Source of the DNA: Isurus oxyrinchus
Lineage: Eukaryota
Length of the DNA: 64,000 nt
Direction of reading: 5' to 3'
Assembly: GCA_026770705.1 (NCBI GenBank)
Contig: JANJGN010000014.1
Span: 18,042,001-18,106,000, forward strand
Shown: piece by piece, positions 1 to 64,000 of the stretch
How the letters are laid out: each line of letters starts with the position of its first letter
How positions within the stretch are numbered: position 1 is the stretch's first letter
The notes under the pieces: generated by a model
The model's database searches: none
The model's input: the letters and a program-made list of their open reading frames with translations, nothing else
What the model was told of the DNA's origin: nothing
Program-made: the position numbers and the translations under genes

Positions 1-1
1 A

Positions 2-307
2 GATGGTCCAAGCTTCAAATGCTTCCAATAACTCATCCTTTTTATAAAACTTATCCAAAAATTGTAATAGAAGGGTCAACCCTTCTTCATTATCCAAGTC
101 ATCCACTTCCATTTCTGGAAATACTTTACTGCTAATCATTCTCTTTTCTGATAATGATAAAGCCAAGGGCATACCTTGCTCCTTCTGGGGTAAAGAGGTA
201 ACCAATGTCTACACTTCCACCTTGTTTTTCCATTGGCGATATGGTTCAGACTCAGAAAAAATTGGTGGCTAGCCAAAGGTTGAGATTTTGCACCACCCTT
301 CTGCCAT
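2..307 (-). pseudogene. Ty1/Copia (GalEa-like) gag N-terminus, decayed, runs off window start
   Basis: Manual translation from ATG at 307: MAEGWCKISTFG*PPIFSESEPYRQWKNKVEV*TLVTSLPQKEQGMPLALSLSE...KVFPEM...EEGLTLLLQFLDKFYKKDELLEAFEAW. The PP-F...Y--WK...QG-ALALSL...L--FLDK-Y-KD pattern recalls GalEa-type Copia Gag. Two in-frame stops. Confidence 0.7.
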
Positions 308-406
308 TCTGTAACTTAAATTGTCAGCAGCAATATGCTTCTTTTCCCTCAGAGCATTGAGACAAAAAACTTCATATGCAGCAATCTATCACCAAAGTTT
401 AAAGTT

Positions 407-421
407 CATCCTCTGCTACCA
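407..421 (-). promoter_or_regulatory. Primer-binding site complementary to initiator tRNA-Met
   Basis: Minus strand TGGTAGCAGAGGATG directly follows the LTR-terminal CA and matches the 3' end of eukaryotic tRNA-iMet (...CATCCTCTGCTACCA). Confidence 0.85.
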
Positions 422-666
422 TGTCATTCACAATAAGTGTTTATGGTGGAAGAATAAGTCCAAAGCTAGTCTTTTTCCATAAGTTGGTTTATTCTTGAGA
501 CAGCTCTTCAGTGTAACAGACTTCTGAATACCTCCCACCCCAGAGTGTTCCAGCTGTAGCAATTCATACTGTTTTGATGGGAGAACCAATGCCCATCACG
601 AGTTTTATCTAGCAATAGTCTTTAACAACGTGATTGCTATGCAATGTAATTACTGATACATTGACA
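422..666 (-). mobile_element. LTR of the Copia element
   Basis: Bounded by TGTCA (422) ... TGACA (662-666), abuts the PBS, and has AATAAA on the minus strand (tttatt near 488). Confidence 0.65.
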
Positions 667-879
667 CCCCACTCTCAGAACCTTTCCCCCCTCAAGTGGC
701 CCCATCAAAATTTTTCAATATCATAATTGGCGTTCACTATTTTTCTAGCGAATACCACTGATCTAGGTGGTGGAGGTTTTGGGTTTGAAAGAGGCTAGTG
801 AAGGAGGTTTTGATGAGCTTCTGCAGCGCATATTGTATATGGTACACACTGCTTCCGCTATGCACTAATATATAGTACT

Positions 880-1325
880 CTTATTGTAGAATAACATTGC
901 GAGATGCTTCAAAGGAGTGTTATCCAATGAAATTTGACAATGAGCCACATAAAGAGATATTAAGATAGGTCTTGGCCAAAGAGGTAGATTTTAAGGAGTG
1001 CCTTACATGAGGAGAGAGAGAGAGAGGGACAGAGACTGAGAGGTTTACGGAAGGAATTTCAGAGAACAGAGCCTTGGCAGTTGAAGGCATGGCCACCAAC
1101 AGTGGAGTGATTAAATTCAGAGGTGCAAAAGAGGGCAGAGCTGGAGGAATACAGTGTTCTTCAATGGATATAGGGCTGGAAGAGGTTATAGAGATAAGGA
1201 GGGGTGAAGCCATGGATGGATTTGAAAACAAGGATAAGAATTTTAAAATTGAGGTGTTGCTGTCCGAGGAGCCAAGGTAGGTCAGCGAGCAGAGGAGTGA
1301 CAGGTGAAAGGGACTTGGTGAGAAG
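880..1325 (-). mobile_element. L2 LINE 3' fragment
   Basis: ORF 1161..1472 contains HLNFKILILVFKSIHGFTPPYLYNLFQPY, a typical L2 ORF2 C-terminal motif. Confidence 0.7.
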
Positions 1326-1946
1326 GGAAACAGCCCATTCCATGCTAGAATAGGGCCTGGATAGCACAAGCTCTTGGGTCAAGTGCCAGGTATGAACATA
1401 CAAACATACGAATTTAGAGCAGGAGTAGGCCATTCGGTCCCTTGAGCCTGCTCTGCTATTTGATGAAGTCATGGCTGATCTGACTGTGTATTTTCCTGTC
1501 TACTTCCACACTCTTTGACTGCCTTGTTAGTCAAGAATCTATCTAACCCAGCCTTAAAAATAGTCAATGATTCTGCCTCCACTGCTCACTGGGGAAGAGA
1601 ATTCCATAGACAAATGACCTCTGAGAGAAAAAAATTCTCCCCATCTCCACCTTAAATGGGAGACCTCTTATTTTTAAACACATACTTCTTGTCTCTCCCA
1701 TAAGGGGAAACATCCTTTCAGCATCCACTCTGTCATGTCCACTCAGGATCTTATATGTTTCAATAAGATCCCCTCTCATTCTTCCAAATGTCAATGGATA
1801 CAGGCTCAACCTGTCCAACCTTCCCTCATAAAACAACTCCTTCATCTGAGGAATTAGCTGAGTGAACCTTCTCTGCACAGCTTCTATTGTAATTATATCC
1901 TTTCTTAAATAAGATGACCAAAACTGTACCCAGTACTCCAGGTGTG

Positions 1947-2062
1947 GGGTGGAATCTTACTCCCCCATCATGGCGAGGGTGGGGCTGCAAATGCAGCGAG
2001 CCATTCGAAAGCCCAGTGACTTCGGCAGGATGGTAAAAACCTGGCGCCGTGAAATTCCACCT
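1947..2062. mobile_element. MITE (Harbinger-like), 116 bp, inserted in CR1
   Basis: TIR GGTGGAAT...ATTCCACC; flanking GTG duplication at 1944-1946 and 2063-2065; removing it restores CR1 text cagtactccaggtgtggtctcacc. Confidence 0.75.
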
Positions 2063-2263
2063 GTGGTCTCACCAGCGCCCTCTACAACTATTGCAAAACT
2101 TCCCCACTTTTATATTCCATCTCCTTTGCAATAAACAACAACATTCCATTTGCCTTCCTCATCACTTGCTGTCCGCGCATTTTAACATTTTGTGATTCAT
2201 GTAACAGGACACTCAGATCGCTCTGTATTGTAGAGTTCTACAATCTCTCTTCATTTATATAAT

Positions 2264-2843
2264 GGACCGTAATTCCTTGGAGTGACAATCAGCGTTGGAT
2301 TGACACTCCGTGCCCAATTATTTCCTCTAAAGTTCTTCAGTGCCTGTCTTGCCTGACCTTCCGACTCAGGCTGGCTAGATCCAGGCAGCGCAGTCCAGCA
2401 CAGTCGGATTGAAGAAGGACATGTCCCCTTTTCTACGGCACTAGCTGCTGTAAACCAGGTAAGTCCAAATGTCCATTGAAATTGACAGGCCAGGGAGAAG
2501 GCAAGTGCCTAAGGTAAGTGGATAGGATTTGGTGGGGGGGGGGAAACAGAGGTCAGGGGTGGAGGTGGGTGTCTGGTCGGGTCGGGTGAGGGTCAGTACT
2601 ATGGGGGTGGAGGGATTGAATCGGTTCAGTTCATGTTGGGGGGGATTTCCATGGGGAGTCAGGTTTGTGATTTAAATTGCATTTTCGGAAGGTTCCCAGA
2701 GCAGGGCTATTGGCCAGAGGAAGTTTACACTTCTGGGCAATTGCCGTGCAAATCCTGACTTTTGAAGTGTTGAGTCAGATTCCCAAGCACATCTTTGGGG
2801 TACTCCCCGAATTCGATTCCGGGGAGCTCGGAAATTATGGCCC
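2264..2843. mobile_element. Non-autonomous DNA transposon (Harbinger-like), 580 bp, inserted in CR1
   Basis: Imperfect TIR GGACCGTAATTCC ... GGAAATTATGGCCC; AAT duplication at 2261-2263 and 2844-2846; CR1 sequence resumes after it. Confidence 0.7.
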
Positions 2844-3339
2844 AATGTACTGCTTTTCTATTATTCCTTACAAAATGGACAAGTTCCCATTTTCCCACAT
2901 TATACTCCAGCTTCCAGGATTTTGCCCACTCACTTAACCTATCTATATCCTTTTGCAGATTCCTTATGTCCTCCTCACAACTTAATCTCCTACCTATCTT
3001 GTGTCATGAGCAATTTTAGCTACCATACATTCAGTCTTTTCATCCAAGTCATTGCTTTAGATTGTGAATAGTTGAGGCCCTAGCACGGACCCCGTGGCAC
3101 TCCACTGGTGGCATCTTGCCAACTCAAAAATGACCCATTTGTCCCTACTCTCTGCTTCCTATTAGCTAACCAATCCCCTGTCCATGCTAATATGTTACCC
3201 CCTACACCATAAACTCTTACTTTGTGTAGTAAACTTTGATGTGGCACCTTGTGAAATGCCTTTTGGAAACCCGAATGCATCACATCTACATCTTCCCCTT
3301 TATCCATATTACATGTCCTCAAAGGACTCCAATACATAA

Positions 3340-3663
3340 GTCAAACATGAGTTCCCTCATCAATGCCTAGAAATGACCATCTCAAATGAAAAGAAAACAC
3401 ACAAGGACCCCTTCCCCTCATGTCAATCTTCACCACCACTAGCATTATTGAGACTCTCACCATCAACAGCTTGAAGGGCACTATAGACCAGAAATGTAAC
3501 CGGACCAACCATGTTAAAATTGTGACTGCAACACCAGGACAGAAGCTTGGCACTCTAGGATGAGTGGCTCATCTCCTGATGCCTGAAAGCCTCTCCACCA
3601 AGGCTCAAGTTGAGAATGTGATGAAATGCAATTGTAACAACAATTAACGAAACTTGTGACCAT
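3340..3663 (+). mobile_element. LINE RT C-terminal fragment (clade unresolved), continues at 9636
   Basis: Similar to the 22410-24022 family (T-L-K-L-D-T-I-Q region); homology continues at 9636 (ccatccagg...) after the LTR insertion. Confidence 0.55.
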
Positions 3664-4153
3664 AATTATGACCAAGTGAGTTCCAAATGGCTCCCCTCTT
3701 TGTCCTCTCCTTATTTGATGCAACAGGTTTTTTGTATGAAAAGGATATACTTGCCAATTCAGTGAGTACTTAACTGTTTACACGCCGGGATCATAAAAAC
3801 CAATAGGACAGTTTTTCTTGAGTGTAACAAAGAAAAAAGTTAGCTTTATTATACTTAAACTGATCTAAGTAAAATAATAAAATATGCACTGCCTTTCACA
3901 CACACACACACATACATTCAAAGTTCACTCACACACAAATACAGATTACAGAGTGGGAAAGGGTAGATTGGACACATTAGAGTCCATAAAGAAAAGTAAA
4001 AGAGTATAGAATCTGCAGTTTGGTGATTCAGCTTGTTTTAGGCTGAACATGATGGCCCCGATGCTTCCGATTTAAACATGTAGGTGGCTGAAACAAAAAC
4101 AGAATTACCTGGAAAAACTCAGCAGGTCTGGCAGCATCGGCGGAGAAGAAAAG

Positions 4154-4192
4154 AGTTGACGTTTCGAGTCTTCATGACCCTTCGACAGAACT
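4154..4192 (-). ncRNA. Minimal type I hammerhead ribozyme in Penelope 3' region (left arm)
   Basis: AGUU-CUGUCGA-A-GGGUC augaa GACUC-GAAAC-GUC-AACU: stem I AGUU/AACU, stem II GGGUC/GACUC, GAAAC followed by the GUC triplet. Confidence 0.75.
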
Positions 4193-4577
4193 TGATTTCG
4201 AGTCCAGGAAAGAGTTGAAATATAAGCTGGTTTAAGGTGTGTGTGTGTGGGGGGCGGAGAGAGAGAGAGAGACAGAGGTGCTTGTGTAGACAAACAAGCA
4301 GTGATAGAAGCAGATCATCAAAAGATGTCAGTGACAATGGTACAATAGAACACATAGGTGTTAAAGTTAAAGTTGGTGATATTATCTAAACGAATGTGCT
4401 AATTAAGAATGGATGGTAGGGCACTCAAGGTACAGCTCTAGTGGGGGTGGGGGGAGCATAAAAGATTTTAAAATATTTAAAAATAAGTGGGAAAAGAAAA
4501 ATCTGTAAAATTTATAGGGAAAAAAAAGGGGGAAAAAAAGGGGGAAACAGAAAGGGGGTGGGGATGGGGGAGGGAGC

Positions 4578-7355
4578 TCATGACCTAAAGTTATTGAATT
4601 CAATATTCAGACCGGAAGGCTGTAAGGTGCCTAGTCGGAAGATGAGGTGTTGTTCCTCCAGTTTGCGTTGGGCTTCACTGGAACAATGCAGTAAGCCAAG
4701 GACAGACATGTGGGCAAGAGAGCAGGGTGGAGTGTTAAAATGGCAAGCGACAGGGAGGTTTGGGTCATTCTTGCGGACAGACCGCAGGTGTTCTGCAAAG
4801 CAGTCGCCCAGTTTACGTTTGGTCTCTCCAATGTAGAGGAGACCACATTGGGAGCAACGAATGCAGTAGACTAAGTTGGGGGAAATGCAAGTGAAATGCT
4901 GCTTCACTTGAAAGGAGTGTTTGGGCCCTTGGACGGTGAGGAGAGAGGAAGTGAAGGGGCAGGTGTTACATCTTTTGCGTGGGCATGGGGTGGTGCCATA
5001 GGAGGGGGTTGAGGAGTAGGGGGTGATGGAGGAGTGGACCAGGGTGTCCCGGAGGGAGCGATCCCTACGGAATGCCGATAAGGGGGGTGAAGGGAAGATG
5101 TGTTTGGTGGTGGCATCATGCTGGAGTTGGCGGAAATGGCGGAGGATGATCCTTTGAATGCGGAGGCTGGTGGGGTGATAAGTGAGGACAAGGGGGACCC
5201 TATCATGTTTCTGGGAGGGAGGAGAAGGCGTGAGGGCGGATGCGCGGGAGATGGGCCAGACACGGTTGAGGGCCCTGTCAACGACCGTGGGTGGAAAACC
5301 TCGGTTAAGGAAGAAGGAGGACATGTCAGAGGAACCGTTTTTGAAGGTAGCATCATCGGAACAGATGCGACGAAGGCGAAGGAACTGGGAGAATGGGATG
5401 GAGTCCATACAGGAAGCGGGGTGTGAGGAGCTGTAGTCGAGGTAGCTGTGGGAGTCGGTGGGTTTGTAATGGATATTAGTGGACAGTCTATCACCAGAGA
5501 TTGAGACAGAGAGGTCAAGGAAGGGAAGGGAAGTGTCAGAGATGGACCACGTGAAAATGATGGAGGGGTGGAGATTGGAAGCAAAATTAATAAATTTTTC
5601 CAAGTCCCGACGAGAGCATGAAGCGGCACCGAAGTAATCATCGATGTACCGGAGAAAAAGTTGTGGAAGGGGGCCGGGGTAGGACTGCAACAAGGAATGT
5701 TCCACATATCCCATAAAGAGACAGGCATAGCTGGGGCCCATGCGGGTACCCATAGCCACACCTTTTATTTGGAGAAAGTGAGAGGAGTTGAAGGAGAAAT
5801 TGTTCAACGTGAGAACAAGTTCAGCCAGACGGAGGAGAGTAGTGGTGGATGGGGATTGTTCGGGCCTCTGTTCGAGGAAGAAGCTAAGGGCCCTCAGACC
5901 ATCCTGGTGGGGGATGGAGGTGTAGAGGGATTGGACGTCCATGGTGAAGAGGAAGCGGTTGGAGCCAGGGAACTGGAAATTGTTGATGTGACGTAAGGTG
6001 TCAGAGGAATCACGGATGTAGGTGGGAAGGGACTGGACAAGGGGAGAGAGAAGGGAGTCAAGATAACGAGAAATGAGTTCTGTGGGGCAGGAGCAAGCTG
6101 AGACGATCGGTCTACCGGGGCAGTCCTGTTTGTGGATTTTAGGTAGGAGATAGAAGCGGGCCGTCCGAGGTTGGGCGACTATCAGGTTGGAAGCTGTGGG
6201 AGGGAGATCCCCAGAGGAGATGAGGTCAGTGACAGTCCTGGAAACAATGGCTTGATGTTCAGTGGTGGGGTCATGGTCCAGGGAGAGGTAGGAGGAAGTG
6301 TCTGCGAGTTGACGCTCAGCCTCCGCGAGGTAGAGGTCAGTGCGCCAGACAACAACAGCACCACCCTTGTCAGCGGGTTTGATGACAATGTCAGGGTTGG
6401 ACCTGAGAGAATGGAGTGCAGTGAGTTCAGAGAGAGACAGGTTAGAATGGGTGAGAGGAGCAGAGAAATTGAGACGACTAATGTTGCGCCGACAGTTCTC
6501 AATGAAAAGATCAAGAGAAGGTAAGAATCCAGAGGGAGGGGTCCAGGTGGAGGGAGAATATTGGAGATGGGTAAAAGGATCTGTTGAACTGGGAGAGGAC
6601 TCCTGCCCAAAGAAGTGAGCCCGGAGACGAAGACGGCGAAAGAAGAGTTCAGTATCATGCCGAGCCCGAAATTCATTGAGGTGAGGGCGTAAGGGTATGA
6701 AACTAAGTCCTTTGCTGAGCAGTGAACGTTCAGCATCGGAGAGGGGAAGGTCAGGGGGTATAGTGAATACACGGCTGGGGCTGGGATTGGAAGATGGGGT
6801 GGGGACGGAGGGACAGGCTGGGGTGGAGGGTCCTAGATGGGTGTTGGTGTCGATGAGTTGTTGGAGCTTGCGTTCCTTAGCAGTTGAGAGAAAGAGAAAA
6901 AGTTTCTTGTTGAGGCGTCGGATGAGCCGAAGGATAAAATGAAACTGGGGGCACGCGCAGCTTTGAAAAAGGGTACGGCGGTGCTGCTGGAGGGAGAGGT
7001 CGAGTGTGTTCATATGGCGGCGCATGGCACTGAGTGTGGATTTCAGAATGTGACGGGAACAGCAGTCTGAGAAACGTTTTATGTCCCGGAGATACCGGTA
7101 ATCCTGGGTGGGTTCGAAAGATGAGGGGTGGAATTTCAGTTGAAATCCACGTGGGGTAAGTCGGAGACGGAGGCAGTCACTGAGAAAGGAGATTCTCACG
7201 TTCTCACGTTGAACAATTTCTCCTTCAACTCCTCTCACTTTCTCCAAATAAAAGGTGTGGCTATGGGTACCCGCATGGGCCCCAGCTATGCTTGTCTCTT
7301 TATGGGATATGTGGAACATTCCTTGTTGCAGTCCTACCCCGGCCCCCTTCCACAA
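4578..7355 (-). CDS. Penelope-like reverse transcriptase + GIY-YIG endonuclease. Genuine element sequence is about 7192-4578; the first ~54 codons are antisense of the other arm.
   Basis: PLE motifs LLSKGLSF-P, IKPADKGGAVV, LLPKIHK, GRPIVS, MDVQSLYTSIP, QIKGVAMG, RYIDD, PFLD; Cys linker CPRKRCNTC (Neptune hallmark); GIY-YIG NLVYCIRC..CGLLYIGET...EH; C-terminal PSGLN. Confidence 0.92.
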   Translation of the reverse strand: MWKGAGVGLQQGMFHISHKETSIAGAHAGTHSHTFYLEKVRGVEGEIVQRENVRISFLSDCLRLRLTPRGFQLKFHPSSFEPTQDYRYLRDIKRFSDCCSRHILKSTLSAMRRHMNTLDLSLQQHRRTLFQSCACPQFHFILRLIRRLNKKLFLFLSTAKERKLQQLIDTNTHLGPSTPACPSVPTPSSNPSPSRVFTIPPDLPLSDAERSLLSKGLSFIPLRPHLNEFRARHDTELFFRRLRLRAHFFGQESSPSSTDPFTHLQYSPSTWTPPSGFLPSLDLFIENCRRNISRLNFSAPLTHSNLSLSELTALHSLRSNPDIVIKPADKGGAVVVWRTDLYLAEAERQLADTSSYLSLDHDPTTEHQAIVSRTVTDLISSGDLPPTASNLIVAQPRTARFYLLPKIHKQDCPGRPIVSACSCPTELISRYLDSLLSPLVQSLPTYIRDSSDTLRHINNFQFPGSNRFLFTMDVQSLYTSIPHQDGLRALSFFLEQRPEQSPSTTTLLRLAELVLTLNNFSFNSSHFLQIKGVAMGTRMGPSYACLFMGYVEHSLLQSYPGPLPQLFLRYIDDYFGAASCSRRDLEKFINFASNLHPSIIFTWSISDTSLPFLDLSVSISGDRLSTNIHYKPTDSHSYLDYSSSHPASCMDSIPFSQFLRLRRICSDDATFKNGSSDMSSFFLNRGFPPTVVDRALNRVWPISRASALTPSPPSQKHDRVPLVLTYHPTSLRIQRIILRHFRQLQHDATTKHIFPSPPLSAFRRDRSLRDTLVHSSITPYSSTPSYGTTPCPRKRCNTCPFTSSLLTVQGPKHSFQVKQHFTCISPNLVYCIRCSQCGLLYIGETKRKLGDCFAEHLRSVRKNDPNLPVACHFNTPPCSLAHMSVLGLLHCSSEAQRKLEEQHLIFRLGTLQPSGLNIEFNNFRS

Positions 7356-8438
7356 CTTTTTCTCCGGTACATCGATGATTACTTCGGTGCTGCTTCATGC
7401 TCTCGTCGGGACTTGGAAAAATTTATTAATTTTGCTTCCAATCTCCACCCCTCCATCATTTTCACGTGGTCCATCTCTGACACTTCCCTTCCCTTCCTTG
7501 ACCTCTCTGTCTCAATCTCTGGTGATAGACTGTCCACTAATATCCATTACAAACCCACCGACTCCCACAGCTACCTCGACTACAGCTCCTCACACCCCGC
7601 TTCCTGTAAGGACTCCATCCCATTCTCCCAGTTCCTTCGCCTTCGTCGCATCTGTTCCGATGATGCTACCTTCAAAAACGGTTCCTCTGACATGTCCTCC
7701 TTCTTCCTTAACCGAGGTTTTCCACCCACGGTCGTTGACAGGGCCCTCAACCGTGTCTGGCCCATCTCCCGCGCATCCGCCCTCACGCCTTCTCCTCCCT
7801 CCCAGAAACATGATAGGGTCCCCCTTGTCCTCACTTATCACCCCACCAGCCTCCGCATTCAAAGGATCATCCTCCGCCATTTCCGCCAACTCCAGCATGA
7901 TGCCACCACCAAACACATCTTCCCTTCACCCCCCTTATCGGCATTCCGTAGGGATCGCTCCCTCCGGGACACCCTGGTCCACTCCTCCATCACCCCCTAC
8001 TCCTCAACCCCCTCCTATGGCACCACCCCATGCCCACGCAAAAGATGTAACACCTGCCCCTTCACTTCCTCTCTCCTCACCGTCCAAGGGCCCAAACACT
8101 CCTTTCAAGTGAAGCAGCATTTCACTTGCATTTCCCCCAACTTAGTCTACTGCATTCGTTGCTCCCAATGTGGTCTCCTCTACATTGGAGAGACCAAACG
8201 TAAACTGGGCGACTGCTTTGCAGAACACCTGCGGTCTGTCCGCAAGAATGACCCAAACCTCCCTGTCGCTTGCCATTTTAACACTCCACCCTGCTCTCTT
8301 GCCCACATGTCTGTCCTTGGCTTACTGCATTGTTCCAGTGAAGCCCAACGCAAACTGGAGGAACAACACCTCATCTTCCGACTAGGCACCTTACAGCCTT
8401 CCGGTCTGAATATTGAATTCAATAACTTTAGGTCATGA
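7128..8438 (+). CDS. 5'-truncated duplicate of the Penelope RT C-half + GIY-YIG (second arm)
   Basis: From VLTLNNFSFN onward it matches the C-terminal part of the 4578..7355 protein apart from rare substitutions (e.g. ASCKDS vs ASCMDS). It lacks the N-terminal RT motifs, so it is unlikely to be functional alone. Confidence 0.75.
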   Translation: MEFQLKSTWGKSETEAVTEKGDSHVLTLNNFSFNSSHFLQIKGVAMGTRMGPSYACLFMGYVEHSLLQSYPGPLPQLFLRYIDDYFGAASCSRRDLEKFINFASNLHPSIIFTWSISDTSLPFLDLSVSISGDRLSTNIHYKPTDSHSYLDYSSSHPASCKDSIPFSQFLRLRRICSDDATFKNGSSDMSSFFLNRGFPPTVVDRALNRVWPISRASALTPSPPSQKHDRVPLVLTYHPTSLRIQRIILRHFRQLQHDATTKHIFPSPPLSAFRRDRSLRDTLVHSSITPYSSTPSYGTTPCPRKRCNTCPFTSSLLTVQGPKHSFQVKQHFTCISPNLVYCIRCSQCGLLYIGETKRKLGDCFAEHLRSVRKNDPNLPVACHFNTPPCSLAHMSVLGLLHCSSEAQRKLEEQHLIFRLGTLQPSGLNIEFNNFRS

Positions 8439-8822
8439 GCTCCCTCCCCCATCCCCACCCCCTTTCTGTTTCCCCCTTTTTTTCCCCCTTTTTTTCCCTA
8501 TAAATTTTACAGATTTTTCTTTTCCCACTTATTTTTAAATATTTTAAAATCTTTTATGCTCCCCCCACCCCCACTAGAGCTGTACCTTGAGTGCCCTACC
8601 ATCCATTCTTAATTAGCACATTCGTTTAGATAATATCACCAACTTTAACTTTAACACCTATGTGTTCTTTTGTCCCATTGTCACTGACATCTTTTGATGA
8701 TCTGCTTCTATCACTGCTTGTTTGTCTACACAAGCACCTCTGTCTCTCTCTCTCTCTCCGCCGCCCCCCCACCCACACCTTAAACCAGCTTATATTTCAA
8801 CTCTTTCCTGGACTCGAAATCA

Positions 8823-8861
8823 AGTTCTGTCGAAGGGTCATGAAGGCTCGAAACGTCAACT
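8823..8861 (+). ncRNA. Minimal type I hammerhead ribozyme in Penelope 3' region (right arm)
   Basis: AGUU-CUGUCGA-A-GGGUC augaa GGCUC-GAAAC-GUC-AACU; stem II is kept through a G-U wobble. Confidence 0.75.
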
Positions 8862-9889
8862 CTTTTCTTCTCCGCCGATGCTGCCAGACCTGCTGAGTTT
8901 TTCCAGGTAATTCTGTTTTTGTTTTGGATTTCCAGCATCCGCAGTTCTGTTTGTTTTTATGTAGGTGGCTGAGTTGGTTGTTCTCTGGTAGACAGTAGTG
9001 CTGGGTTGGATTCTTTTAAGAAATCTCTGTTTGCAGCAGGGTGCTCCTGAATGATGACAGTCAGCAAACAAGGCTCGGAGCTTACCATGCGAAGCAGGAG
9101 GGGCTACACTTAGGTCTTCTCCTGAAGCTGCTTGTCTTCAGTTCTGCTGAGAAAACATACTTAAAACATTCAGAAGGTTGGCTTGTCATTTGATTTTCCT
9201 TCTCCAACTGCCAGGGGGATTCAAAAGAAAGATATTGTCTGTGTATTCCAAGGGCGACATGATTAGCTTATGTCTGGAAGCTAGTTGAGACAGGGTCCCA
9301 TTGTCCTAATGATTAGTCTTAATGGCCTTTCTCCAATAGTTGAATACCTCAGGTGATTGCCACAGATGCCTTCCTAATGAGACAGGGGATGTGAGTCCTT
9401 CATGCTCCCTTGAAGTCATTGTCTTTGATGGATTTTGTAGACAGACTGACTCCGGTCCACTGAAATGGAATGTGGAGTGTATAGTAATGCAAGTTTGGGT
9501 TAGCCATCTTGGGTTGTGAGTTCCAGTTGTTTTAGCCTCTGTGTTTTTTAAAAAGTCTGTTTTTAAAAGTTCCATTCAGGTTTCCAGCCACTGGATTAAA
9601 AATCGTTATTTGGCATAAAGCACAACTTCATGACCCCATCCAGGTTGATGTGATCCACTTGCTCAGTAGCCCCTGCAACAATACCTTCAACACTCACAAA
9701 GGGAGCAGTGTTAGCGGCATGCCTTCTGTGTGTCAAAGTGACAAGAAACCCACTTATCTGTTCCCCCCTTATGGTGAGATTCAGGCTGTCTTGCTTGATT
9801 TTGCATTTCTCAACCCCAATAATGGCCAGGCTTTCTGGACAATTGTTTCCTCTGCCTGTTAATCTAGTCAAATTTGGAGGGGGACCCTC

Positions 9890-10460
9890 AATAGTCAGTC
9901 CATAGTTCTGGCTCCATCTTACAAAAAACATATTGAGGCACAGGAGAAGGTGCAAGGCAGAATTACAAGGATGATAGTGGAATTGAGAGGTTATAACTAT
10001 CAGTAATGTCTGAATAGGATGTGTCTCTTTTCTCTGGAGTGGTCAAGATGGAGGTTTTTAAGGTTATGAAGTGTCTCGATAGGGTAAACTTAGAGAGAAA
10101 GTGTTTCCATTTCTGATGAGGTATTAAACTAAGGGTCATAAATAGAAGATAGTCACTAATACATCCAGTAAGGAACTCGGGAAGAATTTCTTTACCTAGA
10201 TAGTGGTTAGAATTTGGAACTCACTATCACAGGGAGTGGTTGAAGCCAATAGTATAGATGTATTTAAGAGGCAGCTAGATAAGTACATGAGGGAGAATGG
10301 AATAGAAGGATATGTTGATAGGGTGAAGGGGCATGTGGAACCTAAACACCTGCACAGATCTGTTGGAGCAAATAGAGCAAATGGTGCAGTAAATTCTATG
10401 TAATGGGTAATGCGGGATGACTAGCCTGTGAAGTACTGGTACAGGAGCATCTATACCATA
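9890..10460 (+). mobile_element. CR1 LINE 3' fragment, decayed
   Basis: FWLHL...EKVQ...VVRIWNSLSQGVVEANSIDVFKRQLDKYM CR1 C-terminal motifs. Confidence 0.75.
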
Positions 10461-11559
10461 GTTTAGTATAGACCCCATTTTGACCTGTCTCCCAAATTCT
10501 CAGATATTTTACCAATCATATCAGTGTACCTGTATCTATGCATTAAGAGGATAAAAATGTTTTAGGAGGCATGCTGTGAAAGTGAGGAGGATTCCAACCT
10601 GTTATTTCTGGATTACATTTAATGGCTTAATGTTGGGACTGATGCTTATTATGTTATTAAAGGAGATATACTCAGTATTAAAACCAATTGTATCTATCTC
10701 CCACTATGTGCTGGCTCATCTCATTACAGTTTGGATCAGATCTGGGGAATTACACTGGCAGGCCTGACAGACAGTCACTGTACAGCTTTGAAAAGATAAA
10801 AATGAAAGGAAATGCGTATCTCTCTCCCTGTCGCAGCATTTGCTGCATGTACCCTCTACCTCTAATCCTTTGTTGTGTATATCCCTCTATCCTAGATCCA
10901 TCAATGTCTGTATCCCTGTATTCCTGCCCCTTCAGTCTCTGTCTCTGATCCTTGGCACATTTCTCTCTCCATTCATTTCTGCTCAGAGGTGATCCTAACC
11001 TGTTGACCCTTACCAAATGAATAACAGCATTAGTGTTTGGACTAGCCTTCCTCTACCAGATTTGTAAATATTGCCCTTAAAGCCCATAATTACAAGATGC
11101 CCCTCTTTCATTCCAGGAAATAGTGTGTACAGTGGATGCAGTAGCCAATTGCCAAATGCTCCATTTATATCCATGCTGGTATTGTTGCAATGGGAACCTT
11201 TTTAACTAATGTGATCAGTTGCAGTAAAAACAGCTTCAGTGATTCATGACAATGTGTAAGCAGACAACAGCAGCTCCCAGTGCATTCACTTTCCTGTAAA
11301 TGAGCTGACGGCACTCACCCTGATGATTAAACACTGAGATAGATGACTGCACAGACAGTGTCTCCTTTTTCTTGTGTGTTTGTTTTGTGGGCAATTAGAG
11401 AGTTTAACTTACAAAACAAAGATGGAGCCCTCCCCTCAACACAAAGAAAATGACATCTCCTCAGCCCTCACTACCAATTTGGAAATCACCACCCCATGCC
11501 CTCATATCTGGACCTTTCCATCCACACTATTTGATCTGTGGGAACTCTTTCCAACCAAG

Positions 11560-11975
11560 AAAATTTCTTGTTCAAGCCTTTCATTTGGCCCATCATGTCT
11601 GTACTGGCTCTATGAAAGAGCTAACCATTAGTCCCACTTTCCTGTCCCTTCTCCATTTCCCAGTAGTCCTTTTCAAGTATTTATCCAATGTCCTTTTGAA
11701 TGTTACTATTGAATCTGCTCCCACCACCCCTTTGAGCAGCGCATCACAGATCAAAACAGCTCACCGTGTTTAAAAATATATTATTTAAAAATAATTTCCT
11801 CATCATCTGGTTCTTTAGCCCTCTGATCATCTGTGCCCTCTGGCAAAGCCTCTTAATTTTGAACATTTCTATTTAAATTGCCACTTCACTTTCTCTGCTC
11901 GAAGGAGAGAAATCCCAGTTTCTATAGTCTCTCCACGTAACAGTGGTCCTTCTCCCCTGTTGCCATTGTAGCTGA
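11560..11975 (-). mobile_element. CR1 LINE 3' fragment, old
   Basis: Reverse complement resembles the CR1 C-terminus and 3' UTR seen elsewhere in the window. Confidence 0.55.
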
Positions 11976-12508
11976 TTGCCCCTCACCTGGAATTATCACC
12001 TCCTTTTACTGCCAGCTCACAGACACATAGGACAGAGTTTTCCTGTTGGTGTGTGGGGGTGGGCCCAGCACGTCTGCGCATAAAATGGCGGGTGGTGATG
12101 TCGGGCCAGTGTTCCGATGTCACCGCGTGCCATTGCGATATTTTGTTGGGCGCCATGATATCCGCTGGGTGCCCACCCCACCATTAATTAATGGGCCACT
12201 TATCAATGAAAAATTTTCAGCGCCCGTGCAATCTTTGCGTCAGCGCACAGGCACAGCGGGCAGGAGGGTAGGGCACATTTGTATGAACCTCATCCATGGG
12301 CGGGATAAGAGGCTCACTGGGGTCGCGAGTGTGCTCTGTCGAATATTGATTTTTCAAAGTTATTGAAACTTAGCTGTGTGACCTGCAATACTTCAAAACG
12401 CATACCAGCTAGCTGCTTTGTCTGACCCTTAACCTTCAGGTCAGCACTCAAAATTGAGGAATCCTTTTTGGGCCTGCAGCTTTCAGGAAACCTTCCCTTA
12501 GCCTGGGA

Positions 12509-13696
12509 ATGGGAGCTGAACTGTCTACTGGAGGCACCTCCTCTGAGGAGGAAGCAAGGGTTAGAAGGTGGAGGAGGCCAGTAGTGCACATTCAGCCTCC
12601 AGGGGAGCCACCTTTGGGAGGAGAGGCGCAGGCACAAGGGGCGCAGGGCCAAGAGGTAGTCCAAGGTGGAAGGGGCTGCAGAAGACGCCACTATCCTGCT
12701 GCCAGGGTTTACAGGCAGCGAAGCAGCTACCTCAACATGTCTGAGGTGCAGTGCCGAAGGAGGCTCTGTCTCTCAAGGGAGACAGTCAACTATATCCGTC
12801 AGATGATAAGGCCTGACATCTCCCCTAACTGTATGGGTGGACGGCCTATAACTGTGGCTCTGAAGATCACAGCTCCCCTCAACTTCTTTGCTTCTGACTC
12901 CTTCCAGGGCTCGGTGGCTGATCTTTTGCAGTGTCTCCCAATCAGCTGTCCACACTTGTGTCAAGCAGGTTACAGACACTCTGTTTAGGCATCCATTGAC
13001 CTTCATCCACTTCCTTTGGGACCAGGCAAGACAGACACAGCGAGCCAGAGGCTTCCCCCGTGTCCAGCGTGTAATAGACTGCACACATGAGGCCATCAAT
13101 GCGCCAGCAGGTGAGCCCAGTGCCTTCGTCAACAGGAAGGACTTCCACTCCATGAACGTGCAGATAGTGTGTGATCACAGGATGCTGATTTTACAAGTCT
13201 CTGCAAGGTACCCAGGCAGCTCCCATGATGCCTATATTCTCAGACACTCCCAGGTGCCGGGGCTCTTCAGTGCTCCAGCCCAGCTGGATGGATGGCTGCT
13301 GGGTGACGAGGGCTATCCCCTCAGAAGGTGGCTCATGACGCCTCTCCACCATCCAAGAACAGAAGTTGTGCAGTGCTACGATAGGATCCACGGCTCCATA
13401 AGGGCTGTGGTGGAGAGAACCATTGGTTTTCTCAAGATGCGCTTCCGATGCCTGGACCGCTCAGGGGGCGCACTCCAGATCATGTGTCGCTGATAGTGGT
13501 TGCAGGCTGCACTCTGCACAATCTTGCGCTGGAAAGGGGGGACGCAGTGGACGATGAAGATGTAGACATATTGGCTGCGGCTGCACACGATGAGTCCAGC
13601 AGTGATTCTGAGGATGAGCAGGCACAGGGAAATGCTGACGGGGTAGACGCTGACCCGGGCATACTGCAGGGAGGCAGGGACACCCGGAGGCTTTAA
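12509..13696 (+). pseudogene. Harbinger DDE transposase (HARBI1-family), frameshifted across three ORFs
   Basis: LNFFASDSFQ, SQSAVH, GFPRVQRVIDCTH, FVNRKDFHSMNVQIVCD, PGSSHD, WLLGDEGYP, VVERTIGFLKMRFRCLD, CTLHNLA, plus an acidic tail. Confidence 0.9.
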
Positions 13697-14049
13697 TCCA
13701 ATGAACCTTCAGCTAGCACACCACATGTGGACCTCCAGGACAAGCCTGGGCTGTATGCTCGATACTCGATACCTAAGTGCCAAATCTGCCAGGTTAGGAA
13801 CAGTAACTAAGGATCTTGTCAATAAAGCTGAATTTCCCACAAAGCATTCATAACATTTTTGGAAACCATACACATGTAGAAGAAAAGAGGCACCTTCAGT
13901 CTTGGTCATGTGTCTGAATTTAATATCACAGGCAAATAAACTTAGTGAAACAAAATGACAAGAGTGTTTCAATTCAAAGCAAATCATAAAGACCTCATCT
14001 CAGGCCAACACAAAAGCACCAGTGATAAACCCGTGGTGTGCCTAAGGTG

Positions 14050-15965
14050 CTTTTTGTTTACATTTCTGGGTGCTACGTCTTGGTGCTGCCCCATCGTTGG
14101 AAGTGGCATCTGAGACAGTCCTGCTGACTCTGCTGTCCTGTTGGCCTCGATGACCCTGGTGGTCATCCTCTGGCCCGTGGAGCCTATGCTGGCCTCGCCG
14201 GGGAGGGAGCTGCCAGTTCCACACCTGGCATCTCCTCAGTCATCGCAGCCTCAGCAGATGCTACAGTCACTGGGAGAGAGGCGGAAGAGCTGCCGCCCAC
14301 ATCTGGAGCGCCCTGAGAGGTGCCCACAGAAGCGACAGGCAGCTGCTGCGCCGACATGAGGTCACTTTGGACCTCCCTGCTCACCGTGGATGAATGGGCA
14401 CTGAGCTGGGAAACTTGGTGCCCAGACCATCTCCTGCACTGGCACTGACCAGCTGAGGTCAATGCCGATGTGAGGGCTTGCTGGTCGGAGTGCATCCCCA
14501 GGAAGCCCTGATGGGTCCCTGGAGGAGCCTCTCCACAGGAGTCACCACTCTCTCCATGGAGGACACATGGCACTCAGACATGTGGCTCATTGCTTCGGTT
14601 ATCATCCGCGTAGACTCCTCACCATAGAGACCAAGCCAAGCATAGCCTTAAGTATCTCCCCCAGCTGCTTCCACGCACCCAGCCATATTTCCTACCCCTG
14701 CTGCGTTGCGGACGACTCCAGAGGCACATCATCAGGCACCAACTGAGCATGTGCCTGGTCCCCTGCCGTCCTCCGACTGCGCCATGAGCACTCTCTGTCT
14801 CTGCCAGCTCCTCCAGCGACTATGAGGTGCCCTCACCACTGTGCCCCGGACCACTAGCCGATGTTCTAATTCCCACCGAGGTGCTAGTATCAGCGCTGGT
14901 GCCTGCCTGGCAGAGATGGTGTGATGTTGGTGAGACTTCAGGACCCTCAGGTGTGAGAGGGGGCCTCTGCTGCTCCTCCATCCAGCCCTGCTCCACAGAT
15001 GCTGAAAGGAAGAACATGGAGATCGGATCAGTTAACATGGAGACAATGACAAGGTGCATCCCTGCCCCCCGGATCATTATGCACTCATCCTTCTGTAACC
15101 AATGGTCAAAACATGTTGCAAAATTAAATCACTTAACATTCAGCACTCTATGGCTGTTGGGGGATTAATGCTGACCTCACTGCTGGCCTTATATACCTGG
15201 CTGTGGCACCCCAGCCTCACCGACACCAGTGGACCTGGGTGCATGGCACCTCTCCAAATCTACAGCCTCTTGCTCAAACCAGCTGAGAATGGCTAACTGC
15301 GCCAGGCTGCCACCAGCCCTCACCCGCTCGCGGCTTTACGAGCATTCTTCTCCTGAAAATGAGAGAAGAGCATTGATTAATCCAAATTGTACATGGGCTC
15401 TCTCTGCGCACGGCCCACCCCAACCAGAGTGGGATATATCAGGGCTCCAGTGCCTCCTCACTCTGCTGCTGCCGAACACTCACACAAAGATGCTAGGCCG
15501 GTTCCCCACCACCTGACCCCCCACCTTGGCCACACGCTGCCTACATCACATTAGGCACCACACGGTATATCCTTCCGTAGCAAGGAGGCGCAAGTGCAGC
15601 TCCTCCAAGTTGCCCCCCAAAACAGTTTCAGTGTACCACTTGCTGTGGGTGCAGAACCCATCTCTTCACCACCCTCTCAGGGTGACCTAGGCATGGGCAG
15701 TATCTGCTGGCCCACCCAGCAAAGGACACATGCTATCAATGATTCAATGCAGTCATAATACTCAGACTTGGGGAGGAGGAGGGCAGCAGTGGGGGGGAAG
15801 CTGACCTGCTGGGTTAAGTGACCAATGCCAACATTGTCCTCACCCTTCCAGACCGCAACAAGTCATTGAAGCGCTTGTGACACTGGATCCAGATGCACCG
15901 CACCACATCGCGGGAGCTCACCACCTCTGCCACCTCCTCCCAGGCACGTTTTGTCATGTGGGGGG

Positions 15966-16003
<38 letters not shown>

Positions 16004-16150
16004 GGGGGTGGAGGGGGGGGGCCTCCTCCTCCTGTCCTGGGGAACCAGCACCTCCTGCCGCGCTGCCACCTCCTTAAGGAGGGCAACAAGGCAACCAACG
16101 GAAAAATGAGGGGTACAGTGGCCCCCAGCCCTACCCTCCAGCCTGGCTTG
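14050..16150 (-). pseudogene. Harbinger Myb/SANT-like (trihelix) DNA-binding gene, spliced, decayed
   Basis: TKRAWEEVAEVVSS...IWIQCHKRFNDL (exon ends 15844, GTGAG donor); acceptor ttttcag then exon 15352-15197 (EKNA...ERVRAGGS...FEQEA); next acceptor before 15001. Distal end is approximate. Confidence 0.75.
15960..16021 (+). repeat. About 62-nt nearly pure poly-G tract
   Basis: Seen directly; reads as poly-Pro in the Myb frame. Confidence 0.95.
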
Positions 16151-16794
16151 CCCCTATGGCCTACCCTCTGGCCTGGCCTGCCCCGATGACCTATCCTCCG
16201 GACTTGCGTCACCTCTATTGCCCCTCTGCAGAGCCCTTCGCCCAGTCATTGCGAGCGGCCTTTCCAAGGCTGCCAGGCTTTCCTTTGTACAGGCCGCCGG
16301 GCCGCCATTGGACCCAGTGGGCTGAGCGCGCCCTCCACCACCCGTCCACGTCCGCTATGCACGGGAGTCATGAAGTAGGCTGGGCGGGCCTTAATTGGCC
16401 CGCCCGTGATAAATGGCAGCATGGACCTGATTGTGGGCAGCAATCGGGTCCATGCCCGCCTGCGCCCGCTCCTGCTCCACGCCCCCACCAGCCAGAAAAC
16501 TCAGCCTATACCATTCAAGGGAGAGACAGTTGGAGGGGGAGGGGAAGAGCCACTTATCTCATCATCAACTTTTCCCAAGTTCAACCCACTTATATTTAAC
16601 CTTCACAGGAGATCTGTTGTGGAAGTTGTCAATCGAAACTTATCAGAAGCAACTTTCCAAAGATTTTTTTCTCAGATAGCACCAGAGTTCATCATAATGA
16701 TATTTTGGGGGGAGAGGTCAGAAAACAGCACTTGCACCCTCGATTTCTCGGACAACCTATTTGTCGATTGACTACCCACTACTTGCTAATTGGG

Positions 16795-17640
16795 TCATAC
16801 GTACACACAAACATACGAATTGGGAACAGGAGTAGGCCACTCGGCCCCTCAAGCCTGGTCTGCCATTCAGTAAGACCATGGCTGGTCTGTTGTAACCTCA
16901 ACTCCAAATTCCAACTTACCCCTTATAACCTTTCAGCCCCTTGCTTATCAAGAACCTATCCAGCACTGCCTTAAAAATATTCAAGGGCCCTGCTTCCGTC
17001 ACCTTTTGGCGAAAAAAGTTCCAAAGACTCACAAACCTCTGAGAGAAAAGAAATCTCCTTATCTCTGTCTCAAATGGGCGACCCTTTATTTTTAAACAGT
17101 GGCCCCTAGTTCTAGATTCTCTCACAAGAGGAAACATCCTCTCCACATCCACCCTGTCAAGACCCCTCAGGATCTTATGTGTTTCAATCAAGTCACCTCT
17201 TACTCTTCCAAACTCGAGCATATGCAAGCTTAGTCTGTCCAACCTTTCCTCATAAGACAACCTGTCCATTCTAGGTATTAGTCTAGTAAACCTTCTCTGC
17301 TTCCAGTGCACTTACATTCTTCCTTAAATAAGGGGACCAATACTGTGCACACCAGATCTGTTCACACCAACGTCCTGTATAATGGAAGCATAACCTCCCT
17401 AATTTTGTATTCAATTCTCCTTGCAATAAATGATAACATTCTATTAGTTTTCCTAATTACTTGTTGAACCTGCATACTAACCTTTGGTGATTCATGCACT
17501 AGGACACCCAGATCCCTCTGCATTTCAGAGCTCTGCAATCTCTCACCATTTAGCTAATGTGCTGCTTTTTTTATTCTTCCTGCCAAAATAGACAATTTCA
17601 CATTTTCCCACATTATACTCCATCTGCCAGATCTTTGCCC
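16795..17640 (-). mobile_element. CR1 LINE 3' fragment
   Basis: ORF 16916..17311 QRRFTRLIPRM..LSYEERL...RGDLIETHKIL...RTRGH; CR1 3' tail. Confidence 0.88.
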
Positions 17641-17769
17641 GAAGAGAGCACAAAGTGAGTGAATAGAACTGGTCCATTGGAATTATAAACATGGGGAGTG
17701 ACTGGGATAGGTTGGTCCATTAGAATTTTTGTTACTGCTGTGTTGTCGAAGATGAATCAATTAGAATTT

Positions 17770-20700
17770 ATTGAGTTAAGTCTGAGGTGCTGTATACTGA
17801 ACAGTGATGAATTAGTCCAATTTGAGCACAAAAGGATCTGTTGCATGTTGGACACGTATGTATTGTTGGTGTGGAAGAGGTACTTCCAGCTCTGGACTTG
17901 CAAAGCTCACATTTCCATTTGGCTAGGGCAACTCTGCTCTGTTCGTAGGAGGGGTGGCGCCTTTGTTGATGAGACTGTGCTGCATAGAGCAATCCTTGCG
18001 AGGTTCTTCAGGAATGATAGTGAAGCTCTTTAGTCAGACCTTCAGGGTGTCCTTGAAGAGGTTTTTCTAGCCTCCTTGTGAATGTTTCCCTTCAATTAGC
18101 TTGTTGTGGAAGAGTTTTTTTGGCAAGTGCTCAACAGGCATTCTGGTAATATGGTCTGCCTGTCTTATCCGAGGTTTCTTCAATGGAGTGTGGATGCCAG
18201 GAATGTTGGTCAGGGAGAGACCTTCAGTTTTAGCAACCTTGTTTTGCCATCTGATCTTGAGTAGTCTCCACAAGCAGGTCATGTGAAAACAGCAGAGCTT
18301 TAAGCCTGCCTGTCCATGCCTCACAAGCATACAAGAGAGTGGGAAGGACAACCATTCTGTATATCTTGACTATTGTTGAGAGACTAATTGCTCTTCACTC
18401 TCAGTTGGTTTTTCATAGCTTGCCAAAGACAGCGCTGGCCTCAGCCATTCTGGCATTGACTTTCTTGTCAATGCGAACTTGTTTGGAGTCAGTGCTGCCA
18501 AGGTAGGGAAACTTGTCGACTGTGTCAAGCCTCTGACCATTGACTGTAACAGCTGGCTTCACCTACTGCTTTTGTGGGGCTTGTTGGTAAATGACTTCTG
18601 TCTTTTTAGTGCTGATGGTGCGATGGAAGTTATCACCTGCAGATGAGAAGTGGTCCATGCTATATTGCATTTCTTATTCTGAGCAGGCATTTAAGGCACA
18701 GTTAACAGCAAAAAAGTCACAAACCACAGCTTCAAGCACTTTGGTTCTGGCTTGTCATCTCCCCAAATCGAAGACTTTACCGTCTGTGCAATTAATAATA
18801 TGGATGCCACTTTCGCTAACACAGAATGCTGCAGAAAGCATGGCAGAAAACATTATGTTGAACAGGGTGGGAGCTTACAAACTGCCCTACTGCACTCCAT
18901 TTGTGACTGGAACAGCACTAGAAGACTCACCACTATCCAGGGCATGCCATTGTGCTATTACCATACTATAATGATGCATTTAGCTGCGCAGCCACATTTT
19001 GCAATGGTCCTCCATAGGCCCTCATGACTAATTGTGTCGAGGCCTTTGGCCAGATCAACATTTGTTGAGCAAAAGTTGTAATTCTGCTCTTGGCATTTCT
19101 CCTGGAGCTGGTGTGCAGAAACACCGTGTCAACTGTACTATGGCCTTTTCTGAAGCCACATTGACTCTCTGACAGAAGGTCCTGTTTGAGATGCACTGTG
19201 AAGCAGTTTAGCAGGACTCCTGCAAGTATTTTCCCAGCAATGCACAGTAGGGAGATTCCTCAATGATTGTTGCAATCTTGATGATTTCCCTTCCTTTTTG
19301 GAAAATTGATGCATCTTTGAATTCCTGAGGAATAGCTTCTGGGTTCCACATTATCTGAAATAGCTAGGTGACTTTGTCCATGAGTATCGTGCCTCCTGAC
19401 TTGTATATTTCATTGGGTATTGCGTCTGACCCTGGTGCCTTTCCACTCGACAGGAGACTGACTGCTTTCATGATCTCAGCTTTGTTGGACATGTCAGCAA
19501 ATGTTGTTGACTTCAATTTGGGGCAAGGAGGTAGTTGCTTCATCATTGATTGTTGAGGGATGGTCGATTCAGAGCATTGTTAAAATGTCCTGTCCATCTT
19601 GCCAGGATTTTAGTCTTGTCTGTGATCAGTGTGGTTCCATCAGTGCTGAGAGAGGAATTTCCAGAAGCTTTTGGATTGTAGATTGTCTTCAGAATGTAGA
19701 AATGTTTTGTATGGTTTCTGTCTGTGAATGATTGTATTTCTTCCACCTTTTTGCTTAGCTGGCAATCCTACATCTCGCTAATCTTTGATTGGATGGTTTT
19801 ACAGATATTTTGAAAGTAGCTTTCTTTGATGCAGATGAACGGTCATTTTGCTCTGGAGTTTATGGGTGGTGGGTCCCAGATGTACTAGGGCGATACAGCG
19901 TACCATATCTCTGGAGGCTATACAGCTATCATATGCACTGTGAGAGACAAATTTAAGAGCATCTGGCTAGCAATCCAGATCTTCTGAGAAGTTTTGCCTC
20001 ACAAAGTCCATTTTGAGCCTCGAGATGTTGAGTTTCCTATTGATTGTTTTCCCCCAGGGGCATCTCTTGGGCTGAATGTGGGTGTGTAGCTTTGAGATAA
20101 TGAGTGTGTGGTCAGTCCAACAATCTGATCCACACATGGCTTTAGTCACTCTGACATCCTGCCTGTCCTTTCTTCTGACAATAACGCAGTCAACCAGATG
20201 CCAGTGCTTAGGGTGAGGGTACATCCGGGATGTCTTGCTTCGGTTTGGCAGACAGAATATAGTGTTGGTAATGAGGAGGTCATGCACTGCACACATCTTC
20301 AGCAGAAGAAGGCCATTGTTTTTGCTGTTACCAACTCCCTTTCTCCCTATAGCATCCTCCCAGGTCTAATGGTCATTTGGGTTTGTTGGGAGGCTGGCAA
20401 GTTTGGAGGCCAGGTTGGACTTGATAACCAACGCTACTCCTGCTCAATGCCACTCTTCATTATTATGATCACACCAGAAGATGGTGTATCCAGCCTCAGA
20501 GGCTATAATTTGCCCTTCATCAGTTAGATGAGTCTCACTTAATGCTGCTACATGGATGTTGCATCTGACAAGTTCTCTGACAACCAGGGCTGTTTGTCTC
20601 TCTGATCTCTCTGATCTGGCATAATCCACAAGAGGTCACACATTCCACGTGCTGATGCTAAGCGGTGCTACCTTTGTCTTCTTTCACTTGTTGTTCGGCC

Positions 20701-21400
20701 ATTGTAATGGGATCCCTGTTAGTTACAGCAAACTGGCCAGGCTAGGGGAAGCAGGCAATGTTTAGAGTGCCTTCCTCATGCCATGGAGGGGGGCAGTGTG
20801 ATCCTGAAGGTGGCTCCTCAGTCGCTCAGGGGGCTGCCGAAGTCCACAACCACGTTAATTCGCTGAAAGACAGTCCTATGGCCTGAGCCACCTGGGCTGT
20901 GGCTACAGCTTTGTCACTCCCCCATCACCACTGGACTTGAAGATTGGATGATGAATGCATTGGCGGGTGATATGGTAACTTGCACGTGAAATGGATTATA
21001 CTGAAGGAAAGTTGCGCTGCGCCAACCTCGCTCTCTCATCCAGGCACATCTGAGTCCAGTGGCAAGACAAAGTCAAGATGGCTGGAGATGATTGCAGATG
21101 CAGTGCACGACCTTAGTATCCTAGTACCTGACCACCTTGGAGTTTTCGCTGAGTAAATCTTTGCATGCAAGGATAGGCAAATCCTAGCTCCCCAATGGGT
21201 GAGAAACATTGGCTACCTTCACTTAGTTTTGCCCACCTGTCGAGATGCTTTGCCGGGGCATGGCGATTGGTGCATTCAACAAGTACTTGGAGCCACAGAT
21301 GAGAGCTGGGTGCTGATGAGGACCAACGAAAGGTGAACAACCCCGAAGAGTGCGATATGACTCCCATTTTCAGAGTTCTGCCCCTCCCAGATGCACCCCA
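17770..21400 (-). mobile_element. RTE-clade LINE, near full length, decayed
   Basis: APE endonuclease (STWNV, ERQTALVVREL...AALSETH, HWHLVD, GSDCWTDH), RT (GKAPGSD, SESQCGFRKG), C-terminal HTCPTCNRSF...IGL..H; long 5' UTR at about 20700-21400. Confidence 0.88.
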
Positions 21401-22409
21401 TACACCCATTGGAGTTACATACATGGGGAGTGGTTGGGAGAAGCTTGGGCTTTTGGAATTATATACGCTGTGATTGACTGGGGACATGTTCTGTTCTGAT
21501 TTGAATGGCTCCTTAATCAAAGAGTATTAACAATATAACAATTTCACATTGTGAATAGACTGAAGTGACAAAGATTCAGTGATACAATCCATTACAACAA
21601 TGCGAAAATAACCTCATTAACATTAGCTTGGGACGTGCTGATATATTTATATAAGCATGTGCAAGTTGGAAGCAAAATTATCAAAAGAAGTAGAACATTT
21701 CCTTCCAAAGAATAATGGACATGCTGTCTGAATTCTGGAGTTTAATTAAATTAAAGTAGTTAGATGGAATGTAAATAGAACACTGGATAGCTGAAAATTA
21801 TTACACAAGGTAATCTAAGGTTTCATAGGCAGAATAATGATAATTTGGAAGTCAGAGGCTGGAAGCAATTCTAGGGCTTAGATGTTTTGTATATTGAATA
21901 CTGGATACCTGGAAGTAATCAAGGAATTCATATCACATCATTAACTATATGAGAAATTTCTAAGGTTTGTGAAGCTCAAGCAAGACACTGTGACGCTTGA
22001 AACTCTCCAGGATATAATTTTTCAAATGAAACGTATATTATGAATTTTGTGACAATGAATTTATTCAGTTTTGTGTCACTTCTTCATAAGAAGTCACTCT
22101 CATTGAAAAATCAAAAATAGAAAGATGATTATGCTGAAGGATTGGTGACCAAGAAGTGATTGCACTGTTTTGTTTTACAAGATGCCAAGTCTCTTTCCTT
22201 TCACCTTCCCAAATTTGTAATTTGTTCCGATGAGTAGAATTTTCCAGGCCTAATCCAAGTGGTTTACGGAATCAATTGGAGACCATTGGGACTGCAATCC
22301 TTAATTGCTATGGCAACAGACCTTGCAAGAGACTAGCACCATCTTAATACACAATGGAATTTGAGAGCGGGATAAACAAGAGATTGGAGATTGAGGGCAC
22401 AAAATTTTT

Positions 22410-24022
22410 ATTTTCTTTAGTTATTCATTCGTGGTGTGTGGGCATCTCTGTCAGTTATTGTCCATCCCTAATTTCCCTTGAGGAGGTGGTGATGGGCAAT
22501 CTTCTTGAACTGCTGTAGCCTGTGAGGTGAAGGTATTCTCACAATGCTATTATGTACGGATTTTCCATGTCCGGTGTCAATGAAGGAATCATGATATATG
22601 TACAAGTCAGGATGGTGTGTATTGCAGGGGAACTTGGAGGTGGTGATATTCCCATGTGCCTGCTGCCCTTGTCCTTCTAGGTGGTAGAGGCTTGGGAGCT
22701 GGTACCGGAGAAGCCTTCGCAAGTTTCTTGCAGTGCATCCTGAAGATAGTCCCACTACAGCTTTGGTGCATCGTTGATGGAGGGAATGAATGTTTAAGGC
22801 AGTGGATGGGGTGCTAATAAAGTGATCATCTTTGTCCTGGATGGTGTTGAGCTTCTTGAGTGTTGTTCGAGCTGCACTTATCCAGGCAAATGGAGAATGT
22901 TCCATCACAGTCCTAACTTATGCCCTTAGATGGTGCACAGGCTTTGGGGAGTTACTCATCTCGGAATTCGCAGCCTCTGACCTGCTTTTGTAGCCACCAT
23001 ATTGGTATGGCTGGTCCAGTTAAGCTGTTGGTCAGTGGTGACCCCTAGGATTTTGATGGGTGTAGTGGGTTCAGTGGTGATACTGCATAGAAGGTCAGGG
23101 AAAGACGGTTAGACTCTATTTTGCTGGAGATAGTCATTACCTGGCACTTGTGTGCCATGAATGTTACTAGCCACTTATCAGCCTAAGTGCCATTGTTGTC
23201 CAGGTCTTGCTATATGAGCACACAGACTACTTCAGTTTCTGATAAGTTGTGAATGGAGCTGTATGCTGTGCAATCATCAGCAAACATCACCATTCTGACC
23301 TCATGTCGGAGAGGTCATTCATGAAACAACTAAAGATGGTTGGGCCTAGGATACTGCCCTGAAAAACTCCTGCAGCGATGTCCTGGACTGAAATGAGTGA
23401 CATCCTACAAATACAACCATCTTTTTTGTGTAGGGTATGACTCCAGCCTTCAGAGAGTTTTCCCTTGATTCTCGCTGACATATTTGCCACGTCACCATGA
23501 TGCCACATTCTGTCAACTGCTACCTTGATGTCAGAGGCAGTCACTCTCACCTCACCTCCAGAATTCAGCTCTTTTGTCTATAATTGGACAAGACTGTAAT
23601 GATGTCCAGACATGAGTGGTCCTGGCAGAATCCAAATTGAATAACAGAGAAGGCCGAGATGGATCATTCACTCAGCAATTTAAGCTGAAGATAGCAGCAA
23701 ATGCTTCAGCCTTGTCTTTTATTCTCATGTGCTGGTACCACCATTGTTGAGGACGTGAATGTTATTAAGCCTCTCCTCCTGTTGTTGTTTAATTATACAC
23801 CACATCAATAGCCAGCAGGACTGCAGAGCTTTGATATGATCCATTGCTTGTGGGATCACTCATCTCTGTCTGCAGCATGTTGCTTCTGCTGTTTAGCATG
23901 CAAGCAGTCCTTGTGTTATAGCTGCACCAGGTTGGACATCATTTTAAAATATACCTGGTGTCGTTCCTGGCATGCTATTCTACACTCCTCTTTGAATCAG
24001 GATTGGTTGCCTGGCTTGATGG
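22410..24022 (-). mobile_element. LINE (APE-RT, clade unresolved) 3' half; continues at 29447-29713 and 30479-31120
   Basis: DIKVAVDRMWH, GVFQGSILGPTIFSCFMNDL, MEHSPFAW...TTLKKLNTIQDK; the sequence rejoins across the Gypsy and solo-LTR insertions. Confidence 0.75.
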
Positions 24023-24219
24023 TGTTTTGTTGAGTTTTTGCTTCTTGTGGTGTGTACTGCTTAGACATGTAGAAGTTACCAAGAAGTCTTTATTAACATT
24101 ACTGAACTATGTACGTATTTATAGTAAAGGATACAGGTATGGAGAGGACTCTGTGGCATGTCCTTACATGTTGCTACCTAGCTCTATACTGCTGACCTAA
24201 GCTCTAGCTCAGGTGACTT

Positions 24220-24848
24220 TATCCTTTATTGCGAGAGGGATTGAATATAAAAGTAAGGATGTTATGCTTCAGCTATACAGGGCATTGGTGAGACTGCACC
24301 TTGAATACTGTGTGCAGTTTTGGTCGCCTTATTTAAGGAAGGATGTAAATGCATTGGAGACGGTTCAAAGGAAGTTTACCAGATTGCTACCTAGATTGAG
24401 TGGGTTGCATTATGAGGAAAGGTTGGACACACTGGTCTTGTTTCCACTGGAGTTTAGAAGAGTGAGGGGTGACTTGATTGAAGTATACAGATCCTGAACA
24501 GCTTTGACAAGGTGGACATCGAAAGGATGTCTCCTCTTGTGGGTGAGTCCAGAACTAGGGGGCACTGTTTTAAAATTAGGGGTCAACCTTTTAGGACAGA
24601 GATGAGAATTTTTCTCTCAGAGGGCTGTGCGACTTTGGAATTCTCTGCCTCAGAAGGTGGTGGAAGCGGGGTCATTGAATATTTTTAAGGTAGATGTAGA
24701 TAGATTCTTAGGCAAGGGAATCAAAGGTTATCGGGGTTAGATGGAAACATGGAAATTGAAACACAAGATCAGCCATGATCTTATTGAATGGTGGAGCAGG
24801 CTCGAGGGGCTGAATGGTCTACTCCTGTTCCTATTTCTTATGGTCTTA
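24220..24848 (+). mobile_element. 5'-truncated CR1 inserted in the Gypsy 3' LTR
   Basis: LYRALVRLHLEYCVQFWSPYLRKD...RGDLIEVY; TSD TGACTT at 24214-24219 and 24849-24854. Confidence 0.9.
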
Positions 24849-25155
24849 TGACTTCTTGCATTGCTGGTGGGCAGCACCGCACTCAGTCCCAGGTTAACCC
24901 TTAATGTGCCGGATCCTTTTACTACACCTCCCCCAAGTCTTTATCCCCTGGATATAGACTGACAATGTTTACTTACAGTTTGATTCAAGTCTTGTATTGT
25001 CATAAGGCTTGTATACCTAACTTCAGTGTTGCAACCATAATGACGCTAACCCTAAACTACTTTGTGATTAACATTACAACACTAACAGCATACATTAACA
25101 GAGCTCATATCACACCATCTCCCGCCCCAACCCACCGCCATTTAAGTCTTTGAAA

Positions 25156-28100
25156 TCAGAGGTTCAGGTAATCTGGGAGTCTGAGGACCCTTCCACTCCT
25201 CATTGACCATCTGGTCGGGTGAATGGCGGCCTCTAATAGTTGCCTGCTCTTGCTATTGGTTTGGAAGTGGTTCCAGTGCATGCTTGCCCTTGTGAATGGT
25301 GCTTCATCTTGTAATGGGGGGGCAGCCTGGCCAGCGACTCCACCTGTTGCACCTGATTCTGCCCTCTGATGTACCAACTTGATGGGAACAGGATTGGTCC
25401 TCGATTAGGCAAAGGCCTAATTGGGCCTTGTCTCCTGAGGTCTGGGATCCAAACTTTGTCGGTCCTGGTGCAGCTGTGGCAGATGCCTGGTGCAGTGTCA
25501 CCGATTGCAGTTGGAGCCCTGCTTCTGTTTGTAGGCCAAGTCTTTCTCACGCACAGCCTGGTGGCCTTTGGCTGACTGCCCTGGCAGGAGTTTCCTCGCA
25601 GGATTGGAAGTAGAGTGTGCAATTTCCTGCTCAACAAGAGCTCTGACAGGGTGAGGCCGCATTGTAGGGGGTGGACCTTTATGTGAGTAGGGCAGTGGGA
25701 AAGTCCTTGGTCTTCTTCAAAAGGGCCTTTATCATGTGTACCGCCTGTTCTGCTTCACCGTTGGACTGTGGGACCTTGAGGAGCTGGTCTTGGCGCAGAA
25801 TCAGCTGCTGTTCCTGAATTCACAAAGCATTGGTTAGCAAATTGGGGACTATTATCGGAACCAAGCCCGTCCGGGATGCTGACGGTTGAAAACATTCCCT
25901 TGGCTGCCTTGACGATTGTCCCCATGGTGCTTGTATGGAGTTTCTGGACCTCCACCCACCTGGAGTAGTAATCCATGACGTCCAGGAAGGATCTGCCATT
26001 GTGGCTGGACAGGTCTGCTGCCAGCTTTTGCTGTGGCCTGTCGGGAAGCTGTGAAGGAATTTATGCTTCTCTCCGGTCCTGGTAGTGTCAGGCGCAAGTG
26101 TGACAATTGGCAATGGTCTCTTCTATTGCCTTGGAGATGCCTGGCCACCAGGCTGTGGACTGGGCTCATGCCCCACATTTAGTGATGCCAAGATGTCCCT
26201 GGTGTGTCCTCTGGAGGACAGTCGCCTGGACGGAGGGTGGAGTGACTAGTGGCTTGTCATAGACCAGTAGGTCCCCCGTGATGGTGCAGTGGCTCTGTTG
26301 CTCAAACCACGCTGTTGCTGAAGTACCACTTGGTCGCTGATGAGGTCATGTCGCCATGATGCTGTTCTTGGCAGAGCTGTTGAAGCCAGGTCGTGGATGC
26401 CGGAAAGAGGCTAGTGTTGGCCTGGGGAAGGCCTCCACTTCGCTAACAAAGGTGGCATTGTGGTCAGTTGGAAGTTCTGCGGTGACCCTTGAAAGGACAT
26501 TGGCTGCCACCTGACATGGATGGTCTCATATGCGAAACACATGAGGTGTAGGTGAAAACACTGAACCCGAGAGGGCATCTTTGTGACCCCCGTCTCATTG
26601 AGCAGAGAGGCCAGTGGCTTGTGGTCTATCTCAATGGTGATTTTAAGGATGATGATGTAGCCCGAGGTCTCTTTGTAGGCCATATAACCCCCAAAGCTTC
26701 TTTATCATGATGGGATACCTGGTTTCTGTGTCCAATAGTCCTCTTGAAGCATAGTAGGCTGTCACCACGTGCTGTCTGGAAGCTCCTGAAAGAGGACAGC
26801 TCCGAGGCCCGTGGAGGTGTCAGCTGCTATGGTGGTGGGTTGGGTGGGGTCATAATAGGCCAGGATGTCTGTAGAGAGCAGCATGTGCAGGGAATCCCAC
26901 TCCCAGGCTTGGACCTTCCTAAGTAAGAGTCTCAGTAGCTCTGTGACCTGTGCCAAGTGGGGCAAGAATTTCACCAGCTGGTTCACCACACCAAAGGGGT
27001 GTTGCAAGTCTGGGATGGAGGAAGGAGCGGGGAAGTCGGCGATGACTTTGTCTTTCTGGAGGCTCATGTGATACCGCTGCTGCTGACAACATGGCCCAGG
27101 AAGCAGTTGGAGGTTTTTGAGAACTGGCATTTTTCGTTCAGTATTAGCCCAGCCTCCTGCAGCCATTCCAGGACCGCCGTGTGCCACTCATTGTGTTCCT
27201 GTGCCATGGCCCCATGGGCCAGAACATTGTCCATGTGGCAGACAACCCCTTGCAGGCCCTGCAGGATGCCTGACATCCCAAAGGGTAGGCGATTGAAGCA
27301 GAATCTTCCACAAGGGGTAATGAAGGTGGTAGGGAGCTGAGGTTCCTCATCGAGGGGAATTTGCCAGAAGCAGCTGTTGGCAGCCAACTTTGAGAAACTG
27401 CGTGAAAGTTTGGTCAGACTCTCATCCGCTGAGGCCATGGGGTGAACCTCCCTGGTCACTGCTTTGTTGAGCTGCTTGAGACCGACACAGATGCGGAGAC
27501 AGCCGTTCATTTTACAAACTGGGACCATCCTTGAGCACCATGTGGTGTGTTGCTTCACTGGGGAAATCACTCCCATATTTATCATGTTGTGGAGCTGGCA
27601 CCCATGAGGGGGTGGGAGGGCCTTCCGAGGAGTGAAGAGGCATAATGTCTTGGTGTCACTCCTGAGTGTAATTCTATAGGTGTTCTTAAGGAAACCTAGT
27701 CCCACAAAGAGGGTCAGGAACAATTGCCTGTATTTCAAGCCAGGCTGTGGCTGACATTTTTAGGAGGTTGAGTTCATATCAGACATTAGTAGTGAGTAGT
27801 CCTGGTTATAGACCATAGAGGGTTGTGTGGATTGTCTTGGCTCCATATTGGAGAGTAGCTGGCTGGGTGCCCTTGACTCTCAGGCAGTGTCCTCTTGCTG
27901 CGTGGAGCGGGGTGTCTGTCGGTTGGAGCCAAAGGTCTTTAAGCCATGGTGCTTTGTTGGACAGGACATTTACCTAGGCATGGTATCTGGTTTAAAAGTG
28001 GTCCAATGGCCATTCATCAAGATGTCCGCATTCCAGAATGGAGTGCTGGATCATGTGATGTCACCAAGGAAGAATGACTGGGTGCCCTCTGGATGGGTGA

Positions 28101-28445
28101 CTTGGACTTTGTTGAGAAAGGAATCAACTGGCTCCCCAGGATCCTGTTAAATTTGGCGCATTCCAAGATCTTGTTTCCTTGCAGTTTGAAAAAGAGGTCA
28201 AAAGATTTTAAAACATCTTCAAACTTAGCATATGATTCATCTTTGTCTTGCCTGGCGATTAAATCATCCCCAATAGGCCCAATTGAATATACTGATGTGC
28301 TAACCTGTTTTGCCTCTGACTTTTTATTTAATCCTGTTGCTGTGCTATATCTGAGCAGCCTTTTTCTCCAGCAACTCCAATTGTGAGATTGGTTCAGGCC
28401 ATAGGTAAGGCACATTGGGAGTGGGAATGAAGAATTGTGACGCAT
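25156..28445 (-). pseudogene. Gypsy gag-pol, multiply frameshifted
   Basis: gag NWSCWRKR..RY; RT LRICV..KQLNKAV, FWQIPL, TTFITP.GRFCFNRLPFG, CHMDNVL; RNaseH ADTS.GLGAVL, IDHKPL; integrase DYYSRW, SDNSPQF. Confidence 0.88.
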
Positions 28446-29149
28446 AGTTGAAAAATTTTAAAGTGTGGGCCTCCCTTTAAGAGATCAGAGGATTTCAAAA
28501 TGGTGCCACTGGCATTGCTGAGAAGATTTTGTTGTGACTTTTAAAATGGCGGCGATAGGCCAAGAGGTGGAAGAAGTTGCAAAATGGCTGCGGGTCAGGT
28601 CGTGGCTGTGGGCCAGTAGTATGGCGTCAGCTTGCTACGGATTGGGGCTGGGCTGGGAGGACAGAAGTCTCGCTGGCTGGAAGGCCAAAAATGTGCTAGT
28701 TACTCGGGAATGGGGGTTTCTGTGTATTCGATGGTTCTTTCCTCTTTTGTTGCACTCCAGATTCGGGGGCCACGTGGAGGCGCACCGAGTCGGAGGTTGG
28801 GCTAGTGACAAACGTGCTACTGAGTTTTCTGCCTGACTGATTTTTAAAAGAAATAGTTCACAGGACTGACTTCCCTGGAACTTTAAGAAGGTTGTATCTC
28901 ACCCTGTAGGCTGCTGGCTGCTAGCTCTGCTTTGTTGAAGCTGCTTCCAGAGGGATCCAGTGGAGACTTTATCTTGAGCCTAACTTTTGCCTTTATTCTC
29001 TGCTGCCAGGATCTTCTGTCTCTGAAGCTTTCCAGGTGAATTTTCTCAGCTTCTTGCATCCTGAATGAGGTTTTTCAGAGCAGAAATTTGTCACTTTTCC
29101 TTTTCTTGATTTTCTGTCTTTTTACAAGGGATGTGCATGTTGATCTCCA

Positions 29150-29159
29150 GCTGCCACCA
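29150..29159 (-). promoter_or_regulatory. Gypsy PBS, compatible with tRNA-Leu
   Basis: TGGTGGCAGC right after the LTR CA; complementary to the ...GCUGCCACCA 3' end of vertebrate tRNA-Leu(AAG/TAG). Confidence 0.7.
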
Positions 29160-29713
29160 TGTTTTGTCGGGTTGTTGCTACCCATGGGTGCACTGCCTAG
29201 ACACCATTAAGCAGTATTGTAGAAGTTACCAAGAAGTCTTTATTAACATTACTGAACTATGTACAGATTTACAGAAGAGAGCACAGGGCTGGAGAGGACT
29301 CCATGGCATGTCCTTACATGTCACTACGCATTTGTACACTGCTGACCTAAGCTCTAGATCAGATGGCTTCTTACATCACCGATGGGCGGTAGTGTACTCA
29401 GTCTCAGGTTAACCCTTAAAGTACTAGATCCCTCTACTACAGACGGTAATGATAGATTGAGGGATATGCCGGGCTGTGAGGTAACAGATTGTGGTGGTAT
29501 ACAATTCTGCTGGTGTTGATGGCCCACATCTCATGGATGTCCAATTTTGAGCTGCTAGACCTGTTTTTAATTTATCCCCTTTAGCACAGTGACAGTGCCA
29601 CCGAATATGATGGATTGTAACCTCAGTGTGAAGATGGGGCAAGGACTCTCCACAAGGATGGATCTCCACAAGGACCGTACAGTGGTTACTCCTACCAATA
29701 TTGTCATGGGCAG

Positions 29714-30478
29714 GGTTACGAGACCAGTAATTTTTTAAAAAGTGATGAACCCCGCAGCGACGAACAGAAATGATCAAAAGACAAGATTTCACATTTTAAG
29801 ACTTTTACTGTAACAAACAAATTAAAATCAACAGAACTAAACATAACTTAACAAACAACCATTAAACCAAACTAAAGAGAAGGTACTTCCCCATTAGCTA
29901 ACCAACACAACCAAAATACATTTTGACTCATTTTACTTTATGCCACACTTCTGGCAGATAGGTAGCCTTAAGGAGTAATTACCCAGCTCCTCCTAGCTTT
30001 CCAGAGCACTCCCTTCTCCCTGCCTATGTCAGCGTGAGTCTTCCATGGTCCTTTGAAAGTCATTCCACTCAGTCTTCTAAGTATCCCTGAACTGACGCCC
30101 ATCAGTAAGGCCCACAATGGGGACTCCTTGTTTCTTAAATCTCCAGATGTCCTGTCTCTTTGAACAGAGAACCAGTTCTCAGTTAGCTTGGTGGCTAACA
30201 CAAAAAACTTACCCTCTGTTTTTCACAGCAGCATCTGTTTCTGCCTCCCTCTCCACGTCTCTGTGTCTGTGCCCAGAAAACCAGCTGCCCCCCCCCTATT
30301 CTGTTAAGATGTGGAACTTGTCAATTGACTTTCGATAGGTTTTAGTTGCAGATCATTTGAGCCTGTCTCCAGACTTTAGTATGATCACCATCCTCCTCGT
30401 CAGGCCATTCTATTTCATTTTAAATGAAAGGAAATATTTTAAAACATAACCGCCTCATAAAGTCTCACATTCTTAACA
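29714..30478. mobile_element. Solo LTR (about 765 bp) inserted in LINE
   Basis: (g)GTTACGA...TCTTAACA termini; GCAG/GCAA 4-bp flanks at 29710-29713 and 30479-30482; the LINE resumes after it. Confidence 0.6.
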
Positions 30479-31599
30479 GCAAATGCATTTGCAACAGGTA
30501 GATTGGTGTGGAAGAGATCCATTTGGCTTTTCCCTTGTGTTGGTTCTCTCACCACCTGCCACAAGAGCAGTCTGGTAGTTATGTCTTCCAGGACTCTGTC
30601 AGCTCGGTCATTAGTGATGCTATTGAACCACTCCTGGTGATGGACATTCTGTGCCCTCAGTGCTTCTTCCAAGTGTTGTCCCAAAGCTGATTCAGCAATT
30701 GTGGGAGGATGCTTAGTGGTAACCAGGAGAAGACTTCCTTTGCCTATGTTTGACCTAATGCCATGAGACTTAATAAGGGCCACAGCCAATATTGAGGACA
30801 CTCAGGTCCACAGCTGTATACCACTGTGCTGCCACCTCTGCTGGATCCGTCCTGCCAGTGGGACAGAACATATGGGGAATGGTGATGAAGGTACCTGGAA
30901 GGTTGACAGCTAGGTATGATTCTGTGAATATGACTATGTCAGGCTGTTGCTGAACTAGTCTGCAGGGCAGCTCTCTCAGTTTGGTGCGATCCCAATCTTT
31001 GCAGAGTCGACTATTCTGGGTGTGCCTTTGTCTTTGTCCAAGATGGCTGCAAGGCAGTCTGAATAGTTTTATCCTGGGTGTAGTGGGTTGATACAGCTGT
31101 TGCTAGCAAGCAAGGCCATTCCAGAGGGAAGCTCAGTTTCTTTTGGTGTCTTCCTCTGGGACAGAGCGAAGCAATGACGTACAGCATCGTCCCTCTTGTC
31201 CCTGGGATCTGCTCTCTTCTTGCCTAGAACTGCTCGGATCCGAAGTGGACTAAATCTGCCTTGTGTGAAGACCCAATTCCCTAATGGTCAAATGTTCAGA
31301 GCACAATAAAACAAGGGAAATTGAGAGGAGTGGCCAGTAAGGCAACAACAGATCAAATACAGGGAACTGAAGTACTGAACTGGCGCAGTGGGAGGCACTG
31401 TTCTGAATTAACTGATCAGCAGAGGAAGCTCTACACAATTCCTCCAACTGTAGCTGTACATTAATGCTGGACACTGAATATAGAAAAATATTTTGTTGCT
31501 TAAAAATGAAATCTTTCAGGCAGCAAAAAAAAAACATATTTTATTAAACTAATTTATGCAAAACCATTTAAGATTTTGCTTTTGGAACCAAAATCCTAT

Positions 31600-32040
31600 A
31601 TTTCCACTTCAGTAGTAGCTGTGGTTCACTTACCTGAGTCAGAAGGTTGTGGGTTCAAATCCCATTCCAGAGACTCGAGCACACAATCGAGGTTGACACC
31701 CCAGTGCAGTATTGTGGAAGTGTTGCACTGTTGGAGGTGCTGTCTTTTGGATGACACTTTAAGCTGCCCTCAGATTGATGTAAACGATCCCAAGGCGTTA
31801 TTCCAAGAAAAGCACAGGAGTACTCCCTGGTGTCCAAGAGAACATTTATCATTCACCACTCAACATCTCTAAAACTGATGATTTGGTCATTAATGCATTA
31901 CTGTATGTAGGAGCTTGCTGTGTGCAAATTGGCTGCTGCATTTCCTACATTACAACAGTTTTGACACTTCTTTGGCTGTAAAGGACTTTGTGATGTCCGG
32001 AAGTTGTGAAAGGTGCTATAAAAATGTAACTCTTTCTTTC
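31600..32040 (+). mobile_element. tRNA-derived SINE (SacSINE1/Deu-SINE-like)
   Basis: B-box GGTTCAAATCCC near 31652; core gagcttgctgtgtgcaaattggctgc; L2-like tail aggtgctata...tctttc; several related copies in the window. Confidence 0.75.
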
Positions 32041-32299
32041 CAAGTAAGGCAGCAGGCAATTTTACAGAGGCTTATGTTGCATTCGTAGGGATGGGGAGGA
32101 AGAACTGAAGAGACTTTTCCGGAAACTTCAGTCAGCAGCATGGGAAATAGTCAGAGTGATGTACACAAATGATTTTTGTAACTGGCCCTGTCTTCACCAA
32201 TAGACATGTTCCACTCATTGCACCAGGCATTACTGGGTATGAGAGAATGCTTTACTGCTTTGACCCTCACTGGTACTGGATAGTAACCATTTTCCCATC

Positions 32300-32470
32300 G
32301 CATCCAATTGCTTATTAACGAGAGATTCAAAGATTATTGGGGCGTAAGCAGGAATGTGGAGTTGAGGCCACAATCAGATCAGCCATGACCTTATTGACTG
32401 GTGCAGCAAGCTCGAGGAGCTGAACAGCCTATTTCTGCTCCTAATTTGTATATTCATATGTTCGTATGAC
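32300..32470 (+). mobile_element. CR1 3' end
   Basis: agatcagccatga...ctcgaggagctgaacagcctatttctgctcct...tatg repeats. Confidence 0.7.
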
Positions 32471-32579
32471 TGTGTGTGATGGGAGTCAGGTGGGGTGTAG
32501 TAGAAGGAAAGTTCTATCAACAGAAAAATTAAGATGTTGAGAAGATACAGTAGGTCGGTCAGAATCTGTGGTAGAGACA

Positions 32580-32945
32580 GACAATAACGACATGCATTTA
32601 TATAGCACCCTTTAGCCCAGTTACAATTGTACCAAGGCATTTCACAGCAATGTCATCAAACAGAATTTGACACTGACCCACTGACCAGGATGGGTGACCA
32701 AGAGCTTGGCCAAAGGGGTAAGTTGAGCTGAAGAAGCAAAGAGGTTTTTGGAGGGAATTTCAGAACTTGAGGCCTAGGCAGCTGAAGTCACAGCCGCCAA
32801 TGGTGGGGTGATGAAAATTAGGGATGCCAGAATTGAAGGAACACAGAGATCTGAGGGTTCCAGGGCTGCTGGAGATTACAGAGATAGGAGGGATGTGTCC
32901 ATGGAGGGATTTGAAAACAAGGATGAGGATTTTAAAATCTCCACA
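32580..32945 (-). mobile_element. L2 3' fragment
   Basis: Similar to 880-1325 (gatttgaaaacaaggatgaggattttaaa). Confidence 0.65.
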
Positions 32946-32999
32946 GGTTAAGGCTTTAGGCAGAAACCTTGATCAGAACTGGTTCATTAATATCTTTTA

Positions 33000-34145
33000 G
33001 GGGAGGAAATCTGCTACCCCTACCTGGTCTGGCCTACATGTGACTTCAGACACATAACAACGTGATTAATTCTTAACTGCCCTCTGATATGGCCTAGCAA
33101 GCCATTCAGTTGTATCAGGTCGTGATGAAAAAGTAGATTAAAAGTAAGACCGAAGTAAAATATGGAATTGACTTAGACACCAGAATCAGCTTAGACCACC
33201 CTGCAAAGTCCTCTCATTAACATCTGGGGACTTGTGTCAAAATTGGGAGATCCGTCCCACAGACTAATCAAGCAACAGCCTGGTATTATCATACTAATCG
33301 AATGAAACCTTACAGACAGTATCCCATCACCATCCCTCTGTATGTCCTGTCCCACTGTCAGGAGAGGTCCACCAGAGGTGGCGGCACAGTGGGATACAGT
33401 TGGAGTGGGGAAGGGCCCTGGGGCTCGGGACCCCATGAAGTTTAATGGTGTCAGCTCAAACACAGGCAAGGTAGGCAAACAAACTTTGAAGCCCTGAGTG
33501 AAGTGCAGCTCACCAGGTGCATGTCGCTTATGTGCTGTTGTGAAACATGTCGGCATGTTTTCCCGCCGACATAGATGGATGATCCAACATGGAGGACAAT
33601 TCCGGCTAGTTGGACTAATAATAATATGCAGATGTATTACAATGAGATTCCCAATGTCTGATAGTGGGAAACGTGACTCGCCATCAGCGGGCTGAGCGGA
33701 CGTTTGCAAACTGGTTTCACACCGTTGTGAAACTGGTATTGTCCGCTCACGCTCCTGAACTTACCCGACGCCGGCAGGCACGGAAAATCCCAGCCATCTA
33801 CAAGATGCAGTGCAGGAACTCACCAACCCTCCTTTGACAGCACCTTCCAAGCACATGACCCCTACCATCCAGAAGGACAAGGGCAGCAGATAGATGGGAA
33901 CACCACCATCTGGAAGTTCCCCTCCAAGCCACTCACCATCCTGCCTTGGAAATATATCGCTGCTCCTTCACTGTTGCTGGGTCAAAATCCTGGAATTCCC
34001 TCCCTAGTAGCACTTTGGATGTACCTACACCACATGGACTGCAGCGGTTCAAGAAGACAGCTCAACCACACCTTCTCAAGGGTAATTAGGGATAGGAAAT
34101 AAATACTGGCCTAGTGAGCAACACCCACACCCCGTAAGTGAATAA
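33000..34145 (+). mobile_element. Internally deleted LINE (same family as 22410) with a Harbinger terminal fragment at about 33470-33795
   Basis: The 3' part matches the reverse complement of 22410-22750; Harbinger-type TIR GGAAAATCCCAGCC at 33782-33795. Confidence 0.6.
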
Positions 34146-35149
34146 AAAAATTTAAATTTCCAATGGGTTTGAAAGTGCAAGACCATTGGCAATATAAATG
34201 GCCCAGTAACGGGGTCCTTACGCCATTAAATACCAGCCCTAACATTATGTACCAAATTTAGTTTGTATCTACAGTGTAAATGCTACAATTTCTTAACACT
34301 CGTTAGAAGATTATCTCTTTTTTGAGGCCAGGTTTCTCCGCAATTCATCCTAAACTCAGCTACCTGTTCCCTAGTTCACACCATGTCTGTCAGCTCTGTG
34401 TTTGCTGAGCTACGTTGGCTCTGGTGCAGCAAGGTTTCAGATTTAAAATTCTCATCTTTGTGGTCAAAACCCTCCATGGCTCCAACTTCTTCTGACCTCT
34501 GCGACTCCTTCCAGCCCTAAATCCTCCGAGATTTCTGCATTCTTCCGATTCCAGCACCTTGTGCATTCCCAATTTTTATCACACCACCGCTGGCAGCCCT
34601 GTCTTCAGCTGCCTAGACCCAAACCTCTGGAAATTCCTCGTTAAACCTCTTTACTTCTCTCTCCTCCTTCTCCAGGATCAGCACGACACATCACTTCCTG
34701 CCCGCAAATCCCTGGATTTTTTTTTTTTGCACACAGATAATGTTGTGGACCAGTAAACTGTGACCCATTAATGGGCCTTGAATCAAAAATATTATCTCGG
34801 AATAAAAACCACTTTATGGCGCTCCCATGTTCTGTTTGTGATTTATTTCAGGCAATCTGACAAGCAATATAGTGAGCCAAAGTGACAGACAAATATTGCC
34901 TCGAGTCCTTTAGTGATAAGTGTGCGTTATGTCGGAGTGACTGCTGTCCTGGGCAGCTGTTGCAATTAGCCTGGAGGATTTCAGTTCACAAAAGCTTTTA
35001 GCAGAGCAACGTGCAGTCCTGTTTCTGCTCCCGGCAGGGTAGGATGCAGCCCCATGCAAGTAACAAGCTGGTGTGCGAGTGTGGAAGGGGTGCGGAACAG
35101 GGAGAGTGAAAGTGTGCAAGAGGCTGGACTGAAATCATGCAACTGACCA

Positions 35150-37120
35150 GAGTAAGAGGTGAGAGTGGTGAGTGTGTGGAACACGTGGGACAGAGTGTGG
35201 ATCAGGCAGGATTGAGTGTTTGGAACAGTGCAGAACAGGCAGGAGTGAGAGTGTTGAGCAGGCGGGAGTGAGAGTGTGGAACAGGCAGGAGAGAGAATGG
35301 AACAGGCAGGAGGGAGGGTGTGGAACAGGTGGAGGGGAGAGTGAAACAGGTGAGAGGGAGAGTGGAACAGATGGGAGTACGAATGTGGAACAGGCAGGAG
35401 TGAGAGTGGAACAGGTGGGAGTGAGAATGTGGAACAGGCAGGAGAGAGAGTGAAACAGGCGAGAGGGAGTGTGGAACAGACGGGAGTGTGAGAGTGTACA
35501 GATGGGAGTGAGGATGTGGAACAGGCAGGAGAGAGAGTGAAACAGGCGAGAGGGAGTGTGGAACAGACGGGAGTGTGAGAGTGTACAGATGGGAGTGAGA
35601 ATGTGGAACAGGCAGGAGTGAGAGTGGAACAGGCGAGAGGGAGAGTGGAACAGATGGGAGTGCGAATGTGGAACAGTCAGGAGTGAGAGTGGAATAGGTG
35701 GGAGTGAGAGTGTGGAACAGGCAGGAGAGAGAGTGAAACAGGCGAGAGGGAGAGTGGAACAGATGGGAGTGCGAGTGTGGAACAGTCAGGAGTGAGAGTG
35801 GAATAGGTGGGAGTGAGAATGTGGAACAGGCAGGAGTGAGAGTGGAACAGGTGGGAGTGAGAATGTGGAACAGGTGGGAATGTGAGAGTGGAACAGGCGG
35901 GAGGGAGAATATGGAAGAGACTGGAGTATGAGAGTGCACAGGCAGGAACAAGAGTGTGGAATAGGCAGGAGTGAGAGTGTTGAACAGGTGAAAGTGAGAG
36001 TGTGGAACAGGCTGGAGATAGAGTGGAACAGGCAGGAGGGAGAGTGTGGAACAGGCGGGAGTAAGAATGTGGAACAGGCGGGAGTGAGAGTGGAACAGGT
36101 GGGAATGAGAATGTGGAACATGTGGGAGTGAGAGCGTGGAACAGTCGAGAGTGAGAGTGTGGAACAGACGGGAGTGTGAGAGTGGAACAGGTGGGAGCGA
36201 GAGTGTGGAACAGATGGGAGTGTGGAACAGACGGGAGTGTGAGAGTGTACAGATGGGAGTGAGAAAGTGGAACAGGCAGGAGAGAGAGTGGAACAGGCAG
36301 GAGGGAGAGTGTGGAACAGGCAGGAGAGAGAGTGGAACAGGCAGGAGGGAGAGTGTGGAACAGGCGGGAGTGAGAGTGGAACAGGTGAAAGGGAGAGTGG
36401 AACAGGTGAGAGGGAGAGTAGAACAGACGGAAGTGAGAATGTGGAACATGTGGGAGTGAGATTGTGGAATAGCCGGGAATGAGAGTGTGGAACAGTCGGG
36501 AGAGAGAGTGTGGAACAGACAGGACTGTGAGAGTGTACAGGTAGGAGTGAGAGTGTGGAACAGGAGGGAGTGAAAGTGTTGAAAAGGTGAAAGTGAGAGT
36601 GTGGAACAGGCAGGAGCGAGAGTGGAACAGGTGGGTGTGAGAGTGGAATAGATGGGAGTAAGAATGTGGAACATGTGGGAGTGAGACTGTGGAACAGTCA
36701 GGAGAGAAAGAGAGTGGAACAGGCTGAAGGGTTGTGGAACATGTGGGAGTGATAGTTTGGAACGGACAAGAGGGTGGGCATGGAACAGAACTGAGTGAGA
36801 CTGTGAAACGGATGTGAGTGAGTGTGGAACAGACAGGAGTGAGAGTGGAACAGGCAGGAGGGACAGTGGAACAGGCGGGAGGGAGATTGTGGGACAGGCA
36901 GGAGCAACAGAGTGGAACAGGCAGAAGGAAGAGTGCAACAGGTGGGAGTCAGAGGTTGGAGCAGACGGGAGGGAGAGAGTGGAACTGGCAGGAGGGAGAG
37001 TGTGGAACAGGTGGGAGGAAGAGTGGAACAGGTGGGGGTTAGAGTTTGGAACAGGCAGGAATGAGAGCATGCAACAGACGGGAATGAGTGTGTGACACAG
37101 GGTGGAGAGTGAGAGTGTAG
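35150..37120 (+). repeat. Purine-rich degenerate minisatellite (about 21-23-nt unit GTGGAACAGGCAGGAGTGAGAGT)
   Basis: Dozens of GGAACAG-centred units; local 87-bp higher-order duplication (35431 and 35518). Confidence 0.95.
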
Positions 37121-37924
37121 TTTGACCGGATGAAGGAAAGACTTAGAAATGTGATTGACTCGGTTTCCATTCGGAGAGTGAATTGTGACTGAAACTGCTA
37201 ATTATCTCAGGAATTAATTCAAAAGACAAATGTTTATGTAAATAAATTGTTCATGCAAATAAAGTCTTTGTATAAAACTGGTTCAAATTTAAAATGGGAT
37301 TAATAAGAGGAAATAAGAATTGGTGAAACAAGCTGTGGTAAGATGGTGGTGGGAAAGATTTGCTCTGAGGTATGAATCTGACATTTTAACTGGCTGGGCT
37401 CTCACAATTAATGTATAATGATGCTAGCAATGGACTCATTTCAAGGAGCAATTAAGAGATTAACTTTTGTAAAAATTGGAGACTAAGTGCCTTTCATTTT
37501 CTCCTGGAGTGTGCATTATGTCTGGGTGGTTTCAGTAAGTTGGGTTTCCAGTAACACAAGGAATTTTGTAGCTCTTGAAGTGAGTGCAAGTAGGAAGAAG
37601 CAGACGAGCGCTCCACGGGACTAAACTATAGGAATTTGTGCTTCCCCTGGGAGACCATCGCTCAGCTGATACACATATCGGAAGTGGGGGGGTGAGCTAC
37701 TCTGGCCGTTTTGGCAGGCGGGTTGAATATATTCCCAGGAAACCCATCAGGAATTTAGGCAGCGAATATTCCCTGAATTTGGTGTGCAGGGTCCCTTTAA
37801 ATTTCAGGACCAATCCCTTCATTCACTTAATTGTTAATAATTCAAGGCCATTTTGAAAGGACTATAACTGCAACATTCAGTGGAAATACTCAAGAAGTAC
37901 CATAGGTAACAGCAACTCCCTAGA

Positions 37925-38245
37925 TCATATGAACATATGAATTAGGAGCAGGAGTAGGCCAATCGGCCCCTCGAGCCTGCTCTTTCATTTGTTAAGATCA
38001 TGGCTGGTCTGATTGTGGTCTCTACTTTCCTGTCCAACCCCTTTGACCCCCTTGTCAATCAAGAATCCATCTAACTCAACCTTAAAAATATTCCATGACC
38101 CCACAACCACTGCTCTCTGAGAAAGAATTCCACAGACTTAAAGCCCTCTGAAAGAAAAAGTTTTGCCTCATCCCCATCTTAAGTGGGAGACCTCTTATTT
38201 TTAAATGGTGGCCCCTAATTCTAGACTCTCCCATGAGGGGAAAGA
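37925..38245 (-). mobile_element. CR1 3' fragment
   Basis: Same 3' tail as at 1390 and 16795. Confidence 0.75.
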
Positions 38246-38289
38246 CTTATAAGGGGTCTGTTTACCAAGTTCCTTTTTAGAAAGAGAAT

Positions 38290-39830
38290 AAAGACTTGCA
38301 TTTATATAGTTGCTTTGACTTTTGGACATCCCAATGCACTTAAAGCCAATTAAATACTTTTGAAGTGTAGCCGCTGTTGGAATCTGGAAACCCTTTCAGC
38401 CAATTTGCACACAACAAGCTCCTGCGAAGTGATAAAGATGATTTAACTGCAACTGTCTTGAGTGGCAGATCTAAAATAGAAGCCTTCAAAATCCGGACTG
38501 GTGTCAAGCAAGGCCATGTGATAGCCCCCATACTATCTACCTGACAGTAGCTATCCACTTCATCAAAGATCAATTACCCTCTGATGTCAGTAGTAAACAC
38601 CACCTAGTTAGAAAACTTTTTAACCTCAGTTTCCTCCATGCCAAAACTAAACTGACCACCATCAACAACATGATCTACAGTGTGCGGATGGTTGCACTCT
38701 GCACCGAACTTGCAAGCTGCTCTCGATTTCTTCAATTCTGCATATAAGAAACTTGGACTGGCCTTATATATCAACCCGTACCTGGTCAGCCGAAAACTCC
38801 ACCTCCCATATATGTTGGGGGAGAGACTCTGGAATACATTGAGTGCTTCACACACCTCAGCAGCCACCTGTCTCAAAAGGTCCACCATTGACAAGGAGAT
38901 CCAACACTGGATCAACTGCATCAGCTCGGCCTCCTACAACAAAGACCTCCGCTACTCAGCAAAATCTGGGTGTACAGAGCAGTTGACATCACCACGCTCC
39001 TGTACTGCAGTGAGACCTGGACTGTGTATCAGTGACATGTAAGAGTGCTAGAGGAATTCCATCAGCAATGCCTCCACTGCATCCTCCGGATTCAATAGGA
39101 GGACAATGGAACAAATATTAGTGTCAACTCCACAAGCATTCAGAGAAAACTCCTGTAAAATAAACTTTGATCGAAGGTACACTGGGTTGCCAAAAAGAAT
39201 CAGCTCTGCCAGTTCCTGTTTTCTCAACTCTCCAGGGGGGCACAAAGAAAATGCTTCAAAGACACTCTGAAGCTCTACTTGAAGAGAGGCAGCATTGACA
39301 TTGAGCTTGCTAGCAATTGTTCAAAATGGCCACAGCTTGTTCATCACACTGCATCATGCTTTGAATCCAAATGCCTTAATGACAAGGCAAACAGCGGCAG
39401 AGAAGGAAAGGAAAGGAAGCAAATCCTGCACTCCGGATCCCACTATCTTGTCCTGCCCCATGTGCACAAAGATGTGCGGGTCAAGAATCAGCCTGTTCAG
39501 TCACATGAAGACACATAGCGGAAAGGCATGGCCCTGAGCAGACATCATCCTTGAATTGAAGGACAGCCAGTGATGATGATAATCTGCTTTAGTAATGTTG
39601 GTTGAAGGATAAATATTGGCTAGGGCCTAATCTTCAAAATAGTGCCATGAATTTTTTTACACCCACCTGAGAGGGCAGCTTTGGTTCAATGTCTCATCCA
39701 AAAGGCAGCACCTCTGGCACTGCAGCACTCCCTCACTAGGGTGCCAGCCTAGATTATGTTCTCAAATCTCTTGAGGTAGACTTGATGCTATGGCCTTCTG
39801 ATTCAGGAGGTGAGAGTTTGATACACTGGG
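38290..39830. mobile_element. Minus-strand Deu-type SINE interrupted by a plus-strand RTE fragment (about 38435-39580)
   Basis: SINE tail at 38290-38425 and head at 39585-39830; RTE motifs TGVKQG and CPMCTKMCGSRISLFSH. Confidence 0.7.
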
Positions 39831-39919
39831 CAACTCTTGTAATTGTTCTTGTTACTGGATGGAACAGAGGGCATATTAAAAGGTGGTTTTTGAACCTGGT
39901 TCCCATAGTAACTAGTGAA

Positions 39920-40500
39920 ATTCAGCCTCTCCAGCCTGTTCCGTCATTCAATGTGATCATGACTGATGTGTATCTTAACTCCAATACCTATCTTGATTCC
40001 ATACCCCTAATGACCTCACCTAAAAGAAATGTAGCAATCTCAGTTTTCAAATTTTCAGTTGAATTCCAGCCTCGACAGCTTTTTGGAGGAGAGATTTCCA
40101 GATTTCCATTACCCTTTGTGTGAAGAAGTGCTTCTCTGACATCACCCTTGAACGGCCTGGCTCTAAGATTAACATTATGCCCCCTTATTCTGGGCTCCCT
40201 CATCAGAGGAAATAGTTTCACTCTCCCTCCACCCTACCGAATCCCTTATTCATCATAAATATCACAACTGAATCTTCACCCCTTAAACTTCTATAGTCAA
40301 GTCTATGTAAGCTGTCCTCATAATTACACCTAGGATTTCTGGTCAGTCAGTGCTGGAACCCACTCCAAGGACATTATATGCTACCTGTGATGTGGGACCC
40401 AGAATTGAATGCCCTACTCAAAATGGGGGCTGTAACCCACAGCTTTATACAACAGTAATATAACCTGCACCTTTTTGTCTGCCAGCCCCCTTTGCGATAA
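39920..40500 (-). mobile_element. CR1 3' fragment
   Basis: LFPLMREPRIRGH motif; CR1 tail. Confidence 0.7.
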
Positions 40501-41304
40501 GCAACTCGTTCAACATGTAGTTTTGGAAGTATAGTAACGTGGCTGGTTAGACAAAAGGAGCTTCAATCTGGGGGATGTGTGATACTTCCCAGGTTGTTTT
40601 CCTGTTGTGATCTTATTTTAATGACTTGGTATTGATCAGCAGAGTGATTCCGCTGAGACAGTTCCTTCATGTTAATCACTGTATTTGTCCCACGCACTAG
40701 AAACCTACACTTTACATGTATTGCTCACTCGTCATTTTCACTGCACCAAAAGTTTAACTGTAGTCATTTAAAAAAAAAAAATTCCCCTCCTCTCCTGAAA
40801 GGGGTTAACAGCTTGTTGACTTTCAGGTGCTCCTGCATCCGCCCTCTGAGGTGGACTTAAGCCGTTACTCGCATAAGAGCAATGAGATTTCTTCTGCTGC
40901 CAACATTTATCCCTCAGCCAATGCTGCCATTTGCTGCTTGTGAGATCTTGCTGTGCAGCAGTTGGCAGTTGCACTTGCTTACAACAGTGACTGTAAGAGT
41001 GCTTGTTACATTGAATTTTACTTGCCATGCATGGTACTTTACAAAAAGTTGCTGTTTTCACTGGACTGTCACTCTCTTGGGTTATGGTGATGTAACCGAG
41101 GTCTCAGGTCCACAGTGTTGTCAGAATTCTGTCAGAGGGAGACATGTGCAGTAGGGGTCACAATCCTAACCTAATGCCTCTACTTAAAATTCTAAATCTG
41201 CAATCCTGGGTGAAAATAAAGCTATCAGTTCCACTGGGTCCTTAATGTGCATTTCAGTATGTCAATCCATTTGGATTTGTATCGATGTAATACTTGGAAA
41301 ACCC

Positions 41305-41710
41305 AACTCTCTCTTTCAGTCATTTCTGTTTGACCCTGTTTGTCCACTTTTTTGCCCCTATCTCTTTCTGATATTCTGTCTCTTTCTGTATCATTATTTG
41401 TTTCTGTCTTTCTCTGTTTCTTCTCTCTAGACCCTTACTGCTCTCTCTCTCTATCACATTCCATCTCTTTTTCTTTCTCTCTCTCCCATTCCGTGTCTCA
41501 CTCTCTCCTATCCTGTTTCTCTCTCTCCCTCCCACATTTCTCTATCTTTTTCTGCATCGGTTTTTCTCTCTCTTTTGCCAACTTCCTCCTTTGTTTTGAA
41601 TCTCTTTGTCTCTTCAGTACCTTTTTCTTGTGTGTTCCTGTGTCGTGTGTGTCCATTTCTGTTTGTGTGTGTGTTTGTCTCTCTCTCTCTCCCACTCTGA
41701 CCTCTGTACT
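41305..41710 (+). repeat. CT-rich low-complexity tract
   Basis: Degenerate (CT)n/(GT)n pyrimidine tract. Confidence 0.85.
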
Positions 41711-42019
41711 GTGAGAGACAGGTAGATCTAGGTATTGCCAAGGGATCGCTAGACAAGTAGGTCAGAAAACTAGGCTTCCAGAAATAAATAAAACCTGTCA
41801 CCTCAGATCCTGTTAAGATTTACTGGGACTACGAGCAGTGAATGCACTCAGATGCAGTTTGCCTTCTGAGCTGATCTGTTGTAGTCAGTGTGTTTTGCAG
41901 CAGAGAGGGCCTGGAATGAGAAGCTTTGGCACATTGTCAAGACATGTGATCACTAGCAGGAGTTATGCAGGACCAATCTCAATGTTTATTGAGTAACTTT
42001 GTCCACTGGCATTGTTGGC

Positions 42020-42405
42020 ATCAGCTATGCCTGAGTGGCTAGGACTGTCTATCTCCTGAGTCAGAAGATTATGGATTCAAGTCCCACTCTAGAGAGCATA
42101 TGATCCAGCCTGGCACTCCAGTACTCACCTTTCAGAGGTGCTATCTTTCAGATGAGAAGTTAAATGTTTCAAGGAAGCGCAGGGGAGTTCTCCCCAGAGT
42201 CCGGGCCAATATTTATCCCACAATCAACATCACTAAAGACAGGCCTTACTACATTGCTGTTTGTGGGAGCTTGCTGTGCACAAATTGGTTGCTACGTTTC
42301 TCACATTACGACAGTGCTTACACTTCAAAAGTACTTCATTGGTTGTGAGATGCTTTGCGATGACCTGAGATTGTGAAAGGTGCTATATAAATGCAGTTGC
42401 TTCTT
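42020..42405 (+). mobile_element. Deu-type SINE
   Basis: Homologous to 31600-32040. Confidence 0.75.
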
Positions 42406-42639
42406 TGGGGTCACTCTTGATACATTGATTACATAGGGCCAATATTAATGTTCATTCAGCAGTGGATTCCTTTGGCATTAAGAGTTTGATTATGAAGCCA
42501 ATTGTTACGTAAACAGGGAGCTGCCAACTGCTGAAGATTTACAGCTTAGATGTGTGTAACATTGCTTTTCTCCTGCTCCAGGGCAAGCAGTTGACCAAAA
42601 GGCAGTGGAAGGGAGGAGGCCAGGGATAGTCAAGTGGGT

Positions 42640-43160
42640 GTATATATAACAACCAGTTTCATTGATAAAGCACCATAACGTAGTAAAACATCCCAAAGCA
42701 CTTCACAGGAATATAATCATATCAAATTAGGCACTGAGTCGTGTAAGGAGGTAGTTGAGCAGATGACCACAAGCTAGGTCAAAGAAACAGTGTCTTAAAG
42801 GAGGATAGAGAGGTAGAGAGACAGAAAGCTTAGGGAGGAAATTCCAGGGTGCAGGGCCTTGGCAGCTGGTGGCACAACCACCAATGGTGCAGCATGGAAA
42901 TTGGAGATGAACAGAGTTGGAGGAGCACAGAGATCCAGAAGGGGCTACAGAGGTGGGGATAGGAGAGGCCATTGAGAGATTTAAACAAATGAGGATGAAG
43001 GCTTTGCTGGACCAGGAGCCAATGTCGTTCAGGGAGCACAGGGGAGGTAGATGGGACATGATGGAAGTTATGGTGTGGGCAGCAGAGTTTCGGATGCGCT
43101 GAGGTTTAGGGAAGGAGATAGGTGGGAGGCTAACCAGGAGAGTATTGGAATTGTCTTTGT
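42640..43160 (-). mobile_element. L2 3' fragment
   Basis: Homologous to 880-1325. Confidence 0.6.
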
Positions 43161-43746
43161 CTGGGTGTGGTATACAGGGCTGATGGGAAGGAGTAAAGTT
43201 GAAAGAGGCGGAGGGAGTAGCTTAAAGTGAGAACTTAATAAGCAGGAATGAAATGATTGGAACTGAGGGTCTATATGAGTTTGTGTCCAAAACTGTTACT
43301 TCAAAACCCTGAACCCAATTCAGACCCCATGCCTTTTCCAATCTCACTCCCCCCACCCCACCCCCCCAAACCCTGGTATTATTACACAGCCATCCCTTGC
43401 ATTAAAGTCCTTACACGCTGAGACATCCCACCCTACAGGTCTTGAAGAAATCACTAATTAACATGAAGCCCATCTAAATAAAAAAAAAGGTCAAATCACC
43501 AGAGATGCCGAAGGTGAAAGGCTCTTTTGAGGAGCCAGATCCTTTATCAAACACATTCACTCAAACTGGGCCTCCAGGCCTACTGCTACAATTCATGGGC
43601 TTCAAAGACTTAGAGAGGGCAAAAATAGGGCTTTACAAAAATGGGAACAGTAAAGCTGGCATTGTTCTTCTTGGAGCAGAGAAGGCTAAGGGGAAATTTA
43701 ATAGAGGGGTTCAAAATTGTGAAAGATTTTGATAGAGAAGGTAGGA

Positions 43747-43886
43747 GTTCCAAAGAAAAGCCATATTGGACTCGAAATGTTAACTCTGTTTCTCTCTCCA
43801 CAGATGCTGCCAGACCTGCTGAGTTTTTCCAGCATTTTCAGTTTTTATTTCAGATTTCCAGCATCCGCATTTCGCTTTTATATCAA
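43747..43886 (+). mobile_element. Short Penelope 3'-end fragment with decayed hammerhead, inside a CR1 piece (about 43650-44180)
   Basis: gagttCCAAAGA...ggactcGAAATGTTaactc...gatgctgccagacctgctgag; possible TSD GTAGGA at 43741-43746 and 43887-43892. Confidence 0.65.
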
Positions 43887-44469
43887 GTAGGAACAAACCA
43901 CTTCCACAGGCAGAAGATCTCGGTAACTAGAACGCATAGATATTGGCAAGAGAGCAAAGTGGGTAAATCAAAAGGAATTTCTTCATCCAGCAAGTTGTGA
44001 TCTGATTGAAAGGGAGTTAGAAGATTCACCTGTAACTTTCTAAAGGGAATTGGGGAAATACTTGAAAAGCAAAGGGTTATGGGGGAAAAAGTGGGGCAGG
44101 GCAGGGAGGTGGGGACGAATTAGAAAGATAAGAGCCAACATAGGTTAGATGGGCCAAATGGCCTTCTTCTGCACTGTGTGATCATTTGCTTCTGTGACTC
44201 TGGGTTTCTTCCAACAAAAGCTCTGAGCCTTCTTTTAGTTTTTATGCAGTCACCCAAGAAGCATGTGGTGTCAGAACATGGGGCAGTGGGATCCAATCAC
44301 AGCTCTGACAGGCCCGATTTTACCACCTCCCCTTCTCCCCCCACACACATTTGGAAAGTAAATATTCCGCACTAGAAAGGAACTGTAAATTATTTAGTGT
44401 CATTGTTTAGGTTATCATTCCTTGTATTCCACTCAGCCTGAGGCAATTATTGGGAATGATAATGAATCT

Positions 44470-44960
44470 TGACACTGCAGTGCTGCACAGTCAGAGGTGC
44501 CATTTGGGATGAGATGTGAAACTGAGGTCAAGTCTGCCCTTTCAGGTGGATGTAAATGATCCCATGACACTAGTGTGAAGAGGAGCGGGGGAATTCTCCC
44601 CGGTCTCCTGGCCAATATTTATCCCTCAACCAATATCACTCAAGTTCTGTCGAAGGGTCATGAGGACTCGAAACGTCAACTCTTTTCTTCTCCGCCGATG
44701 CTGCCAGACCTGCTGAGTTTTTCCAAGTAATTCTGTTTCTGTTTTGGGTTTCCAGCATCCGCAGTTTTCTTTGTTTTTATCACTGCAGTGGATTATCTGG
44801 TCACTATTTCATTCTGTTTGTGGAATCTTGCTGTGCGCAAATTAGCTGTTGTGTTTCCGACACTACAACAGTGACAGCGCTTCAAAAAGTACCTCATTGG
44901 CTGTAAAGAACTTCTGAGATCAAGAAAGTTTCTGTGTAAATACAAGGTTTTCTTTTTTTG
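44470..44960 (+). mobile_element. Deu-type SINE interrupted by a Penelope mini-insertion
   Basis: Homologous to 31600-32040 on both sides of 44641-44777. Confidence 0.75.
44641..44777 (+). mobile_element. 137-bp Penelope 3'-end insertion beginning at the hammerhead (ribozyme at 44643-44681)
   Basis: Nearly identical to 8821-8958; TSD TATCACT at 44634-44640 and 44778-44784. Confidence 0.9.
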
Positions 44961-45694
44961 AAGAGGAGCAGGAAAGGGGAATTTAAAAAAACCAAATTGG
45001 AATTGGAAGAATTGGCTGAGTGGAGGCTGGAGAGAGAGAGAGAGAGGTCAGAAGCTAGAAGCTAGGAGGATAGTAACAGTGTCCGTGTAACCGAGGGTTG
45101 TGGAATGCTCCTCAGTTTTGTTCTCTTTGTAAGATGCCAGCTATAAAATTTATAACTGTGTCATAAATGATAGATAAAAAAAAATTAAATTCAGTAGTAA
45201 AAGGAGAATGGAAACAAATAATCAAGTTAACGTCCTAGCAATATCACAATGAAAGGAATTCAATCTGAGATTGTCGATCATGTTAATATTTGAAGAGCTT
45301 AGTTTGCAGCCATTGCTGTGGTATGCCTAACAGGAAGAGCTGTTTGTGTTTAACTCTCTCTGACGCAGTCACTTACTATCCAAATTGCACATTCAATCAC
45401 AGGCTAGGAAGCAGGTCTATGCCATAGCTCAGTGTCAGAAAAAACTCGAGGATAAATATATGAAGAAGAAAATATCTATTATGTGAATGCACTGTTCATA
45501 CATCTGAGTCACACCGATCTGATAGCAGCACAAATGAATGGCTGAAAAATAAAGAATCAAAACCAATTTAAAATGTGTCAATAATCCTTTCAAACACTGC
45601 AGTGTGGTAGTCTGCACATCTCAAATTAGAATACTAAACAGTACGTAGTGCGATGAGCAGTGAATTAAATACTGTATAACACATTAAACAACAG

Positions 45695-47830
45695 AGTTTG
45701 TCAGCTGTCCCTTGATTCAAGGATGACATCTCCTCAGGATCGTGAGTTTAAGCTGATTTTTGACCTGCAGATCTTTGGGCACATGGGGCAAGACATCTCA
45801 TGAGATAGTGGCATCCAGAGTGTGGGATTTGCTTCCCTTTCTTTCCTTCTCCGCTGCTCTGCCTCATCATTGAGGCATTGGGACTTGAATCGTGATGCCG
45901 CTTGATGGACAAGTTGTTGTCACTCTGAGCGATTGGTATCAAGCTTTAACCATTCATTAATGTCAATGCTGCTGTGCTTCAGGGAGAGCTTCAGAGTGTC
46001 TTTGAAGTGTTTCCTTTGTCCTCCAGTAGAACGTTGGCCATTTGAGAGTTGAGAGAACAGGATCAGGCGGGGGAGGAACTTTTTGGCCATCCGGCATAGT
46101 GTCCAGTCCGTCAAACTTGATTTTTCCGGAGTTTTGTCTGAACGCTTGTGGAGCTGGCTTCAAGAAAGACACTAGAGTTTATTTGATGGCCCTCCGATTG
46201 AATCTGGAGGATGCAGCAGAGGCATTGCTGATGGAATTTCCCTACCACTCTTACATAGATACACAGTCCAGGTCTCACTGCAGTACAGGAGTGTGGTGAC
46301 AACAACTGCTCTTCTCACTAGGACTTTTGTTGACTCGCAGAGGTCTTTGTTGTTAAACCATTTCTGCTGCTGTTTATGGAAGGCTGAGCTGGCACAGCTG
46401 ACTCAGTGTTGGTTCTCCTCGGCAATGGTGGCCTTTTGAGAGAGGTGACTGTCGAGGTATGGGAAGTGCTCAACATTTTCAACATATATGGGTGGTGGAA
46501 TATTGGGCTGACCTGGTGCAGGTTGATATATGAGTTCTCTTTTGGCAACATTCAAGGACAAGTTAGTTTCTTTTTTGCAGAATTGAAGAAATCAAGAGTG
46601 GCTTGCAAATCTGGTGCAGAGTTCACAACAACTCTCCAGTCATCTGCACACTGTAGATCATGTATGTCTATAGTGGTCAGCTTAGTTTTGGCACAGAGCC
46701 GACTGAGGTTAAAGAGTTTTCCATCTAGATGGTATTTAATATAGACACCAGAGGGCAGTTGGCCTTTGATGAGGCAAAAAGCCACTGCCAGGTAGATTGT
46801 GAATATTATGGGGGCTATCACACAGCCCTGCTTGATACTGGTTCAAATTTTGAAGCTGCCTGTTTCAGATCTCCCACTCAAGGCAGTTGTGGATAAATCA
46901 TCATGAAGCTATTGTGGGAATGTGACAAAGCTCTTTGGAGCACGATCCACAGAGTCTTGTGATTTACTGAGTCAAATGCTTTGGTCAGGTCAGTGAATGT
47001 GTTGAAGAGTTTTGGTGGTGTTCTTACCATTTTCCGCAGATTTGTTTTGCAAAAAAAAACTATGTTGGAATTTCCTGTGGAAGGTCTAAAGCCACACGTT
47101 GTTTCTGGCCTCAACCACAGAAAGAAAGCATCTCAGGGTTTTTCCTGCTATGGACAAAAAGGCTGAGAGAGTTCCCACAGTGTGCTGTAGCTCCCCTCTT
47201 GAAGATAGTTACTATTGTCACATTCCTGAAGTCTGGGCAGTGGGGGTGGCAAAGAGTTCTTTCTCCTCCCAAATCTGCAGGATGAGTGCCTGGAGTTTTA
47301 ATGTGAGCAAAAGTCCGTCAGCTTTGAGGACCTCAGCTGGAACACCATTGGAGCAGCAGGTTTTGTTGTTTTTCATCTTCTTGGTTGCTTGTTGCAGCTC
47401 TCCCCTCGATGGTGGGCCACCCATGGATTCTAGCACAGGCACTGGGGGATAACCTGGGGAGTATCCACTGCCACTGTGGATCTACAGTTGAGTTATTCAA
47501 AACGTACTTACCAGCACTGACGAATGGCATTGTCACCCTTAAGAGGAGAAACACCATCTTGTGAGCGAAGAGGATTTTGCCCATTTGATCTTGGCTATTG
47601 ATGGCGCTAGTGGCTTCATAGGAGCTTTGCGTGTCATGATAGTCAGCGTGTTGTTGGATCTCTCAGGCTTTCTCTTCCCACCACATGCCCCTTTATCATC
47701 TGGGTTTGTCTTTGGGCATCAGCCTCGAGTCACTGGAATGCCGCCTCTTGGCATGTGACCCAGGCAAGAAAGGCTGCTTGTTTTCATTCCAGGAAGTCAC
47801 ATCTTTCAGCATTGTTTTTGTCTAACTAGC
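45695..47830 (-). mobile_element. RTE LINE 3' half, decayed
   Basis: PETTCGFRP, FTDLTKAFDSVNH, GKLFNLSRL, GGQRKHFKDTLK. Confidence 0.82.
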
Positions 47831-48819
47831 CCTGGTGACGATGATGCTCAAATCCAAAGATCTGGCACAAGAGTCTAGTACAGCTGACTTTATTTAATCC
47901 CAATGTTCTGCAAATGAGTTGGATGTGCAAAGATCTTCCAGATTGGTCATGTGTTGCACTTGGAATTCTTTCGTTCACTCGGAGAGTAAACACTTCAGAA
48001 CATACTAAACAATGGAGATTAAATAGTATATGACCCATATCACATGGCCAATATACTTTCTAGCATACCCTGGAGTTAGTTCTGGGCTGGAATGTATTTG
48101 AGGGTTTCAGCTGATTTATATATTAATAAGTTCCCAGGCATGATTTATGGGCAAGAATCTAATCGGACTTACACGAGAAGTTTCTACACTGGAGTGACAA
48201 AGTGGTTTTGTATTTTGACTGCCCCTGCTGAGATCAGCTGTGTGTTTAGCTGGAATTAACTCCCATCTCCTTGTCCTTAGATAAATGTTACCTTCATTTG
48301 AGCTGGGTGTGCTTGGCTTTCGGTTAATGATGGTAAATAAAGCAGCAGCAGCCAGCCTGGATTAATATTCCCCTCAAACACTCTGCCCACATCCAGGGGA
48401 AAATGGAAAGTGCTCCTCAAACGCAGAGGTGCCGAGATTAATTTCGCTGAGCACATGTGTAAATGTTTGAGGTGCGAGAGGTCACCTGGCCCTTTCCTCC
48501 TTGCCTGATGTCGCTTTGCAGGAAGTTTTAAAAAGCTGAACCATTGCGGCTTGTTAAACAGAGGAAGGTGGTCTGGTGTCACTGGGAGGGAGCAGCTATT
48601 GAACACCGGTAGCTCTCACTTCACTAACAAACCAACTGACTCCTGTCTGTCAGTGGGTAGCTGAGCTGGCAGTTCAGCAGCAGCAGTGAATGCCTCTATA
48701 AGACCAGCCCTTATACATTCAACAAGGAATTTTCACTACTGTTATGGAAAACTGGGATTAGCTTATTATTGTCCCCTCTTGCTCCCACTGGAAGATCTGG
48801 CTTTTTATATCTCCTTATT

Positions 48820-51800
48820 GCATTGAGTCATAGATTCATTTACTGCACAAAAGGGGGCAGTTCAGCTCATTGTGCCCATGCCTGCCCTCTGCAGAGCAAC
48901 GCAGTCAGTGCGATTCCCCGTAGCCTTCAAGCTTATTTCCTTCAAGTGCCCATCCAATTTCCTTTCGAAATCATTAACCCTTTCTGCTTCCACTACCCTC
49001 ATGGGCAGTGATTTTCAGGGCATTACCACTCACTACGTAAAAAATTGCTTCCACATATTTCCCCTGCCTCTCTCGTTTAAACTCTTAAATCTGTGCCCCC
49101 TCATGCTTGTACCATTAGCTAATGGGGAGCGTTTTTCCTTGTCTACCTTATCTAAGCCTGTTATAATCTTGTACACTTCTATCAAATTTCCCCTCAATCT
49201 CCTTTGCTCCAAGGAGAACAACCCAAGCCTTTTCAATCTAACTTTGTAACTAAACCCCCTCCGTCCCTGGAACCACTCTGGTAAATCTCTGCACCCTCTC
49301 AAGGACTTTCACATCTTTTTGAAAGTGTGATGACCAGAGCTGGATGCAATCCTCTAGTTGGTGTCAAACCAGAGCTTTATAAAAGTTCATCACAATGTCC
49401 CTGATATGTAATCAATGTCTCTATTTATGAAGTCCAAGATCACTCCTTCAATAATGTCCTGCCACCTGCAAAGATCAATGCATGTGCATCACCTCCTGGT
49501 CCCTCTGTTGCTGCACACTCTTTAGAATCATCTGTTAAGTCTATATTGCCTCTTCCTACACCTTCTGAAAAAATGCATCACCTCACACTTCCCTTTATTA
49601 AATTCCATCTGCTACTTGTTTATTCATTCTGTTAGTCTTTCTATGCCCTGTTGTCAGCAATTTGTATCACCTTCACAGTTTGCCACACCTCCAAGTTTGG
49701 CATCATTGACAAATTTTGAAATTTTATTCTGTATTCCAATATCCAAATCATTTGAATATATCAAAGGAAGCAGCAGGGATGGCACTGCCCCTTGTGGATC
49801 ATCAATAGCTACCACCCTCTAGTTCAAAAAACATCCATCTACCACAATGAAGATTAAAGCAAAATACTGCGGATGCTGGAAATATGAAATAGAAACAGAA
49901 AGTGCTGGAAAAAACTCAGCAGGTCTGACAGCTTCTGTGGAGAGAGAAACAGAGTTAACGTTTTGAGTGCACTCTGAAGAAGAATCGTGCGGACTCGAAA
50001 TGTTAAACTCCAGTTCTCTCTCCACAAGACATTGCCAGGCCTGCTGAGTTTTTCCAGCATTTTCTTTTTTTATTTCATCTACCACAACTTGTTGCTTTCT
50101 GTCCTTAAGCCAATTTTTTTTATCCATTTGAACACTGACCCTCCTCAATTCCATAGCCCTGATTTTGTTAACCAGCCTTTTATGTGGAATTTCATCAATG
50201 CTTTTTAAAATCCATATAGACAACGTCCACTGAATTCCCTTTATCAACCTTTTATTACTTCATCAAAAAAGTCAATTAGATTAGTCAAGTACAATTTCCT
50301 TTTTACAAATCCATGCTGGCTCTCCTTTGTTAACTCAAACCTCGCCAAGTGCCTGTTGATTTGTTTCCCCTGAATATGAATTCCAAAACCTTACCCACCG
50401 CTGATGTTAAACTACTGGCCTGTAGTTACTTGGATTGTCCTTGTACCCTTTATGAATAAGGGTGTCACATTTGTCACTCTTCGATCTTCTGGTACCTCCC
50501 CACACCTAGGGGAGTTTAAAAGTTTAAGGTAAGCCCTTTTGCTATCTCCACCCCACTTCCTTTAACAACCTGGGATACAAGCCATCCAGGCCAGGTGACT
50601 TATCTACCCTAAGCATAGCCAGCCTTTCCAGTACCTCCTCCCTTTCAGTTTTCATGCTCTCCACTGCCTCCACTATATCCGCTTCTACCAATATTTTATC
50701 AGATTCGTCTTCTTTAGTAAACACCAATACAGAGAGCTTGTTAAGTATTCCAGCCTTACCCTGTGCCTCTGAGCATGTATCACCCTCGTTGTCCCTAAAA
50801 AGACCCACTCCATCACTGACTATCACTATTGCTGGTAGAGGATTTTTGGGTTTCTTTTATATTAACTGCCATTCTCTTCTCATTCTCTATCTTTGCCAAT
50901 CTTGTTTTCCTCTTCACCTCCCTCTCAACCTTATTGTATTTGACCTGGTTCTCACTTGAAGCATTCACCTGATATGCATCATACACCCTCCTTTTTTGTT
51001 TCATCATGACCCCTATCTTCATTGTCATCCAGCAAGCCCTGTTTTTGGCTCCTTTACCTTTGTTGGAATGTACCTAGCTTGTACCTGAAGCATCTCTTCC
51101 TTAAAGATCAATCACCCATCGTTCCGTTACAGCACCTCCTGGCAGTCTTTGGTTCCATTTTACTCTAGCTAGAACCCTACTTATTGCATTGAAATTAGCC
51201 CTCTTCCAAATTAGAAGTTCTACATTACTAATCTAAACCTTACGATATGCTGATCACTGTTATCCAATTGCTCCTCCACAGACTCTAGGCCCATCTCAGT
51301 TCCCAGTACCAGATCCAGCCATGCCTCCTTTCTAGTTAGAGTCATAGAGCCATGGAGGCCTACAGTACAGAAAAAGGCCCTTCAGTCCATCGAGTCTGCA
51401 CCAGTCAAACAAGCCTAACTATTCTAATCCCATTTTCCAGCACTAGGCCCATAGCCTTGTATGCCATGGCATCGCAAGTGCACACCCAAATACTTCTTAA
51501 ATGTTATGAGGGTTTCTGCCTCCACCACCCTTTCAGGCAGTGAGTTCCAGATTCCCACCACCCTCTGGGTGAAAAATTCTTCCTCACATCCCCTCTAAAC
51601 CTCCTGCCCCTTACCTTAAATCTATGCCCCCTGGTTATTAATCCCTCCACCAAGGGGAAAAGTTCCTTCTTGTCTACTCTATCTACGCCCCTCATAATTT
51701 TATATGCCTCAATCATGCCCCCCTCCCCCCCCCCCCAATCTCCTTTGCTCCAGGGAAAATAACCCCAGTCTATCCAATCTCCTCTCATAACTAAAACTTT

Positions 51801-54800
51801 CCAGCCCAGGCAACATCCTGGTAAATCTCCTCTGCACTCTCTCTAGTGCAATCTCATCCTTCCTATAATGCGGATTCCAGAAGTGCATGCAATACTCTAG
51901 CTGTGGCCTAACCAGCATTTTATACAGTTCCAGCATAACCACCCTGCTCTTATATTCTATGCCTCAACTAATAAAGGCAAGTATCCCATATGCCTTCTTA
52001 ACCACCTTATTGACCTGTCCTGCTACCTTAAGGGACTGGTGGACATGCACACCAAGGTCCTTCTGATCCTCGGTACTTCCCAGGGTCCTACCATTCATTG
52101 TGTATTCCCGTGCCTTGTTTGTCCTGCCCAAGTGCATCACCTCACACTTATCCGGATTAAATTCCATTTGCCACTGATCAGCCCATCTGACTAGTCCGTC
52201 TATATCTTCCTGTAATCTAAGGTTATCCTCCTCACTATTTACTACCCCACCAATTTTCATGTCATCTGTGAACTTACTGATCAATCCTCCTATATTCAAG
52301 TCTAAAACGTTTATATGTACCACAAACATCAAGGGACCCAATACTGATCCCTGTGGAACTCCATTGGACACAGACATCCAGTCACAAAAACACCCTCCAC
52401 CATCACCCTCTGCTTCCTGCCACTCAGCCAATTCTGGATCCTATTTACCAAATTGCCTTGGATCCCATGGGCTCTTACCTTCGTTATCAGTCTCCCATGC
52501 GGGACCTCATCAAAAGCCTTGCTGCAGTCCAAGTACACTACATCAAATGCATTGCCCTCATCTAAACACTTGGTCACCTCTTTGAAAAATTCAATCAAAT
52601 TGGTCAGACGTGACCTCCCCTTAACAAAACCATGCTGACTGTCCTAGATTAATCCCTGCCTCTCCAAGTGTAGATTAATTCTGTCCCTCAGAATTGCTTC
52701 CAATAGTTTCCCCACCACTGAGGTTAGACTGACTGGCCCGTAGTTCCCTGGTTTATCCCTTCCCCCCTTCTTGAATAATGGTACCACATTGGCTGTCCTC
52801 CAGTCCCCTGGCACCTCTCCTGTGGCCAGGGAGGTATTGAAAATTATTGCCAGCACCCCTGCTATCTCTCCCCTTTGCCTCACTTAACAGCCTGGGATAC
52901 ATTTCATCCGGGCCTGGAGAGTTATCTACTTTTAAGCCTGTCAGACCACTTAGAACCTCCTCCCTTTCTATGCTAATTTCTTTAATTATATCACAGTCCT
53001 TCTGCTTGATTTCCATACCCACGTCGTCCATCTCACTTGTGAACCCTACCTACATCTTCTGGCTCCACACACAAATTACCACTATGGTCCTTAATGGGCC
53101 CTATTCTTTCCTTAGTTATCCTCTTACTCTTAATGTACTTGTAAAATAACTTTGTATTTTCCTTTATTTTACCTGCCAATGGTTTTTCATGCCCCCTTTT
53201 TGCTCTCCTAATTTCCTTTTTAAGTTCCCCCCCTACACATTCTATAGTCCTCTTAAGATCCTGCTGTTCTGAGCCCTCGGTGTCTGCCATAAGCCTCCCC
53301 TTTTCTCTTTATCCAATCCTGTATATCCCTCGACATCCAGGGTTCCTTAGATTTGTTGGTCCCACCCTTTGTCTTTTCTAGAATATGTTGGCCCTGTACT
53401 CTCCCTATTTCCTTCTTGAATGAGTCTCACTGCTCTAACACAGATTTACCTAAAAGTAGCTGCTCCCAGTTCACTCTGGCCAAATCATATCTGATCTTAT
53501 TAAAATCGGCTTCCCCCCATTTAGAACTCTGATTTCTGTCCCACCCTTGTCCTTTTCTATAACAACCTTGAATCTAACGGGGTTATGATCACTATCAGAA
53601 AATGCTCCCCCACTGATACCTCCACCACTTGCCCAGCTTCATTCCCTAAAATTAAGTCCAGGACCACCCCCTCTCTTGCAGGACCTTCTACGTAAAGTTT
53701 AAAAAGCTCTCCTGGATGCATTTTAAGAATTCCACTCCGTCTAAACCTATCACACTATGACTAAACCAGTTAATGTTGGGGAAGTTGAAATCCCCCACGA
53801 TTACTACCCTATTATTTTTACACTTTTCTGAAATTTGCCTACATATCTGCTCTTCTATTTCTCTCTGACTGTTTGGGGGCCTATAGTACACTCCCAGCAA
53901 TGTGATTGCTCCTTTTTTGTTTATCAGTTCTACCTATATGGCTTCATTTGAGGAGTCTTCTAAGATCTCATCCCTCCTTACTGCTGTAATTGATTCCTTG
54001 ATGAATATTGCGATAACCCCTCCTCTATTACCTCCTTCCCTGATTGAGAATGTACTGACCAAGGAAGTTCACCAGAACACCTTTCAGAAATCATTTCCCA
54101 TCCCGCAAACATCACCCCTCCTTAGTCTTTACTCTAACATTATCCCAATTGATATTTGGGCAAATAAAGTCCCCTAATATCACCACTCTACAGTTTCATG
54201 TTTCCCTGCAGATTTGTTCCATCTCTCTCTCTCTCTCTGTCACTGTTTGGAGGTCTATAGAGTGCCCTAAGTAGCGTGATCTTAGCTTTTTTTTTGCTTC
54301 TTTGTTCCAACCAAATGGATTCTGTCCTTGCCCCTTCAAGGACATCCGTTCTTTCCAACACTACATGTCTTCCTTAATCAGTACTGCCACCCCACCTCTC
54401 ATTTTTCTTTCTCTATTTTTTCTGAACACTTTATATTCTTGAATATGAAGCACCCAGTGCTCACCACTTTTAAGCCACATTTCTATTATTGCCACTACAT
54501 TGCATTCCCACATGGTTATTTCTGCTTGTAGCACACCGACCTTATTCACCATACTTTGTGCCTTTGTGTGCAACCATTGTGATCCTGTTTTTGCATTCCT
54601 CATGGTCCTTCTTGTCTAATATGGTCCTACTTCTGTCTCTGGTACTCTCACTTTATACACCTTATTCCTCTTTTCTGCTTCTAGATGCCGCTGCCCATTC
54701 CCTTGCCAATTTAGTTTGAACTCTCCCCAACACACCAGCCAAGCTCCCTGCAAGGACATTGGTCTCAGTCCTGTTGAGGTGCAACTCATCCCTTTTGAAT

Positions 54801-55500
54801 AGGTGCCATCTGTCCCAGATCTGGTCCCAGTGCCCCAAGAACCTGAAGCTAATCCTCCTGCACCATGCCTCAAGCTGCGCACTGATCCTTCCTATTTCTA
54901 TTCTGGCGAATGAATGGCACTGAGAGTAAATCCAGAGATTAATATCTCAGACCCCCTACTTATTAACTTCCTCCCCAGCTTCTGAAAACCTGACCTTAGG
55001 ACCTTAAATGCCGCCTGCTCTATGTCACTCGTATCACAACTTCTGGCTCATATTCTGCACCCTCTCTGCAATGTCCTTGATCTTAGCACCAGGGAGGCAA
55101 CACACCATGCAGGACTCACGAAGGCAGTTACAGAAATGCCTGTCTGTCTCCCTGTGCATGGAATCTCCGATAACAGCTGCATTTCAATGCTTTGCTGTTC
55201 CCTCCTGTATAGTCTCTTGCCCATTGTTTCCATGGTCTGGGCTGCACTCCTTCAGGGTATTGGCACATCCAGCACTCTCTAACACTGAGTGTCTGTTTGA
55301 GACTGGCACACGCCCTGAAGACTCCTGCACTTCCTGCCTTTTCCTACTCTTTTGGATGGTCACCCATCTACTATCCTGACCTCTCACTGCCTGTGAAGTG
55401 ACCACCCCCTGGAATGGAGGAAACTCCCATCCTCCCTGATGCTCTGCAGCGTGACTCCAGCTGCTCCTCAAGCTTGGAAATCCTGAGCTTAAGCTGGAAC
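48820..55500 (-). mobile_element. Old CR1 (48820-51335 and 54040-55500, including ORF1 esterase remnant) interrupted by a younger CR1 (about 51338-54040)
   Basis: Two CR1 3' tails (about 48820 and 51340); RT/EN motifs GVPQGSVLGP, FTDD, YRPPN, GDFNFP; ORF1 remnant PVSNRHSVL. Confidence 0.85.
49848..50075. mobile_element. Miniature inverted Penelope-derived element with canonical hammerhead core (49974-50004)
   Basis: Minus arm 49848-49970 and plus arm 49974-50075; CTGAAGA-AGAATC..GACTC-GAAAT-GTT; TSD CATCTACCACAA at 49836-49847 and 50076-50087. Confidence 0.85.
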
Positions 55501-55544
55501 ATCTCTTAGAAACATCTCAAAGTGTGTTACACAAAGAACTAAAA

Positions 55545-56280
55545 TATTGATTTGCATTTATATAGTGCCTTCCATGACCGTGGGACATCCTAAAGTGCTT
55601 TACAGCCAATGAAGTATTTTTGCAGCGTAAACACTGTTGTGATGGAGAAAATGTGGCAATGCCATAAATGACCATTAAACCTGCTTACGGCATTGGTATT
55701 TGAGGGATGAATGTTGGCCAGGACACAAGAGAGCTTTTGGGTCTTCTTTGAATAATATTGTGAGACCATAATTCGCCTGCCTGTACCATTGAATCAGTTT
55801 AATGTCTCATTTGAAGGATGGTAACTCCAACAATTCGACATATCCTCAGCACTACAAATCATGTCCTTAAATCCTAGTGTGGGCCTTTACCCTCAAGCTC
55901 TGACCTGGAGGCAACCTGCAGAACAACAGTCAACAGGGACAGAAGACATTCTTGATAAACTTTTTCGGGGTGGGATGTTAAACTGAGGTTTGGTCTGCTC
56001 ACTTAAGAGGATGTAAAAAAATCCCATTGCATTAGTTTGAAGAGGAGCAGGGGAGTTCTCCCCGGTGTCCTGGCCAATATTTATCCCTCAGTCAATATCA
56101 CTAAAACAGATTATCTGGTCGTTGTCACACTGCTGTTTGTGGGAGCTTGTAGTGTGTAAATGGTCTGCTGCAGTTCCCACTTCACAAAAGTGTCAACACT
56201 TCCAAAATTCTGCATTGGCTGGAAAGGGATATCCTGAGGTTGTGAAAGGTGCTATCTAAATGCAAGTCTTTCTTTCCTTT
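55545..56280. mobile_element. Two Deu-type SINE copies, head-to-head (55545-55910 minus; 55965-56280 plus)
   Basis: Homology to 31600-32040. Confidence 0.65.
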
Positions 56281-57689
56281 TTTACAATATCTGAGAGGGC
56301 CCATCTTACAACTGCTCAAACACTTGGACCTTTCCATTATAAAAGAGGTAGCACTTCCCCTTCAGCAGCCTGGCCAATGTCCATTATCACATTGGATGTC
56401 CTCAAACTGGATTCCACGGAGGTTCTGTCTTTTGTTACTTTTGTTTCTCTCTGTAGGATGATGCACTCTCTTTCAAACAAGCAGACTGCAGCATTTGGGT
56501 TTGTCAGTGATGATTATGCCGCCCACATAAAGAAATCTTGTTTCTAGTAACGAAAACCCCCTCCCCACCTTCTTATTGGAGCAGGAACATGAAACAAAAA
56601 ATTATCTCAAGAGCCCAGTGGGAGAGCAGGACTTTTAAACAACTTAAAAGCAGACAAATTATATCGAGAGTAAGGTGCTCACCAACAGCACTTAATCCTT
56701 TTATCCGAAAGAAAATGGTCAGATTGCGTAGAAAGAGAAAAAGAGACTTTGATTGGAGTTCCCTTGTGAGAGAGAATATTCTCATGCAAATCTTTACTTA
56801 GGTCATCTCACAGAGAGCTAGGAAAAGGAGGCAGTGAAAGTGAATTGACGCAGGGATACACAGGCCAACCTTAACACACTTTCTATTGGCCAAAGCAATT
56901 TGTGACCATTCAATGAGTCATCTTGTTGACGTCTGTCAGTGCAATATCTAGATGACTGTTCAGCATGACTCAAGGGTCAAACAGTACTCTTGTTCTCGTA
57001 TTCACCATAGATAATACTTCAGCTTCAAAATCCTCAAGAGACAGGATAGCAACAAGCCGTCTCTGTTGTATCTGTCAAGCACAATGAACCTGGATTGGCT
57101 CGGGTCTTCCTCCGTACATAGCCTCCTCAAACCCTACAACGCCCTTGCTCATGTCTACCCAGCAGTCCCATAGTTTGTTGCCAGCCCCACCTTGGGCTCC
57201 TCCCTCATGACCATTCCCTCCAACACTAGCCAAATCCCAGGATTAACCTGACTTTATCCCCATGGACCTGGTGAGCTGCCTCTGGGCCTTGATTGATGTC
57301 CATAGTGGGCCAGCGATTGGCAAATAAGGCCTCATGCCCAATATTGGGCGAGTCTTGGGCCCAGGTCTCTTAGTGCTGTTCCAGGCACCGTTTATTCAGG
57401 CCTAAAAATGGGCTGCTATGAATTTCTGACTCTCTGTGTAAATTGTGACTAAAGAAATGGAAGAAGAAATCTGCAGTCAGCATACAAGAGATGAGTAGAA
57501 ATAACATAATCATTGTTTTGGGAGATTTTAATCCCGTTACAGAAAGGGACCAAATGGAGAAAAGGGTATGGAATTCCTAAAATATGCACAGGATTCCTTC
57601 CTTGAACAGCATAGTTGGCCTAAAATGACAGAAGTGCTGCTAGATCTGTTTGTGAGTAATGAAATAGTCAGACGGTAGTAATACTGATC

Positions 57690-58040
57690 AGCCTAAGGGC
57701 AGGTCCTTTGCTCAGTTCTCCACGCCTCACAGTCCTCAATTGTTCATATTTCCCATTTTCAATTTCATGTGGACTAACAGTGTCATTCTCTTTCTCCCTC
57801 TTGGTCTATATCCCTCTAATCTTCCTTCAAACTCCTCCTTCAGCAAGTTCTCCTGGTGAATCAAAGCTTGTTGCCTTTTCTTGATGGTATTTGCTAATGA
57901 TCTTTGCTCCTCCGCCATTCTGAGGACTTCTCCATTGCTCTTCAACTTTCTAATCTTTGGCTGTCCGCATTTCTCAAGGTCCACATTTCAGTCCCATGCA
58001 ACCAGTCACAGCCTTGATAATTGTTTCCTTGAGATCTCTT
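57690..58040 (-). mobile_element. RTE-type LINE 3' fragment within an old CR1 endonuclease remnant
   Basis: NGEVLRM...EGRLEGYRPRGRKR C-terminal motif; flanking GDFN...FLEQH CR1 endonuclease remnant at 57440-57690. Confidence 0.55.
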
Positions 58041-58668
58041 TTTTTGTACTTTCCTGAGGTGTGGGGTGTTGCTGGCAAGGACGGCATTTGTTGCCCCATC
58101 TATAATTGTCCTTGAACTGAATGGCTTGCTAGGCCATTTAGAGGGCCACTTTGCTCAGCGTCTGGATGGCATTAGTGAATCAAATGGGTTTTTACACATA
58201 GTTGCCATGGTCACTTTCAATTCCAGATTTATTAATCGAATTTAAATTTCATCAGCTGCCTTGGTAGGGTTTGAGCACATGTCCCAGAGGTTTAGCCTGG
58301 GCCTCTGGATTACTTGTCCAGTGACACCACTGTCTCCCTATTCTACTCTACTCATTCCCATGTGAAGCAACTCTTCATGTTAGTCAGGTGGATGAAGTAA
58401 ATATTAGTGAGCACCTTGGGAATACTGACCACAATAAAAGGCTTCAGATAAAACCAGGAGGGGGGGAAAGTCAGTACAAAACCTAAAACACCGGATTAGA
58501 AAGGGCAAGAATTCAGAAAAATTGAGAAACTGGCACATCAGATCAGAGCACAACAATAGCATGTTTTCAGAAGAAAAGAAATTGTAAAGGTACAGAATAA
58601 GTATGAAGTAAAAACTGGTAATATTCAGCAGGTCAGGCAGTATCCATAGAGAGAGAAACAGAGTTAAC

Positions 58669-60350
58669 AGGCAGGATTTTCCCCACTGTGTTCAGGATCC
58701 TGATGTCAAACAGGACCAGAGCTCTCTTGGGGGTTGGGGGAGCAGTCACCCAGCAGTGAATTGCCCGAATTGGCAAATTAATGGTCGGAGGGCAGGCTCT
58801 CAAAGCTAGAAGGGCAATAGGACAATAGGAAGCATCACCGCTCAACAGAGTGGCAGGCAAGTTGGAGGAGTCTGTTCGCCTGGTCTCTGATGAAGTGGTG
58901 CCCCTATGTGTGTGCTTGGAGGTCTCCAAGGGGAGGATGGCAGACGCCATGGAGACCCTCATCCAACAGAATGTCCAGTGTCTTCTGGAGACACGCATAG
59001 ACCTGCACTCCATCGCCATTGCTATGTGTGACTTCATGCAGTGGCTATGTGAAAAGTTAAAGGGGCACTTTGATGTCCCTCCATGTGCCCCTTCCCGTCA
59101 AGGAGTTAGGCCGGGGCTCTCGGGCACCCAAAGTGGGGAGAAGCGGCAGCTGGATGGCCTTGAGCCATCCACTTAGGAGTCTCAGAACCCCTTTGAATCC
59201 CCTTTACCTGTAACCCCTTCAACCTCATCCTCTGTCACTGCAAAGGGAACAACTGGCCCACAGTGGGACAGCCAAAGTAAGTTGGTGCCCTCTAGGCCTC
59301 AGCATTCCAGAGGATGGCCACTGAAGTCATCAGAGGCAACAGGGCCAACCGTTGCATAGGCTGTCTCCACCCCTGCTGCAGATGTCAGGGCAGCACCTAG
59401 AAAAAGTGGTAAGCACTGTAAAATCAAGAAAATTTGATCTCAGGTGGTTGCACATGTGAACTTTGTCACTGTATTGGCTGCAAATATATTCACTCTCACT
59501 AAATAATGTCTACTGTTGTCATTCAGCATCATAATAAAGGCTTCGTGAGATCTCCGTCCCTCCACCATCACCTTCACTGCACTCCGCCAACAGTAGTAGT
59601 TCAGCTGCATGCAGCTGGACCATGAGTGTATTCTGGAGGGAGGAACATGTGTGGCAGGGCCTTTCGGAGCCTCGTGCAAGCACTCTCCCACACACGTGGA
59701 GCCTTCATCCATCACATTCATCTCAAAATCCTGAGTGTTTTCAATGCTGCCTGCTGGGGTTCAGTTGTCCATCTGAGCTGACCTGCATCTCCCCCCAACC
59801 CACTGATCACACTCCCATGCAGCACCTGTACCCATCCAACATGAGGCTCCATTCACTTTCGATTTTGAAAAGATGGCATTGCCAAATTCCTCATGAGCTC
59901 CCCCACCATCTCCCCACCCCCAGTCACCCATATCCTTTCCCCCATAATAATAGATCCCCCTGGCATAATGTACGACCTTCCTACCACCACCTCACAGTCA
60001 GAACCCTTCTCATTCCAGGATGCCCAGGTGAACATGCACACTCCCTACCTTCCAGAGAACCCCATTCCATTTGTGTTGAACTCCCGACCTCCTCCTTCGT
60101 ACCCCCAGGGTCTGTGTTTGTCTCCATGTCCCCATCAATCACCCTTGCTGCCTCATCTACTGTTACCGACGCACCCTCACCCTCCCACTCTTCCGGCGGG
60201 AAACACGGCCCGCCATTGATGGGTGGAGCAGACAATTGCAAACTGGTTTCATCATGACGTGAAACCGATTTTTGGCCTTCCCGCCATATTTTCGGCTCAC
60301 GTCCACCATGACGCTCGATGCCAACTGCCCTAGGAGAGGAATTCTAGTTT
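58669..60350. mobile_element. Internally deleted Harbinger derivative
   Basis: Left TIR-like GGCAGGATTTTCC; remnant similar to the Myb-gene C-terminus (58850..59176) and an acidic transposase tail on the minus strand; terminal region resembles 12030-12200 and 33600-33795. Confidence 0.55.
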
Positions 60351-61229
60351 GACAGTTTAACAATCGTGTGACAATAAAATACGTTTTTAGAGGCAGATAC
60401 AATGTTAATCTTGCCTCATGTCACAATGACTGTGACTGATAGATTTTTGTTAGGTAGGGGTATTAAAGAAGTTAAGATGAGTCAATGAGATTGAAGTATA
60501 GATCAGCCATGATTATATTAGAGCAAACTCGAAGGGCTGAGTGGCCTCGTCCTGTTCTTATGCCCCGATGAAGACGAGGCTTTAATGAACTCTTTTGATT
60601 TGTAAATTATCATACGGTTATCAATTTGTATGCATTAATCTCCTTGACAGTGTCTCCCTCACTATCAAATCAAACAATCCTGGATGAAGATTGCAAATCA
60701 ATTAATCAATATACAATTTCTGTGTGGATTCCTTTATTGTCTTTCTCCTATTGTTTTATCAATGCTTCATCAACAAGGGCTCATGTTAGACAAGCTTCAC
60801 AGTTCAATGGTCTGCATATACAAGCAAATAAATTCCAAAAAGCCTAGGCCTCATTTGTGGAGAGATGTTTGATAACCAGGTGTAAAAGCAACCAGAGTAT
60901 TGTTACTCTCCCAAGGCCCCACTCCAGTCTCTCATTCAACAATTCAGTGAACACTGAAGCAATAGAAAGGAATCAACTAAATGATTTGTACCTATGCAAA
61001 AGTGGCAATGATTTATAATTCACCAAACTGAACAGGTTAGTTTCTGGGCTGATCTCTAAGACTGAACATTTAAAGATCATTTCGTAGCTAAACCCACATC
61101 TCTGATTGAAAATGCTGTGTTGATTGAATAGATAGAGCTGGAGTGAACTGGAAAAACTGTGACAGAGGAATTCTACACAATATGAGCGAATAGGCAGGAG
61201 TTCTGCTTATGGTGGGAGAAGGTACTCAG

Positions 61230-62862
61230 GGACTGAATGTAATGGGTTTAATCCATTTACATTCTATATAATGGGATTAAATATAAGGGGTTTGGTCCAT
61301 TTCCAATCCATGTAATCGGAGTGAATATAAGAGGTTTGATCCATTTACATTCTACATAATGAGATTGAATGTAAGGGGTTTGGTCAGTTTACATTCTACA
61401 TAATGAGATTGAATGTAAGGGGTTTCGTCAGTTAAATTTTATATAATGAGATAGAATGTAAGGGGTTGGTCAGTTTTCAATATAATGGGACTGAAAGTCT
61501 CATTCAATATAATGAGACTGAAAGTAAGGAGTTTGGTCAGTGTATGTTCCATGTGATGAGACTGAACAATAGATCTTTGGTCAGTTCACGTTCTATATAA
61601 TGAAATTGAATGTGAGGGGATTGGTCAGTTTACGTTCTATATATTGTGATTGAATGTAAGGTGTTTGGTCAGTTTACATTCTATATAATAAGACTGAATG
61701 TAAGGTGTTTGGTCAGTTTACATTCTATATAATAAGACTGAATGTAAGGTGTTTGGGCAGTTTACATTCTATATGATGAGACTGAATGTAAGGGGTTCGG
61801 TCCATTTACATTCTATATAATGAGACTGAATGCAAGGGGTTTGGTCCATTTACATTCTATATAATGAGAGTGAACATAAGGTGTTTGGCCAGTTCACGTT
61901 TTATAAAATGAGATTGAATGTATGGTGTTTGATCAGTTTAAATTCTAAATAATGGGATTTAATGTGAGGTGTTTGGTCAGATTATGTTTTATGGAATGAG
62001 ATTGAATGTAAAGAGTTTGGTCAGTTTATATTCTATACAATGAGATTGAATGTAAAGAGTTTGGTCAGTTTATATTCTATTTAATGAGGCTGAAAGATAG
62101 TTTAGATTCTATATAATGAGATTGAATGTAAGGGGTTTGGGCCATTTACGTTCAATATAATGAGAGTGAACATAAGGGCTTTGGTTAGTTTAAATTTTAT
62201 ATAATGAGATTGAATGTATGGGGTTTGATCAGTTTAAATTCTAAATAATGGGATGAAATGTAAGGGGTTTGCATTCTATATAATAAGATTGAATGTAAAG
62301 TTTATGGTCAGTTTATATTCTATATAATGAGATTGAATGTAAGGTGTTTGATCGGTTTATATTCTATATAATGAGATTGAAAGTAAGGGGTTTGATCAGT
62401 TTATATTCTATATAATGAGATTGAAAGTAAAGTTTTTGGTCAGTTTATATTCTATATAATGAGGCTGAAAGATAGTTTAGATTCTATATAATGAGACTGA
62501 ATGTAAGGGGTTTGGGCCATTTACGTGCAATATAATGAGAGTGAACATAAGGGCTTTGGTTAGTTTAAATTTTATATAATGAGATTGAATGTATGGGGTT
62601 TGATCAGCTTAAATTCTAAATAATGGGATGAAATGTAAGGGGTTTACATTGTAAAGTTTTTGGTCAGTTTATATTCTATATAATGAGATTGAATGTAAGT
62701 GGTTTAGTCAGTTTAAGTTTTATACAATGAGGCTGAAAGTAAGGGGTTTGGTCAGTTTATATTCTATATATGAGATTGAGTACAAGGTGTTTGGTCCGTT
62801 TATATTCTATAAAATCAGACTGAATGTAAGGGATTTGATCCATTTACATTTTATGTAATGAA
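61230..62862 (+). repeat. 44-bp AT-rich minisatellite (ATAATGAGATTGAATGTAAGGGGTTTGGTCAGTTTACATTCTAT)
   Basis: Period 44 (e.g. 61681 and 61725); roughly 37 units; 375-bp higher-order duplication (62086 and 62461). Confidence 0.95.
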
Positions 62863-62864
62863 AG

Positions 62865-64000
62865 GGAATGGGTGACCATCAGGAACAGTAAAAGACTCAG
62901 GAAGGTAGTGCAGGAATCCCCTGCAGTCATCCCTCTCTCTAATAGATATACCGTTTTGGATACTGTTGGGAGGGATGGCCTCTCAGGGGAAAGCAGCAAC
63001 AGCCAAGTTCACAGCATAGTGAGTGGCTCTGCTGCTCAGAGGGGCAGGAGGAAAACAAGTGGCAGGGCTATAGTGATAGGTGATTCAATAGTTAGGGGCA
63101 CAGACAGACGCTTCTGTGGCCGCAAACGTGAATCAAGGATAGTATGTTGCGTCCCTGGTGCCAGGGTCCAGGATGTCACGAAGCGGCTGCAGGACATTCT
63201 GGGGAGGGAAGGTAAACAGCCAGGGGTCGTGGTACACATTGGTTCCAACGACATAGGTAAACTAAGGGATGAAGACCTCCAAGCTCTGTACAGGAAGTTA
63301 GGGGATAAATTAAAATGCAAGACCTCAGGATTACTCCCAGTGCTAGCAAGAGCAGGAATAAGAGGATAGACCAAATGAACACGTGGCTGGAGAGATGGTG
63401 TAGTTGGGAGGGATTCAGATTCTTGAGGCATTGGGACCGGTTCTGGGGAATGTGGGACCTGTACAAACTGGATAGGCTGCACTCAGGCAGAGCTGGGACC
63501 AGTGTCCTTGAGGGGACTTTTGCTAGTTCTGTTGGGAGTATTTAAACTAGTGTGGCAGGGGGATGGGATTCCAGGAGTAGGATCAGATAGGTCAGATTCA
63601 GATCAGAAAAATGGAGATGGAACATTAGCTAGGGACGTTGTGATAGACATGGAGTTGCAGGAGAAGCAAAGTTTAAAAAGTGTCCAGCAAGGGAAATTGA
63701 CAGGGTTAAACTGTTTATACTTCAATGCAAGGAGTATTACAAACAAGGTAGATGAGTTAAGGGCACAGGTTGACAGATGGCAGCAGAATGCTATCATGGA
63801 GACCTGGCTAAAGGAGGGACAAAACTGGCAGCTTAATATCCCTGGTTATAGAGTCTTCAGACACGATAGAGTAGGAGATAAAAAAGGAGGGGGGCAGCAC
63901 TAATGGTTAAAGAATCAATTCCAGTTGTGAGAAGGGATGATATACTAAATGGGTCAACAAACGAGGCTTTATGGATTGAGCTTAGAAATAAAAAAGGGGC
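62865..64000 (+). mobile_element. CR1 LINE 5' part: ORF1 SGNH-esterase domain and start of ORF2 endonuclease, frameshifted
   Basis: PLSNRYTVL, IVIGDSIVRG, CCVPGARVQD, VHIGSNDIG, DRLH; ORF2 LNCLYFNARSITNKVDEL, ETWL, IPGYRVFRHDR. Confidence 0.9.

Follow-up and report, generated by a model that had tools for sequence, protein, structure and literature searches.

Penelope-like elements (PLEs) are already known to leave the layout described here, in which two copies lie with their tails outwards, an additional tail stands on one side and one target-site duplication (TSD) surrounds both. The typical Penelope structure, as given for Pen2a_Av of Adineta vaga, comprises pLTRs in direct and inverted orientation together with a TSD and a 31-bp tail at one of its ends (PMC3846280), and an adjacent inverted 5'-truncated copy with a 30-40-bp tail is drawn for PLEs in the scheme of Fig. 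2 in PMC8557442. Two routes to the inverted form are offered in print: in the portions of text available, PMC3846280 explains it by antisense self-priming and PMC8557442 by resolution through the endonuclease (EN). Poseidon of Anolis (PAc) cuts and extends both strands in vitro, a dimer is predicted, and two internal start sites for reverse transcription (RT) bound the tail; in the available text the two strands do not differ in where RT starts (PMC11167929). Inverted copies are not covered by the model of that paper, as far as its main text and the accessible part of the methods go. Minimal hammerheads in pLTRs, with pairs noted on opposite strands, are reported in the available part of PMC4209133, and the accessible text of PMC9977147 and of bioRxiv 10.64898/2026.07.22.740005 adds nothing on mechanism. 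In a literature search that did not reach subscription journals or older reviews, no PLE paper attributed the inverted form to double-ended priming.

Another point of reference is twin priming in L1. Both strands of a staggered cut are reportedly used as primers there, with microhomology at the central joint (the account is that of Ostertag and Kazazian, 2001). The second primer lands inside the RNA, the resulting segments do not overlap and only one end carries poly(A).

Anatomy of the insertion and its empty site

The window, that is the whole 64-kb stretch of DNA that was analysed, holds one young Penelope-like insertion that is ordinary for its class (Table 1). The sequence-only reading of the window had described two element 3' ends as the outer boundaries, an inverted duplication of about 1.72 kb and one perfect 14-bp TSD around everything, and all of this is confirmed. 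The arms align with their tails outwards over 1726 columns (4091-5816 against 7200-8924) at 99.4% identity, with 10 substitutions and one indel in the aligned part. The two copies of the TSD, ATGTAGGTGGCTGA, are exact, cannot be extended by any base on either side and are the only two occurrences of this 14-mer in the 64 kb.

Table 1. Features of the insertion and its surroundings (window positions)
Feature	Position	Strand	Remarks
Host repeat, about 1.1 kb, solo-LTR-like, split by the insertion	3665..9634 (about 3665-4091 and 8959-9634)	.	Paralogues L002, L012
TSD, left copy (14 bp)	4078..4091	+	3' end putatively primed the left arm; empty orthologue and paralogues have the 14-mer once
Long arm, near-full-length Penelope-like element	4092..7194	-	Truncated at the 5' side after codon 47; 3' end of the short type at 4092
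Left-arm 3' UTR patch, at least 105 nt (e2854-2958)	4242..4346	-	Older-haplotype alleles between markers of its own sub-lineage
Open frame, 871 codons, no native start codon	4578..7193	-	DKG, RT motifs, CX4CX2C linker, GIY-YIG with CCHH
Central junction	7193..7208	.	2-nt microhomology and 8-nt templated duplication, TTCTCACG twice
Short arm	7200..8958	+	Long-type 3' end; 5' truncation falls within the RT domain
Hammerhead-like motif of the pLTR	8828..8858	+	Found by eye; mirror copy at about 4157-4187 on the - strand
35-nt tail, right arm only	8924..8958	+	Same end-points in selected and unselected family copies
TSD, right copy	8959..8972	+	First 2 nt (AT) match the native run-on of the element

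Positions within the element are numbered along its sense strand as e, which on the left arm equals 7200 minus the window position. The left arm is near full length (4092-7193/4) and its outer end corresponds to 8923, where 1 nt is ambiguous because the TSD ends in an A; this short 3' end is e3108 (window 4092 and 8923). The right arm runs 35 nt further to the long 3' end at e3143 (window 8958). At the central junction the 5' truncation points of the arms are 1377 nt apart. In tandem copies of the family the sequence continues past the long end to an ATG, 40 nt beyond in L036, and the arm ends are thus internal RT start points. The tails had been read as stopping at different T-rich sub-repeats of the 3' UTR; that they end at different points is correct, but the end-points correspond to the two known RT start sites and not to arbitrary T-rich sub-repeats.

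Contigs of runs X5 and X13, from two studies of related organism B, cover 3925-4091 with one mismatch. The loose end of the X5 contig leads from the 14-mer without a break into the right flank at 8973 and beyond (shown for X5), so the orthologue has one 14-mer and no insertion. The paralogues of the host repeat end in TG...CA and are flanked by 4-bp duplications. In 4 of 11 paralogous loci (L002, L004, L009, L010) the two flanks share exactly 14 bases, and each of these loci has a single related 14-mer. The expectation that empty copies of the site would carry the 14-mer once agrees with both the orthologue and these four loci. In run X2 (organism A) the match of a contig of 271 nt ends at 4077, as in the X5 empty-site contig, a weak hint of a possible empty allele in that sample.

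The single TSD and the empty orthologue support the conclusion that the whole head-to-head structure arose in one event. It is highly improbable that the locus is a fold-back artefact of assembly, or two unrelated insertions side by side or recombined. The family has more than 100,000 ends, so neighbours occur, and none of the contigs listed from the sequencing runs aligned to the locus bridges the filled junctions. However, the arms differ at 11 places in addition to the tail, the flanks are not mirrored, the one TSD is the single 14-mer of the empty orthologue, the arms are mutually closest relatives and the same form with TSDs recurs in 30 of 63 unselected insertions.

The element and its relatives

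The first 47 codons, absent from the left arm, are present in the tandem copy L036. The left-arm frame has a Pfam match to RVT_1 (E 5.6e-8, above cut-off) and weak support from a match to GIY-YIG (E 0.014, 16.1 bits, under the cut-off of 22.6). By residue, the RT part contains DKG at 275, DVQSLY at 419, GVAMG at 478 and RYIDD at 515, the last three presumably PLE-type RT core motifs. The GIY-YIG domain with its CCHH residues is represented by VYCIRCSQC at 775, YIGET at 787, EH at 801 and CH at 817, and the linker that joins RT to EN by CPRKRCNTC at residue 737, which has the form CX4CX2C. In the available part of PMC8557442, DKG is named as a PLE RT motif and a CX2-5CXXC linker defines Neptune (or Nematis). 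Judged by its motifs, the element is an EN+ Penelope-like element (RT and GIY-YIG) with a Neptune-type Cys linker. The single ORF with a PLE-type RT and a GIY-YIG domain with CCHH, the inverted 5'-truncated copy, the tail of 30-40 nt on one end and the TSD all agree with EN+ Penelope-like elements, and the Cys linker agrees with Neptune (or Nematis). Tandem or pLTR copies, absent here, occur elsewhere in the family (L020, L022, L029, L036, L067). L1-type twin priming does not match the overlap of 1.72 kb, the two element 3' ends and the lack of poly(A). A PDB search gave no solved relative.

Core position 6 of the hammerhead-like motif departs from the hammerhead consensus. An Rfam search gave no hammerhead match at E<=5, the fold z-score is 0.12, and the hairpins are partly present in the fold of L036. 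Many mini-copies, in L106, L110, L113, L128, L153 and others, start at e3008 (window 8823), upstream of the motif, and e3008 is a candidate RNA start. The spacer before codon 48 in L036 (L036:5680-5722) contains a branch-point/splice-acceptor-like ..ACTAA..TTTCACAG within the open frame.

Some leads on the element were rejected. A fixed 5' stop inside the ORF, at which 14 of 19 other copies broke at the base of the main insertion, proved to be an artefact of search selection: frequent words are passed over by the DNA search, so that the hits were limited to copies containing the rare junction word. All 30 of 30 unselected copies run natively past this base. Breaks there with three non-native letters number 31 of 4416, while a control base 3 nt further along has 8, which is at most a mild microhomology effect. 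A circular or tandem RNA with the footprint of an RT-stalling protein lost its support together with the fixed stop, and the spacer folds no better than shuffles. An A-to-G difference of long arms at 8846 (27/45 long against 1/35 other arms) was considered as RNA editing and discarded because the query itself carried G; in unselected loci G was found in 0/37 long arms and 1/33 short arms.

Other repeats occur in the window. A single long-ended copy of the same Penelope-like family as the main insertion, with 95% identity, lies at 44640-44780, and other short PLE 3'-end pieces lie at 43746-43891 and 58615-58669. At 49853-50077 a related Penelope-like family has a short pair with tails outwards, one end long and the other short, bracketed by the 12-bp repeat CATCTACCACAA. 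A DDE_Tnp_4 transposase remnant, presumably Harbinger-type, is present at 12864-13493 (E 3e-31). Two unrelated minisatellites, each with a period of 44 bp, occupy 35233-37118 (made of 21/23-bp units) and 61229-62861.

Ends, junctions and donors across the family

The exact 31-mer of the 3' end has 112,408 occurrences and the 35-mer of the long end 52,264. Among the first 100 of the 112,408 matches, neighbours within 4 kb were tails-out in 21 cases, tails-in in 1 and on the same strand in 7. Among the first 100 of the 52,264 long-end matches there were only 2 tails-out neighbours, one of which (L149) is two separate insertions and the other of which is L190.

An unselected set of 63 insertions was taken from the first 60 of 71 clusters, all within the first 2.5 Mb of one contig. 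Two 3' ends in tails-out arrangement were found in 33 of the 63, a set in which pairs are somewhat over-sampled because either arm can bring a pair in. These pairs are long+short in 27 cases, long+shorter in 3, short+shorter in 2 and short+short in 1 (L118). No long+long pair was found among the 33, compared with about 10 expected from independent choice of ends (P ~6e-6). The remaining insertions have a single long end (16), a single short end (13) or are cut off (1). A TSD of at least 10 bp is present in 30 of the 33 pairs, and 29 of 37 TSDs measure 13-15 bp. The selected loci agree with the unselected ones on end pairing, although L034 in the selected set is long+long without a TSD. L190 is a true long+long pair with a 14-bp TSD; synthesis of its left end, which opens with 12 nt of the short-type end, began at the short site and then started again from the long one. 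Such false starts, with few end bases copied and a restart further out, were observed at L190:880-905 and at the left ends of L104, L121 and L141. L042 was left out of the counts as the same insertion as L035; the two stand on two small contigs (C53 and C55, respectively), which reflects a duplication or an unmerged haplotype in the assembly.

A survey of this kind for tail-out pairs, TSD lengths and end-points had been proposed from the sequence alone, and its yield (pairs in about half of the unselected insertions, mostly long+short, with TSDs of 13-15 bp) makes the locus typical, its layout being the commonest in the family of this genome. The description of it as an unusually clean snapshot is not supported, as the same form is the published typical PLE unit.

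The central junction reads, on the + strand, from the end of the left arm (..GGAGATT) through CTCACG into the right arm (TTCTCACGTTG..). The proposed joining of two cDNAs at their truncated 5' ends is right as regards the head-to-head joint, but the join is not clean, given the 8-nt duplication. Across 58 pairs of the family the junctions show overlap in 33 (mostly 1-7 nt, with one artefactual value), are blunt in 8 and contain an insert in 17. The arm that reaches further 5' is short-ended in 26 pairs and long-ended in 14. Mirror-exact junctions, with both arms ending within 6 nt of the same position, make up 10 of 38 internal junctions compared with 0.33 expected; this comparison takes pairs with both 5' ends upstream of e2995, leaves out those with an end at e2995 or later, and omits L158 with its ambiguous junction. 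Of the ten, three are located in simple sequence, and L040 is a case of a short fold-back with a subsequent jump. The excess is consistent with two rounds of copying of one RNA up to a common break, or with a first cDNA that folded back.

The nearest relative among about 65 arms proved to be the partner in 38 of 56 comparisons, and in 47 the partner is among the top three. The arms of the main insertion rank first of 50 reciprocally, with 13 minority letters in common against 6 differences. A shared donor lineage for both arms is supported by these comparisons of sequence, though the shared letters could also stem from gene conversion or fold-back copying. Differences between arms are private or CpG-type in 473 of 523 cases across the family and are therefore mostly later mutation. 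Two CpG-type letters occur together, among 30 sibling loci, only in the two arms of the main insertion. The allele combination of the patch in the left-arm 3' UTR was found in none of the 30 sibling loci compared (L180 gave no row), and the patch may be due to a template switch or to later conversion.

Proposed priming of the two arms and comparison with known systems

The layout is probably the work of a Neptune-type PLE whose enzyme cut the two strands 14 nt apart, after which each 3' end primed RT at a different one of two sites 35 nt apart. Double-ended priming is thus regarded as its likely source. The sequence-only reading had proposed that each strand of a 14-nt staggered cut primed its own RT, and this agrees with a single event, with both arms reading antisense away from a target 3'-OH and with the one-sided tail. 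The 35-nt tail cannot be copied from the left arm, and a second priming on RNA is therefore its simplest source. The right arm need not be one 1.76-kb cDNA made from RNA: its inner part may be copied from the first cDNA and only the outer part from RNA. A fold-back origin of the inner part is allowed because of the mirror-exact junctions and the short fold-back pieces in other copies.

The steps would be as follows. The enzyme of the element would cut both strands and leave 3' overhangs of 14 nt. The top strand would prime at the short site, with synthesis to codon 48, and the bottom strand at the long site. The 3' end of the first cDNA (..TT) would then pair with AA in antisense element DNA, either in the second cDNA or in itself by fold-back. 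The paired end would be extended by 8 nt, slip back and be extended again, giving the duplication of TTCTCACG, and repair would complete the remaining fill-in.

In a more extreme form of fold-back, one target-primed cDNA copies itself as the whole second arm and the tail comes from EN resolution instead of a second priming on RNA. This is unlikely. Fold-back does occur, as the mirror-exact junctions and the short fold-back followed by a jump in L040, L051 and L022 indicate, and the pair of CpG-type letters private to both arms of the main insertion would be accounted for. The attribution of the tail to EN-mediated resolution is found in the available text of PMC8557442. However, fold-back of the left arm, which stops 35 nt short of the tail, would enter an inverted left flank, and none is present. 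Either the short-ended or the long-ended arm may be the one that reaches further 5', and the limits of the tail match the two RT start sites seen in vitro in the accessible part of PMC11167929. A hybrid of a folded-back inner part and a short second cDNA belongs within double-ended priming.

The ends themselves bear on where synthesis began. At long ends the overlap of the TSD with the native run-on of the element averages 1.83 nt in selected insertions (n=29) against 0.75 in random flank and 1.73 nt in unselected ones (n=22) against 0.71. At short ends it averages 1.17 (n=30, selected) against 0.78, and 0.96 (n=24, unselected) against 0.75, which is near chance. These are bare means with negative values set to zero, and L112 is left out for having no TSD at the stricter setting. 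The overlaps in the main insertion are 2 and 1 nt. The excess at long ends is what target priming predicts, and it argues against a double-stranded palindrome made first by self-priming of an antisense transcript and then integrated as a unit (Arkhipova et al. 2013). That origin, which the Discussion of PMC3846280, in its available text, offers for head-to-head forms and palindromes at junctions, is distinctly unlikely here. The main junction is no palindrome, with arms that stop far apart, and the false starts at ends (L190) point to synthesis on the target.

Under double-ended priming, a coordinated and asymmetric complex, which would probably be a dimer and may act on one RNA, is suggested by the strict combination of a long with a short end and by the mirror-exact junctions. 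It is tentatively proposed that PLEs integrate by way of an asymmetric dimer, in which both strands of a 13-15-nt stagger are extended on one RNA or on two RNAs of one donor and each subunit has its own start site. If true, one mechanism would cover the one-sided tail and the inverted copies as well as the near lack of long+long pairs and the surplus of mirror-exact junctions, and it would replace antisense self-priming. Counting against double-ended priming with such strict pairing are the exceptions to the long+short rule (L118, L190, L034) and the foreign patch in the 3' UTR of the left arm, for which one donor RNA does not account. In the available text of PMC11167929, moreover, no start-site difference between strands was seen in vitro, in another clade, so that strict asymmetry was not reproduced.

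Taken by itself, the locus contributes little more than a clean example that has a proven empty orthologue and a slip at the junction. What is added to the described layout is the deficit of long+long pairs, the excess of mirror-exact junctions, the shared donor and the 8-nt templated duplication at the junction. A family with more than 100,000 ends sets rules for a reconstituted reaction: a stagger of 13-15 nt, one long and one short start, a shared donor and about one quarter of internal junctions mirror-exact.

Like Pen2a_Av and the general PLE unit, the insertion has an inverted 5'-truncated copy placed head-to-head, a tail on one end (31 nt in Pen2a, 35 nt here) and one TSD. Unlike them, its inverted arm is 1.76 kb long and includes coding sequence instead of the pLTR alone. 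The upstream direct pLTR of Pen2a_Av is absent here, and the TSD is 14 bp compared with 8-10 bp in A. vaga. L1 twin priming resembles this locus in the use of both strands of a staggered cut as primers and in the microhomology at the central joint, but here the 3' end is the starting point of both arms, and the duplicated part measures 1.72 kb. PAc, as far as the available text of PMC11167929 goes, resembles the element in two internal start sites that bound the tail, and the hammerhead motif upstream of them has a possible counterpart in the hammerhead-like motif here; cutting and extension of both strands would also be shared. The PAc starts lie 111-118 nt inside the ORF, whereas the start sites here lie upstream of the ATG by about 40 and 75 nt, and PAc shows no homology to the primer, in contrast to the overlap of about 2 nt at long ends and the strict pairing of long with short ends in this family.

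What the first reader, a model, noticed from the sequence alone, without database searches (positions are those of the whole stretch)
8823..8861. Hammerhead ribozyme with a family-fixed non-canonical core (CUGUCGA instead of CUGANGA)
Seen: three copies from two separate insertions (4154-4192, 8823-8861, 44643-44681) all read CUGUCGA while stems I/II, GAAAC and the GUC triplet are intact; stem II varies only by a wobble. The related element at 49974 has the canonical CUGAAGA. Known: PLEs carry minimal type I hammerheads that almost lack stem III and are thought to act as dimers; A6 is normally highly conserved. Inference: this recently mobile subfamily propagates with an A6U core, so it is either a naturally attenuated or variant ribozyme, or cleavage is dispensable and the fold is retained for RT recognition.
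Basis: partly seen in the sequence, partly recalled or inferred. Interest (0 to 1): 0.7.

Follow-up and report, generated by a model that had tools for sequence, protein, structure and literature searches.

The report
Retrotransposon hammerhead with lineage-fixed altered core
A very abundant jumping gene carries a small self-cutting RNA motif in which a normally fixed core letter changed (A to U), apparently once, and stayed changed through many later waves of copying, so the cutting is likely weak or not needed for jumping while the RNA shape is probably still useful.

Summary
Observation confirmed. The motif at 8823-8861 is the minimal type I hammerhead in the pseudo-LTR of a Neptune-type Penelope-like element (3,353-bp unit, RT plus GIY-YIG ORF).

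U6 is fixed. The genome holds 56,803 exact CUGUCGA copies against 81 CUGANGA in the same context, about the level of a neutral transversion. It is not recent: A6U arose in an older subfamily (CUGAUGA to CUGUUGA, C7 later), survived a ladder of at least eight subfamilies, and occurs in runs of three organisms.

Inserted copies do not come from cleaved RNA. Of 50 5' ends near the motif, 38 lie within 4 nt of 8823 (likely the transcript start) and 1 lies at the GUC site. An older A6/U6 mixture also shows no peak there.

After A6U, all five later changes in the motif fell on hammerhead-tolerated positions (P about 0.01), but the catalytic core alone is not significantly conserved (P 0.13).

Best reading: a strongly weakened ribozyme kept as a structured 5' element. 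Cleavage was not tested. No report of natural A6U was found; one key paper was unavailable. The scan noted the same variant on other DNA of this genome.

The parts
8823..8861 (+). Minimal type I hammerhead motif: stem I 8823-8826/8858-8861, core CUGUCGA 8827-8833 (U6 at 8830), extra A 8834, stem II 8835-8839/8845-8849, GAAA-CG-UC 8850-8857 (loop-less palindromic stem III, C17 at 8857). 8823 is also the commonest 5' end of short copies
4154..4192 (-). Same motif in the inverted arm of the same insertion (U6 at 4185)
44643..44681 (+). Same motif at the 5' end of a solo stub (U6 at 44650)
4092..7199 (-). Long arm of the insertion: 5'-truncated PLE ORF (7199-4578, no stops, lacks about 55 N-terminal residues and the upstream pLTR), 3' UTR and hammerhead; ends at the near 3' end, without tail
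7200..8958 (+). Short arm: 3' part of the ORF (to 8438), 3' UTR, hammerhead and tail
8925..8958 (+). 34-nt PLE 'tail', present on one arm only; lies between the two clusters of 3' ends
   Evidence: tail defined in PMC8557442 and PMC11167929
4078..4091 (.). Left 14-bp target-site duplication
8959..8972 (.). Right 14-bp target-site duplication
8810..8821 (+). Upstream copy of the stem II 3' strand plus GAAA-UC, acquired stepwise in the youngest subfamilies; role unknown
44641..44777 (+). Solo pLTR stub (hammerhead to tail) inserted in another repeat, 7-bp TSD (44634-44640 and 44778-44784); ends ambiguous by microhomology
49863..50077 (.). Old palindromic stub of a related A6 subfamily; CUGAAGA at 49974-49980, stems decayed

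Best explanation
This is the minimal hammerhead motif in the pseudo-LTR of a Penelope-like retrotransposon; its A6 changed to U, likely once, in the source lineage and stayed U through all later subfamilies sampled, likely weakening self-cleavage strongly, and the inserted copies were made from uncut RNA, so the motif likely persists as a structured 5' element rather than as a needed cutter. Steps: (1) Shown: units lie in tandem, so each ORF is preceded by the previous unit's hammerhead. (2) Inferred: transcription starts at the first base of stem I (8823 equivalent), so the motif is nt 1-39 of the RNA. (3) Shown as end clusters, with the mechanism taken from the anole element: reverse transcription starts at two internal sites about 100 and 135 nt downstream and runs through the intact motif to the RNA 5' end, which gives stubs and head-to-head pairs. 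(4) Inferred: U6 lowers cleavage, which costs nothing for insertion and may even raise the share of full-length capped RNA. (5) Inferred: stems and remaining core are held by RNP or 5'-end recognition and/or an overlapping internal promoter.
For: Fixation: 56,803 U6C7 against 81 A6 and 234 C6/G6 (24 of the first 100 are G, so about 56 G6); A6 is at neutral transversion level. Among 99 copies picked by a downstream anchor only, 87 of 88 that keep the core have U6 and none has A6. Single origin: ladder-like tree of 83 copies with A6 rows basal and A6 back-mutants scattered on terminal branches; subfamily series S1 (A6) to S2 (U6U7) to S9. Uncut template: 38 of 50 5' ends at -3..+4 and 1 of 50 at the cut site. 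Genome-wide, 304 breaks at the cut site against 205 at a control 4 nt upstream, out of about 95,828; only 2 of 30 inspected cut-site cases are clean flank junctions. No 3' end lies at GUC. Copies with further core damage were inserted: U4G is 65 of the first 100 of 1,094 U4 variants, shared by both arms in 3 of the 3 U4G loci where both arms were read, and an identical double change in GAAA occurs in 3 separate insertions. Literature: all CUGA single and double mutants except the C3-G8 swap had low activity (PMC9901934, passages). A6C cuts activity strongly in Mg2+ (PMC7151607, PMC3088659). Minimal HHRs are weak even as dimers (PMC4209133). Catalytic HHR mutants do not affect PLE insertion in vitro, and uncut RNA is the main template (PMC11167929). 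Naiad PLEs without HHR reach high copy numbers (PMC8557442). Fold kept: 5 of 5 changes from S2 to S9 are consensus-compatible (P 0.005-0.011), and 0 changes at 20 constrained sites against 18% at four-fold ORF sites (P 0.017).
Against: No cleavage assay was possible, and I found no measured A6U rate for a PLE hammerhead. The missing cut-site peak does not depend on U6: the older mixed A6/U6 subfamily also shows none (39 of at most 6,842), so insertion ends say nothing about whether cleavage happens at another step. G5, G8, A9, G12, A13, A14 and A15.1-U16.1 are all kept, and the triplet moved from GUU to GUC after A6U, as an active ribozyme would. The anole PLE hammerhead cuts only with its protein, so protein could rescue U6. 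The U4G copies did not form one supported clade (15 rows) and did not take over. The ten catalytic-core sites alone are not significantly conserved (P 0.13). The transcript start is inferred from DNA ends only; no raw RNA reads were available.
Confidence: 0.55

Rival explanations
1. It is a working but slow natural variant ribozyme (dimeric, protein-assisted or ion-dependent). It cuts after GUC at a step that leaves no trace in insertion ends, such as uncapping, turnover, trimming read-through RNA or circularisation, and U6 tunes the rate down.
For: All other catalytic residues are kept over about 0.2 neutral substitutions per site. GUU changed to GUC, and only tolerated changes occurred. Natural A6C remains active with Mn2+ (PMC7151607). 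The PAc hammerhead is protein-assisted. U6 is predicted to weaken an inactive helix between the CUGANGA box and CGUCA that A6 forms (misfold probability 0.72 for U6C7 against 1.00 for a natural A6C7 copy; 0.00 for two U6U7-GUU copies against 0.84 for an A6U7-GUU copy). U4G sources did not become dominant.
Against: CUGA mutants had low activity in a full mutational scan, and minimal HHRs are weak to begin with. No revertant lineage ever amplified. No cut-site ends are seen. Core-only conservation is not significant. Folding z-scores are near 0, so the misfold numbers are weak evidence.
Confidence: 0.3
2. It is a dead relic under no RNA-level selection. The sequence persists because little time has passed on the source lineage, or because it overlaps DNA promoter elements at +1 to +40.
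For: P 0.13 for no change in the ten core sites. The downstream 100 nt are also well conserved. Penelope has an internal promoter in the pLTR (PMC2377424, passages).
Against: The stem changes seen keep pairing (A-U to G-U, U-A to U-G), and the other changes concentrate in loop II, N7 and N17 (P about 0.01). A DNA element would not predict that pattern.
Confidence: 0.1
3. The upstream duplicate of the GAAA-UC half (8810-8821) pairs with the same CUGUCGA box as a permuted hammerhead and cuts at about 8821/8822, which would make the 5'-end peak a cleavage product rather than a transcript start.
For: The duplicate arose stepwise to a 10-nt identity in S7-S9. It can pair with stem II or neighbouring sequence. 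Some junctions at -1..-3 are ambiguous.
Against: 5' ends at the same base occur in older subfamilies that lack the duplicate (for example L101, L108, L116, L238, L252). S7 has GAAC instead of GAAA. Stem I would be 2 bp with a 1-nt loop, and the core would still carry U6.
Confidence: 0.05

Closest known systems
Minimal type I hammerheads (min-HHR) of metazoan PLE pseudo-LTRs (Cervera and de la Pena 2014, PMC4209133; abstract to most of the reference list read, supplement searched)
   Same: Location in the pLTR, short stem I, extra nucleotide between 9 and 10.1, G10.1-C11.1 pair, palindromic loop-less 15.2-16.2, predicted dimer.
   Different: Position 6 is U, lineage-fixed. The only core variant described in that text is U3-A8, and the supplement passages seen show CUGANGA cores.
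Natural A6C hammerhead of phage Bcep176 (PMC3088659 section 8 and passages; PMC7151607 abstract to methods)
   Same: Natural substitution at A6 with the rest of the core intact.
   Different: A6C in a single phage motif with a full architecture and measured Mn2+-favoured activity; here A6U in a minimal motif present in tens of thousands of copies, activity unmeasured.
PAc Poseidon element of Anolis (Frangieh et al. 2024, PMC11167929; main text to start of methods read)
   Same: Tandem units, two internal RT start sites bounding a tail, uncut RNA as template, no ends at the cut site.
   Different: PAc has a working, protein-assisted hammerhead that overlaps the ORF start. Here the ORF starts about 175 nt after the motif start, and the protein has the Neptune-type linker motif.
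Naiad/Chlamys PLEs lacking canonical HHR (Craig et al. 2021, PMC8557442; passages)
   Same: High copy number without a canonical hammerhead.
   Different: Those have N-terminal EN and no motif. This element has C-terminal EN and keeps a near-complete motif, an intermediate state.

Membership tests
EN+ Penelope-like element | Single ORF with RT and C-terminal GIY-YIG endonuclease | tested here: met
   918-aa ORF in L051; RVT_1 E 6.9e-8; GIY-YIG E 0.00089 at 821-855, below the curated cut-off
EN+ Penelope-like element | Tandem or inverted insertions, pLTR, 30-40-nt tail on one end | tested here: met
   3,353-bp tandem units, head-to-head arms, 34-nt tail
Neptune clade | CX2-5CxxC motif in the RT-EN linker | tested here: met
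   CX4CX2C before the endonuclease; motif defined in PMC8557442, also shared with Nematis
Neptune clade | RT phylogeny with reference Neptune elements | not tested
   No reference proteins were fetched
Minimal type I hammerhead | Stems I and II, extra nt 9.1, palindromic minimal stem III, NUH site | tested here: met
   Sequence; stem II pairing probability 0.98-0.99, stem I about 0.4 as monomer
Minimal type I hammerhead | Consensus core C3 U4 G5 A6 N7 G8 A9 / G12 A13 A14 | tested here: not met
   A6 is U; the other positions are met
Minimal type I hammerhead | Descent from a canonical hammerhead | tested here: met
   Subfamily series from CUGAUGA to CUGUUGA to CUGUCGA
Hammerhead ribozyme (functional) | Self-cleavage after NUH | not testable with these tools
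   No assay; only contigs, no raw RNA reads
Non-LTR retrozyme | Short non-coding tandem units each bounded by a hammerhead | tested here: not met
   Unit is 3.3 kb and coding; stubs end at the tail, not at the cut site

The most novel reading that the evidence does not exclude
U6 defines a natural, still-active hammerhead variant whose slow cleavage is rescued by dimerisation and the element's own protein. Damping the ribozyme at the transcript's 5' end was a selfish gain that let this lineage replace its A6 relatives and reach about 100,000 copies. An unchecked note of A6C in another shark-like genome would make position 6 a repeated target.
Probability: 0.2. Interest if true: 0.75.

Novelty: new variant of a known kind. 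Interest (0 to 1): 0.48.

Why it matters
What PLE hammerheads do is an open question: they are nearly universal in canonical PLEs, yet weak in vitro and dispensable for insertion in the one reconstituted system. This genome holds a natural experiment, an ordered series of subfamilies before and after a change at a conserved core position, with tens of thousands of copies. Comparing natural A6 and U6 motifs with and without the element's protein would show directly whether catalysis or only the fold is selected. It also shows that motif searches requiring CUGANGA would miss the dominant family in such genomes.

Tried and rejected
Sporadic mutation or CpG artefact: rejected. CUGUUGA as mere CpG decay: rejected for the older subfamilies, where U7 is the majority state. 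Similarity search: biased towards the query, so its loci were left out of the core counts.

Rfam scan: no hammerhead hit. Folding z-scores: uninformative; my structure string was out of register, so the result was discarded. One search had an off-by-one grouping error and was redone. U4G as one clade: not shown. A distance of about 0.35 read off the tree was dropped for the four-fold-site estimate of 0.18-0.21. No splice joint was seen in RNA-guess contigs; that is no evidence either way. RNA 5' ends could not be read because only contigs were offered.

Papers not held: Lunse et al. 2017 on PLE hammerhead variants, Hammann 2012 (29), one id for a Nelson and Uhlenbeck review (53), Martick and Scott 2006 (81). 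Lunse et al. and its supplements could list a U6 variant. One of three supplement files of PMC4209133 was not searchable, and bioRxiv supplements are closed. Searches that found no natural A6U PLE hammerhead (listings only). No protein homology search or structure prediction was run.

Full report
Observation. All three motifs are at the stated coordinates and read CUGUCGA, with intact stems, GAAAC and GUC. The copies at 4154 and 8823 belong to one insertion (4092-8958). It consists of two 5'-truncated arms joined head to head at 7199/7200, a 14-bp target-site duplication, and a 34-nt tail on the right arm only. The copy at 44643 is a solo stub with a 7-bp duplication. The CUGAAGA motif at 49974 is a decayed copy of an older subfamily.

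The element. A tandem array elsewhere in the genome (L051) gives a 3,353-bp unit with a 918-aa ORF carrying RT, a weak GIY-YIG hit and a CX4CX2C linker motif. That fits an endonuclease-positive Penelope-like element of Neptune type as defined in PMC8557442 (passages); no clade tree was built. The genome has 4.98 Gb. That it is a shark is my recalled impression and the wording of earlier AI notes; it was not tested.

Is U6 fixed? Yes. In the young 23-nt context there are 56,803 CUGUCGA copies, 81 with A6 and 234 with C6 or G6, of which 24 of the first 100 listed are G. A6 is therefore about as rare as the other transversion. To avoid selecting on the core, I took 99 of the first 100 listed matches of a downstream anchor (95,828 matches). 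These are consecutive places on one contig, and paired arms are not independent. Of the 88 that retain the core, 87 have U6, one has C6 and none has A6.

History. Older relatives keep CUGAUGA or CUGAAGA (9,049 matches with an intact 3' half). In an older subfamily picked by a downstream anchor, both A6 and U6 occur. A tree of 83 copies (760 columns; ORF end, 3' UTR and motif, core columns included; midpoint root) is ladder-like, with A6 rows at one end and A6 back-mutants on scattered terminal branches. Grouping 156 of 162 copies by upstream diagnostics gives a series: S1 (A6, 5.5% non-CpG divergence), S2 (U6U7, 3.9%), S3 (4.0%), down to S8 and S9 (0.6-1.4%). C7 came later. The groups are small (2-37 copies) and picked by exact anchors, so the divergences are underestimates. 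Contigs of runs coded as organisms A, B and C all carry U6: no other letter reaches 5% at that place on the young reference, and A>T reaches 23-73% of depth on an A6 reference.

Where copies begin and end. Of the 99 copies, 42 continue into the upstream UTR, 7 break between -40 and -5, and 50 start near or inside the motif. Of those 50, 38 start within -3..+4 of 8823 (15 exactly there) and 1 at the cut site. Genome-wide, 304 copies break just before the 3' cleavage product, against 205 at a control 4 nt upstream. Of 30 cut-site cases inspected, 18 are fold-back junctions, 10 are internal changes and 2 are clean flank junctions. An older mixed A6/U6 subfamily gives 39 such matches among at most 6,842, many of them point mutations. 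The 3' ends cluster about 100 and 135 nt downstream, never at GUC. This matches the two internal RT start sites and the uncut template reported for the anole element (PMC11167929). I infer that 8823 is the transcript start, in line with a start and promoter inside the pLTR of Penelope (PMC2377424 and PMC8557442, passages); no RNA ends were available. The absence of cut-site ends holds for A6 relatives too, so it shows that cleavage products are not templates, not that U6 is inactive.

What A6U likely does. In a full mutational scan of one hammerhead, all CUGA-region mutants but the C3-G8 swap had low activity (PMC9901934, passages). Natural A6C is slow in Mg2+ but active in Mn2+ (PMC3088659, PMC7151607). 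Minimal PLE hammerheads are weak even as dimers (PMC4209133). Strong attenuation is therefore likely, but unmeasured. Copies with extra core damage were inserted as well. U4G makes up 65 of the first 100 of 1,094 U4 variants but was not shown to be one clade. An identical double change in GAAA occurs in three insertions.

Is the rest still selected? From S2 to S9 the 39-nt motif changed at five places: N7, two in loop II, N17 (U to C) and a wobble in stem II. All five are hammerhead-compatible (P 0.005-0.011). Four-fold sites of the ORF differ by 11 of 60 over the same span. No change at 20 constrained sites then has P 0.017, but no change at the ten catalytic-core sites alone has P 0.13. Constraint on the fold is moderately supported; constraint on catalysis is not shown. 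Folding predicts that A6 with C7 and GUC forms a perfect inactive helix that U6 weakens, which is a caveat for revertant design more than evidence of function.

Verdict. This is a real, lineage-fixed A6U variant of the known PLE minimal hammerhead. It is most likely a strongly weakened ribozyme kept as a structured 5' element (0.55). A slow, assisted ribozyme (0.3), a relic without RNA-level selection (0.1) and a permuted upstream cut (0.05) are the rivals. Six literature searches (listings only) showed no natural A6U PLE hammerhead, but Lunse et al. 2017 could not be read. Of the 2026 retrozyme preprint I read the first fifth and passages; of PMC3846280, PMC6765202 and PMC12192606, passages only. 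Earlier AI notes of this scan report the same variant on other DNA of this genome, and an A6C form in another genome that I could not check. My reading was recorded before I saw them.

Noticed in passing
window 8810-8821; subfamilies S5-S9: The sequence just upstream of the motif changed stepwise until it matched the stem II 3' strand plus GAAA over 10 nt. This may be template switching or selection for an alternative pairing that masks the 3' copy of the motif.
   Followed up: partly
G000 C1 sample; window 8820-8823: 5' ends peak at +1 with a second cluster at -3 in the youngest subfamilies, after an A was inserted next to the initiator-like context; many are perfect head-to-head palindromes.
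   Followed up: partly
L113, L115, L120, L128, L251: An A6 side subfamily shows the same stem II wobble and GUU-to-GUC change as the U6 lineage: parallel change or recombination between subfamilies.
   Followed up: no
L177, L178, L192, L194, L044/L045, L049/L050, L090: Rare variants are often shared by both arms of one insertion, which suggests both arms come from one template or source locus.
   Followed up: partly
window 8840-8896 and 8906-8912: An ATG in loop II opens an 18-codon upstream ORF, and a splice-donor-like GT follows; no splice joint was seen in contigs.
   Followed up: partly
window 43746-43886 (+) and about 58620-58670: Further old, decayed ends of related elements; the first has a broken core.
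   Followed up: no
window 12458-13493 (+): Fragments that resemble a PIF/Harbinger-type transposase (recalled resemblance).
   Followed up: no
window 27064-27759 (-), 51964-52440 (-), 62839-63903 (+): Fragments that resemble a Gypsy-type RT and CR1-type LINE ORFs (recalled resemblance).
   Followed up: no
window about 35200-37100 and 61190-62770: Long tandem arrays of 21/23-nt and 44-nt units.
   Followed up: no
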